The translations under genes were made by a program, and so were the position numbers. The notes beneath the pieces were generated by a model, which was given only the letters and a program-made list of their open reading frames with translations, had not been told where the DNA came from and searched no databases. A DNA stretch of 64,000 nt from Mobula hypostoma (Eukaryota). Numbering within the stretch: position 1 is the first letter of the stretch; each line of letters starts with the position of its first letter. The stretch spans positions 36,768,001 through 36,832,000 of the forward strand of contig NC_086108.1 of NCBI RefSeq assembly GCF_963921235.1, in the 5' to 3' direction. Positions 1 through 64,000 of the stretch are shown piece by piece.

Positions 1-555
1 TTGGCATACGTTTCTGTCTCCCATTGTAATTTGTATACCATATCCTTACTACTGTTTCGGGGTCTGTATACGTCTCCCATGAGAGTCTTCTTACCCTTGC
101 CGGTCCATCGCTCTATCCAGAATGATTCAAAACCTTCCAACCCTATGTCACCTCTTTCTAAAGAGCTGATTTTATTTTTACCAACAGAGCAAAGTCACCC
201 CCTCTGCCTCACTGCCTGTCCTTTCAATACAATGTATATCTTTGGCCATTAATCTCCCAGCTATAATCTTCTTTCAACCATGATTCAGTGATGGCCAGAA
301 CATCATACCTGCCAATCTGTAACTGTGCTACAAGTTTATCTACCTTATTCCGTATACTATACGCATTCAAATATAATAGTCCTGTACTCTCCCTTTTTGA
401 CTTTGTCTACCTTTTATGTTGCTGCTCATCCTGCTGACTGTAATTTTGCCCTATCAACAGCCTTTCCTCACTACACATTGTCTCTACTTGTAAACCAGCT
501 ATCTCATCTTCAGTACTACCATCCACCTTTCCTATGATACTTCTTGCATTGAAAT
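1..555 (-). mobile_element. CR1-clade LINE fragment, ORF2 APE endonuclease N-terminus (degenerate)
   Basis: Minus-strand translation of ~190-380 gives YLNAxSIRNKVDKLVAQLQIGRYDVLAITESWLKE...GRGG, typical of the CR1 endonuclease start; contains stops. Extent beyond ~380 is approximate. Confidence 0.75.
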
Positions 556-857
556 TGTGGCAGGATGATTTGGAGCCAAATGCTGGAGCAACCGAAGGAT
601 CGAGACATGGTATCGAAACAGATCAAGAACTGAGCACAAAACAAATGTTGGACGATATCATTAGTAGGGTTAAAGATTGAGCACCAAACCTCAGTTCAGG
701 TGCTCTTTAAATTCTCAATTCTTGACACCCAAAACATAATTGCCAATTAGTGGGATCGTCCTCAACCCTTAAAGAGGCCGTGCCAGCTATCCATACTCTG
801 GAGAGTTAGAGTGTTTAAATCCCGGAGGCTAGCATGGTTGGTGTGCGTGTCATAACA
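556..857 (-). repeat. 3' LTR of the Sushi-like element
   Basis: On the minus strand it starts TGTTATGAC directly after the purine tract and ends ...CCACA (TG...CA). The outer boundary is inferred from that terminus because no second LTR is available for comparison. Confidence 0.7.
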
Positions 858-872
858 GGAACCCCTCCCCTA
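858..872 (-). promoter_or_regulatory. Polypurine tract of the Sushi-like element
   Basis: Minus strand AGGGGAGGGGTTCC abutting the LTR start. Confidence 0.75.
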
Positions 873-917
873 CGGCTGACTCCTGATGGCTCTGGCTGTT
901 TGAAGATGAGTGCCGAG

Positions 918-1073
918 GATGAGTGCCGGATCCAAGATGGCTCTTTCAGGCACCTAGCACCTCTCCTTTGGTTTGAGTCCTTCCCAGTCCGTGAGGTATC
1001 GCCAAACACACCAAACAGTATGTGAGTCCAAAAGCCTTTCCACCGTGAAGACCTGTTCCCTCTCAATAATCCT
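918..1073 (-). pseudogene. Integrase C-terminal chromodomain (one in-frame stop)
   Basis: Hand translation RIIEREQVFTVERLLDSHTVWCVWRYLTDWEGLKPKERC*VPERAILDPALI matches the chromovirus pattern (YxVxxLLDSR...YLVDWEGYGPEExSWVP..ILDP). Confidence 0.8.
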
Positions 1074-4000
1074 GGGTGGCAGCGGGGCAGATGGTGGTGG
1101 GGCCAAGGCGTTGGTGCAGACAGGTTTTATTTTAGAGATGTGGAAGGTGGGATTAATCTTTACGGTCCTGGGAAGCTGCAGGTATAAGCCACTGGGATGG
1201 GTCTAGTGAAGTTGGGCGACAACTTTCTAGACTCCACTTAGACAGGCAAATCATGAGTGGACAGCCAGACCTGTTACCCAGGCTGCAAAGAGGGTCTCTG
1301 TCTTTTCTTTCAGTTCGCCTTGGTTTCTGCCTTTTGGGTAGAGACCAACAAAATCTCTCCCTCATTCATTTCTCCTTGCAGCGTTGAATGAGCTCTTCGG
1401 CCACAGGGACCCAACATCGGCCTCCTGTTCCTGAAAGAGAGGTGGAGGATAACCAAACTGGCACTCAAACAGTGACATCCGGTGTGCTGTTGCTGTAAGG
1501 TGTTGTGAGCGACCAAATGGTCACACCACACATCAGGTCTTTCTGAGGCCAGGCATCTTAGGGTATGTTCAAAATCCTGGTTGGTCCATGCTGTCTGGCC
1601 GTTGGACTGTGGGTAAAACCCAGAAGAAATACTTGCTATTACCCCTATCAGCTTACAGAACACCTTCCAGAAATGTGATGTGAATTGTAGACCACGATCT
1701 GAGACAATGTTGACCAGGAGTCCACGAACCCTGAAGACCCGGTCCAGGACAGTTTCAGCAGTCTCCAACACATATGGTAGCTTCTCCAAGGCAATGAACT
1801 TGCAGGCTTTCAAAAACTGATTGACTCCTTGGATGGCGGAAGACCCGTGACAAAGTCCTTGGAGACAGGTGTCCGTGTTTTTTCCGTAACAGTTAGGGGA
1901 GGAGGAGCCCTTGAGGTATGGGGCCACTTGTTCGGGGCGCACACCTCGCATGCCTGCACATACTGCTGAACTTCTTTTGTCATTCTAGGCCACAAACACC
2001 TTCACTTGATAAGCTTGAGGGTCCCGTCAATCCCTGGGTAAGCAGTCATTCTCAAAGAATGTCCCCGTTGGAATACGTGGGACAGAACAGAACTTGGGAC
2101 AAACAGCCAACCCGGAGGACCGTTCTCAGGGATGTCCCTTTGCACTTGGTTCTTGTGAACAAGACCGTCGATTTCCCCAACACCTTGGCTTGGGGCAAAA
2201 TGGTGGTAGGCTGCTCCTCTCATTCCGGTTCGTCAAACTGACAGGACAGGGCGACTGGATTCTTATTCTTTGACCCCTGTCGATAGTTCAGGATGAAATT
2301 AAAGTGGTTAAGAAACAAAGACTGCCTGGCCTCCTGAATGTAAACCAGGTTCTTATGGTCAGTCCAAACAATAAAAGGGTTATAGGCCCCCCTCTACCCA
2401 GTGACACCATTTCCCAAAAGCTAACTTAACCACAATAAGCTCCTGATTCCTGATGTCATTGTTCCTCTCTGCTGGGAATAGCCACCTGGGGAAGAATGCA
2501 CATGGGTACAGTTTCCTGTCTGAAAGTGTTCATTGTGACAACACTGCACCACTCCAGTGTCTGAGGTGTCCTCCTACACAATGAAGGGAAGCTCTGGGTT
2601 CGGAGAAACCAAGATGGGAGCTGATGTGAACTGCTGCTTCAGTGATCCAGACAAAAAAGCCTGTGAATTTCTTAGTACGGACCATCAGCAGAGCTGCCAC
2701 TGAGTTGAAGTTCCTGACGAACTTCTGGTAGATGTTTGTAAACCCTAAGAACCTTTGGACTTATTTGATGCTGGATGGCTGTGGTCAATCTCTGGCTGCC
2801 TGTGTCTTCGTAGGGTCCTTCCTGAGAGTGATGAACCCCAAAAATGAACCAATCATCACATGAAATTCAGACTTCTCCAACTTGACATGAGGTCCATGGA
2901 CTAGAAGCCTCTTTAAAGTGTGCTTGACGTGAACGATGTGCTCCTTTATGGACTTTGAGAAGATTACGATATCATCCAGGTAGATGAAGGCATTCTTATG
3001 GAGAGTGTCCTGGAGCATGTTGTTTGCAAAGGGCTGACAAACCGCTGGAGCATTCTCAAAGTCAAATGGCATAATTAAGTACTCGTAGAGCCCTGTCGGT
3101 GTATTGAATCATTGCCTTCCCTTATATGGACAAGATTGTACACACTCTGTAGGGCTAGCTTAGTGAATACTCTTGTCCCTTAGAGAATATCAAAGGCAGC
3201 ATTCATGAATGGAAGGGGATATGAGGTTTAATCTTCTATTATCAGTACATAGCCATAGGCTCCCATTCTTCTTTTATATGAATAAGAAGTTTGCGCAAGC
3301 TGGTGAGGTGGAGGGCAGAATGAATCCCATAGCAAGAGCTTTCTTTATATATTCCTCCTTTGCACTTCTCTCTGGACCTGAGAGTGCATATAACCAACCA
3401 TTCAGAGGACAAGTAGCAGACAGAAGATATATAACACTGTTATGGGGTTGGTGTGATGGAAGATTTGAGGCCTTTCCCTTGCTGAAGGCCTCTTCCAAGT
3501 CCTTGTATATGGAAGGAATTTCAAGCAGCCTGGGTGTTGCAAGTTGTTCTGAACCCTCCTTCAAGGACGTCTCCTGAGTCTTCCTGGGTGGCAGGGGTGA
3601 TTCAACCGACTTCTGAGTCTCCTCCCTAGGTTCACCAGACTCCATCATATCCTCAGGCGAAAGCAATAAGGTGTTACAGACAGTCCTTGCGCCCCTGGGA
3701 ACAGGCTACAAGGGGCTGCATTTAAGAGTCTTCCCTTTAGTCGGAACCGGGCAGCTGAATCCCTTAAGCTTTGGGTTACCTCGCACTGAAGTCTGTCTCC
3801 TTGCTGGTTGTTGGTCTTAGAAGAGTTTGGTGGTCAGATCAACACACCGCAAATGTACTCCCTTACAATAACTGGACCAAGCAATGATTCTCCCTCCCTC
3901 TAGTCCATGGGTGGATTATGCAGGGATAGCCAAGTGCACCCGAAGATCAGGGGCATGAATGGAGAGTCAATGATGTAGAAACTGGTGTCTTCCACATAAT

Positions 4001-5197
4001 CCCCAATCCTCATCTGCAAATCCTCAGTCTGTTGTTGGATCTGCCGGAATCTAGTGGGCAGCCATCCAAGACAGTTGTGGCACGGACTGACTCAACTCTC
4101 GCAGTGGTATGTCAAGCCGTCGGGTGGTTCTGAGTCCAGAAAATTACCCGCTGCCCCAGAATTCCTAGAAGCCTTCACCTGTCTCAAGTTCTTAACCCCA
4201 GGTGAACTCTGCCTTCAGTAAGAAACTGGAATCTATGGGATTGGGGGCAGCGGCTGCCTCTGCCACAATCCTCCCACTTCTGGATGATCTCAGCAGTTCT
4301 CCAGGCAGCTGCAGCTTCGAGCGTTCTGTCGCAGGTGACATGCTTCCCAGCGGTAATAGCAGCAGCCTTGCTTCCAGCGCTGGGACCTCTCACCAGTGGC
4401 GAGCCTTGTGTAACCGATCTGCATGGGTTCGAAAGAGTTCTGAGCAGGAGATGGGATGGGCTGGCCATGGTCCGAGATCGGGAGGTGTGGAAATGCAATG
4501 AATTGAGTCCAGGCTCGGGCTAGCCATCTTCGGCCTCATAATGTAGTCCCTCTTATGCCCTGCCAGACGATTGTCAAGGTGGATAGATTGGTCGATGACA
4601 ACCTCTAAGCCCCCTGTTGGCTCTCCCAAGGCAAGGGCATTCTTTAGCTCATCCTGGAGTCTGTGGTGGTACAGAGTGGGACGGCTTCGCTGTTCCAAGC
4701 ATTCTGTTGTGCCAAAGTTCGGAAATCAATAGCACAGTTGGCCACTGACCGACTTCCCTGATGTAGCTTCAGCAGAATGTACGAGGCTTTATACGTGCCA
4801 GCAGGATGATAAACTACCTTTCTTATGGTGGTAATGAATTCCTCTGGATAAGCGCAAATCTCTGACCTTCGCTCCCAATGTGTGGTGGCCCAGGTGAGGG
4901 CTCTCCCTGTCCTGTCAGGAAAGAGACCATGAAGACCACGTTTCTGCACACCAAGGGGAGTTTGAACACCAATGTTTTCACCTGAACTGGAGGGAGAATC
5001 CTAGTGGGAAAGTTTGTTAATGCTGCGCAGTGGGGTTTAAACTGTGACTGAGTCAGAATGTCACAGGGTCTTTGGAACAAGAAATAGTACCAACACCAGA
5101 GACACAAAACACAGTGAAGAAGGCTCTAAGCCATCTTAAGGGATTCAGCTGCCCGGTTCCGACTAAAGGGAAGACTCTTAAATGCAGCCCCTTGTAG

Positions 5198-6130
5198 TCA
5201 GGGGACTATGACGGCCATGGCAAAATCTTCAGCTTACGCCTCTTGAAGTAGTCCATTGTAGATTTTGAGGTGTGCTTAGGTTCATTATCCTGTTGTAGAA
5301 GCCATCCTCTTTTCATCTTTGGCTTTTTTACAGATGGCGTGATGTTTGCTTCCAGAATTTGCTGGTATTTAATTAAATTCATTCTTCCCTCTACCAGTGA
5401 AATGTTCCCTGTGCCACTGGCTGCAACACAAGCCCAAAGCATGATCGATCCACCCCTGTGATTAACAGTTGGAGAGGTGTTCTTTTCATGAAATTTTGCA
5501 CCCTTTTTTCTCCAAACATACCTTTGCTCATTGCGACCAGAAAGTTCTATTTTAACTTCATCAGTCCACAGGACTTGTTTCCAAAATGCATCAGGCTTGT
5601 TTAGATGTTCCTTTGGACCTTTTGAATAGAACACACCTCAAAATCCACAATGGTCTACCTCAAGAGGCGCAAGCTGAAGGTTTTGCCATGGCCCTCACAG
5701 TCCCCTGACCTAAACATCATCGAAAATCTGTGAATAGACCTCAAAAGAGCAGTGCATGCAAGACGGCCCAAGAATCTCACAGAACTAGAAGCCTTTTGCA
5801 AGGAAAATAGGTGAAAATCCCCCAAACAAGAATTGAAAGACTCTTAGCTGCCTACAAAAAGCATTTACGGGCTGTGATACTTGCCAAAGGGGGTGTTACT
5901 AAGTACTGCCATGCTGGGTGCCCAAACTTTTGCTTCGGGCCCTTTTCCTTTTTTTGTTATTTTGATATTGTAAAAGATGGAAATAAAAAATGTTTTCTAG
6001 CTTAAAATATTAAAGAAATGTGTCATCTTTAACTTTATGCCTTTTGGAAATCAGTTCATCTTTTACTTGCTTAGCTATTCACAGTAACAGAAATTTTGAC
6101 CAGGGGCGCCCAAACTTTTGCATGCCACTG
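5198..6130 (+). mobile_element. Tc1-like DNA transposon family A, 5'-truncated with inverted internal segment
   Basis: 5198-~5616 encodes transposase on minus (VLWTDE, GGSIMLWAC, QQDNEPKH). 5631-6130 continues on plus ([14 protein letters not shown]...GGVTKY) to the IR/DR right end ...GCATGCCACTG followed by TA. Confidence 0.9.
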
Positions 6131-6230
6131 TATATTGAACTCTCAGTGTGCACACACTCAACTAAGAGTCAACATTTTATCTGTAAAAATACACAATATA
6201 GTAATCCTTATTCTAAATCGTCAGAAGAAT

Positions 6231-8515
6231 TAGAACATAGAACATAGGAAACTACAGCACATTACAGGCCCTTTGGCCCACAATGTTGTGCCGACTGTGT
6301 AACCTACTCTGGAAGCTGCCTAGAATTTCCCATACCGCATTTCTCTCAGCTCTATGTACCTATCTAAAAGGCTCTTAAAAGATCCTATTTTATCTGCCTC
6401 TACCACGATCACTGGCAGTGTATTCCATGCACCCACCACTCTGTGTGAAAAACTTACCACGGACATCCCCTCTGTACCTACTTCCAAGCACCTTAAAGCT
6501 ATGCCCCTTCGTTTTAGCCATTTCAGCCCTGGCAAAAAGCCTCTGGCTATCCACGCAATCAATGCCTCTCATCATCTTACACACTTCTATCAGGTCATCT
6601 CTCATCCTCCGTTGCTCCAAGGAGAAAAAGCCAAGTTCATAAGGTATGCTCTCCAACCCAGGCAATACCCTTGTAAATCTCCTCTGCACTGTTTCTATAG
6701 CATCCACATCATTTCTGTAATGAGGCAACCAGAACTGATCACAGTATACCAAGTGGGGTCTAACTAAGGTCTTATAGAGCTTAACATTACCTCGTGGCTC
6801 TTGAACTCAATCCCATGTTTGATGAAGGCCATCACATCATACACCTTAACAACACTGTCAACTGATGCAGCAGCTTTGAGTGTCCCATGGACACGGACCC
6901 CAAGATATCACTGATCCTCCCACTACCAAGCGTCTTACCATTAATATTATATTCCGTCTTCAAAGTTGACCTACTGAAAGGAGCCACTTCACATTTATCT
7001 GGGTTCTGCCACTTCTTACCCCAGTTCTGCATCCTATCGATATCCCGCTGTAACCTCTGACTATCTTCCAGATTATCCACAACACCCCCAACTTCTGTGT
7101 CATCAGCAAATTTACTAACCCACCCATCTACTTCCTCATCTAGCTCACTTATAAAAATCACGAAGAACAGGGGTCCCAGAACAGATCCCTGTGGAACATC
7201 GCTGGTCCCCATCCTCAATGCAGAATATGAACCATCCACAACCACCCAAGCACGAGGAATTCTGCGGCTGCTGGAAATTCAAGCAACACACATCAAAGTT
7301 GCTGGTGAACGCAGCAGGCCAGGCAGCATCTCCAGGAAGAGGTACAGTCGACATTTCGGGCGGAGACCCTTCATCAGGATACCCCTTGCCCATCCTCTGG
7401 GTTTTTTCCCGCCCTCCCCCTTTTCCTTCTCCCTGGGCCTCCTGTCCCATGATCCTCTCATATCCCTTTTGCCAATCAACTGTCCAGCTCTTGGCTCCAT
7501 CCCTCCCCTTCCTGTCTTCTCCTATCATTTGGATCTCTCCCTCCCCCTCCCACTTTCAAATCTCTTACTCGCTCTTCCTTTAGTTAGTCCTGACAAAGGG
7601 TCTTGGCTCGAAGCATCGACTGTACCTCTTTCTAGAGATGCTGCCTGGCCTGCTGCATTCACCAGCAACTTTGATGTGTGTTGCATCCATAACCACCCTT
7701 TGCCTTCTGTGGGCAAGCCAATTCTGGATCCACAAAACAAGGCCTTCTTGGATCCCATGCCTCATTATTTTCTAAATGAGCCTTGCCTGGGGAACCTTAT
7801 CAAATGCCTTACTGAAATCCATATACACGACATCCACTGTTCTTCCTTCATCTACGTGTCTTGTTACATCCTCAAAGAATTCAATTAGGCTTGTAAGGCA
7901 TGACCTGCCCTTGACAAAGCTATGCTGACTATCCTTAATCAGATTATGTCGCTCCAAATGTCCATAAATCCTGCCTCTCAGGATCTTCCCCAACAACTTG
8001 TCCACCATTGAAGTAAGGCTCACTGGTCTATAATTTTTTGGGTTAACTCTACTCCTTTTCTTGAACAAGGAAACAACATTTCCAACCTTCCAATCCTCTG
8101 GTACTTCTCGTGACCCTATTGATAACACAAAGATCATTGCCAGAGGCTCAGCAATCTCCCTCGCTTCCCACAGTTGCCTGGGGTATATCTCGTCAAGATC
8201 CAGTTCATCCTCTTTCTTAATCTGTATACACTCAGCATTTCAGTCCACTGTAAGTCATCCCCACAATTGCCAAGGTCCTTTTCCCTGGTGAAAATTGAAG
8301 CAAAGTATTCATTAAGTGCCTCTGCTACCTCCTTTCTAATATCGCACCGGATGGGTCCTATTCTCACACAACTCATCCTCTTGCTGTTCACATTCTTGTG
8401 GAATGCCTTGGGGGTTTCTTTAATCCTGTTCACCAAGGCCTTTTCATGGCCCCTTCTAGCTCTCCTAATTTCATTCTTGAGCTCCTTCCTGGCACCCTTG
8501 TTATTTTTTAGAGCA
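6231..8515 (-). mobile_element. CR1 LINE, 5'-truncated, (ATGTTCT)n tail, interrupted by a PLE insertion
   Basis: ORF fragments 7772..8137 (NYRPVSLTS, YMDFSKAFDKVP), 6832..7245 (VPQGSVLGP, KFADD) and 6390..6752; tail AGAACATAGAACAT at 6232. Confidence 0.92.
7248..7683 (+). mobile_element. Penelope-like non-autonomous insertion (terminal repeat plus inverted partial copy) carrying hammerhead motifs
   Basis: Flanked by 15-bp TSD CATCCAC/TAACCACCC (7233-7247, 7684-7698). 7251-7380 is an inverted copy of the element's 3' end. Hammerhead-like cores at 7346-7380 (-) and 7586-7621 (+, degenerate). Confidence 0.85.
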
Positions 8516-8639
8516 ATGGTGAGTTATCAATAAAAATTTTGCAATTGACAATGGATAAGATCTTCCGCAGCATAAACTATTGCTCATATAATGAGAATGA
8601 CATTTTTGTGTTTTTGCCATTCCTACTGGGGTAGAAAAT

Positions 8640-9610
8640 CAATTCATCAAAAGTGGAAGGTTGAATTTTCTTTTGGCAGTTGTCTTTACCCAGAATAGAG
8701 CAATCCACTGCCATATCTGTATGCATCTTTGCGGATTCATTCTTCATCTTTACCTTGATATCCTATTGCTTCCTGCCGTTTTCAACCCCCTCAATGAGAC
8801 TGCAATGTTATACAGACTCCTTCCCTCTATCCCTGAATTAGGTTGTTTGACAAAGTTTCCCTTTTTGAAGAGATTAGATTGATATGCACAAGTGGTACAA
8901 GATTGATAGGGTTGCTTTGATTAGTTTGTGTTTGTTTTTACAATGCCATAAATACATGTCCATTCTTCTGACATATATAACACTAAGCCTCCTTAAAGGA
9001 TTAGACTAGTAGTGAATGGTCATTGCATTTATAGCAGGATGGACACCACTTACTGTATATAGACGTGAAGCAGACTTTGTTTTGGGAATAGAATATCTGC
9101 AATTGTCTGCTGACTATAAGTATGTCATATTGTGCCTAGTGATGGACGAAATTAATTGGCATATTTTGATACCATTCTATTAAGAATGCAATTTTGTAAG
9201 CCAGATCAAAGAGAAGATGTGTGCTTAACAATTTGCACTGAATCTACTCATCATTTAAGCCGCAAATCCACCCTGCAGTGCATGGTTTATGAATTCATCA
9301 AAGTTGCAATGTCTGGATAATCATTTAATGCAGCAATCTATTCACAGACTCTTCTTCTTGCCCTTTGATTTCTCATGCCAAATGTAGAACTACTGTAACT
9401 GCTGTTTTAACTGACTATGGGTTGAATAATCCTCAAATTTCTGTAGCTACCCAGTCAATGAAGCTTCTTTGGCTCTGAGACTACCAGATCGGTAGACATG
9501 TAATAACTGTTAGAACCAACCGCTGTCAATAGAATCACTTTCCTACACTCTTTTATGGCAAAATACTCTGCTGGTGCATTCACCCACACATATTAGCCTC
9601 CATTTATCCA
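8640..9610 (-). mobile_element. Ancient Gypsy-type gag/protease relic
   Basis: Frameshifted minus-strand translation gives SRHCNFDEFINHALQ..., zinc-knuckle remnants CYKCNDH...CYICQKNGH, then a protease-like KMHTDMAVDCSIL. Confidence 0.55.
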
Positions 9611-10486
9611 TTTTCCTGTCTAAAAAGTGATACTGTTACATTCAAGTCTGCTTGGCATTGTGTTCAATCTTACTGTGTTTAACTCTCCTAGGTTTTCTCT
9701 CCTTGTTGGTGTGTGTCCATTTCTCACAATACTATTAACCAGCAAGGCCTCAACATTACATGCAGGTTTACTGATTCATGGTTTACTAATACTTGTGGAA
9801 ACATTGATGTCCTTGCTGTTTTCTCTTCACTAACTGTAGAGTTTTGAGATTCCAATAGTTTTTCTTTTCACCCGCTTCTCTTTTGTAACGGCTGACATTT
9901 ACTTTTGGTCTTCTGTACTGTCAATCATTGGCTGATGTTTCCAAGAGCTCCTTCAAAGTATTTCTTTCTTCTCCAGCCCAAATGCATGACAAGTCACTGA
10001 AATATTGCTCATTTTTAGTCATAAAATCAAACATTCTGCAGTCTTTGCTAACTTTACTGCTGGTTGTGGTGTTTTGGCAGGTGATCTATTGCAGAAATAA
10101 TGAGGGTGTAGTAAGTAAACTCTAGGAGATGTTGGCATCTTTAGAACCATCTTTAGAACATGTGTAGCATGTTATTGAAGACCAGAAACAAATACCTTAT
10201 GTTATTATACTACTTTGAGCTGTTGGCCAGAAAGAACTACAGTCTACAAATCAGTGAATTTAAGTGAATCAAGGACAGTGGAATCAGACAGACCAATTGT
10301 CTTTGTTCTTGCCATGTGCTTGGGAATGGAGGCTGCCATTTTGTGGAACTGTTTTACATCCTCCATTTTGTGAGCTTGTTGCTTGGCTTGATCAGTGTTT
10401 TAAAGTGCACACAATGATGCCTCAGGTAATCTGCTGGACTAAGGATCATTTTCCTTTCCAAATAGGAAGTTACAAACGTTTGTATT

Positions 10487-11047
10487 TGTGAGGTGTTGTT
10501 TGGTTGGATATAACATGCAGATTTGTGAATGATGGGGTGATTCAAGCTGATTGCTGATTGAGAACGAAGAGCCGTAGATGACGGATTGTCATTTATTGGG
10601 AAGAGGGCAATAAATGGATGCTGGCTTAGAGCTGAGCCAATAAAAATGTGTTAAAGGTCAGACACATGACCTATAGCCAATGACACTGGAATGTAACGTT
10701 TCAACTTGTGAGGAATGGATATAAAAGCAGAGGTTTTCAGATACAAGATAGCAATAACTCTCCAGAGACCAACTATCACAGACGTGAGGTGCCCCATGGA
10801 CATGGAGATTCAGAATGGGACTACGAGGAAACTGTGACCAACCGCAGAAACTCCTTTTTAACTGATATTATCTTTTCTATTCTCTGACTGTTCATGGAAG
10901 GTCAGAGAAACTTATTACATGTGCACACAGGTATTTGGTTGTGTAACTTCACCTGTTCTTCCATTGAGGCAATAAACGTACCTGTGGGTAATTACAGATT
11001 GTCGCTGTGCTTCCCTGATTGTTATTGCTAGAGGTGATTTTTGTAAC
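10487..11047 (+). mobile_element. Probable solo LTR
   Basis: Starts TGTGAG; two AGCCAAT boxes (~10635, ~10675), TATAAAA at 10720, AATAAA at 10971; ends ...TGTAAC. No clear TSD. Confidence 0.4.
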
Positions 11048-11054
11048 TGAGCTG

Positions 11055-11395
11055 TGGAAAATTGGAGCAGGAATAGACCCTTCAGTCCTTCAGGCCTCCT
11101 TCCTCACTACTGCACCATCCTCCGAGTGAAGACATCCTTCCTAATCTTGTTTCTAAATGGTGTACTCTGTATCATGAAGGTGTGACCTTTGCTACAGGAC
11201 TCTAACTATCTGGATGAACCTTCCTGCATCTGGTCTGCCAAGTCCTGTTAGAAATTTATAAGCTTCCCTGAGATCTCCTTCCATTTTTGTACACTCCAGT
11301 GAACAGAGATGCAATTACACAATTTCTCATCCTACATGAAGCCTGTTATTCCGGGAATCTGTCAAGCTAACCTTTGTTGTTCTTCCTCCACATGA
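11055..11395 (-). mobile_element. Old CR1 LINE 3' fragment
   Basis: Diverged similarity to the 3' ends of younger CR1 copies in the window (e.g. 51800-52280). Confidence 0.6.
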
Positions 11396-11954
11396 AGACT
11401 AAGTATATAACCAACAGGCCCCGCATGTAATTGTTATTACATTGTATGTGGATGTGACTCATCTACATATTTATATACAAATATACCACATTCACTCTGA
11501 GATCACCCTTACAACACTTCGTACTGGTCCTTAAATCTTGACTCCTATACAGTTTCTTTCCCTAGCTGCCTTAAAATTGTGTGGACACAGGTGAAGACAT
11601 GGGTGATTTCCACCAAAGGCCATCAGGGTTGTCAGCATAAATGAGACAATCCAGAGAATCTGCACAATCCCAATGGTCCCATTCTCAACCAGACCCCAGA
11701 TGAGAGTGCATTCCAGGAACCTGCCTACACCAGCTTATTGCATCTGCTTGTTAAGTGTTTCACAACAGCTTGTTGATTTAGAGGTTAACCCTAAATCATG
11801 CAGCTTCAAATATCGACACATAGAAGACTATGGACTAAGTGCTGATAAATGGGATAGGACAGATAGGTGGACCAAAAGGCCTGTTTCTGTGCTGTACAAC
11901 TTTATAAATCTGTAACTTTGACCCCCAGTGCAAAGTACACCTATAGTTACAATT

Positions 11955-12438
11955 GCTTGCTTCGTCGAGCACCTTTACTCTGTGCTATTTCCTGGTAGCC
12001 ACCCATTCTAATTCAATTTCCCATTCCTATCCTGCAACTTCAGTCCACGGCCTCCCCTACTGCTGTGATGAGGCCACACTTGGGTTGGAGGAACAACACC
12101 TCAAATTCCATCAGGGTGGCCTCCAAACTGATGACTTGAATATTGATTTTGTTACCTTCTAGTAATTTCTGTGGAAGACCTTTTCCCATGGTCCACTATA
12201 CTGTCCTAATAGATTCCTTCATCTTCAGCCCTTTACCTCTTTAACTTATCATCTCCCAGCTTCTTACTTCTTAACCCCCTCCCCATTCAGCCATCTTCCC
12301 CCTCACTTGGTTTCACCTGCCAGTTTATACTCCTTCCCCTCCCCCACCTTCTTATTCTGGCTCCTGTCCCCCATCCTGTTGACTGTTTATTCCTCTCCAT
12401 AGACAGGCAGAGTTCCTCCAGCATTTTGTGTATGTTGT
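11955..12438 (+). mobile_element. Penelope-like element 3' fragment (GIY-YIG C-terminus plus terminal repeat)
   Basis: ORF 11953..12162 has VATHSNSISHS...SVHGL..C.DEATLGLEEQHLKF.QGGLQTDDLNIDF, a PLE endonuclease C-terminus pattern. The tail GAGTTCCTCCAGCATTTTGTGT is shared with 54975 and 58851. Confidence 0.75.
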
Positions 12439-14859
12439 ACTACAATTACTGGAGTGTTTTTCCCATGATGCTTATTGATTCCAGTTTTACTGGGGTGCAT
12501 TAATGTCATGTTTGGTCAAATCTTATTTGTGGGATGGTGCAGTCAAAACCAATGCTTTGGCCCTTAGTTGCCTCGATGGAGGTACTACTGAGCTACCTCC
12601 TTGAACTTTTGCAGTCCTTCTGTTGAAGATACAACTGTTGAACAGGATTAACAACCTGCGACAAGGAAGGACTGACAATATATTTTGAAGACAGCATTAG
12701 AGGGGTACCCAGAGCACCCGTTCCCTTGTCCATGGTGATAAAGACTGTGGGTCTGTAAGGTGTTGTTACATTGGCCTAAATGAGTAACTGCATTTCACTT
12801 TGTAGATCATGCAACCTGCATAGTGGAGTAAAGAATGTGTAGGCAGCTGACGGAATACCAATCAAGTGAACTGTTTTGTCCCTGTGGCATCAAGTTTTCT
12901 TAATTTTGTTTGAGCTATTTCTTAAAGCTTATGAATGCCATGTCCCTAGTCCAGAGTCTTTGAGGTGCAAGGAGGTGAGTCACTCACAAGAGTGGCTAAC
13001 CTTTTTTTTTATGGACACAGTACTGAGGTGGCTGGTTCAGCTCAGTTTCAAGACAATGGCAATGATATTGATGATAGTTCCTTGGCAATAGTGATGCCTT
13101 TGCATTGCCCGACACTTGTGTGGTGTGAATATTTCGTGTCATTTATCAGCCGGAATCTAAGAAATTGCGTAGCTGTTGACACGCTGACGCGTACACTGGT
13201 TTATTTTCAGAGGAGTGGTGAGTGGTAGGGTACATTGTACAGTCACCAGTAGACATCATAATATGATGCATTTGCAGATTGCTGAGCTGAGGGCACTGCT
13301 GTGAGAAATTCCTGCAGCACCGTCCTCAGCCTGAGATGACTGACCTTCCACAACTACAAATATCACCCTTTGTGCAAGCCTGAGGATCAATTTCTTCTTG
13401 ATTCCCATTTAGTTTTGTCCGGGCTCTTTGATACAAATGTAAAATACTTTTAATTTCAAGACTTCTGTGGCTGTCAATTCAATGACTTTGTAGCAGGTCA
13501 TTTCTTTTTTCAAACTGCCTCTAGTACTAAAGCTATCACAAGAAGGTCAGTGACTTTACAATTCAAAATAGGATGTATCGGCACATTGCCGTATCTTCGG
13601 ATTTTTTATTCCTTTGTGTGAAAATATGATAACAGAATGCTAGAAGGCAATTTTACTCAAACATTTTCATGAAACCAGCAATAAGTAAAAAAAAATGTAG
13701 TGTGGTGTAAAGAAATATGCTGACCTGATGTGTGAATGATTTTTACCCTGCATTTCTATAATCCTTGCATTACTGTGACTGCTGATCCTGTAATAAGACC
13801 AAATATTCAGCTGCAAGGAAAAAGTGCTATTCAGGTTGTTTATGGAACAACACAAGACTTCTGCTGGGGTAATAATTCCTTTCCCACTTCACCATTTAAA
13901 ATCTCAGCAAAATTACTCACCAAATAGAAAAAAACTGAATATATTAATGAATTAAAATAAAATGAACTACTAGTCTATCATTAAGCTGACAGAAAATTTC
14001 ATAAGCACAAGTGCCAAGTCAAATCACTGTTATAACCTCTAACATCAGATAGCTCAGGAAGCTACGGTGCCTGTAATTATAATGAATAAGAGAAAATTGA
14101 TCATGTGTTCATTCCAACAAGCTTGTTATTAACTCAAGATTTTGGATGGGAGGGTTACAGATAATAGATCATAGTTTTCACTCTTCTCAAATAAAGCAAT
14201 AAGTGCTCTATTTTTGTCGGTGTTTAATAACTGTCACTCCACATGATGAGAACAATCAGTTCTTTGAATAAGGTAGTAGGATCATGAGTGTCCAATCATG
14301 ATTTATTCATTGTTTTTTCAGTGCACATTATATGCATTTCCAAGGTGGAAAGCCAATTATCCAAGCATTCTTTTATAATATAAGAAGCAAAAATGATTTA
14401 ATAGCAGAAAATATTCAGCAGCAAAATAAAAACAGCAGCTAGAAACGTTAGAAATGTTTAATGATTTAAATTTTAATTTTTTCACTGAACCCTAGTTTGG
14501 GGAAAAAAAAGGGCTTTTTTTTTCCAAGATTAATTGGAGACCCAGAATTTTGGCAAAGTGGTTGCATGATTGAGAGACAGGGACACAATGGGATGGTCAT
14601 GCTCGTAGATGGGAAGGAGCTGCAAAGATAAAGTAATGATTTGGGAAATTCTAGCCCTTCTCAATTTAGAAGTAAAGGTTAAATATAGAAATGAATGTTT
14701 CCTGATGAAAATAGATGTGTCAGTCTGAAAGATGAATGAATATAAGAATGTTGGGGGAGGAGTGGGGAGAAGGTGGCAGAATATGTATAAGCTTGCTCTC
14801 CCTCTCAGCAGCATAGCTGATTGTGTGCCTCTCCTATTTACCATCTATATTTCATATAA

Positions 14860-15320
14860 TGTCTGAAAACCTATTGATGTTGATGTCAACCTTGAATAAC
14901 TGAGCATCAACAACTCACTGAAGTCAAGGGTTCTAAACATTTATAACTTGCTGAATCAAGGAATTTTTTCCCTCACTCCCAGTGTTAAATGTACAACCCT
15001 TCATCAGAACACTTTACATCTTCTTTCTAATTTTGTAAAAAAAGAAAATCCGTCTTGAATTTACTCCTCCGCTCCTCCGCCGAGTCAATGAGAATGCTTC
15101 TCACTCTTCTAAACTCCAGTGAGTATGTGTCACTTTTATTCAATCTCTTTTTCTGGGAATGCATTCTCTGAATCTATGCTGCACTAATTTCAGAGTAAAT
15201 AAGCAAACAATGTTCCAAACAAGGTCTCAGCAAGACTTCTTCACTCTTGCAGCTTAAACCCTGACAAGAAAGGCCAACATCTTCCCAATACCTACAAGTT
15301 TACTTTCTGTCAGCACAATA
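14860..15320 (-). mobile_element. Highly diverged CR1 3' fragment
   Basis: Residual similarity to CR1 3' ends (CTCACTCTTCTAAACTCCAGTGAGTA, AAGGCCAACAT). Confidence 0.45.
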
Positions 15321-15345
15321 AAAACACAAGGCACTAAAACACACA

Positions 15346-15540
15346 AAATACTATGAACTAGGTAAGATCAGCAGGTCTGGTAGCATCTGCGAACGGAGAA
15401 ACAGAGTTAATGCTTCAGGTCAGTGGTCTGCTGATAAGTCATTAACCTGAAATATTAACTTTATTTACTTCTCTCCATGAATGCTGCCTGACCTGTCAAG
15501 TATTTTTAGCATTTCTTGCATATATTTTAAATGTCCAATA
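15346..15540. mobile_element. Old PLE-type terminal-repeat fold-back (two inverted halves)
   Basis: CAGCAGGTCTGGTAGCATCTG...AGTTAATGCTTCAGGT is inverted against ACCTGAAATATTAACT...ATGCTGCCTGACCTG. Degenerate hammerhead-like CTGATAAGTCATTAACCTGAAATATTAACT at 15431-15460. Confidence 0.6.
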
Positions 15541-16179
15541 CTTACAATATCTTATTTACTTTTTAATTAACTCCTTTCACTTCTTTTACTTCTTTTACAT
15601 CTCCTTTTTATTTCAGCTGTGGTTCTGCTATTGTTGGAGCCTGTTATCTACATTCCGGCCATGTGCTTTCAGGCCGATCGGGTGACCTGGTGATTTGCTG
15701 ACTCTGAGAGTGTTCCATGAGGCTGCAAGCATGGAGGCCAGGAGGCTAGGAGACAGGGCACAAGCTCATGATCAACTCCATCTCTCACTCATCTCGCCGA
15801 TTAAAATACAGAGGAAGATTGAAACCATCTAAGTGAGTGTGGAGGCTGGAGGAGGGTGCCTGGAGGGGTGGGAGGAGCGCTGCAGATAATGAACACTGAG
15901 CTGTACTGAAATATGCCTTTTGATTTTTGTGCTTTATATTCGGTGTCTTTGCCGGTTTATTAGTTGCCATTTGTGCAATATTTTTTGTGCATGGGAGTTG
16001 GGGGTTGATGTTTTTCTTTGAACAGGTTGGTTACATGCTTCTTTGTTTCACGGCCGTCTGTGGGGAAAATGAATTTCAGGGTTGTATGTTGCATTCATAC
16101 TTTGATAATAAATGGACTTCCAATCTCGAATCTTTGTATCATTGAAAAAGGAAATCTATTTTTCAATTTGTATGAAAAT

Positions 16180-16875
16180 TCCTCAACCTTACATTTCCCC
16201 ACGTAATTTCCATTTGTTACTACCTTGATCACTTGCATAATTTGATTACATCCTTTCACAAATTCATTCCGTACCCTTCACATTTACTTCTATCCTTGAA
16301 TCATCAGCAAACTAGAATGCAAATTATTTTATCTTTTAATATGTCATTTAAAATTGTGAACATTTCAAGTTCCAGTAATAATCCCTGCGCCACCACATTA
16401 CTAATAGTACGCCAAGCTGAAAATGAACCATCTTCTCTTACTTTCTTAAAACAATCCGTCCACAATAATATTGTTACTCCAAGCCTGAAACTCTTTATTT
16501 TATGTAAAAATTTTAGGCAAGGTAATAATGAATGCATTTTGAAAATCTAGGTTTACAGCATCCATTATCCACTCAGCTAGTTACATATAAGGCACTGCCA
16601 TGTTTGTCAAACATGAATTTATTTTCATTAAAATATGCTAATTCTACCAATTTTGTAATGATTTTCTGAGAGATACATTGCCTTATTCTTAATAATGGAT
16701 TGAAGTACTTGCCAAAGTCAACAAAGGGTTAACTAGGCTTTTTTTCCCGCTACAGTTCTTTTCCCCTTGCTTCTTTAAATATGGTTTTCTAGTTATTGTC
16801 TTTCAATCTGCTGGAACGTTTCCAAAATACAGGAATATTTTGAAAATTGTCACTACATCAATCCTATTTACCAGC
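16180..16875 (-). mobile_element. Highly diverged CR1 RT fragment
   Basis: ORF 16304..16537 DGSFSAWRTISNVVAQGLLLELEMFTILND resembles CR1 [31 protein letters not shown]. Confidence 0.6.
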
Positions 16876-16884
16876 TCTGTAAAG

Positions 16885-17092
16885 CAATAGTACAACAACC
16901 TTGACCACTTCACATTACAATGGACTTTGTGTTCTTTCTGGTATAATTTTGTATAATTTATGTTTATTCTATGCCTTTCTGGTGAATGTTGTGTCTTTAG
17001 TGCCATGTTCCTGTGAAGCTGCTGCAAATAAGTTTTTCCTTGAGGCTGTGCATACACGTCCTTGTGCCCTTTGACTTTGACTTTGACTTTGA
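16885..17092 (+). mobile_element. LINE 3' end (Rex1/Babar-like) with (TTTGAC)n tail
   Basis: 3'UTR similar to 54330-54485; ends in TTTGACTTTGACTTTGACTTTGA. Confidence 0.5.
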
Positions 17093-17494
17093 TGTAGCCA
17101 GTTTCTCTGCAGCCTTAGGAGCAGGCACCCCGGGGATAAACTCTAGTGCAGGGGAAATGCCTTGTTATATTTTTTTTTTCTCATGCTTTCAGTGATATGA
17201 ATAAGTTTCCGGTCCTCCCTATCATTAGACCTCACACCTGCACACCATCATTTTAACTATATTTATTATCATTTCTGCAAAGTTTGTCCTCTCACTCTCT
17301 CTAAAGGAGTAATTTTTTTGATATTATATTTCTTTTTCTGTTATTATAGAAGCTCTTACATTTTGGTAGCAGTCTCATAATCTCTATCTGTTGTAATTTT
17401 GTGCTGCTTTCTAAAACTCAGCCAATCCTCATGCTCACTCCTATTTCTAGCAACATAATACTAGTAAGTTGATTTTCTTCTACTATAACACAGT

Positions 17495-17992
17495 ATTACT
17501 TTACTACTTTATACTTTATTGTCGCCAAACAATTGGTACTAGAATGGACAATCATCACAGCAATATATGATTCTGCGCTTCACACTCCCTGGATTACAAA
17601 TATTAAATATTAAAAATAGTTAAATTAGTAAATATTGAAAACTTAAACTATAAATCGTAAATAGAAAATAGAAAAATGGGAAGTAAGGTAGTGCAAAAAA
17701 ACCGAGAGGCAGGTCCTGATATTTGGAGGGTACGGCCCAGATCCGGGTCAGGATCTGTTCAGCAGTCTTATCACAGTTGGAAAGAAGCTGTTCCCAAATC
17801 TGGCTGTACGAGTCTTCAAGGTCCTGAACCTTCTCCTGGAGGGAAGAGGGATGAAAAGTGTGTTGGCTGGGTGGGTCGTGTCCTTGATTATCCTGGCAGC
17901 ACTGCTCCGACAGCGTGCGGTGTAAAGTGAGTCCACGGACGGAAGATTGGTTTGTGTGATGTGCTGCGCCGTGTTCACGATCTTCTGCAGCT
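17495..17992 (-). mobile_element. Rex1/Babar-like LINE 3' fragment
   Basis: LQKIVNTAQHITQTNLPSVDSLYTARCRSSAARIIKDTTHPANTLFIPLPSRRRFRTLKTRTARFGNSFFPTVIRLLN, then AATAAA and a short repeat tail. Confidence 0.85.
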
Positions 17993-18323
17993 TAGCCATG
18001 GTTGAATCACTTTTTTTATGCATTACATCTCTCAATGTTTTCTTAGGTCGTGTTAACATTTGTAGATTTGACAAACAAAGTTGTGCAGCACACAAATTAG
18101 AGTGGCATTTGTATTTGTAAAGAAGTCTTCCACAGTATCAAGGTATCCTAATAAGCCTGACTGACATAAAGTTCTTTTGAAATGCGCTGTAATTTATGAA
18201 GCAAGGCAGACAACTTGTAGATAGCAGGCACAATGAAATAAATGACCACATAATCTGTTCCAGAGTTAATTGAATAATAAATAGTGACAAGGATCCTTTT
18301 CTGTGAATAGTGGTATCGCCATA

Positions 18324-18874
18324 TAATCTAAGTAGACAATTTATTAGGTACCTTCTATACCTAATAAAGAGGCATCTATGTCCCTGTGCATGGTCTTCTG
18401 AGGCTGTAGCCCATCCACCACAAGATTTGGCATCTTGTGCATTCAGTGATGCTCTTCTGCACACCACTGTTGTAACGCATAATTATTTGAGTTACTGTGG
18501 CCTTCCTGTCAGTTTAAACTAGTCTGGCCATTTTCTTTTGACCTCTCTTATTAACAAAGCATGTTTGTCCACAGATCTGCTCCTCACTGGATGGTTTTTT
18601 GTTTCTCGCATCATCCCGCTGTAAACTCTAGAGACACTTGAGTGTGAAAGTGCCAGGAGATCAGCAGTTTTTGAGATACTCAAACCACCCCACCTGGCAC
18701 CAACAATCATTCCACGGTCAAAGTTCTCTTCCCTATTCTGACGTTTGGTCTGAACAACAACTGAACCTCTTGGCCATGCTGCATGCTTTTATGCATTGAG
18801 TTGCTGCCTCATGATTGGCTGAATGGTTATTTGCATCAGCGAGCCGGTGTACCTAATATAGTGACCACAGGCTG
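18324..18874 (-). mobile_element. Tc1-derived non-autonomous element (MITE-like)
   Basis: Imperfect TIRs TTTATTAGGTAC / GTACCTAATATAGTGACCAC. Internal Tc1 HTH remnant MIVGARWGGLSISKTADLLALSHSSVSRVY (18519..18710). Confidence 0.75.
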
Positions 18875-19470
18875 TACATCCACCTGAGAAGGTACTGGTG
18901 GCTGCATCTTTATATTGCAACTAGGAACAGCTCTCCCCCAGCACTATACTGAATTAGCAACCTAAATTTCTTGCTTAAATGTTTGGAGCCAGACATAAAA
19001 GTAGAAGCATGAATGCGATTCAGTGAACCTCGGCTGGCACTGATCCAATGCAGGGATGTTTAGACAGATTAGCAAACACTGTGGCAAAGGTCTAGGCCAA
19101 TGAGGTGAGAAGAATTGATGAAACGAGATGTTAGAAGCTGTTTTTCTAGCATCAGTAAGTCTTAACTGCAGAAAACATTTTAAAAAGGTCTGGTCTCCGA
19201 GTGATGTTGAGAATGAGAATCATTCTGATTAAGGGCATATTTTACTTTTGAAGGTAAAGGCACCTAGACTATCCACTATTCCAGCTTCCACTTTTCTCAC
19301 TTTAAGTGATTTGGTCTTTAATTGGATATCTTCTATCTCCTATTTTTGGATAGTGCATTTTATTTTAACATGTTTCCTCACAATCAGACTTTCAGTTTAG
19401 TGGACAAAGTTATAATTATTTTGGTCAACCTTATTTTAAATTGCAAGCGATCTGGAAGAGTACTGTAGAA

Positions 19471-20190
19471 GTGACAAACCCTAAGATTTCTGTGACGTGC
19501 TTGTAGCATGTGGAATTTGTAGAGTAATGATTCTGTCAGGCCGAACGATAGACTTAACTCTTGCAGAAATCTTAGCATGTGGGGTCTATGGAACGTCTGT
19601 CAAGTGGGATTGATAGCTAGATTCTTTCTTAACTCAGGTTTATTGCTTATGTGTAAACATTAATGGACTTTGTAAGCCCAAGGAATGTTATGTATCTGGA
19701 CACTGGGAAATTAAGGAATGAGATAGCAAAGAGTGATCCTTAAAATGTCCAAACCGATTTATGAGACTGTGTTAATGGGCATGTGTTGTTCGAATGAAAG
19801 AAACCAGACTGTGTTGATGGACGAGATCAAAGAGTTTGACTATCTTATGGTTATTCTGTGCCTATAAAGCTTTTGGATTTATGGGGCTGCTTTTAAAGTT
19901 TTCTTTGGACTTCAACCGGGACTCGGATGTGATCCATGCCAAGAATTTAGGGGTGGGTTTCACGAGTCGAAATTCGCTGTTCTGCTGACAGACAGAAACA
20001 ATAAAGTGGTGAGCCCAGAAATCTTTGTGACTTGCAGAAATCTTTACGACTTGCTATGTAGTACTTTGTGTCGTTTATTTGTGCTTTCTATTTTATGATA
20101 ATAAATCAGGCATAAGCCTCTTTGTTGTGCTTGTTCGTTTATTTCCATATCAGCAGGAATAATTAGGTCTGATTAACCCTACCCGTTACC
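19471..20190 (+). mobile_element. Possible solo LTR
   Basis: Starts GTGACA, TATAAA at 19863, AATAAA at ~20000 and ~20100, ends CCGTTAC; internal CAGAAATCTT repeats. Termini imperfect. Confidence 0.35.
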
Positions 20191-20672
20191 GTGCTTGAGT
20201 TTCATGTGATCAATGTACCATTAAACAATCTATCAAAGATGTGGAACGTCATTTACAATCAATCACAGCACTGTGTAAAGTGTTACATGCTTCTGATCTA
20301 TCTAATCTATCAGTAAATGAAAATCAAAAACACACTGCAGACTCTAGAACTCTGAAATAAAAATATAAATTGCTGGGAAAATTCAACAGGTCAGGCACCA
20401 TCTGTGGAAAGAGAGGCAATTACTGTTTTCACTTTACAGCCCTTTCTCTAAACTTAGGCCAATCATTCAACTGTACTTAGGTCACAGGCATAAACACTGT
20501 TTTTTTTCATATGGTAATGAAGGTGCAGAGTATTTAACTGAACAAATGAAGTGCAATAAAGAATCCAGTTAGTCAATTTCACATCAGAGGAACTTAGAGA
20601 TGCCAGCCTCTGCAAATTACTCCCTAACAAACGGTTCAAAGCAGGCCAGGCAGCATCTATAGGCAGAGGTAC

Positions 20673-20708
20673 AGTCGACGTTTCGGGCTGAGACCCTTCG
20701 TCAGGACT
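20673..20708 (-). ncRNA. Minimal type-I hammerhead ribozyme motif (intact core)
   Basis: AGUC CUGACGA A GGGU-CUCA-GCCC GAAAC GUC/GACU: stem I AGUC:GACU, conserved core, stem II, palindromic ACGU stem III, GUC cleavage triplet. Confidence 0.8.
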
Positions 20709-21026
20709 AACTGAAGGAAGAGCTAGTAAAAGACCTCCCCTTTGTACCCCACCCATTATTTATTTATTTATTTATTTATTATTAATTTTTTTTCTCTCCT
20801 TTTTCTCCCTCTGTCCCTCTCACTGTACTCCTTGCCCATCCTCTGGGCTTCCCCCTCCTCCTTTCTTTCGCCCTAGGCCTCCCATCCCATGATCCTCTCA
20901 TATCCCTTTTGCCAATCAACATTCCAGCTCTTAGCACCATCCCTCCCCCTCCTGTCTTCTCCTATCATTTCGGATCTCCCCATCCCCCTTCCACTTTCAA
21001 ATCTCTTACTATCTCTTCTTTCAGTT

Positions 21027-21062
21027 AGTCCTGACGAATGGTCTCGGCGCGAAACGTCGACT
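21027..21062 (+). ncRNA. Minimal type-I hammerhead motif (core intact, stem II weakened)
   Basis: AGUC CUGACGA AUGGUCUCGGCGC GAAAC GUC GACU. Confidence 0.7.
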
Positions 21063-22487
21063 GTACCTCTTCCTATAGACACTGCTTGGCCTGCTGCGTT
21101 CACCAGCATTTTGTATGTGTTGCTTGAAATTCCAGCACCTGCAGATTTCCTCGTGCAATGGTTCAAAGGTTCATTTTTTAATCAAAGTATGTATGCAGAA
21201 TACAACTCTGAGATTTGTCTTCTGCAGATAGCCACAAAACAGAAAAACCATGGACGTTATTGAAAGAAAAGACATCAAACTATCCCCCCCACGCACACAT
21301 ATAAAAGAAAATGAAACAAAAACTCACAAACCCCAAACCCTCAACCCCCTCCTTCACAAAAAAAAACAAAAATATCACCCATACGGAAAAAAAGCAACAA
21401 TAACATCAAACCCCCAACCTCCTGTTTTGCACGCACAAAAACAACAAATCACCCACACAGAGAAAAACACCAACAAAAACACCAACCTTCAAATCCCCAG
21501 CCCCTTCCTCGCACAAAAGCTTACGTATCGTTTATCTGGAAAACAGCAACAAGGACATCAAACCCCAACCCCCAACCTGCTAATCAACAACAAGAAAGAA
21601 AACAGAGGAAACTGAAGGAGACCAATATGAACAACAGGATCTGGTCTATTCATTCATTCAGTACCATATCCAAAGGAAATTCTTATGCATTTCAGTAAAT
21701 CTTGCAGATACCAAAGACCAGTTTAATAGAAGGACCTTAATATACAGTCTAGTTCTATTTTCTTCATTAGTAAATAGATATTGGGTGAAAGGGACACAGG
21801 CAATTGATAATAGATTCTCATTTTCTTTATATCCTTGAGTTTACTTTCTTTTACTAAATATATGAACATGTGAGAAAGCTGTTCCATTATGTGCAAATTT
21901 TTCATGATGCTAATTATTTGCCTTTTTTACAAATGGCTCTTCATCATGAAATAGCACAGCATAAATGTCAGCTGGATTTTCCAGAGTGTAATCTGACAAA
22001 TATTATTGCACTGAATAAGCTGCCAGAAAATAAATTTTACTCTGTTTAAAAGAAAGGTTAGAGGGATAAAGACAGCCAGTGGGAGTATTATTGGTATCAG
22101 CTCTGGCTTCACAGCTCAGAAATGATGAAGTGTAAATTAACTGTGGGAAATGTAAGAAAAGGCAAAATCTCAAGTGATGTTCAAAATACAATTTGTCTCT
22201 GCTTAAAAGGTAATTAAAACACTTAGGCACCTAGTTGGCCTACATTGGACATAATTACAAAATCTGATTTCTCTGTATTTCAAGGGCACTGAAGAAAGTA
22301 ATATCCAGGTGTGAGATTAAAGACCGAAGATGAGAATTTTCTGCATGAGTTTATTCAGAATCATGAATCCAACTTCCTCTCTCACATCACAAGAGTGAAG
22401 GTTCATGTTTTGATCTGTTATCATTTTAATTAAAATATATTTTTCACATCATGCTGCACTTTGTTCCTCTGCTGCCACAGACAAATA

Positions 22488-23369
22488 CAGTGACATGCAA
22501 AAGTTTGAGCACCCCTGGTCAAAATTTCTGTTACTGTGAATAGCTAAGCAGTAAAAGAAGAACTGATTTCCAAAAGGCATACAGCTAAAGATGACACATT
22601 TCTTTAATATTTTAAGCAAGATGACTTTTTTATTTCCATCTTTTACAGTTTCAAAATAACAAAAAGGAAAAGGGCCCGAAGCAAACGTTTGGGCACCCTG
22701 CATGGTCAGTACTTAGTAACACCCCCTTTGGCAAGTATCACAGCTTATAAACACTTTTTGTAGCCAGCTAAGAGTCTTTCAATTCTTGTTTGGGGGATTT
22801 TCATCCATTCTTCCTTGCAAAAGGCTTCTAGTTCTGTGAAATTCTTGGGCCATCTTGCACGCACTGCTCTTTTGAGGTCTATCCACAGATTCTCGATGAT
22901 GTTTAGGTCAGGGACTGTGAGGGCCATGGCAAACCTTCAGCTTGCGCCTCTTGAGGTCGTCCATTGTGGATCCTGAGGTGTGTTTAGGATCATTATCCTG
23001 TTGTAGAAGCCATCCTCTTTTCATTGTCAGCTTTTTTACAGACGGTGTGATGTTTGCTTCCAGAATTTGCTGGTATTTAATTGAATTCATTCTTTCCTCT
23101 ACCAGTGAAATGTTCTCTGTGCCACTGGCTGCAACACAAGCCCAAGACATGATCAATCCATCCCCATGCTTAACAGTTGGAGAGGTGTTCTTTTCATGAA
23201 ATTCTGCACTCTTTTTTCTCCAAACATACCTTTGCTCATTGCGGCCAAAATTCAGCGTCAGATGTTTGCAAAGGAACATCTAAACAAGCCTGATGCATTT
23301 TGGAAACAAGTCCTGTGGACAGATGAAGTTAAAGTAGAAATTTATGGCCGCAATGAGCAAAGGTATGTT
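22488..23369 (-). mobile_element. Tc1-like family A copy 2, 5'-truncated with inverted segment
   Basis: TA|CAGTGACATGCAAAAGTTTG terminus; transposase ORFs 22908..23279 (QQDNDPKH) and 22745..22927 ([10 protein letters not shown]). ~23262-23369 is inverted (FAKEHLNKPDAFWKQVLWTDE on plus). Confidence 0.9.
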
Positions 23370-23559
23370 CCCCATAACCCTAATCTTGAGATGAAGAAAG
23401 AATCCAGCTCCCATCAACAAACGTACAGACGTTAACAGTGTTTATTAACCAACAAGCATTACTCACTAGCAGACATACAGTCCCCACGTGCTATGAGTTC
23501 AGAAAAGTTAAGTGGTCTTTTGACCTGACATATATTCATTGTTTTACAACATCTAATAT

Positions 23560-23864
23560 GATACTTATATCATTGTTGCCAATGTGCACCAATACTCCTA
23601 GCTCCTCACCCTCCTTCTTGAGAGTATTGCACAGCTGCTCTGGGACATCCTTGATGGAGGTTACACAGCATTCTGTAATCTTTTTTGCAGCGCAGCCACA
23701 GACGCTCCTGTCTGTCCCTTATTGTGTCTCCTATCACTTTTAATCTACTTGACTTGACCCTTCTCTGCTGATCCTCAAGAGCTGGCCTCCGTGTCACTGA
23801 CCTGAGTACTGCTGCTGGGCACTGATAGGTCGCTCACCCCACCAGTGTCAGTATTACAGTTGAA
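23560..23864 (-). mobile_element. Old CR1 ORF1 (esterase-like) fragment, continued at 28522-28770
   Basis: VIGDTI...KDVPEQL...VLVHIGNNDI resembles ORF 41403..42140. The upstream part (PLSNKYTPL, LPDDYMCRKC) resumes after the inserted CR1 at 28522. Confidence 0.7.
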
Positions 23865-24680
23865 CAAAGGGGACTATGGACACCTGAGGGGGAGTGGCAA
23901 AAGTTGACTGGAAAGATACCCTAGCAGGAATGACAGTGGAATAACAATGGCAGGTATTTCTGGGAATAATACAGAAGGTGCAGGATCAGTTCATTCCAAA
24001 GAAGAAGAAAGGTTCTAAGGGGAGTAAGGGGCGACCATGGATGACAAGGGAAGTCAAGGACAGTATAAGAAAAAAAAAGAGAGGAGGTATAACATAGCAA
24101 GGATGAGTGGGAAGCCAGAGGATTGGGAGACTTTAAGGAGCAACAGAAGATAACTAAAAAGGCAATACGGGGGGCGGGGGGGTGAGATGAGGTACGAAGG
24201 TAAGCTAGCCAAGAATATAAAGGAGGATAGTAAAAGCTTCTTTAGGTATGTGAAGAGGAAAAAATTAGTTAAGAGCTAAGTTGGGCCCTTGAAGACAGAA
24301 ACGGGTGAAATTATTATGGGGAACAAGGAAATGGCAGACGAGCTGAACAGGTACTTTGGAACTGTCTTCACTAGGGAAGACACAAACAATCTCCCAGATG
24401 TAATAGTGGCCAGAGGACCTAGGGTAACAGAGGAACTGAAGGACATTCACATCAGGTACAAAATGGTGTTGGGTAAACTGATGGGACTGAAGGTTGATAA
24501 ATCCCCAGGGTCTGATGGTCTGTATCCCAGGGTACTTAAGGAGGTGGCTTTAGAAATCGTGGATGCATTGGTAATCATTTTCCAATATTCTATAGATTCA
24601 GGATCAGATCCTGCGGATTGGAGGGTAGCTAATGTTATCCCACTTTTTAAGAAAGGAGGGAGAGAGAAAACAGGCAATTA

Positions 24681-27106
24681 TAAGACCATAAGACCATAAG
24701 ACAAAGGAGCAGAAGTCAGCCATTCGGCCCATCGAGTCTGCTCTGCCATTTTATCATGAGCTGATCCAATCTCCCATTTAGTCCCACTCCCCTGCCTTCT
24801 CACCATAACCCTTGATGCTCTAGCTACTCAGATACCTATCAATCTCTGCCCTAAATACACCCAATGACTTGGCCTCCACTGCCGCCTGTGGCAACAAATT
24901 CCATAGATTCACCACCCTCTGGCTAAAAAAATTTCTTCACATCTCTGTTCTGAATGGGTGCCCTTCAATCCTTAAGTCATGCCCTCTCGTACTAGACTAC
25001 TCCATCCTGGGAAACAACTTTGCCACATCCACTCTGTCCATGCCTTTCAACATTCAAAATGTTTCTATGAGGTCTCCCCTCATTCTTCTAAACTCCAAGG
25101 AATACAGCCCAAGAGCGGACAAACGTTCCTCGTATGTTAACCCTCTCATTCCCAGAATCATTCTAGTGAATCTTCTCTGTACCCTCTCCAATGTCAGCAC
25201 ATCCTTTCTTAAATAAGGAGACCAAAACTGCCCGCAGTACTCCAAGTGAGGTCTCACCAGCGCCTTATAGAGCCTCAACATCACATCCCTGCTCCTATAC
25301 TCTATTCCTCTAGAAATGAATGCCAACATTGCATTCGCCTTCTTCACTACTGACTCAACCTGGAGGTTAACTTTAAGGGAATCCTGTACGAGGATTCCTA
25401 AGTCCCGTTGCATCTCAGAACTTTGAATTCTCTCCCCATTTAAATAATAGTCTGCCCGTTTATTTCTTCTGCCAAAGTGCATAACCATACACTTTCCTCC
25501 ATTATATTTCATTTGCCACTTACTTGTCCATTCTCCCAATTTATCCAAGTCTCTCTGCAGACTCTCTGTTTCCTCAGCACTACCGGCCCCTCCACCTATC
25601 TTCGTATCATCAGCAAACTTAGCCACAAAGCCATCTATTCCATAATCCAAATCATTGATGTACAATGTAAAAAGAAGCAGCCCCAACACGGACCCCTGTG
25701 GAACACCACTGGTAACCGGCAGCCAACCAGAATAGGATCTCTTTATTCCCACTCTCTGTTTCCTGCCAATCAGCCAACGCTCTATCCACGTATGTAACTT
25801 TCCCGTAATTCCATGGGCTCTTATCTTGTTAAGTAGCCTTATGTGTGGCACCTTGTCAAAGGCCTTCTGAAAATCCAAATATACAACATCCACTGCATCT
25901 CCCTTGTCTAGCCTACTTGTAATTTCCTCAAAAAATTGTAATAGGTTTGTCAGGCAGGATTTTCCTTTAAGGAATCCATGCTGAATTCTGCCTATCTTGT
26001 CATATGCCTCCAGGTACTCTGTAACCTCATCCTTGACAATCGACTCTAACAACTTCCCAACCACTGATGTCAAACTAACAGGTCTATAATTTCCTTTTTG
26101 CTTCCTTGCCCCCTTCTTAAATAGCGGAGTGACATTTGCAATCTTCCAGTCCTCTGGAACCATGCCAGAATCTATCAACTTTTGAAAGATCATCGCTAAT
26201 GCCTCTGCAATCTCCACAGCTAATTCCTTCAGAACTCGAGGGTGCATTCCATCTGGTCCGGGAGATTTATCTACCTTTAGACTATTCATCTTCCTGAGTA
26301 CTTTCTCTGTCACAATTGTGATTGCGCACACTTCTCTTCCCTGCCACCCTTGAGTATTCGGTATACTGCTGATGTCTTCCTCAGTGAAGACTGACGCAAA
26401 CTACTCATTCAGTTCCTCTGCCATCTCCTTATCTCCCATTAAAATTTCTCCAGCATCATTTTCTATCGGTCCTACATCTACTCTCACCTGTCTTTTACTC
26501 TTTATATACTTGAAAAAAGCTTTTAGTATCCTCTTTGATATTATCTGCTATCTTCCTTTCATAGTTAATCTTTTCCCTTTTAATGACCTTCTTAGTTTCC
26601 TTTTGCAAGCTTTTAAAAACTTCACAATCCTCTGTCTTCCCACTAAATTTTGCTTCCTTGTATGCCTTCTCCTTTGCTTTAACTTTGGCTTTGACTTCTA
26701 TTGTCAGCCACGGTTGCATCCTTTTTCCATTCGAAAATTTCTTCTTTTTTGGAATATACCTGTCTTGCACCTTCCTCACTTCTTGCATAAACTCCAGCCA
26801 CTGCTGCTCTGCCGTCCTTCCCGCCAGTGTCCCTTTCCAGTCAACTTTGGCCAGTTCTTCTCACATACCACTGTAATTTCCTTTACTCCAGTGAAATACC
26901 GACACATCAGATTTTGGCTTCTCTTTTTCAAATTTCACAGTGAACTCAATCATGCTATGATCACTGCCTCCAAAGGGTTCCTTCACCTCAATATCTCTAA
27001 TCACCTCCGGTTCATTACACATTACCCAATCCAGTACAGCCGATCCCCTAGTGGGCTCATCAATAAGCTGTTCGAAAAAGCCATCTCACAGACATCTACA
27101 AATTGT
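24681..27106 (-). mobile_element. CR1 LINE (nested), (ATGGTCTT)n tail
   Basis: Uninterrupted 425-aa RT ORF 25054..26331; tail TAAGACCATAAGACCATAAGAC at 24681. Confidence 0.93.
25054..26331 (-). CDS. CR1 ORF2 reverse transcriptase domain (partial, element truncated)
   Basis: KSPGPDG, NYRPVSLTS, QHGF, YLDFQKAFDKVPH, GVPQGSVLG, KFADDTK. Confidence 0.88.
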   Translation of the reverse strand: MCAITIVTEKVLRKMNSLKVDKSPGPDGMHPRVLKELAVEIAEALAMIFQKLIDSGMVPEDWKIANVTPLFKKGARKQKGNYRPVSLTSVVGKLLESIVKDEVTEYLEAYDKIGRIQHGFLKGKSCLTNLLQFFEEITSRLDKGDAVDVVYLDFQKAFDKVPHIRLLNKIRAHGITGKLHTWIERWLIGRKQRVGIKRSYSGWLPVTSGVPQGSVLGLLLFTLYINDLDYGIDGFVAKFADDTKIGGGAGSAEETESLQRDLDKLGEWTSKWQMKYNGGKCMVMHFGRRNKRADYYLNGERIQSSEMQRDLGILVQDSLKVNLQVESVVKKANAMLAFISRGIEYRSRDVMLRLYKALVRPHLEYCGQFWSPYLRKDVLTLERVQRRFTRMILGMRGLTYEERLSALGLYSLEFRRMRGDLIETF

Positions 27107-28521
27107 ACAAATTATAGACCAGTTATTCTGACATCAGTGGTGGGGAAGATGCTGGAGTCAATTATAAAAGATGTAATAGCGGCATATTTGGATAGCAGTG
27201 GCAGGATAGGTCCGAGTCAGCATGGATTTAAGAAGCGGAAATCAGACTTGACTAATCTTCTGGAATTTTTTGAGAATGTGACTATGAAAAAGGACATGGG
27301 GAAGCCAGTGGATGTAGTGTACCTGGACTTTCAGAAAGCCTTTGATAAGGTCCCATATAGGAGGTTAGTGTGCAAAATTAGAGCAAATGGTACTGGGGGT
27401 AGGGTACAGACATGGATAGAAAATTGGTTGGCAGACAGGAAACAAAGAATAGGGATTAATGGGTCCTTTTCAGAATGGCAGGCAGTGACTAGTGGGGTAC
27501 CACAAGGCTCGGTGCTGGGACCGCAGCTATTTGCAATATGTATTAATGATTTAGATGAAGTGATTAAAGGTAACATTAGCAAATTTGCAGATGACTCAAA
27601 GCTGGGTGGCAGTGTGAAATGTGAGGAGGATGTTATGAGAATGCAGGGTGACTTGGACAGGTTGGGTGAGTGGGCAGATGCATGGCAGATGCAGTTTAAT
27701 GTGGATAAATGTGAGATTATCCACTTTGGTGGCAAGAACAGGAAGGCAGATTACTATCTGAATGGTGTCAAGTTAGGAAAAGGGAAAGTACAACGAGATC
27801 TAGGTGTCCTTGTTCATCAGTCACTGAAAGTGAGCATGCAGGTACAGCAGGCAGTGAACAAAGCTAAGGGCATACTGGCCTTCATAACAAGGGGAATTGA
27901 GTATAGGAGCAACTGGGGTTCTGCAGTTGTATAGGGCCCTGGTGAGACCACACCTGGAATATTGTGTACAGTTTTGGTCTCCAAATTTGAGAAAGGACAT
28001 CCTAGCTATTGATGGAGTGCAGCATAGGTTCACGAGGTTAATTCCCAGGATGGCGGGACTGTCATATGTTGAAAGATTGGAGCAACTGGGGTTGTATACA
28101 CTGGAATTTCGAAGGATGACAGGGGATCTGATTGAAACATATAAGATTATTAGGGGATTGGACAAGCTAGAGGCAGGAAACATGTTCCCAATGTCGGGGG
28201 AGTCCAGAACCAGAGGCCACAGTTTAAGAATAAGGAGTAGACAATTTAGAACGGAGTTAAGGAAAAACTTTTTCACACAGAGGGTTGTGGTTCTGTGAAA
28301 TGCTCTGCCTCAGAAGGCAGTGGAGGCCAATTCTCTGGATTCTTTCAAAAAAGAGTTAGATAGAGCTCTTAATGATAGCGGAGTGAAGGGATATGGGGAG
28401 AAGGCAGGAAAAGGGTACTGATTGTGGATGATCAGCCATGATCACAGTGAATGGTGGTGCTGGCTCGAAGGGCTGAATGGCCTACTCCTGCACCTATAGT
28501 CTATTGTCTATTGTCTATTGT

Positions 28522-28770
28522 CAAAGGGGTATACTTGTTGCTGAGGGGAATGATCACAGGGTTTACTGTTCTTGTTTCTCCAAATGGTCACCCATCTACT
28601 GTCTGAAGCCTGCACTCTGGATGTGACCACCTCAGTAAAAGTCTTATCTTTGAGGTTTTCATCCTTCCCAAGTCTCATCTCTGAGCTTTACATCCAAATC
28701 TAGCTCTGGTACCTTGATCTTGTTGGTGAGAAGTTGTAGATGGGTACACTTCCTACACATGTAGTCATCA
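28522..28770 (-). mobile_element. Old CR1 ORF1 N-terminal fragment
   Basis: Homologous to 42010-42280 (zinc-finger remnant LPDDYMCRKC, IPLSNKYTPL). Confidence 0.65.
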
Positions 28771-30447
28771 GGGAGAGGAGCCTTACTTAACATCCTACCT
28801 GCACTTGTTATACCTATGGCTCTACCTTCTCAAGTTCACTCTACCTTCTCGGGCTTATGTTCTAGCCTCTACCTTAAGCTTAAGCTTGTTGAGCCAAAGA
28901 CTAATCACTCTAACACTGGCCCACTTGCACAATGGCTGCTCTGCTTACACCTCGCTTCTTTTTATTGGCCATTGCTGAGTTACTGATAACCCAAATGATC
29001 TCCCACTTGGCAGAAAAGTTCTGACAGGTCCCTGTCGCATTTTAAAACTGGTGTGTAAAGTCCCCAAGGAACTGTCTCCAATTCATTCTGTAATCTCTAA
29101 CTCAGCAGACAAGTCCCTACAGGCCTCGATTGCTTTTTAAACTTAATCTTAAAATATTAGATTCTAAAAGAAATTATAATATAGGCAAAAATGTTCCACG
29201 ACACAACTAGCAATAAGAATATGAAAAGTTAATAAAATGAAGATAAAATTCTGAGACGATTTAATTTCTATTACATATGAAGTGATAGAAATAATTCTTT
29301 CTGCAAAGAATTTCCATCATCCAAAGTATTCTGTCATAATAATTTCAACTATCAGGTTGAAAAGCAAATAGGCTAAGGAAACATTTTGAAACAAATTGCA
29401 GTCAATAGCCAATGAAACTGCTTGTGAGTATGATATTGTATTGTATGTGTTTGTTCGGCAAGGATCACTTGGAAAGCAATGTATGTAGTCAATGGAGACT
29501 GCAGATATATGTGAATTATAATTAGACAGTCTTCAGTTTTGACAATTTGCTGTGTCAATATCTCTGCACACAGTAATTGTGTACACATCATATTTTAATG
29601 AGAATGCAGTACTCAAATAGATTTTAGTCCTTACTTACTCATGGTGTAATACCTGCACTCTGCACGTATCCGGGTAATATCTATCACCGCTCCAGATATC
29701 TGAAACCAACCATCTATTTGTTCTTTGAAGTTGGCACCAGGACAAATGGACCCACGACTGGAAAAGTAGCCAGTGGTATTAAGGAAAGATTATCAGTCAT
29801 GTTTCATAAGCCAGCTGGCACAGAATGGAAGTACAACTTGCTGATGGTCTCTTATGAGTTTTGTGGAAAGAGACATCATGGATCTGTTTCTTAATTGAAG
29901 TTTGTAGCGTATTTATCAATCACATGATTGTTAGAAATTGTCCAAACACTCACACCAGAGCAAAACTCGTACCAGGCAACTTTTTATATCTTTAGTTCTG
30001 GCTGGATATGAACCTAATTTCTTGAAGAGAAAGATATGTGACTATTGTTTGAAGAAGGGTATAAAATGTTCAATGTCAGACCTGAGTATCTCTAACATCT
30101 CTGTATTGGTGAAAAAGATACTTTGTTCCACACTTCACATCTAAACCCTGAAAACCCCACTTACATCTCAGGATCCAAAGAGTCACACTTTGGAATTCCT
30201 CACAATATTTTCTTTACATATAAGAACCTGTAATTTATGTTATCTATATTTTGTAGATCTATTGTAATTACTTGTCATCATTCATGGATTATAATTTATC
30301 CTAATTGATTCTCTTGGCGGCATACATGCCCAGAGTTCAGTGCATTAAAAAAAGGGGTACAGGCATAAAAGAAAAATGGCCTTCATCTGATGTATCAGAA
30401 ATTTTTACACACTTTCTTACAGGTTCATTAAGTAATTAACTTACTTA

Positions 30448-30625
30448 AATAAATCCTTCTTGGGCTTCCTGCTAGGTACAGATATTGATTATAACTGATG
30501 TTTCGAGGATAAATTCTGCCATCTTCACCAGGGGTGATGCCTGGCATGTCCTGTTTGGTGATACTTATACACCTTTAGTCTGTCCCTCCTGATCAATTAG
30601 TTGTCATCCAATCAGGTTTCTGCTC
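30448..30625 (-). mobile_element. Short repeat with a divergent hammerhead-like motif (probable separate PLE family)
   Basis: Minus 30493-30534 reads CCCCUGGUGAAGAUGGCAGAAUUUAUCCUCGAAACAUCAGUU: near-CUGAnGA, a longer stem II region, then GAAAC-NUH. Confidence 0.5.
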
Positions 30626-30627
30626 TT

Positions 30628-32044
30628 TCAAAAGTCACTGGACTCAGGCATGGTGCCAGAGGACTGGGAAATCGCAAATGTCACTCCACTCTTTAAGAAT
30701 GGAGAAAGGCAGCAGAATGTAAATTATAGACCAGTTAGCCCGACCTCAGTGGTTGGGAAGATGTTAGAGTCAATTGTTACCGATGAGATTATGGAGTACT
30801 TGGTGACACAGGACAAGATAGGACAAAGTCAGCATAGTTTCCTTCAGGGAAAATCTTGCCTGTCAAATCTGTGGCAATTATTTGAGGAGATTATAAATAG
30901 GGTAGATAAAGGGGATGCAGTGGATGTTGTATATTTGGACTTTCAGAAGGCTTTTGACAAGTTTCCACACATGAGGCTGCTTAACAAGTTAAAAGCCCAT
31001 GGTATTACAGGAAAGATATTGGAATGGTGAGAACATTGGCTGAATGGTATGAGGCAGTGAGTGGGAATAAAGAGATTTTTTCCTGGTTGGCTGCCAGTGC
31101 TATTCTGCAAGGGTTGGTGTCGGGACCGCTTCTTTTTAGGCTGTATATAAATGATTTAGATGATGGATTAGATGGTTTTGTTGTCTAATTTGCAGATGAT
31201 ACGACGATTGGTGGAGGGCCAGGTAGTGTTGAGGAAACAGATAAGTTGCAGAAAGACAGATTAGGAGTATGGGCAAGAAGGTGGAAAATGCATGGTCATG
31301 CACTTTGGTAGTAGCAGTAAATAAGCAGACTATTTTCTAAATGGGGAGAAAATCCAAAAATCTGAGATGCAAAGGGATTTGGGAGTCCTTGTGTAGATCA
31401 CCCTAAAGGTTAACTTACAGGGTGAGTCGGTAGTGAGAATGCCAAATGCAATACTAGCATTTATTTCAAGAACTCCAGAATACAAGAGCAGGGATGTGAT
31501 GCTGAGGCTTTATAAGGCACCAGTGAGTTTTCACCTTGAGTTTGTGAACAGTTTTGGGCTCCTCATCTCAGAAAAGATACACTGGCATAGCAGAGGGTTC
31601 AGAGGAGGTTCACAAAGATGATTCCAGGAATGAAAGGATTATCATACGAGGAATGTTTGATGGCTCCGGGTCTGTACTCACTGGAATTTAGAAAGATAAG
31701 GGGGATCCCACTGAAACCTTTTGAATGCTGAAAGGCCTAGACAGAGTAGATGTGGAAAGGATGTTTCCCATGGTGGGGAGTCCAGAACAAAAGAGCACAG
31801 TCTCAGGATAGAGGGCCATCCATTTAAAAAAAAGATGCGGAGAAATTTCTTTAGCTAGAAGGTGGTGAATTGGTGGAATTTGTTACTACAGGCAGCTGTG
31901 GAGGCCAGGTCATTAGTATTTAAGGCCGAGATTGATAGGGTCTTGATTAGCCACAACATCAAAGATTATGAGGAGGGAAAAAAAGATTGAATGGTGCAGA
32001 AGACTCGATGGGCCTAATTCTGCTCCTATGTCTTATGGTCTTAT
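30628..32044 (+). mobile_element. CR1 LINE, degraded, same subfamily as 24681-27106
   Basis: ORFs 30650..31030 and 31433..31621; tail TCTTATGGTCTTAT. Confidence 0.9.
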
Positions 32045-32668
32045 ATAGTTGCAATATTTTTACACGTAGTTCTAGAAATGTATTTCAGTATTAGGTGACT
32101 TGACAACAAAGAGGGCAATAGAAGGCAAAAAAAACTGTTGTTGAAAATCAGAAACAGTAAAAAAAATGGCAAAACTAATAAAATGCATGCAGCTTTATTG
32201 AAGTCAACATAAAATTAACTGCAATCGAGAGAAGCTGCTTTGAAGGTCAATACATCTTGGTAACCATTGGTTGCCAGGCAACTGAGTTTTTGAATCCATT
32301 TGAGAGCTACACTTCTTACTTATCAGACATTGATGTGTACCAATATCCATGTTTTACCATCATCAATTATGTGCAATAAATATGAACTATAGAGATTGAT
32401 TATGTATGGAGAATATGGGTTTTACTACCCTTCCCTATGCCATGTTAAAAACATCTGCTGATTGGGAACAAAGATACAAGAATTCCTCTCAAGTAATGGT
32501 GCCCCAGTTGTATAGTTCTTTTGGTCAAACATCCTTCAAATACACTTGTTTTAAAGATGACCATCTTTCACCAGTAAAAAAGGCCTACAGCTTGATAGGT
32601 TCTTGAGAGTCAGAATATTATCTCTATTTTCTTAAGCAGGTCACTGAAATTTGAATGGAGAACTGATT

Positions 32669-33955
32669 ACATAGAACATAGAACATAGAACATAGAAATA
32701 CAGCATATTACAGGCCTTTCAGCCCACAATGTTGTGCCGACCATCTGAAGCTGCCTAGAATTTCTCTAGCGCATAGGCCTCTAATTTTCTAAGCTCCGTG
32801 TAATTTAAGAGTATCTTAAAAGACCCTGTTCCATCTGCTTCTACCACCTTTGCTGGCAGTATATTCCACGCACCCACCACTCTGTGTGAAAAACTTACCT
32901 CTGACATCCTCCTTGTACCTACTTCCAAGCACAAAGCTATGCCCCCTCATGTTAGCCATTTCAGCCATGACAAAATGCCTCTGGCTATCCACACAATCAA
33001 TGCCTCTCAACATTTTATACACCTCTGTCAGATCACCTCTCATCCTTCGTTGCTCCAAGGAGAAAAGGCCAAGTTCACTCAACCTATTCTCATAAGGCAT
33101 GCTCTCCAATCCAGGCAACATCCTTGTAAATCTCCTCTGCATTCTTTCTGTAGCATCCACATACTTCCTGAAATGAGGTGACCAGAACTGAGCACAGTAC
33201 TCAAAGTGGGGTCTATCTAAGGTCTTATATAGCAGTAACATTACCTCACAGCTCTTGAACTCAATCCCACGGTTGATGAAGGCTAACACACCACACGCAT
33301 TCTTAACAACACTGTCAACCTGCGCAGCAGCTTTGATTGTCCTATGGCTATGGACCCCAAGATCTTGCTGATCCAGGTCATTTATAAAAATCACAAAGAG
33401 GAGGAATCCCAGAACAGTTCCTGTGGAACATCACTGGTCACCGTCTTCCATCCACAACCACCCTTTGCCTTCTGTGGGCAATCCAATTCTAGATCCACAT
33501 AGCAAGGTCTCCTTGGATCCCATGCCTCATTACTTTCTGAATGATCCTTGCATGGGGAACATTATCAGATGCCTTACTGAAATCTATATACACTACATCC
33601 ACTGCTGTACCTTCATCAATGTGTTTTGTTACATCCTCAAATAATTCAATCAGGTTTGTAAGGCAGTACCTGTCCTTGACAAAGCCATGCTGACTATCTC
33701 TAATCATATTATGTCTCTCCAAATGCTTATAAATCCTACCTCTCAGGATCTTCTCCAATAACTTGCCCACCACTGAAGTAAGACTCACTGGTCTATAATT
33801 TCCTGGGTTACCTCTGCTCCCTTTCTTGAACAAGGGAACAACGTTTGCAACCCTCCAATCCTCTGGTACTTCTCCTGTCCCTATTGATGATGCAAAGATC
33901 ATCACCAGAGGCTTAGCAATCTCTTCCCTCACTTTCCACAGTAGCCTAGGGTATA
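32669..33955 (-). mobile_element. CR1 LINE 3' part, (ATGTTCT)n tail; 5' part resumes at 39983
   Basis: ORFs 33489..33932 and 32816..33394 with internal deletions. The break at ...GGGTATAT continues as TCTCATTCG... at 39982 (compare the intact junction at ~8180). Confidence 0.9.
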
Positions 33956-35387
33956 TTAGTGATAATTTTTCAAAACTCTTTAGATTCTGGACTAGTTCCT
34001 GAGGATTGGAGGGTGGCTAATGTAACCCCACCTTTTAAAAAAGGAGAGAGAGAGAAACCAGGGAATTATAGACCGGTTAGCCTAACATCAGTGGCGGGGA
34101 AAATGCTGGAGTCAGTTATCAAAGATGTTGATAACAGCACATTTGGAAAGCTGTGAAATCATTGGACAAAGTCAGCATGGATCTGTGAAAGGAAAATCAT
34201 GTCTGACGAAGCTCATAGAATTTTTTGAGGATGTAACTAGTAGAGTGGATAGGGGAGAACCAGTGGATGTGGTATATTTGGATTTTCAAAAGGCTTTTGA
34301 CAAGGTCCCACACAGGAGATTAGTGTGCAAACTTAAAGCACACGGTATTGGGGGTAAGGTATTGACGTGGATAGAGAATTGGTTGGCAGACAGGAAGCAA
34401 AGAGTGGGAATAAACGGGACCTTTTCAGAATGGCAGGCGGTGACTAGTGGGGTACTGCAAGGCTCAGTGCTGGGACCAGTTGTGTACAATATATATTAAT
34501 GACTTAGATGAGGGAATTAAATGCAGCATCTCCAAGTTTGTGGATGACACGAAGCTGGGCGGCAGTGTTAGCTGTGAGGAGGATACTAAGAGGATGCAGG
34601 GTGACTTGGATAGGTTAGGTGAGTGGGCAAATTCATGGCAGATGCAATTTAATGTGGATAAATGTGAGGTTATCCACTTTGGTGGCAAAAACAGGAAAAC
34701 AGATTATTATTTGAATGGTTGCCTATTAGGAAAAGAGGAGGTGCAACGAGACCTGGGTGTCATTATACACCAGTCATTGAAAGTGGGCATGAAGGTACAG
34801 CAGGCGGTGAAAAAGGCGAATGGTATGTTGGCATTCATAGCAAGAGGATTCGAGTACAGGAGCAGGGAGGTACTACTGCAGTTGTACAAGGCCTTGGTGA
34901 GACCACTCCTGGAGTACTGTGTGCAGTTTTGGTCCCCTAATCTGAGGAAAGACATCTTTGCCATAGAGGAAGTACAAAGAAGGTTCACCAGATTGATTCC
35001 TGGGATGGCAGGACTTTCATATGATGAAAGACTGGATCGACTAGGCTTATATTCATTGGAATTTAGAAGATTGAGGGGGGATCTTTTTAAACGTATAAAA
35101 TCCTAAAGGGATTGGCCAGGCTAGATTGTTCCTGATGTTGGGGAAGTCCAGAACCAGGGGTCACAGTTTGAGGATAAAGGGGAAGCCTTTTAGGACCGAG
35201 ATGAGGAAAAACTTCTTCACACAGAGAGTGGTGAATCTGTGGAATTCTCTGCCACAGGAAACAGTTGAGGCCAGTTCATTGGCTATATTTAAGAGGAAGT
35301 TAGATATGGTCCTTGTGGCTAAAGGGATCAGGGGGTATGGAGGGAAGGCTGGGGCGGGGTTCTGAGTTGGATGATCAGCCATGTTAC

Positions 35388-35616
35388 TGAAGCACCTTCA
35401 ATTACTCCGAAAGACTGAGGTTTGGTAAAATACTGAAAGGCTTTTATTCACTGTACAATACGACCTCCACAGTGAGTGTCTGCCCCCGGACTGAGGGGGA
35501 GGGGCAAGGCGAACACCTTTATACAGGACTCTGTGGGAGGAGCCACAGGGTCAGTCAGCAGAGGGGTGTGTCCAGACAGGTAACCGAGTTACAACATATA
35601 TACATGGTTTACCACA
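35388..35616 (-). repeat. 3' LTR
   Basis: Direct repeat of 39558-39786; minus strand TGTGG...CTTCA (may extend 6 nt to GTAACA at 35382). Confidence 0.93.
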
Positions 35617-35634
35617 TTCACCCCTCCTTTTTTT
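35617..35634 (-). promoter_or_regulatory. Polypurine tract
   Basis: AAAAAAAGGAGGGGTGAA directly before the TGTGG of the 3' LTR. Confidence 0.85.
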
Positions 35635-35685
35635 AAAAAGAGTCCCGCGGGGTGAAGTGACTGACAATATTTACAAGAGGTATAT

Positions 35686-38600
35686 TTACAGGTTAAGTCT
35701 ATCAGGCGGTCGAGTCCGTCGCTGTGATCTACATAGCACCGGCGGTGATTGCACCGGCGATGGCGGTTGTGCTGGCTCCGGCCTGACTTCAGGTGCCAGC
35801 ACGTTAGGCGTCGGTAATCCCTCGTGCGTGTGCGTCGCGCCCGGTATGGGAGTGTCGTGTGGTGTCTGTATAGGGTTTGGGGTGCACGGTGTCTCGTAGG
35901 TACATACATTGGTGGGTACGGGGTTAATAGTCACCACGGAGTGTTCAGGGTAGGGGTCCGGAGCTCCTGCGGGTGCCAGATCGCGGATGGAGACCGTGTC
36001 CTCCCGCCCATCAGGTAAAACCACACAGGCATACTGGGGGTTCGCATGAAGTAAGTGAACCCTCTCGACTATCGGGGAGTATTTATTGCTCCTCGCATGT
36101 TTCCGGAGCAGCACTGGCCCTGGGGACGTCAGCCAAGATGGTAAGGTGGTCCCAGTGGTCGACTTTCTGGGAAAAGAAAAGAGCCGCTCATGAGGGGTGG
36201 CATTGGTGGCTGTGCATAACAGGGAGCGGATGGAGTGGAGTGCCTCGGGAAGGACCTCCTGCCAGCGGGAGACCAGCAGTCCCTTTGACCTGAGGGCTAA
36301 GAGTGTGGCTTTCCACACTGTGCCATTCTCCTTCTCCACCTGTCCATTCCCCCGGGGATTATATCTCGTGGTCCTACTGGTTGCAATTCCCCTAGCCAGT
36401 AGATATTGACGCAGCTCGTCACTCATAAACGAGGACCCTCTGTCACTGTGGATATAGCATGGGTATCCGAGCAGAGTGAAGAGCTTGCGCAGGGCTTTTA
36501 TAACTGACGTGGTAGTGGTGTCGGGGCAGGGGATGGCGAAGGGGAACCGCGAGTACTCGTCAATTACGTTAAGAAACTACACATTGCGGTCGATGGAGGG
36601 AAGGGGGCCCTTAAAGTCAACACTCAGTCGCTCAAAGGGGCGGGTGGCCTTGATGAGTGGTGCCTTTTCGGGTCGGTAGAAGTGCGGTTTGCACTCTGCG
36701 CAGACTTGGCAGTCCCTGGTCATCATCCTGATCTCCTCAAGGGAGTAAGGCAGGTTCCAGGCTTTCACGAAGTGCAAAAGCCGGGTGGCTCCCGGCTGGC
36801 AAAGGTCTACGTGTAGGGCGTATAGCCGCTCGATCTGCGCGCTGGCACATGTTCCCCGGGATAGGGCATCGGAGGGCTCGTTGAGCTTCCCAGGCCTGTA
36901 CATGATGTCATAGTTGTAGGTGGAGAGTTCGATTCTCCACTTCAGAATTTTATCATTTTTGATTTTGCTCCGCTGCTGATTATTAAACATGAATGTGACT
37001 GAACGCTGGTCAGTTAGCAGGGTGAACCTTTTGCCGGCAAGATAGTGCCTCCAGTGCCTTATAGCTTCCACTATGACCTGGGCCTCTTTCTCTACCGCAG
37101 AGTGCCGAATTTCAGGGCCTTGAAGGGTACGGGAGAAGAACACCACTGGTCTTCCTGCCTGGTTGAGGGTAGCAGCCAGCGCAAAGTCGGAGGCGTCACT
37201 CTCTACTTGGAAGGGAATGGCCTCATCCACCGCATGCATTGCTGCTTTGGCAATGTCCCCTTTTATGCGGTTGAAGGCCGCGTGGGCCTCGGCAGAGAGG
37301 GGGAATGTGGTGGACTTGACCAGGGGGCGGGCCTTGTCTGCATAATTAGAGACCCATTGGGCATAATATGAGAAGAAGCCCAGGCACCTTTTGAGGGCTC
37401 TGAGGGTATTGGGAAGAGGGAGTTCCAACAAGGGGCGCATACGGTCGGAGTCAGGGCTAATAACTCCATTCTCTACGACACACCCAAGGATAGCAAGTCG
37501 GGTGGTCCCAAATACACACTTGTCTTTGTTATAGGTGAGGTTGAAAGATTTGGCCGCTTGGAGAAATTTTTGGAGGTTGTTGTCGTGATCCTGCTGGTCG
37601 TGACCGCAGATGGTGATGTTATCCAGGTATGGGAACGTGGCCTTCAGTTGGCACTGGTCCACCATCCGGTCCATTGCCCTCTGGAAGACAGATACACCAT
37701 TCGTGACACCAAAGGGGACGTGCAGAAATTGATAAAGCCTGCCATCTGCCTCGAAGGCAGTGTAAGGGCGGTCCTCCCGGCGGATGGGGAGCTGGTGGTA
37801 AGCGGATTTTAGGTCTATGGTCGAGTACACCTTGTACTGTGCTATCTGATTGACCATATCCACGATGCGGGGTAGAGGGTACGCGTCGAGCTGCGTGAAC
37901 CTATTGATGGTCTGGCTATAGTCCACGACCATCCTATTCTTCTCCCCATTCCGAACAACCACCACCTGCACCCTCCAAGGACTTGTGCTTACCTCAATGA
38001 CCCCCTCCCTGAGCAGCCGCTGCACCTCCAACTTAATGAAAGCTCTGTCCCCTGCGCTGTACCTCCTGCTTTTCGTTGTCACAGGTTTACACTCGGGGGT
38101 CAGGTTGGCGAACAGCGGTGGGGGAGGGATCCTGAGGGTGGAGAGGCCGCAAGTGGTGTCGGTAGTGTGGCAGTTGGCATGATGTTGGGTGGGATGCGCG
38201 GGTCGGTGTGTGTGTGTGGTCAGTAGCGGGGTACGTGACATATCTCTACAAAACAGGGGATTTATGACAGTAATTGGCGGGAGGGGCCCATCATACTTCA
38301 TTGTCACGCTTTTCAGGTGGCTCTGGAAGTCCAACCCCAACAGCACAGGGGCACACAGTTGAGGCAAGACCAGTAACGTAAAGTCCCGATATTCTGTGCC
38401 CTGCACCACTAGTGTAGCTACACAACCCCCCCGGATGTCTGTTGTATGCGACCTGGAGGCCATGGTGACCCTCCGACTTATCGGCCGTATCATGAGTCCA
38501 CAATGCTGCACCGTTGTTGGGTGGATAAAACTCTCCGTGCTGCCTGTGTCAAACAGACAGTTTGTCCTGTGCCCCACCACCAGGATGTCCATCATTGACC

Positions 38601-39531
38601 TTGCGAGCTGGTGGGGAGCGCTTTGGTCGAGGGTCACGGAAGCCAGGGTGGGGTGCCCCGTGAGCACCCATTGGTCGTAGGCGGTGGGAGGTGGTGTCAA
38701 CCAAGATGGCCGCCCCCATGTCTCGCACGTGGTGGTGGCGTGCAGGGAAGATGGCGGCAGGCATGATGGCGACCCCCACGTCTCGCACGCGGCGCTGCTC
38801 GATCCCGCTCGCGGTTTTGACTTACAGACCTTGGTGAAGTGGCCCTTCTTTCCGCAGCTGGAGCAGGTAGCTTGTCGGGCTGGGCAGCGTTTCCGGGGGT
38901 GCTTCTCCAGTCTGCAGAAGTAGCACTTCGTGGACTCATGACTGGCGGCAGCCGAGGTCGATTCGCCGGCAGGTTGCGAGGTCTGCGGCACCCACGAGGC
39001 CATCGGGGGATCGCGTGCCTGGAGAGCCTCGGAGTTATGCAGCGCGGCCTCCAATGTATCAGCCAGCTCCATCGCCGAATTTAGGGTAAGATCGGCTTTT
39101 TCCAGCAGCCTCTGGCGCACGTACACTGACCTGGTCCCCGTGATGAAGGCGTCCCTCACTAGGAGTTCTGCATGCTGCATTTTGCAGGCTCGCACGAGCA
39201 TCCGTAGGGCCTGGATGAACTCAGCACTCGATTCCCCGGGGCGTTGTTGCCGTGTCGCTAAACGGTGCCGAGCATAGACGCTGTTTATCGGCCACAGGTA
39301 TTGTCTTTTGAGTGCGTTCATTGCGCCGTCGTAGTTCGGCTGGTCTCTGATCAGTGAATAGACCCGTGGACTGACCCTGGAGAGTAGAACTCTGAGCTTC
39401 GCTACGGGGTCGGTCGCTTTAATCTCCTCTAGATACGCTTTGAAGCAGGTCAGCCAGGGTTTGAAAGCGTTTCCAGCTTCAGGTGTTTGCGGATTGAGGT
39501 CTAATTTTTCTGGTCTCAGGGACTGTTCCAT
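35686..39531 (-). pseudogene. Gag-Pol polyprotein with one premature TAG at 36577-36579
   Basis: ORF 36577..39531 (two zinc knuckles, LFDTGS protease, RT with YLDN, RNase H, CQVC, VDFKGP) is in frame with 35686..36426 through RNV*FLNVIDEYSRFPF...HSDRGSSFMSDE...NGQVEKEN. Confidence 0.93.
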
Positions 39532-39557
39532 GTTTTAAAACGTACAGCGAATAAAAT

Positions 39558-39786
39558 TGAAGCACCTTCAATTACCCCAAAAGACGGAGGTTTGGTAAAA
39601 TACTGAAAGGCTTTTATTCGCTGTACAATACGACCCCCACAGTGAGTGTCTGCCCCCGGACTGAGGGGGAGGGGCAAGGCGAACACCTTTATACAGGACT
39701 CTGTGGGAGGAGCCACAGGGGCAGTCAGTAGAGGGGTGTGTCCAGACAGGTAACTGAGTTACAACATATATACATGGTTTACCACA
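39558..39786 (-). repeat. 5' LTR with TATAAA (39688-39693) and AATAAA (39613-39618)
   Basis: Direct repeat of 35388-35616; gag ATG lies 26 nt downstream. Confidence 0.93.
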
Positions 39787-39982
39787 GCCTGTTCATTGGC
39801 TATATTTAAGAGGGAGTTAGATATGGCCCTTGTGGCTAAAGGGATCAGGGGGTATGGAGGGAAGGCTGGTACAGGGTTCTGAGTTGGATGATCAGCCATG
39901 ATCATACTGAATGGCGGTGCAGGCTCAAAGGGCCGAATGGCCTATTCCTGCACATATTTTCTATGTTTCTATGTTTCTATGT

Positions 39983-42660
39983 CTCATTCGTTCCCTGCAA
40001 TTTATCTAACTTAATACCTTTCAAAATTTTCAGTACATTCTCTTTCTTAATGTCTATACAGTCAAGTGTTTCAGTCTGCTTTAAGTCATCCCCACGATTG
40101 CCGAGGTCCTTTTCACTGGTGAATACTGAAGTAAAGTATTCAGTAAGTACCTCCGCTACCTCCTCCGGCTCCACATACATGGCTCCACTCTCACTCCTGA
40201 TTGGTCCTATTCTCACATGGCTCATCCTCTTGTTCTTCACATAGTTGTAGAATGCCTTGGGGTTTCCCTGAGTCCTGCTGGCCAAGGCCTTCTCATGGCC
40301 CCTTCTAGATCTCCTAATTTCATTCTTGAGCTCCTTCCTGGCACCCTTGTAATTTTCTAGAATTCTATCAGTACCTAGTTTCTTGAACCTTTCGTAAGCT
40401 TTTCTTTTCTTCTTAACTAGATTTTCTACATCCTTTATACACCATCGTTTTTACCCTACTGCCTCAATGGAACACACCTATGTAGAAAAGCATGCAAATG
40501 TTTCCTGAATATTTGCCACATTTCTGCTGTACGTTTTCCTGAGAACGTCTGCTCCCAGTTTATTTCCCAAGTTCCTGCCTAATAGCATTATATTTCCCCT
40601 ACCCCAATTAAATGTTTTCCCAAATTTCCTGCTTCTATCCTTCTCCAGCACGATGGGAAAGGAGATAGAGTTGTGATCACTACCTCCAAATTTCTCTCCC
40701 ACCGAGAGATCTGACACCTGACCAGGTTCATTTCCCAGTTCCAGATCAAGTACAGCTTCTCCTTCAGTTGACTTATCTACATATTGCATCAGGAATCTTC
40801 CTGAACATACCTAACAAACTCCACCCCATCTAAACCCCTTAGGAAAGTTAAAATCTCCTATCACAACAACCCTATTAGTATTGCATCGTTCCAGAATCTG
40901 CCTTCTTCTCTGCTCCTCGATGTCTCTATTACTATTGGGGGGAGGTCTATAAAAAATACCCAGTGGAGTCATTGCCCCCTTCCTGTTTCTGATTTCCACC
41001 CACAATGACTCAGTAGACAACCCCTCCATGACTTCCCTGCAGCCATGATACTATCTCTGATTAGCAGTGCCACTCCTCCACCTCTTTTGCCTCCCTCCCT
41101 GTCCTTTTTGAAACATCTAAAGCTCGGAATATTCGGCAGCCCTTCCTGCCCCTGAATCATCCAAATCTCTGTAATGGTGACAACATCATTGTTCCACATA
41201 TTGGTCCACGCTCTAAGTTAATCTGCCTTGCTCATGATACTCCTTGGGTTAAAATAGTCATATCTCAAACAACCTTGCCGAGTACTTCTTAGCTCTATCA
41301 TCTGCCTATCTTTCCTCATAAACTCCCTAAAAGCTGTCACTCCTTGTGCACCAACTGCCCCATCCTCTGCATCTTCACTTTGGTTCCCACCCCGCTGCAA
41401 ATCTAGTTTAAACCCTGCCCAATAGCATTAGCAAACCTCCCTCCCAGGATATTGGTTCCCCTCCAGTTCAGGTGCAGCCCATCCCACTTGTACAGGTCAC
41501 CCCTTCCACAGAAAAGGTTCCTATGATCCAAGGACTTGAAACCCTGCCCTGTGTGCCAACTCCTCAGCCATTCATTTGTCTGCGCTATCCTCCTGTTCTG
41601 ACCTTCCCTAGCTCGTGGCACGGGGAATAATCTGGAGATTACTATCTTTGAGGGCCTGATCTTCAGCCCTCTTCCTAACTCCCTAAACTTACTGCACAGG
41701 ACCTCTACCTCTCTCCTGTCTATGTCATTTGTGCTAACATGTCCTACGACCTCCGGCTGCTCACTCTCCCCTTCAAGAATATTCTGCAACTGCCCAGAGA
41801 TATCCTGGACCCTAACACCTGGGAGGCAACACACTATCCTGGTGTCTCTTTTGCTGCCACAGAATCTCCTATCTGCCCCCCTAACTAACGAGTCCCTGAC
41901 AACTATTGCTCCACCTGGCTCCACCCTTCCCTCCTGAGGCTCAGAGCCAATAGCGGTGCTATTGGTCTGGCTGCTGCTGCCTTGCCCATATTGGTCACCC
42001 CCCTCAGAAGTATCCAAAGGGGTGTACGTATTGCTGAGGGGAATGGCCACAGGGGGATCCTGCAGTGATTTCCTTCTCCCGTTACCTCTCTCGGTGTTCA
42101 CCCACCTACTCCCTGAATTCTGCACTCTAGGTGTAACCATCTGTTAAAAAGTCATACCTGTCGATGTCTCTGTCTCCTGGATGATCCTATGTTCATCCAA
42201 CTCCACCTCCAGCTCCTTAATGCGGTCTTTCATGAACTAGAGTTCTACTTCCTGCAGGTGTAGTCGTCAGGGAGACTATCAGGTTCCATGAATTCCCACA
42301 TCCTACAGGAGGAGCATTCCACTGCCATATCTGCCACCCCGCCTGCACTGTACAATGGGCAACCAAGAGCAAATCCCCTAACCTGTGCCTTTGGCCTCAA
42401 CCTCTTCTCGTCGAAGCCTCTTGAGTCACAGCCTGGCGCTCCAACCCTCACCTCTGGCCTACTCCTACTCCTAACAATGGCCACCCTGCTTCCTGCTTCT
42501 GCACTTTTATCTAATTCTCAGTGCTCTGCTCCCAATGCTGATTGCACCTCTGGAATGTCTGAATGCCCACAAAGCTCTCCTTCTTGACTAGCTTCGCCAA
42601 CCTGCGAGCAAACTCTTCGCAGTGCTCTGCTCCCAATGCTGATTGGACCGCTAGATTGTT
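39983..42660 (-). mobile_element. 5' part of a near full-length CR1 (5'UTR, ORF1, ORF2 endonuclease)
   Basis: ORF1 zinc-finger remnant (42245..42484 CSSC...LPDDYTCRK), SGNH/esterase-like region (41403..42140), endonuclease fragments (YFNPRSI, ITEIW, YRPP, GDFN, SDHN). Confidence 0.88.
41403..42140 (-). CDS. CR1 ORF1 esterase (SGNH/GDSL-like) region, degenerate
   Basis: IVVRDSLVRG (GDS block), CLPG, HVSTNDI, DGLHLN motifs of esterase-type ORF1. Confidence 0.8.
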   Translation of the reverse strand: MVTPRVQNSGSRWVNTERGNGRRKSLQDPPVAIPLSNTYTPLDTSEGGDQYGQGSSSQTNSTAIGSEPQEGRVEPGGAIVVRDSLVRGADRRFCGSKRDTRIVCCLPGVRVQDISGQLQNILEGESEQPEVVGHVSTNDIDRREVEVLCSKFRELGRGLKIRPSKIVISRLFPVPRAREGQNRRIAQTNEWLRSWHTGQGFKSLDHRNLFCGRGDLYKWDGLHLNWRGTNILGGRFANAIGQGLN

Positions 42661-43874
42661 GGTGAAGACTTGGTGATAGGATAGGATGAGGAGATAGGTG
42701 GGCAATGAAATCTGGACACTTTATATCGAATTGTTTAGCTCTGCAGCTTAACTTCCAATTCGTGGATTTCAGATGGTGGTGTTGATTGACTCTATCATAT
42801 GCTAATGAGCTGGTATGCAAATTTATTTTGTACGGATGCCAATGGAGAGATAATTTGCAATAGTTTAACTATCAAGGCATGTTTTCAGTAAAAACAGGAG
42901 AAGAAATATTCAGAATACTAAGTATGAGATGGATATTGCCTTTTTATTGACCGCAGATTTGATGGGACAGCCAGGACCCTATAATGAAAATCTTCAGATG
43001 AATGTACACTTAGCAAGATCTAGTTTAAACTGCACTCCATATTAGATGCAAGTATATCAGACATTTCAGTTACAACTATTAGAAAGACATAGAGCTTCCT
43101 TCTATAGGACAATTGTTCAAAAAAGTGGAAACATTTAGTTTTGTGCTATTTTAATAGAGTACAAGTGTTGATTATTGCATTTATTGATTTCTATAACCGG
43201 TTTCACAGAGCTCGATCTGCTGCTGAAGCAATGGTATCACATTTCTTCAAGCTTTGCTAATGTAATCATTTTCTCTTCTATAGCATAAATCAATGCCATT
43301 TCAAGCATTCACACCATTTAGAATTTATTGTGTGAACTGAATGGAAACAAGTTTTTAAGGATTAAGCTCAGGATGAAAATGTGTTTAACTCTGGGATAGC
43401 TCAGTACCTATTTTTTATTTCAATGAGGTTCACTACAATTAATAAATCAAATGTAACAACCTTTGACCCAACACATTTCATAGAATGTATGTCTTTAACA
43501 TTGCACCTTGCCTAACAGACAGTACTAGGATTTAAAGCTTTGTTCCTATGAAAAAAAGGTAAAATTATTGTTGCCACAGTGACTGTTAATCTGATAGTTA
43601 CATATTTTAGGATGGCACATTCTTTGTTTGATAAAACAGCAAAACGCTCTAGCATTTTCTGTATCAATCTCATTATGTAAGGTTATGCAAACATGAATCA
43701 TTTGGCATGGGGTGTTCATATTCAACTCATTAAGAATGAAGTCTCTTTTGTTATTTCTTGTCTGAGTCTTTCAAGAGAAAAGGAACTCATTAAAATCACA
43801 TCTGCTGTAACTTGTTTGAAACCGGAAATATTTTTCAGTGTATTTCATTCATAATTTTGAACATAAAGAACAAG

Positions 43875-44150
43875 AAAGCACAGCAGTGCATCTGGCAGAG
43901 CTGCTTTCTCCCAGCACCTGTGACCTGGGATCCATTCTGATCTCTGTTGTTATGCACGTGGAGCTTCCATTTTCTCTCTGTGGTAACTCCGATTTTACCA
44001 GGGGCTATAACTTCCGATTTCCTCCCGAAGAACTACAGGTTGGTCATTGTAAGTTGCCCCAGGAGCGCAGGTGGATGGCAAAACTTTGGAGAAGTTGAAG
44101 TGAAGGTGGAAAGAATCAAATAGGTTTAGTGTCAGTGGATGTATGATAGT
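43875..44150 (+). mobile_element. Old tRNA-derived SINE (V-SINE/HE1-like)
   Basis: Degenerate A/B-box-like head (GACCTGGGATCCATTCTG) followed by GTGGAGCTT...CCGATTTCCTCCC, resembling the V-SINE core. Confidence 0.45.
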
Positions 44151-45380
44151 TGGCATGATCTTTGGGCTTTCTTTCCAGTTGCATGATTTCATGAGTCATG
44201 CTATCATGGATTTTTAAATTTGGGTGACTGTGTCCTGTGTCTCCAATGAGTTTCTGTACTTCATTAACTACTGAGGATGAAATAATTCAGATATCAGACC
44301 CTCTCATATTGCAGAAGATTTGAAAATGAAATCATTTGCTACTTTGAAAGACAAGATAATAAAGAAAAATAGGGCTGTGCTAATATAGTGGCTTTCACAA
44401 CCCAAAGCATTTTCCAGCCAATTAAATAGATATGAAGCACTGTTGCAGTGTAGAAAACATAGCAACAATGCTGCAGAACACAAGGTCTCATTAAACACGG
44501 CAAAGGGCAGTTTTGTGAGGTTGTTTTTATTTATTCAGTTATAGGAGATATCAGCAACACAGGCAGCAACTATCTATTTTCCCTCCCTAATGGCATTTGT
44601 ACTGAGGAGGCAGTGAAGTGTCAACCACTTCAGTGGGAGTGGAGTCACGTACAGCTGGACAGGTTATGAATGACATATTTCATCTCCTATTTGTGAAGCA
44701 GGTGGGTTTTTATGATAATCTGCCTTTTTAATGGTCAGTTTTACTGATATTAGCTTCTAACTTATTTATTTAATGGCTTGAATTTAAATTGCTTGTTTGT
44801 CAGGGGTGGGGCAGAAGGTCAATTCTGTGTCTTCATATTGATGCCCCAAATCTTTTGTATAGTCCAATAATTTACCATGTTAATATGGTGGTTAAGTGAT
44901 AAATATTGGCCAAGAATTGTTATTTTTTTGAGGTGGAACCTTTCACAGCAGCCAGAGTAAGCCTTAGTTTACTGCATCAACAGAATATAGGTAATGCCGG
45001 CAGCACTAGTATTGCTAATATTTATTGTCATTCTCTGATAACATCTGTACTGAGATTTTGTGCACAAATCTCTGGAGTGTATTTAAGCTCACAATCTTCC
45101 GGCGCAGTGTTGAGCCAGCTGCCAGTGAAATATAGCTGACACCAACATTCGATGCAAGGTGGGCAGAGGCAAACTGTGAACGTGTGATAAGCTATCATGG
45201 AGATTCAAGTCAAGTTCTCATTTGCCAAACGCTGGAGGAAATACTTGAGTTTGTAAGCAATTGCTTAAATTATTTCCTGTATAAAGTTTAGAAGTTGAAT
45301 CAGATTTTTGAGCATCTGATACACTGAGCATGTACATTGAGAATAAAACAATGTGGATTGGAAAACCAAAGGCCTACATA

Positions 45381-46964
45381 AAGTGGCCATAAAAGGTATT
45401 CATCCACACCCGCCCCCAAGAAGTTTTCATGTTTTATTGTTTTACAACATTGAATCACATTGGATTTAATTTGGCTCTTTGTGACACTGATCAACAGAAA
45501 AAGACTTTTTGTTGCAAAATGAAAACAGATCTTTACAAATGTGATCTAAATTAGTTATAAATATGAAACACAAAATAATTAATTCCATGACTATTCACCC
45601 TCTTTAATATGACACACCAAATCATCAATGGTGCAGCGAATTGGTTTTAAAAGGCATGTTTAAAGTTAAAAGGAGATCATCAGTGGGCAGTCAAAGTATT
45701 TCAACTGATTGAAATAAAAATATACTTGTATCTGGAAGGTCCACCTGCTAGGTGAGTCAGTATCCTGGCAAAAACTATACTCCAAGCAACTCTGCAAAAC
45801 AGTTTACTGAAAAGCTCAAGTCATGAGATAGATGCAAGAACATTTTCAAGTCACTGGCTATCCCTTGGAGTACAGTTAAGTTAATCATCAAGAATTGGAA
45901 AGAATATTGCACAGCTGTAAATCTCCCTAGAGTAGGCTGCCCTCAAAAACCAAGTGACTGTACAAGAGGGAGGCTACCAAGAGACCTATGTCAACTCTGG
46001 AGGAATTACAAGCTTCAGTGCATACAACAACTGTTGCTTGGATGCTTCTCCAGTTGCCCAGCTTTATGGGAGAGTGGCAATGAGAAAGCTACTGTCGAAA
46101 AAAAGTCACATGAACTCTTAGCTAGAGTTTGCTAGAAGGCATATGGGAGACTTGAAGTCAGCTGGAAGAAGGTCTATGGTCTAATGAAACCAAAATTGAG
46201 TTTCTGGCCGTCAGACTAATTGCTATATTTGGCATATGCCAGACCCTGCACATCATCAAACATACAGCAACCCTACTATGAAGCATGGTGGTGGCTGCAT
46301 CATACTGTGGGGATGCTTCACTGCAGCAGGCCTTGGAAGACTTGTGAAGATAGAGGACAAAATGAATGCAGAAAAGTACAGGGAAATCCTGAAGGAAAAC
46401 CTGATGAAGTCTGCAAGAGAACTGTGACTTGGGAGAAGACTTAATTTCCAGCAAGACAATGACCCCAAGCATAAAGCCAAAACTACACAGGAATGAATGG
46501 CTTAAAAATAAGAAAGTTAATGTCCTGGAGTGGCCAAGTCAGAGCCCAAACCTCAATCCAATTGAGAATCTGTGGCTGGACTTGAAAAGGGCTGTTCTCT
46601 CATGATCCCGATGTAATCTGACAAAGCTTGAGCAGTTTTGTAAGTAAGAATGGGGAAAGATTGCAGTGCCCAGATGTCCAAAGCTGATAGAGACCTATCT
46701 GTACACTCAAGGCTGTAATTGCTCCCAAAGGTGCATCTTCTATATACTGACTTGACGTGAATGAGTAATTATGCAATTATTTTGTGTTTATTAATTGTAA
46801 TAAATTGAGCCTAATTTGTAAAAATTTGTTTTCACTTTGACACAAAAGATTCTTTTCTGTTGATCAGTATCAAAAAACCCAAATTAAATTCATCATGATT
46901 CAATGTTGTAAAACAATAAAACATGAAATCTTCCAAGGGGGATGAATGCTTCTTATAGGCACTG
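45381..46964 (+). mobile_element. Full-length degenerate Tc1-like transposon, family B
   Basis: Long (~220 bp) imperfect TIRs ending ...ATAGGCACTG|TA; transposase remnants [45 protein letters not shown] (DD34E type); multiple stops. Confidence 0.9.
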
Positions 46965-49077
46965 TATGAAAGAGGCCATGAGTGTGAATTAAAAAGTAAT
47001 GGTAACGTGAGTTGCTTTGGTATGGTGAGCTTAGAAGGTAAGTGATGGTATCAAGATGATTGAAACATCAAGTGTGCTATCCCAACCCTTCTACCATACA
47101 ATACTTCTCAAACCTGCAATCTTTCCCATCCAGTTGAAGGGCAGAAATCACCAGGAACTATCTCTAAATCCCCTTCTAGCCTCCTAATATCTTCGTGTTT
47201 ACATTGGCATTGTTTCATAGTTACTGAACCTGAATCCTGCATCTCCCCGCCTAATGGTACTGTGAGAGTAGTTTCATTATACCCACTACAGTAGTTTAAG
47301 ACTTTAATTCACCTGCTTCCCAAAGACAACTGGAGATGGGCAATTGCTGCAATGAACATCTGGTGAATAAATTAAAAGAAATCAAATGCTTGGATATGTT
47401 ATTTCCTATCCTGAAAATATGATTTAAAAACCCTCACAGTCTTGTATTCAATGATATTCTTAAAAAAGAGTGCAATTTGGTACTGTATATTGCATTAAAA
47501 TCAAGTGGAGCAGATGTTAACAATAAGCTCATCCTGATGAGATACAGCATACAATAATGAGTATGTTGATAATGTTAATCTCAAAAGTCTATTTTTATTG
47601 TTCAAATGAATGCAATACTTGACATATCCATTATCTAAACCTACCATCTAGAATTCAATGCTAATATTGTACTGTGAAATGAGTGGATGTGGATGTGTCC
47701 AGTGATTATCAGAATTTTTCACTTTTGACCCTCAGCACTAATCATTAAAAGATGTTCAGTACCAGTAACAAATAATAATGAAATCTGGGCATGCCATTCA
47801 TGTGAAGCTTATGTTGACAACCTGTAAAGTTATATGTAATATTAAAGTAGCTGTTTGTCCACAGAGTTTTGCAATTTTTTAGCACATATGTTGTTTTGCT
47901 ATGCCTTCAAATGACTCTGAGTCATACACTCTAAAATGTCATTCAATGTCATTTGCAAAGGAAAAGATTTTAAAAGTGAATTGAAAATCATCAACGTTTA
48001 TCATATTGGTGCAGTCATTATAAACTGATGCATTATTCAACACCTTCAGGGCAAACATGCAGTAACTCAGACAGGACTAATGGTACAAATATCATTGATA
48101 TTCAGTTGAAAATTTTATTATGACCCACATTCATATTTTTCATGAGGAAATAGATTGTGCTATTTAAAATGGTAATACATAATTTGGATGATATATGGAG
48201 ATATGTTAAATTTACTGAAAAAATATCATAATACAACATATGTTACACTATAGGAATAAACAGTTTATATGATATTTGATGGACCCCTTTATTCTTCCCA
48301 AAATTTCCAAATTAGCTGCATTCTTCTTTATTATTAGAGAGAAGAGTTAGAAATACTACTTTAGGTCTCATCTGCATATGGTTACAACAATTATTTATAT
48401 TGCAGCATTCTAGTTTTATTAATGTTCTGTATTTATATCTTGTCTAATAAACACGCAATGGTAAAAATGGTGTACTGATAGCTTTAAAAACCTTGTTGCT
48501 GAATAGCTCAAAAATCTTCCTTGTTTCTGATATAAATTTTGTGTCAAATTGCTTCACAACTGTGCAGTTGTTAGGGTATAATAAATTAAAAAAAGAATTT
48601 TGATTTAATTTTTGTAACTGAAGTCTTGTAGGATGGCACATCATATTTTTCTGTTCCATTTGTTGACAGCCAATCCGAGGTGCTTAACGTGCCTAAGAAG
48701 TAGGTCACTGTATTGAGTATCTTTAATAATCCAAATATAATTGGTCTTGAATATCTAACTCTCCTACTAAATCACTCAGTGAATGTGGCCAAAAGGTCAC
48801 TTTCTCTATTGCACTTCTAAAGCTTTCATCTGCAGAGACTGACAACATCTAATTATTTAAATTTCTACATGTATTCTTTCCACTTTATTTCCTGTCTGTT
48901 ATAATAGGTAGCATTAAATTGCAATAATCTTTACTTATATTCATATAATTTATAGGTGCATGGCTTTATTCATTAGACATCCTCAGGTAGAGTGCAGGCT
49001 TGTATTCACTGGCTGTGAATCTCATTGCCGTCGTTTGGGCTCAATGGATGCTAATGAGCTGTGTGGAATTTACCATG

Positions 49078-49175
49078 TCCTGACGAAGGGTCTCGGCCTG
49101 AAACGTCGACTGCGCCTCTTCCTATAGATGCTGCTTGGCCTGCTGTGTTCACCAGCAACTTTGATGTATGTTTTT
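49078..49175 (+). mobile_element. 98-bp PLE-derived insertion starting at a hammerhead motif
   Basis: Perfect 14-bp TSD TGGAATTTACCATG (49064-49077, 49176-49189); motif GUC CUGACGA AGGGUCUCGGCCU GAAAC GUC GAC at 49077-49110. Confidence 0.88.
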
Positions 49176-49789
49176 TGGAATTTACCATGATTCATTTAAC
49201 CTCCTTGTTGGAAAGGCCAGCTGTGATTGTGTGTTCATGCATATTCAAACAATGCAGAATGGATAGGTTTGACCTCAATCAATGTGTAACACTCCAGTAC
49301 TGTCATATCAAAGGTACAATTTTTTATGCCCTGGACTCGATATGAGTCAACTCAGCATTTCGGAGCAGGAAGTGTCCTCCGTGAGAAGATGAGGGACCTC
49401 TCCTGCTGCTGGTTGCACGTCTTTCTGTTCATTGATTTTCGGGAGTACTAGTTGCTGCATGTTACAAGCTAGCTTTTCACAGGAAGTGCATGTGTATGCC
49501 TTTAAGTTTAGAGAGACTATTGATGTTTTCTCCTGTGTGTGTCTGACCGTTGAACGGTGGGGAATGAAGCGTGGGACCTGAAGTAGATGGAGGAGGGAAA
49601 TTCTCAGGAAACTCTCTTCATCAAAAGTATTTGAGGAACATTTTTCTAAATATATCTTAGCAAGGACTAATGCCTTGAGAGACTTGGTTGAATGAACAGC
49701 TAGTTATGGTGTCAATATGCCACATGTTAATATGCAGAACAAGGCCGGTAACTGGAAGGGTATGGTAGCCATGTCACGTTATTCTAAGC

Positions 49790-50571
49790 CAGGGGTCCCC
49801 CAACCTTTTTTGCACTGTGGACCGCTTTAATATTGACAATATTCTTGCGGACCAGCCAACTGGGGTTGGGGTGGTGGTGTTGTTAATCACGACCGGAATA
49901 TAGGTGATAAGTCAACTATAAGTCACTTACCAGTGACTAGTTCACTCAATTTCATTTCTAAAGGGGTTTATTGAACAAATTTAATATTAAACACACAGCG
50001 CATATTTTTCTTGCATGAATGTAGTGATAAGTTAATTATAACAGTGGTCCCAAACCTCCGGGCCGTGGACCAATACACTGCCGTGAAGAATGCAGCAGTA
50101 CAGCGGTGGCCGGAACACACCCAGCACATCTTTAAGAAAAAAGCCAATATAAACAAGCTAATCGATTAGGTGCTGCCCGGCACGTAAATGTTGGCCCAGA
50201 TCAAAGGCGACACAATCGACAATCAACCTTGACTTTGATCCAGAATACCGACAGAGATGTTATGTCAAACATACTTTTCAGCCCACCGTCATTTGCAAGC
50301 TCGAGGAGTTGATCTTTTTCCCACGCTGACATGGAAGATTCACCGGAAACATTCACAAATGGGTCACGGACCTATTCCTTTGCACGTCTTGGGTCACTGA
50401 TGACCTCGTGTGCATTGAAGTTCAACAGTGGGCGTGACAGGGAATGAGGAAAGTTGCAGCTGACTCATATTTCATATCGCCAAATCATATCGTTCCCTCG
50501 CGGCCTGTGGCCCGGTAGCACGTGCTTTGCGGCCTGGTACCGGTCCGTGGGCCGGTGGTTGGGGACCACTG
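49790..50571. mobile_element. hAT (Charlie-like) non-autonomous element
   Basis: TIRs CAGGGGTCCCC / GGGGACCACTG; perfect 8-bp TSD TTCTAAGC (49782-49789, 50572-50579). Confidence 0.9.
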
Positions 50572-51060
50572 TTCTAAGCCTTTGCAGTGGTCAACACCAT
50601 AAAAGCACACAGTAATGAAATTTGGTAATGTGTCCTTTGTACTGCAGGTAAATGGAATTCATCTTCTTCACATGTAGAGAATGAGAGGCAGTAGGATCTC
50701 ATGGATATCTGGTAACAGAGTCTGCAGCAGTGCATCGCTGGCTCCATATTGGAGTGAGAATATTACATTTAAACACTGAGGTGGTCCAAAATAACAATAG
50801 TTTACTTTGTCTGAACAGTTGGTAGAAATGTAGAAAGTAGGAGCAGGGGTCAGCCATTTAGCCCTTTAGATCTGCTCTGCCTTTCAATACAACATATCTG
50901 ATTCTTTGTCACAGTATTATAAACCCACTCTCTCCCCATCAAATGATTTCTTCTGTACCTGGAAACCTTTCTATCACCTACTCATGCTCTGATTTCCTCT
51001 GCCTTCTGTGGTGGAGATTTCCACAGATTCACAACGCTCTAAGTGGAGACATTTCTCTTC

Positions 51061-51447
51061 AAGCAACACACATCAAAGTTGCTGGTGAACACAGCAAGCC
51101 AGGCAGCATCTCTAGGAAGAGGTACAGTCGATGTTTCGGGCCGAGATCCTTCATCAGGACTAACTGAGAGAAGAGCTAGTAAGAGATTTGAAAGTGGAAG
51201 GGGGAGGGGGAGATCCAAAATGATAGGAGATGACAGGAGGGGGAGGGATGGAGCCAAGAGCTGGACAGGTGATTGGCAAAAGGGATACGAGAGGATCATG
51301 GGACAGGAGGCCCAGGGAGAAGGAAAAGGGGGAGGGGGGAAACGCAGAGGATGGGCAAGGGGTATAGTCAGAGGGACAGAGGGAGAAAAAGGAGAGAGAG
51401 AGAGTAAGAATGTGTGTATATAAATAAATAACGGATGGGGTACGAGG
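51061..51447 (-). mobile_element. Penelope-like terminal-repeat insertion with hammerhead motif
   Basis: Same family as 7248 and 20641; TSD TCTCTTC(A) at 51054 and 51448; motif at 51126-51161 (-) AGUC CUGAUGA AGGAUCUCGGCCC GAAAC AUC GACU. Confidence 0.85.
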
Positions 51448-51782
51448 TCTCTTCAGCTCAGTTCTTAAAAAAAAAATCAATTCTGAAGCTGTGACTCCTG
51501 TTCTTGAACCCTAACCTGTGGAAATGTCCTCTCTGCCATCTAATATGTCAAGTCACATCAGAATTTTGAGTTCATGGAGATCCCATCTCATTCTTCTAAA
51601 TTCTCGTGAATACAAGCCTAGCTATCCTAAACTCTCCTTGCATAGCACCCCTGCCATCTCAGGAATCTCCACTGCACTTCCTTGATGGCATGAACATCCT
51701 TTCTGAGGAAAGGCAACCACACATACTGTACACACAATACTTGAAGTGTGGTCTCACCAAAGCCCTGTAGAATTGTAGCACA

Positions 51783-53916
51783 ACATAGAAACATAGAAAC
51801 ATAGAAAATAGGTGCAGGAGTAGGCCATTCGGCCCTTCGAGCCTGCACCGCCATTTATTATGATCATGGCCGATCATCCAACTCAGAACCCCGCCCCAGC
51901 CTTCCCTCCATACCCCCTGACCCCAGTAGCCACAAGGGCCATATCTAACTCCCTCTTAAACATAGCCAATGAACTGGCCTCAACTGTTTCCTGTGGCAGA
52001 GAATTCCACAGATTCACCACTCTCTGTGTGAAGAAGTTTTTCCTAATCTCGGTCCTAAAAGGCTTCCCCTCTATCCTCAAACTGTGACCCCTCGTTCTGG
52101 ACTTCCCCAACATCGGGAACAATCTTCCTGCATCTAGCCTGTCCAATCCCTTTAGGATTTTATACGTTTCAATCAGATCCCGCCTCAATCTTCTAAATTC
52201 CAACGAGTACAAGCCCAGTTCATCCAGTCTTTCTTCATATGAAAGTCCTGCCATCCCAGGAATCAACCTGGTGAACCTTCTTTGTACTCCCTCTATGGCA
52301 AAGATGTCTTTCCTCAGATTAGGGGACCAAAACTGCACACAATACTCCAGGTGTGGTCTCACCAAGGCCTTGTACAACTGCAGTAGTACCTCCCTGCTCC
52401 TGTACTCGAATCCTCTCGCTATAAATGCCAGCATACCATTCGCCTTTTTCACCGCCTGCTGTACCTGCACGCCCACTTTCAATGACTGGTGTATAATGAC
52501 ACCCAGGTCTCGTTGCACCTCCCCTTTTCCTAATCGGCCACCATTCAGATAATAATCTGTTTTCCTATTTTTGCCACCAAAGTGGATAACTTCACATTTA
52601 TCCACATTAAATTGCATCTGCCATGAGTCTGCCCACTCACCCAACCTATCCAAGTCACCTTGCATCCTCTTAGCATCCTCCTCACTGCTAACACTGCCAC
52701 CCAGCTTCGTGTCATCCGCAAACTTGGAGATGCTGCATTTAATTCCCTCATCCAAGTCACTAATATATATTGTAAACAACTGGGGTCCCAGCACTGAGCC
52801 TTGCGGTACCCCGCTAGTCACCGCCTGCCATTCTGAAAAGGTCCCGTTTATTCCCACTCTTTGCTTCCTGTCTGCTAATCAATTCTCCACCCACACCAAT
52901 AACTTACCCCCAATACCATGTGCTTTAAGTTTGCACACTAATCTCCTGTGTGGGACCTTGTCAAAAGCCTTTTGAAAATCCAAATATACCACATCCACTG
53001 GTTCTCCCCTATCCACTCTACTAGTTACATCCTCAAAAAATTCTGTGAGATTCGTCAGACATGATTTTCCTTTCACAAATCCATGCTGACTTTGTCCGAT
53101 CATTTCACCGCTTTCCAAATGTGCTGTTATCACATCCTTGATAACTGACTCCAGCAGTTTCCCCACCACCGACGTTAGGCTAACCGGTCTATAATTCCCC
53201 GGTTTCTCTCTCCCTCCTTTTTTAAAAATTGGGGTTACATTAGCCACCCTCCAATCCTCAGGAACTAGTCCAGAATCTAACGAGTTTTGAAAAATTATCA
53301 CTAATGCATCCACTATTTCTTGGGCTACTTCCTTAAGCACTCTAGGATGTAGACCATCTGGCCCTGGGGATTTATATGCCTTCAATCCCTTCAATTTACC
53401 TAACACCACTTCCCTACTAACATGTATTTCACTCAGTTCCTCCATCTCACTGGACCCTCTGTCCCTTACTATTTCTGGAAGATTATTTATGTCCTCCTTA
53501 GTGAAGACAGAACCAAAGTAATTATTCAATTGGTCTGCCATGTCCTTGCTCCCCATAATCAATTCACCTGTTTCTGTCTGCAGGGGACCTACATTTGTCT
53601 TTACCAGTCTTTTCCTTTTTACATATCTATAAAAGCTTTTACAGTCCCTTTTTATGTTCTCTGCCAGTTTTCTCTCATAATCTTTTTTCCCCTTCCTAAT
53701 TAAGCCCTTTGTCCTCCTCTGCTGAACTCTGAATTTCTCCCAGTCCTCAGGTGAGCCACTTTCTCTGGCTAATTTGTATGCTACTTCTTTGGAATTGATA
53801 CTATCCCTAATTTCTCTTGTCAGCCACGGGTGCACTACCTTCCTTGATTTATTCTTTTGCCAAACTGGGATGAACAATTGTTGTAGTTCATCCATGCAAC
53901 CTATAAATGCTTGCCA
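51783..53916 (-). mobile_element. Young 5'-truncated CR1 LINE; ORF2 open apart from one TGA
   Basis: ORFs 52879..53895 and 51883..52857 are in frame, separated by VEN*LADRKQR (W codon to stop); tail (ATGTTTCT)n. Confidence 0.95.
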
Positions 53917-54974
53917 TATGTGCTTGTACTCAAACCTTTTGCATTGAAGGTCAACATACCATTTACTTTCTTAGTTACCTGTGGAACCTCCCTGTTTGCT
54001 TCTAGAGACTGGTGTACAAGGACGCTTGTGTCCCTTCGTGTATTAACATTTCCCAGCCTACCAGAATAAATAACTTCATATTTTTCCATTTTATGCTGTC
54101 TCTGTCCACTCACACAACTTGTCCAAACGCTTTGACGCTTCTTTAGTCACAACAACCCACAATTCCGCTTAGCCTGGCATTTCTGGTGAACATAGAGGAA
54201 TTATATTCTGTTGTCTTATCCAGATCCTTGATAAGTATTATGAATAATGGGGCCCAAGCACAGATCACTATGGTAACGTGTAAGCTGGATGTATGATGAA
54301 GGGAGGTGTAGTGATACTGATTGTGATGGTTGACTAGCTAGCTGCATGTGCGATTTCTGAGATGTGAGGTGTTTAACTTATATTTTTCTTGCTCTTGCCT
54401 TCTTGAATGATGCTACATGCCCGTGATACTGTTATAAGTAAGTTTTTCATTGCACCTGTGGATATGACAATAAATTTGACTTTCATTGCGATTCTTAATA
54501 CTACTAATTAGTGATGGTCCATGTGAGATCATTAGTCTACCCCTGGTGGGAATGTGTTGAATTGAGCAGATTATCAGGCTAATGGCTCAGCTGATTGGAG
54601 GTGGGATCTAAGATGTATTCATTGATAGAGAATATGCACGTGTAGTTAGCGAAGGTTTCACAGCACCACATCCAAATGTACTAGCTGATGCTGCGTTTCT
54701 GGCACTGGCCTTTGTCAGTTGTCTCCTCTCACTGTCAGCTCAGAGTAAATGTCGGGGCCTCCTGAGCTCAGTAGGTAGATCAGAAAATTCAGGTATCTAT
54801 CTCCCCTGTGTTCATTCTGCTAACCCCTTCCGGAACATTGTCACCAAGCACTCTCTCTTGCAGACTTGACTCAAACGGATCCAGCTTGTTTGAACTGCTG
54901 TTCGCCAGTCACTAAGCTGATGTGAATACTGATGTGCAAATAAATCAACAGTTATCTTATAAACCCAAATTTTG

Positions 54975-55230
54975 CAGATACTGGAAATCCAAAGCAACAC
55001 ACACAAAATGCTGGAGGAGCTCAGCGGGTGAGGTAGCATCCACAGGAGCGAATAAGTAGTCAGCGTTTTTGGCTGAGTCCATTCTTCAGGACTGGAAAGG
55101 GAGGGATGGATGTTAGGATAAAAAAGTGGGAAGGAGGGGAAGGAGGATAACTAGAAGGTGATAGGTGAAGCCAAGGGGGTAGGAAACGTAAACGGCTGGA
55201 CAGGAAGGGATCTACTAAGGGAGTGGACCA
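54975..55230 (-). mobile_element. Older PLE terminal-repeat fragment with degenerate hammerhead
   Basis: Shares CACACAAAATGCTGGAGGA with other PLE copies; minus 55058-55093 AGUC CUGAAGA AUGGACUCAGCCA AAAAC GCU GACU. Confidence 0.7.
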
Positions 55231-57930
55231 TATCTCAGCACATGCTGGCCACTCAAATATGTATAGGATAAAATCTGTGTGAGACTTATACTGAGCCAGA
55301 TGCGGAGTGGGTAGGGGAGAGGTTAAATTCTTCAGCACTGTTCAGTCCAGCTACTTCTCTGCAATGTAAGCTGCTGTCTTAAGTAAATATCTGGGTGACA
55401 TGGCATCTAAAATGCATTTAAAAGTGACTTTGACCAATTTTATACCCATTAAAAATCTCATTTAAATTCCATAACACACGCAGTGCCAGTCAATTGTTGT
55501 AACGTGGAGCATTTATTAATGAAAAAAAACTGGTTTGAATATTTTATCAGGAAGTTTTCTGTCATGCCAGAGCAAAGTTTAGCAATTAGCTTTGACCAAT
55601 AAATCCAGGAAACAAGGATTCTGTATTCTAATGGTATACTAAATTAATTCAGAGCTCTGTGTTGGTCATGTAACAAGGCTAAAATAGTCTGCCACTAATG
55701 CCTTCCTTAAAAGAAAAGCTGTTATTTGTGTCTCAGCACTACTACACTACAGATTGCACTGATATATTGATTGCCTCTAGCATTCTCTCCCTCCAAAGAC
55801 CATCAGCAAAATACAGAGAATATGTTAATGATACCATTTATTGAGTTAATATCGATCAATGTGCTTTATTTGGGTAAATGCACATATGAGAGAATACTAA
55901 ATGAATTGGCATAAATGATTACAAAAGGTGAATCCAGTTGTGCCAGTTCAATAACGTTTAACTCTTTAAACAAAACACAAGCTGAGTTTTCATACTGTGT
56001 ATAAACAGCTTCCCATTTTCTAAAGCTCCGATAAAATGAGCTGTATCATTGATTGAAATGGTGAATGCACTGTCTGATTTTATGTCTTTTGAAAGGTCCA
56101 GCTGGTATTTTAAAGCCGCCTTTCTCAGTCTGTGCTATTGACATTGAAATCAACCCTCAATTGTCTGCCTACTAGTGATGAAGAGTGACTAGGGAGAAGG
56201 TCTGTCAGAGATTTATTTTTCTCTTTTGTGAGACTGCTGACTAGTCCTGAATAATTTGCCTCTGTGGTATCTCTGGAGGTGCAATATTGGGGATTTGTAC
56301 GAAGCTGGAGCATTTTATCATCAAATTAAATATATTGTGCATGTAAAAAAATGAACTTTATTGGTGCTACATTGTAAAAAAAATTGATTTTTCATGCAAA
56401 ACCTCCATCTGCTCCCATGCTTCATCAATGTGTGACCTTTTCACACTGGCTATTGTTTTCAAGCACTCTAAGTAGGTGAACAGTTCTGTGTCACAGATGT
56501 GCAGCCACTTGATGTTGACAAGACAAAATGTGGTTGCAAAGTCTCTTTTATCTCCTCACTCGGTGTTATAGGCAGGATGAAGTCAGATGAACAAGTAAAA
56601 TATCAAATAAATCCTCTGGAACAGATGTAACTGAACTCAAAGATATCTGCAAATCCTGAAGAAACTAACTGGATTCTTATTGAAACAAATTACTTACTTT
56701 CGGAATTTGAAATTTTGGAACACATACAAACCTGTTGTTTTTCTTTGCTATTGTATATTGTGATGTATTGCCAGTTGTGTGGGTGTGAGGATGCTAGTTT
56801 TTGTGATAGACTAGAATTACTAGTGTATTGGTTTCATAAAGTAAATTATTCACTTTCTGATTTACTGCACACATGAAAATCATGTTGAATTTCTTGTAAA
56901 CAAAACAAGTCTGATACATGTTGGAAATGCAGCTGTCAGCACCCGAAAGAGAAAATTAGCCTAATGGCTGAATTGGTATGTGTCATTTAAGATATTGGCA
57001 GCCTCTTTCAATCCCAGAAAGACAGAAAGCTGCTCCTGGATTGTTCCTCAATATGATGCTACTCAATTTTTACTTCACCTAAATTGGTGATACAGAATAT
57101 AATAACCACAGTGAAAAATAAATCTACTGTGATTGTTTGTGGTTTGGCAAAGCTTCTTATCTGCAAGATCATGAGTCTGAGGTTGTTAAAAGCTTGTAAT
57201 TAGCCAAGTCTTCTGGAAACTACATAATTTTTAATCAATTTCCAAAAACAAAACAAGACCTAATTGGGTCAAAGGGTCCTCATGGCCAGAGAACAGCATT
57301 AACAACATAATTTTTTCATTAGTTATTTAAGGAACCATTTCTATCAGTGAATTTTCAATTAGTTCACAATTTTTAATGGGATTCATGTTAACTTTCCAAT
57401 GAGTTTGGAAAGATTATAAAGGTGGATGTGGGTTATTAGATGGAGGGGGTTGCCAATGCATGGGAGAGTCAGACTTTCTTTGTAGCACAGTTTTCAGAGC
57501 TACATCTCACACACAGTCTAATAAGTTTGTATTTCTTGGTTTCCTGCCTGATTAGGTCTGATCAAGCAAAATAAAGACTCAGTCCTAATATTTAACTGCA
57601 CGTTGCTAGCATTAGTTTATGATGCATTTTAGAGATGGCAGGAGAATGGAGAAAAAAGGAAATAAAAATGGAATTGTGAACTCACCAAAGCTGCTTCTCA
57701 TTCTGTTAACACAACCTATTCCGATTCTGGATTCAGTCATTTGGTGAAAAGTGACCAAGCTGCCTCATTCTTGATATGTAAGTTTATCCACCATAAATAA
57801 ACTGCCCTCTTTAGCCTACTAAAGTATGCCTCTCCTCACCATGATGTTCTGCAGGTGCATCCATCCCTCTTCCTCATATGCCTATCTATGTGATGGTGTT
57901 GGGTTTGCCAACCACAAAGTTATAAATTCA

Positions 57931-58611
57931 AACGGTGTCAAGATCTCTGAGGATCTAACCTGGTCCCAACATATCGATATAGTTATAAAGAAGGCAAGAC
58001 AGCGGCTATACTTTATTAGGAGTTTGAAGAGATTTGGCATGTCAACAAATACACTCAAAAACTTCTATAATTGTACCATAGAGAGCATTCTGACAGGCTG
58101 CATCACTGTCTGGTATGGAGGGGCTACTGCACAGGACCGAAAGAAGCTGCAGAAAGTTGTAAATCTAGTCAGCTCCATCTTGGGCACTAGCCTACAAAGT
58201 ACCCAGGATACCTTTAGGGAGCGGCGTCTCAGAAAGGCAGCGTCCATTATTAAGGTCCTCCAGCACCCAGGGCATGCCCTTTTCTCACTGTTACCATCAG
58301 GCAGGAGATACAGAAGCCTGAAGGCACACACTCAGCGATTCAGGAACAGCTTCTTCCCCTCTACCATCCGATTCCTAAATGGACATTGAAGCTTTGGACA
58401 CGACCTCAATTTTTTAATATACAGTATTTCTGTTTTTGCACGTTTTAAAAAATCTATTCAATACACGTAATTGATTTACTTGTTTATTTATTATTATGTT
58501 TTGTTTTATTTATTTTGTTTTCTCTCTCTCTCTGCTAGATTAAACTGCTGCTGCTGAGTTAACAAATTTCACGTCACATGCCGATGATAATAAACCTGAT
58601 TTTGATTCTGA
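57931..58611 (+). mobile_element. Rex1/Babar-like LINE, 5'-truncated
   Basis: GVKISEDLTWSQHIDIVIKKARQRLYFIRSLKRFG...IESILTGCITVWYG...RFRNSFFPSTIRFLN; AATAAA followed by a (TGATTY)n tail. Confidence 0.9.
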
Positions 58612-58850
58612 CCTTAAGCCATATTGGATATAAATAGCCATGAGTACTCTCACTAAAGGAAGATTATACTGTAATTACCTAATCTAGTTAACTTCTCTGT
58701 TTATTCTCCATGGAGAGTTTATCTGCCAATACTCACTGGTGAGTCCTCTCTCCCTAACAAGGAGAAGATTCTTTCAGCTAACAAAATAGTTTAAAACACA
58801 TGCTCATTTAATTTCAGTGACACACATATGAATTCAAACAATGTTCTTAA

Positions 58851-59580
58851 AAGCAACGCACAAAATGCTGGAGGAACTCAGCAAGTCAGGCAGCATCTAT
58901 GGAAATGAATAAGCAGTCGATGCTTCTGACCGAGACCCTTCTTCTGGACTGGAAAGGAAAGTGGAAGATGCCAGAATAAAAAGGCCAGGGGAGCGGAAGG
59001 AGGGTAGCAAGAAGGTGATAGGTGAAGCCAGGTGGGTAGGAAAGATAAATACTGAAGAGGAATTTGATAGGAGATCATAGGAGAAATGGAACGAGGAGAG
59101 GACCCAGGGGGAGGTGATGGGTAGGTGAGAAGATGTAAGAGGCCAGAGTAGAGAATAGAAAAAGAGGGGAGGGGGAGGAAAAATATTTTTTACCAGGAGG
59201 AGAAATTAATACTCATGCCACAAGTTGGAGGCTATCCAGATAGTAAATAATGTGTTGTTCTTCTACCCTAAATGTGGCCTCATCTCAGCACAAGAGGAGG
59301 CCAATGACTAACATGTCAGAATGGGAATGGAAATAGGAATTAAAATGTTTGGCCACCAGAAAGTTCTGCTTTTGGCAGGTGGAGGGGAGCTGCTCATCCA
59401 AGCTGCCCCCCCAATTTACAAAGTATCTCAGAGGTCGCATTGGAAGCACTGGACACAATAACAACCCCAGCAGATTTGCAGGTGAAATGTTGCCTCACCT
59501 GGAAGGATGGAGATTATTGGGGGGGGGATGGATGGACAAGGGATTTATGGAGGGAGTAAACCCTTCGGAAAGCAGTTTTT
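58851..59580 (-). mobile_element. Penelope-like element 3' fragment with GIY-YIG remnant
   Basis: Minus translation SFQVRQHFTCKSAGVV...VAKHFNS...HSHSDML...RVEEQH; terminal repeat with a decayed hammerhead at ~58915-58950. Confidence 0.75.
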
Positions 59581-61290
59581 CGGGAGGAGCATATTTAAAA
59601 CTCACAGAGGATGTCTATTTTAAACATTATTTCTAAAACACAAACTATTTTTAAAACACAAAGCACAAAGAAGCTCCAGGACACAGGTACAATTCCAACA
59701 AACTAAAAAGATATACCAAAGATCTAGGCAAACAAATTGTCTGTCACAGAAATCAAATCCAGTGGAATGGATCTAGTTCACCCTGTGTTTCTTTGACATT
59801 TCTTGATGTTTCTTATCCCATTCCCAATAAGCCTGAATTGCTCTTTACACTGTTATGCCACTTGGGTGACTCGACACACATAGGATATTTCCTCAGATAC
59901 CCTTTTTACACAAGAGGTCTCAAAGCACCTTGGAGGTACAGTTCCACAATTAATGCTGTAAAACGAACTTCTCTGAGTACATAAACCTTCCAACATTAGT
60001 AGATTAGTTATCTGATGTGCTAAATGTTTGTTTCCATCTGGTCTGTAAACTTTCTTGAACAAAGTGACTTACTCAGCTATGTCTGTATTGAAATAAGCTA
60101 AATTAAACAACTCGTTGTGTTGCACTGCGTCTCTTGAGCAATAATAAACCAGATGCAATGATCTAGCATCTGCTTTCCACAGACAGAGCACCTTCAAAGC
60201 TGCTCTATAGACAGTGCTCGTTTTAGCTTCAAAATGATTGCTGCTTTCCATCTACGTATTAGAACTGAATACTGACTTCCATTTACAACCAGAAAATAAA
60301 AAAAGTTATTGGTTGGAACTTTACGTACTTCTGTTTAATCTTACAGTGGTAGCTGTTGTGTTTAGAAAGCAAGCTTAACAAAACATGAGGAGGACCTATG
60401 AAGTGAATATCTATCACAGCTATAGACAATTATCTTTACACAATGTTTTGACTCTCATGTTAGTCACTATCAACAAATATTCTCCATCCATCCATTCAAC
60501 ACATACAATCACTGTCAGTCACTAGTCCCGTCTTATCTCCCATGCAGGAGAAAGGAGGTGCATGTTCAGCATCAGAAGGAAGCAGAAGGTCGCTTTCTAG
60601 TTATCTCAGCTGCAAATGAAGTAACTCCAGAAGTAACTGGGTTGACAGAATGCATGTCCACCAGAGATGGAGAGATATAGAGCCAGTAACAGAATTTTAT
60701 CTTGTTCAGTCACATCACATACAAATTCACTGAGATAGGCTTGAAGTATTCTTTGAGCAAACAATAAAATATATAAAATGTAAGCACTGAATGTTCTTAT
60801 ACATGATAGTTCTGCTTTATGCCTTTTATTTTCAATGGGAATTCAATGTTTTCTGTGAATATTCAGCAGGAATGAGACTGCCTTATCCTCAGAAGTGGTT
60901 ATTCACTCTAAGAATGAATCATCTTGCCACACATTCAGATTCATTTCAATAAAGTGCCTCAGGAAAGATAGTTGCTTTCATCTTGAGACTAGCAGTTCAT
61001 GAAGGATCAAGAATCAATAACAGAGATGGAAAATGCAACAGAATTTAACAGCTAAAGTTGTGGAAAGGCTACATTCTGTTCGATTGCATGCAGATGTACC
61101 TGCTCCTGGGATAATGGCAAACAAGGTAATTCTGGAGTTGTTGCAACACATGGAGGTTGCAGAAGTACAGTTCCATCAGGAGTGCCATGATGGAAAGAGT
61201 GATCACCTTTGCAGAGCATTATCCAGGAAATCACATAAGCAGGCCCTCACCAGGGATTACTGTACATATCATCAAGACTGTAGGATTATA

Positions 61291-62025
61291 CAGTGGTGCT
61301 AGAAAGTTTGTGAACCCTGTAGAATTTTCTCTATTTCTGCATAAATATAACCGAAATTATGATCAGTTCTTCATACAAGTCCTAAAACTAGATAAACAGA
61401 ACCCAATTAAATAACACAAAAACATTATACCTGTTCATTTATTTATTGAGAAAAATGATCCAATATTACATGTATTTGTTGGAAAAAGTATGTGAATCTC
61501 TGGGGTAATGGCTTCTACAAAAACTATTTGGAGCCAGGAGTTCCAATCAGTGAGATGAGATTGAGAGTAGAGGTGTCCTGCCCTATAAAAAGACAAAGTC
61601 AGGCTACTGACAGAGTCTGCTCTTCTCAAGGATGATCTGTTTACGTGCACCGTGCCTCAATCAGAACCACTTTCAGAGGAGCTTAGAAGAAAAATTGTAG
61701 AGATGCATCAAACTGGAAAAGGCTACAGAAGCATTTGTAAATACCTGAGTGTCCATCAGTTCAAGGTAAGAGAATTTGTCTGCAAATGGAGGAACCTCAG
61801 TACTGTTGCTTCTCTCCCTAGGGGTGGGCATCCTGCAAAGATCACACCAAGAGCACAACGTGCACTGCTGAATGCAGTGAAAAAGAACCCAAGGATAACA
61901 GCAGAAGACCTGTAGAAATCTCTTGAACTTGCTAAAGTCTCTGTTCATGTGTCCGCTATAAGAAAAACTCAGGCCAAGAATGGTGTTCATGGAAGGAAAA
62001 CACAGAGGAAAGCACTGCTTTCAAA
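61291..62025 (+). mobile_element. Tc1-like family C, 5' half
   Basis: TA|CAGTGGTGCTAGAAAGTTTG terminus; ORF 61652..61915 has a paired-like HTH and GRPR-like RGGHPAKITPR; catalytic half absent. Confidence 0.88.
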
Positions 62026-62244
62026 ATAAGAGTAAAACTAGATGGTCCATTCATCATCATCCATTTCACACTACTGAATGGGTAACAGTAGTTTTCTCAC
62101 TGTAGTATTGCATTCTTGCCCATGTTAAATTAGAATATAGCATAAGTGACTAAGTATATTTCCTTCTTCCAATTCATAATTTAAATATAAAAACAAATGC
62201 AAATATTAAAAAAAACCTTCTCTTATATATTGGCTTTAAAATTA

Positions 62245-62731
62245 CGAGGGGTGATTGATAAGTTCGTGGCCTAAGGTAGAAGGAGTCAATTTTAGAAAAC
62301 CTAGCACATTTAATTTTCAACATTGTCCCCTCCTACATGTACACACTTAGTCCAGCGGTCATGGAGCATACAGATCCCTTCTTTGTAGAAGTGGTCCACA
62401 GCAGGGGTGATTTATAAGTTCGTGGCCTAAGGTAGAAGGAGATGAGTTATACCGCTCTCGTTACATGCATGTGCAGTTCAACTCTTTGAGTGAAAATACA
62501 GAAAGTTTGAAGTTAATAACTCATCTCCTTCTACCTTAGGCCACAAACTTATCAATCACCCCTGCTGTGGACCACTTTCTGGAGGTTCAAGATGCCGACT
62601 TCTACAAAGAAGGGATCCGTATGCTCCACGACCGCTGGACTAAGTGTGTAAATGTAGGAAAAATAAATGTGCTAAGCTTACTAAAACTGACTCCTTCTAC
62701 CTTAGGCCACAAAATTATCAATCACCCCTCG
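62245..62731. mobile_element. Mariner-derived fold-back MITE
   Basis: TA|CGAGGGGTGATTGATAAG ... TTATCAATCACCCCTCG|TA; ~200-bp inverted arms, each with an internal second TIR copy; the arm encodes mariner C-terminus FYKEGIRMLHDRWTKCVNVG. Confidence 0.9.
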
Positions 62732-64000
62732 TACTAAACATGCCAAAATCATGCGGACAAAACATTTTTAAGTGACGCCAATCCCTCTTGCCACACACAA
62801 CAATAATCTGTGGATTTATTCTATGTTTACTTGTCAATAAGTCAATAAAATATTACCTAGATACAGATAATTCCTTTCTAGTATTGGCCAGTTTCAGAAG
62901 ATTTACACTTGGAGCCAGAAGCTGGCGGAGATGTTTTGCTTTTTGAAATATGCCAAATAGTTGCCAAAAAAAAAACGGGAGCAGGTAGTTTTAGCTCTTT
63001 GTTTCTGCATGTGAAATATCATTAGGCAAAGGTGTTCAAACCATAATTGGCACCAGCTCCCTGCTAACTCCTAAATATAAACAGTGGGCTTTTTCTCAGT
63101 AGCATTAATTGATAGATAGAAAGAAAGGCCAACCGTTTGTATTTTGGAATTAGCAAGTGTCAATACCAGTTTGTTTTAAACCAAATCTTCCCAGTTCACC
63201 CTGAAGTTGCCTCCAGCTGGTCAAAATCCATACTTTGAGATTTAGTGACACAAACACCACTAAACCAAATATGAAAATAGGCAGTGAGTTATGAAGAGCT
63301 GTCCTTGCATTTTTCTCGGCATTGTACTCAGGAATAGCATTGGCTAATGTTTTAGATCATTTTCTCAGCTGGGAATTGAGGGAACTATACTAAAAAAAAC
63401 AAAGTCATAAATATTATTTCATGTCATCAGATATGTTTTGCTTTGACATTCATGATAAGTACTTCACTGTGCATCAAAGCACATCTTTCCCCACACCTTA
63501 TAATAATATGTAAACTCACCCGACCTGCATTATTTAGTGAGTCACTCATTCTGACATTCATTCACTCAGTCACTCACTCACACATTTAAGCTATCTGATT
63601 CTGAGACACTTCAGTCAATTCTGAGCTCTCTGCAGCAAAAGAGTGCAACATAAAATCTTCCTGTGCCTCTAAGATATGGGCATTGTTATGGAATGACATA
63701 CTGCCTAAGAGGATGCCCAGTATTTCTCAAAGCTTGCTGTAAAATATTACATTTAGTCTTACAGTCTCTGAATGGGTGTTGGTGTAAATTTTAAAATATA
63801 GGAAATGTTTTGGAATGACATTTATTCAACTGAGCTCTGCAATTTGGTGTGATTGGTCCAAAGAATATATTAGATATATTTTCATATTTGTAGATAATAA
63901 TATCCCTTGGATTTGACCAGTCACAATGAGTGCACCGTGGTGTGATTACCAGGTCTAAAAAAATATTTACATCCAAACTATTTTCTACGGTTGTAGTTTT

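What the first reader, a model, noticed from the sequence alone, without database searches (positions are those of the whole stretch)
20673..21062. Minimal hammerhead ribozyme motifs dispersed by short Penelope-like repeats
Seen: AGUC-CUGAnGA-A-GGGU(loop)GCCC-GAAAC-GUC-GACU recurs at 7346(-), 7586(+), 20673(-), 21027(+), 49077(+), 51126(-), 55058(-) and ~58915(-), with varying decay. Stem I (AGUC:GACU), the catalytic core and the GUC cleavage triplet fit a type-I hammerhead whose helix III is only the palindrome ACGU. Known: PLE terminal repeats carry such minimal hammerheads, proposed to cleave as dimers. Inference: a non-coding, retrozyme-like PLE family has spread self-cleaving motifs at roughly one per 8 kb here, which could affect any host transcript crossing the region.
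Basis: partly seen in the sequence, partly recalled or inferred. Interest (0 to 1): 0.7.

Follow-up and report, generated by a model that had tools for sequence, protein, structure and literature searches.

The report
Penelope retrotransposon ends carry minimal hammerheads
These repeats are the clipped tail ends of a very abundant protein-coding Penelope-type jumping gene, each carrying a tiny, predicted self-cutting RNA motif already known from such elements; most copies are broken, so they likely do not cut host transcripts.

Summary
All eight motifs sit where stated and far exceed chance: 6,605 exact 34-nt matches genome-wide, control 0. They fit the published minimal type-I hammerhead of Penelope-like elements (PLEs). 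The family is not non-coding or retrozyme-like: the motifs are 3' ends of 5'-truncated copies of a coding RT + GIY-YIG PLE. Of 210 copies chosen on the tail alone, 72 reach the ORF, 100 have an inverted partner and about 2 are direct tandems; full-length copies exist (L032, L051). The 20673/21027 pair is one head-to-head insertion with a 12-bp target duplication, predicted to fold into a long hairpin that buries the ribozyme. Only 1 of 8 window copies passes an intact-motif test. The density is ordinary here (108 per 600 kb genome-wide). Cleavage of host transcripts is therefore unlikely; catalytic activity was not tested. One extra: 5' ends pile up at the hammerhead's front edge, not at its cut site (17 of 71 short copies, p about 1e-6), suggesting an RNA start there. 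This scan has already reported that, and the family, on other DNA of this genome. New member of a known kind; low interest.

The parts
20642..21156 (.). One composite head-to-head PLE insertion (subfamily A): short inverted arm 20642-20733(-) plus longer arm 20733-21156(+) made of the CT-rich 3' UTR, hammerhead and tail
   Evidence: BLAST to natural long copies: arms span -29..+62 and -313..+126 relative to C3 of the core; predicted hairpin -188 kcal/mol, z -17.8
20630..20641 (+). Left target-site duplication (12 bp, 1 mismatch)
21157..21168 (+). Right target-site duplication
20673..20708 (-). Minimal type-I hammerhead, the only intact one in the window: helix I arms 20708-20705 and 20676-20673, CUGACGA 20704-20698, extra A, helix II 20696-20685, GAAAC 20684-20680, GUC 20679-20677; predicted cut between 20677 and 20676
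   Evidence: as a monomer it is predicted to misfold with the core paired
21027..21062 (+). Hammerhead motif with intact core but broken helix II
7248..7683 (.). Second head-to-head insertion (subfamily A) inside a CR1-type LINE, 14-15-bp target duplication; motifs 7346(-) (5' helix I arm lost, ACGU changed) and 7586(+) (two core changes)
49078..49175 (+). About 100-bp stub that begins at the front edge of the hammerhead; perfect 14-bp target duplication (49064-49077 / 49176-49189)
51058..51447 (-). 5'-truncated copy (subfamily A), 3' UTR + motif 51126-51161 with helix II and helix III changes; possible 8-bp duplication
54973..55200 (-). Older subfamily B copy, motif 55058-55093 with core changes; 5' end not fixed exactly
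58849..59575 (-). Older subfamily B copy: decayed motif 58915-58950 preceded by 3' UTR and the C-terminal GIY-YIG remnant of the PLE ORF (59225-59504)
   Evidence: tblastn E 1.8e-16; blastn

Best explanation
The motifs are the 3' ends of 5'-truncated copies of a protein-coding, endonuclease-bearing Penelope-like retrotransposon (RT + GIY-YIG, Neptune/Nematis-type linker), and each end carries a minimal type-I hammerhead that is predicted to cut only when paired with a second copy and likely serves the element rather than the host. Shown: the full element is about 3.56 kb per unit (hammerhead, tail, 5' region, ORF, CT-rich UTR, hammerhead, tail); copies share two 3' ends about 34 nt apart, have staggered 5' ends, are often joined head to head, and have target duplications. 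Inferred: the element's protein nicks the target and starts reverse transcription inside the RNA at one of two sites downstream of the hammerhead, as shown in vitro for an anole PLE; most copying stops early, so every insertion delivers a tail and most deliver a hammerhead. Inferred: the template is uncut RNA, since copies do not start at the cut site, and many short copies run off an RNA 5' end lying just before helix I. Inferred: in a full-length or tandem transcript two hammerheads pair through ACGU to build helix III, probably helped by the protein; solitary, mutated or fold-back genomic copies would not cut.
For: Fixed 3' end and staircase 5' coverage in 30 loci. Upstream frames encode RT motifs (TMDVQSLY, YIDD), a Cys-rich linker and GIY-YIG with CxxC between the two motifs. 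Pfam RVT_1 and GIY-YIG hit single natural ORFs at E 1e-5 to 1e-3, below Pfam's curated cut-offs; 422 homologues, the best named ones from rays and sharks. L032 has two sense hammerheads 3,564 bp apart around the ORF, and L051 starts at AGTC behind an inverted copy. Among 210 copies chosen on the tail alone, 72 reach the ORF stop, 43 reach GIY-YIG, 100 have an inverted partner at the 5' junction, and 203 end in two clusters near +94 and +128. 19 of 30 subfamily B loci have PLE coding sequence upstream. The 36-nt motif is the same at 35 of 36 majority positions between subfamilies A and B and 32 of 36 between A and C, while the flanks differ. Non-CpG core positions change less than base-matched flanks in 4 of 4 samples (4 vs 15.7, 8 vs 12.3, 14 vs 27.5, 13 vs 19.5; column permutation P 0.005, 0.13, 0.027, 0.16). 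CpGs in helix III decay as fast as loop CpGs (21 vs 19 changes in 97 copies), as expected once a copy is inserted.
Against: No cleavage assay and no raw RNA reads. No compensatory covariation: 1 both-sided change among 380 A/B/C instances over 9 pairs, so the fold rests on motif identity, not covariation. The active double-hammerhead layout scores -14.7 kcal/mol against -27.0 for the best dimer fold and -11.9 for each misfolded monomer, so it is not favoured unaided. The lower change rate at the core is significant in only 2 of 4 samples and may owe something to poorly aligned C/T-rich flanks; it could also mean some selection on inserted copies. No uninterrupted full-length ORF was seen (longest 690 aa among 40 loci). 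Neptune versus Nematis was not resolved (no tree with named references).
Confidence: 0.88

Rival explanations
1. A non-coding, retrozyme-like family of short hammerhead repeats spreads on its own RNA (tandem or circular), borrowing PLE enzymes.
For: 120 of 210 copies start within 52 nt upstream of the core or further downstream and carry no coding sequence (49 of 90, 71 of 120). 5' ends peak at the hammerhead edge, giving near-discrete units of 100-130 nt. Animal retrozymes are argued to derive from PLE pLTRs (bioRxiv 10.64898/2026.07.22.740005, parts 1-2 read). 11 of 108 sampled hits have a same-strand neighbour within 500 bp.
Against: Short copies have no sequence of their own and grade into coding copies. 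Direct tandems of the unit are about 2 of 210. Tandem Repeats Finder finds no such array in the window. The hammerhead is the minimal PLE type, not the canonical type of retrozyme arrays (PMC7229834, passages).
Confidence: 0.06
2. The conserved 36 nt work mainly as a non-catalytic signal of the element (internal promoter or start site, 3' splice site, or protein-binding hairpin), and cleavage is negligible in vivo.
For: 5' ends pile up at the motif's front edge and not at the cut site. A pyrimidine tract ending in AG abuts helix I in all three subfamilies; in D. virilis the intron end maps to helix I (PMC4209133). The monomer is predicted to fold with its core paired. In the anole PLE, ribozyme mutants still insert in vitro and no RNA-seq reads end at the cut site (PMC11167929).
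Against: The invariant positions are exactly the catalytic ones, with N7 and loop II free to vary between subfamilies. The anole PLE hammerhead does cut when protein is present (PMC11167929). Copies starting at the edge share no upstream exon.
Confidence: 0.25
3. The dispersed motifs act on host RNA: they cut, end or circularise transcripts that cross them.
For: Sheer number: about 626,000 motif-bearing ends (95% interval 513,000-755,000) and about 93,000 intact by descriptor (53,000-151,000), extrapolated from 108 and 16 in 600 kb. Core positions are somewhat better kept than flanks.
Against: 1 of 8 intact in the window, so no intact same-strand partner within it. Close neighbours are mostly on the opposite strand (30 vs 11 of 108 within 500 bp) and would form double-stranded RNA. 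Helix III CpGs decay freely. Published monomers are inactive (PMC4209133).
Confidence: 0.05

Closest known systems
Minimal hammerheads (min-HHR) in pLTRs of metazoan PLEs (Cervera and de la Pena 2014, PMC4209133; parts 1-2 of 4 read)
   Same: Type I, short helix I, one extra nucleotide between A9 and G10.1, G10.1-C11.1 closing pair (G.U in one subfamily), palindromic positions 15.2-16.2 without loop 3, mostly single dispersed copies from truncated PLEs, opposite-strand pairs 100-700 bp apart; already reported in Xena, Poseidon and Neptune PLEs of fishes
   Different: Helix II is 4 bp (7-8 bp in Schistosoma); copy number is about 100-fold above the 4,000-9,000 quoted for coelacanth and Xenopus (different counting method); a cartilaginous fish is not named in the parts read
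EN+ Penelope-like elements of the Neptune/Nematis type (Craig et al. 2021, PMC8557442, introduction and passages; Arkhipova et al. 2013, PMC3846280, passages)
   Same: Single RT + C-terminal GIY-YIG ORF, CCHH finger, Cys-rich linker, partial tandems forming pLTRs, inverted 5'-truncated copy, optional 30-40-bp tail, target duplications
   Different: No structural difference found; clade not placed on a tree; hammerhead lies about 320 nt downstream of the stop codon
Poseidon element of Anolis carolinensis, PAc (Frangieh et al. 2024, PMC11167929; parts 1-2 of 4 read)
   Same: Two 3' ends a tail's length apart downstream of the hammerhead; no sign that cut RNA is the template
   Different: There the ORF starts inside the hammerhead and the clade is Penelope/Poseidon; here a long 5' region follows the tail and the ORF has the Cys-rich linker
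Non-LTR retrozymes of animals (Cervera and de la Pena 2020, PMC7229834, passages; Li et al. 2026 bioRxiv, parts 1-2 of 5)
   Same: Type-I hammerhead in a short non-coding unit, link to PLEs
   Different: Retrozymes are tandem arrays of 150-450-bp units, mostly with canonical hammerheads, expressed as circles; here units are single or head-to-head and continuous with a coding element

Membership tests
Minimal type-I hammerhead of PLEs | Core CUGAnGA ... GAAA, NUH triplet, helices I and II | tested here: met
   20673-20708(-) passes; 81 of 162 young copies spanning the motif and 16 motifs in 600 kb pass, control 0
Minimal type-I hammerhead of PLEs | Extra nucleotide after A9 and palindromic, loopless helix III | tested here: met
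   (in the C19U subfamily the extra A can instead pair with U)
Minimal type-I hammerhead of PLEs | Compensatory base changes in helices | tested here: inconclusive
   1 both-sided change in 380 A/B/C instances; pairs are nearly invariant between subfamilies, so covariation cannot be scored
Minimal type-I hammerhead of PLEs | Self-cleavage as a dimer | not testable with these tools
   needs in vitro assay; energy model does not favour the active dimer unaided
EN+ Penelope-like element | RT and C-terminal GIY-YIG endonuclease in one ORF | tested here: met
   L069 and L035 ORFs hit RVT_1 and GIY-YIG, below curated cut-offs; homologues carry both
EN+ Penelope-like element | CCHH finger with two Cys between GIY and YIG | tested here: met
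   CxxC between the motifs and HxxxxxH downstream
EN+ Penelope-like element | pLTR partial tandems, inverted 5' copy, optional 30-40-bp tail | tested here: met
   L032, L051; 100 of 210 inverted; two 3' ends about 34 nt apart
Neptune/Nematis clades | Extra Cys-rich motif in the RT-EN linker | tested here: met
   C-x4-C-x2-C in L025, L019, L067 translations; mutated in L069
Neptune/Nematis clades | RT phylogeny with named references | not tested
   no named reference PLE sequences were in hand; PDB search gave none
Non-LTR retrozyme | Tandem array with a hammerhead in each unit | tested here: not met
   about 2 of 210 direct tandems; none in the window
Non-LTR retrozyme | No coding capacity | tested here: not met
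   72 of 210 copies reach the ORF; 19 of 30 subfamily B loci have coding sequence upstream
Non-LTR retrozyme | Expressed as small circular RNA | not testable with these tools
   only contigs of other organisms, RNA status guessed

The most novel reading that the evidence does not exclude
The element's RNA begins at the foot of its hammerhead. Reverse transcription started at the 5'-proximal copy of the internal start site runs off that end and mass-produces 100-130-nt hammerhead-plus-tail stubs and head-to-head hairpins from uncut RNA. The genome thus holds a map of the transcript's 5' end and of both RT start sites, and a SINE-like by-product made without any separate non-autonomous element.
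Probability: 0.5. Interest if true: 0.45.

Novelty: new member of a known kind. Interest (0 to 1): 0.22.

Why it matters
Its value is as material: roughly 600,000 motif-bearing ends, many young, record where reverse transcription starts and stops. That bears on the open question of what PLE hammerheads are for, and the data favour uncut RNA as template. If host RNA is affected at all, the likelier route is long double-stranded hairpins from head-to-head insertions, not self-cleavage.

Tried and rejected
Rfam at gathering and E-value thresholds: no hammerhead family. PDB sequence search with a natural ORF: no match. Sequencing runs: no RNA holder listed; the runs laid were contigs of other organisms with guessed RNA status, so they give no evidence on expression, cleavage, splicing or circles; they show only that the family is present in those runs. 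No empty-site joint for 20642-21156 appeared among the 15 joints shown of 610. 5' ends at the cut site: 2 of 90 at +27..+29 and 0 of 71 short copies at +26..+30 (3 at +25), so no peak. Spliced-copy idea (AG just before helix I): copies starting there share no upstream exon; not supported, not excluded for RNA. The first breakpoint tally used an 84% identity filter that dropped most sampled subfamily A copies (10 kept from the sample plus window; 33 were assigned to A in the sample) and was replaced by tail-anchored samples. Covariation: none usable. Lunse et al. 2016 on PLE hammerhead dimers is not held; I saw only its title and a review's summary. A host gene over the window was not identified; neighbouring DNA was not fetched. 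Supplements of the cited papers were not read and may list a shark or ray element.

Full report
Observation. The eight listed places all carry the motif or a decayed form on the stated strand. The bare core pattern gives 5 window matches against 1.32 expected. The exact 34-nt motif occurs 3,287 + 3,318 = 6,605 times in G000 (3.48 Gb) with 0 for the reversed control. Five exact 36-40-nt variants of the tail downstream of it occur 38,504, 1,957, 11,238, 19,486 and 3,618 times. Rfam does not detect it. This matches the min-HHR features listed by Cervera and de la Pena 2014 (PMC4209133, parts 1-2 of 4 read).

Corrections to the count. 20642-21156 is one insertion: a short inverted arm joined head to head to a longer arm, flanked by a 12-bp duplication with one mismatch. 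7248-7683 is built the same way (14-15-bp duplication). 49078-49175 is a 100-bp stub with a perfect 14-bp duplication. So 8 motifs are 6 insertions. By a descriptor that asks for the full core, 4 helix I pairs, a closed helix II and ACGU, 1 of 8 is intact. Sixty 10-kb stretches at fixed positions on 19 large contigs hold 108 motif/tail hits (reversed control 0) and 16 intact motifs. That is one per 5.6 kb, or about 626,000 and 93,000 genome-wide by extrapolation. The window's density is ordinary.

What the repeat is. Thirty loci similar to the finding share a fixed 3' end and a staircase of 5' ends. The longer ones translate into RT, a Cys-rich linker and a GIY-YIG domain that ends about 320 nt before the hammerhead. 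A search with the RT segment gave 5,014 first-look candidates. Of 40 fetched, L032 has two sense hammerheads 3,564 bp apart around the ORF, and L051 is a full-length copy that begins at AGTC behind an inverted arm. All 40 have broken frames; the longest open stretch is 690 aa. Natural ORFs hit Pfam RVT_1 and GIY-YIG at E 1e-5 to 1e-3, below the curated cut-offs. One ORF has 422 homologues; the best named are from rays and sharks, the rest mostly from unnamed or invertebrate sources. The CxxC between GIY and YIG, the downstream His pair and the linker motif fit EN+ PLEs of the Neptune/Nematis type as defined in PMC8557442 (introduction read; passages) and PMC3846280 (passages). I built no tree, so the clade is not fixed. 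The two older window copies belong to subfamily B: 19 of 30 B loci have PLE coding sequence upstream, and the 58915 copy itself continues into GIY-YIG at 59225-59504.

Unbiased anatomy. I took 210 copies selected only on the tail, all from the first 45 Mb of contig C1 and biased to young copies: 90 and then 120 more as an independent test. 72 reach the ORF stop, 43 reach GIY-YIG, 100 have an inverted partner at the 5' junction, and about 2 are direct tandems of the unit. 3' ends fall in two clusters near +94 (97 copies) and +128 (106 copies) relative to C3. This is the PLE tail, which Frangieh et al. 2024 tie to two internal RT start sites (PMC11167929, parts 1-2 of 4 read). Retrozymes are tandem, non-coding and circular (PMC7229834, passages; bioRxiv 10.64898/2026.07.22.740005, parts 1-2 of 5). 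The first two features were tested and not met.

5' ends. In the first 90 copies 11 began at 0 to -5, the front edge of helix I (scan P 0.008). I noted this before looking at earlier findings. In the independent 120, 17 of 71 short copies began there (P 9e-7 against uniform, 8e-5 against neighbouring positions), and 0 of 71 at +26..+30, where cut RNA would start; 3 began at +25. The rate of 5' ends also drops about tenfold beyond -52. Caveats: boundaries are BLAST ends good to 2-3 nt, both arms of some inverted pairs are counted, L267/L268 look like one duplicated locus, and several starts at -6 are fold-back centres (outside the tested bin). I infer an RNA 5' end there. In D. virilis the promoter is internal to the pLTR (PMC2377424, passages) and an intron ends at helix I (PMC4209133). 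One search aimed at this and four others listed no paper reporting the peak in the parts I read. This scan's own notes report it several times on other DNA of this genome; those are AI notes, not independent support.

Is the ribozyme under selection? Between subfamilies, yes: the majority motif differs at 1 of 36 positions between A and B (N7) and at 4 between A and C (loop II, a helix II wobble, a CpG site) while flanks differ widely (instances were chosen by at most 8 mismatches to the motif, which favours likeness). There is no compensatory covariation (1 both-sided change in 380 instances). Among copies, non-CpG core positions changed less than base-matched flanks in all four samples, significantly in two. 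CpGs in helix III decay as fast as those in the loop (21 vs 19 changes in 97 copies). The simplest reading is selection on source elements and free decay after insertion; alignment noise in C/T-rich flanks or weak selection on copies cannot be excluded.

How it would work. The monomer cannot form helix III and is predicted to fold with its core paired. Two copies can pair through ACGU, but that layout scores -14.7 kcal/mol against -27.0 for the best dimer fold, so help is needed. Published min-HHRs are inactive as monomers and weak as dimers (PMC4209133; review PMC6765202, passages), and the anole one cuts only with its protein and is not needed for insertion in vitro (PMC11167929). A transcript through 20620-21150 is predicted to form a hairpin of about 95 bp (-188 kcal/mol, z -17.8) that buries the motif. 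In the genome sample 30 of 108 hits have an opposite-strand neighbour within 500 bp and 11 a same-strand one. Cleavage of host RNA here is therefore unlikely. No RNA data for this organism were available, and I did not establish whether a gene spans the window.

Verdict. Observation confirmed; interpretation partly supported. A new member of a known kind: an abundant coding PLE with the known minimal hammerhead. Interest 0.22. The boldest reading left open is that the transcript starts at the hammerhead's foot and stubs are run-off products of uncut RNA (probability 0.5, interest 0.45). The labels CR1, Gypsy and Tc1 for other window repeats are recalled from protein motifs and were not tested.

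Noticed in passing
window 35388-39786 (-): LTR retrotransposon of Gypsy type (label recalled from motifs): terminal repeats 35388-35616 and 39558-39786 are 96.5% alike, with open frames of 985 aa (36577-39534) and 296 aa (35686-36576); it interrupts a CR1-type LINE.
   Followed up: no
window 11987-12166 (+): Isolated C-terminal GIY-YIG fragment of an older PLE copy (tblastn E 1.7e-15); no hammerhead hit was found downstream.
   Followed up: partly
   Followed up: no
window 21005-21030 (+) and the same place in subfamilies B and C: A pyrimidine tract ending in AG abuts or overlaps the 5' arm of helix I, like a 3' splice site; D. virilis Penelope has an intron ending at helix I. Copies starting there share no upstream exon.
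   Followed up: partly
protein hits P0001, P0004, P0071: Gene models of rays named as a kinase-domain protein, a chitinase-domain protein and nicotinamide riboside kinase match the PLE ORF over 61-85% of the query: annotation artefacts or exonised PLE pieces.
   Followed up: no
window 5197-6133, 22485-23369, 45827-46538, 61589-62020: Tc1/mariner-type transposase fragments (label recalled), some internally inverted.
   Followed up: no
window 800-5000 (-): Decayed second LTR-type element with gag, RT and integrase fragments; 3706-3768 is a perfect 63-bp inverted copy of 5135-5197.
   Followed up: no
L233, L296, L332, L169 and several inverted arms: A few copies begin exactly at +25, the GTCGAC palindrome that spans the predicted cut site; too few to test.
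   Followed up: partly
L048 and L050: A PLE locus on the 143-kb contig C3 is nearly identical, flanks included, to one on C2: likely an unplaced duplicate or haplotype in the assembly.
   Followed up: no
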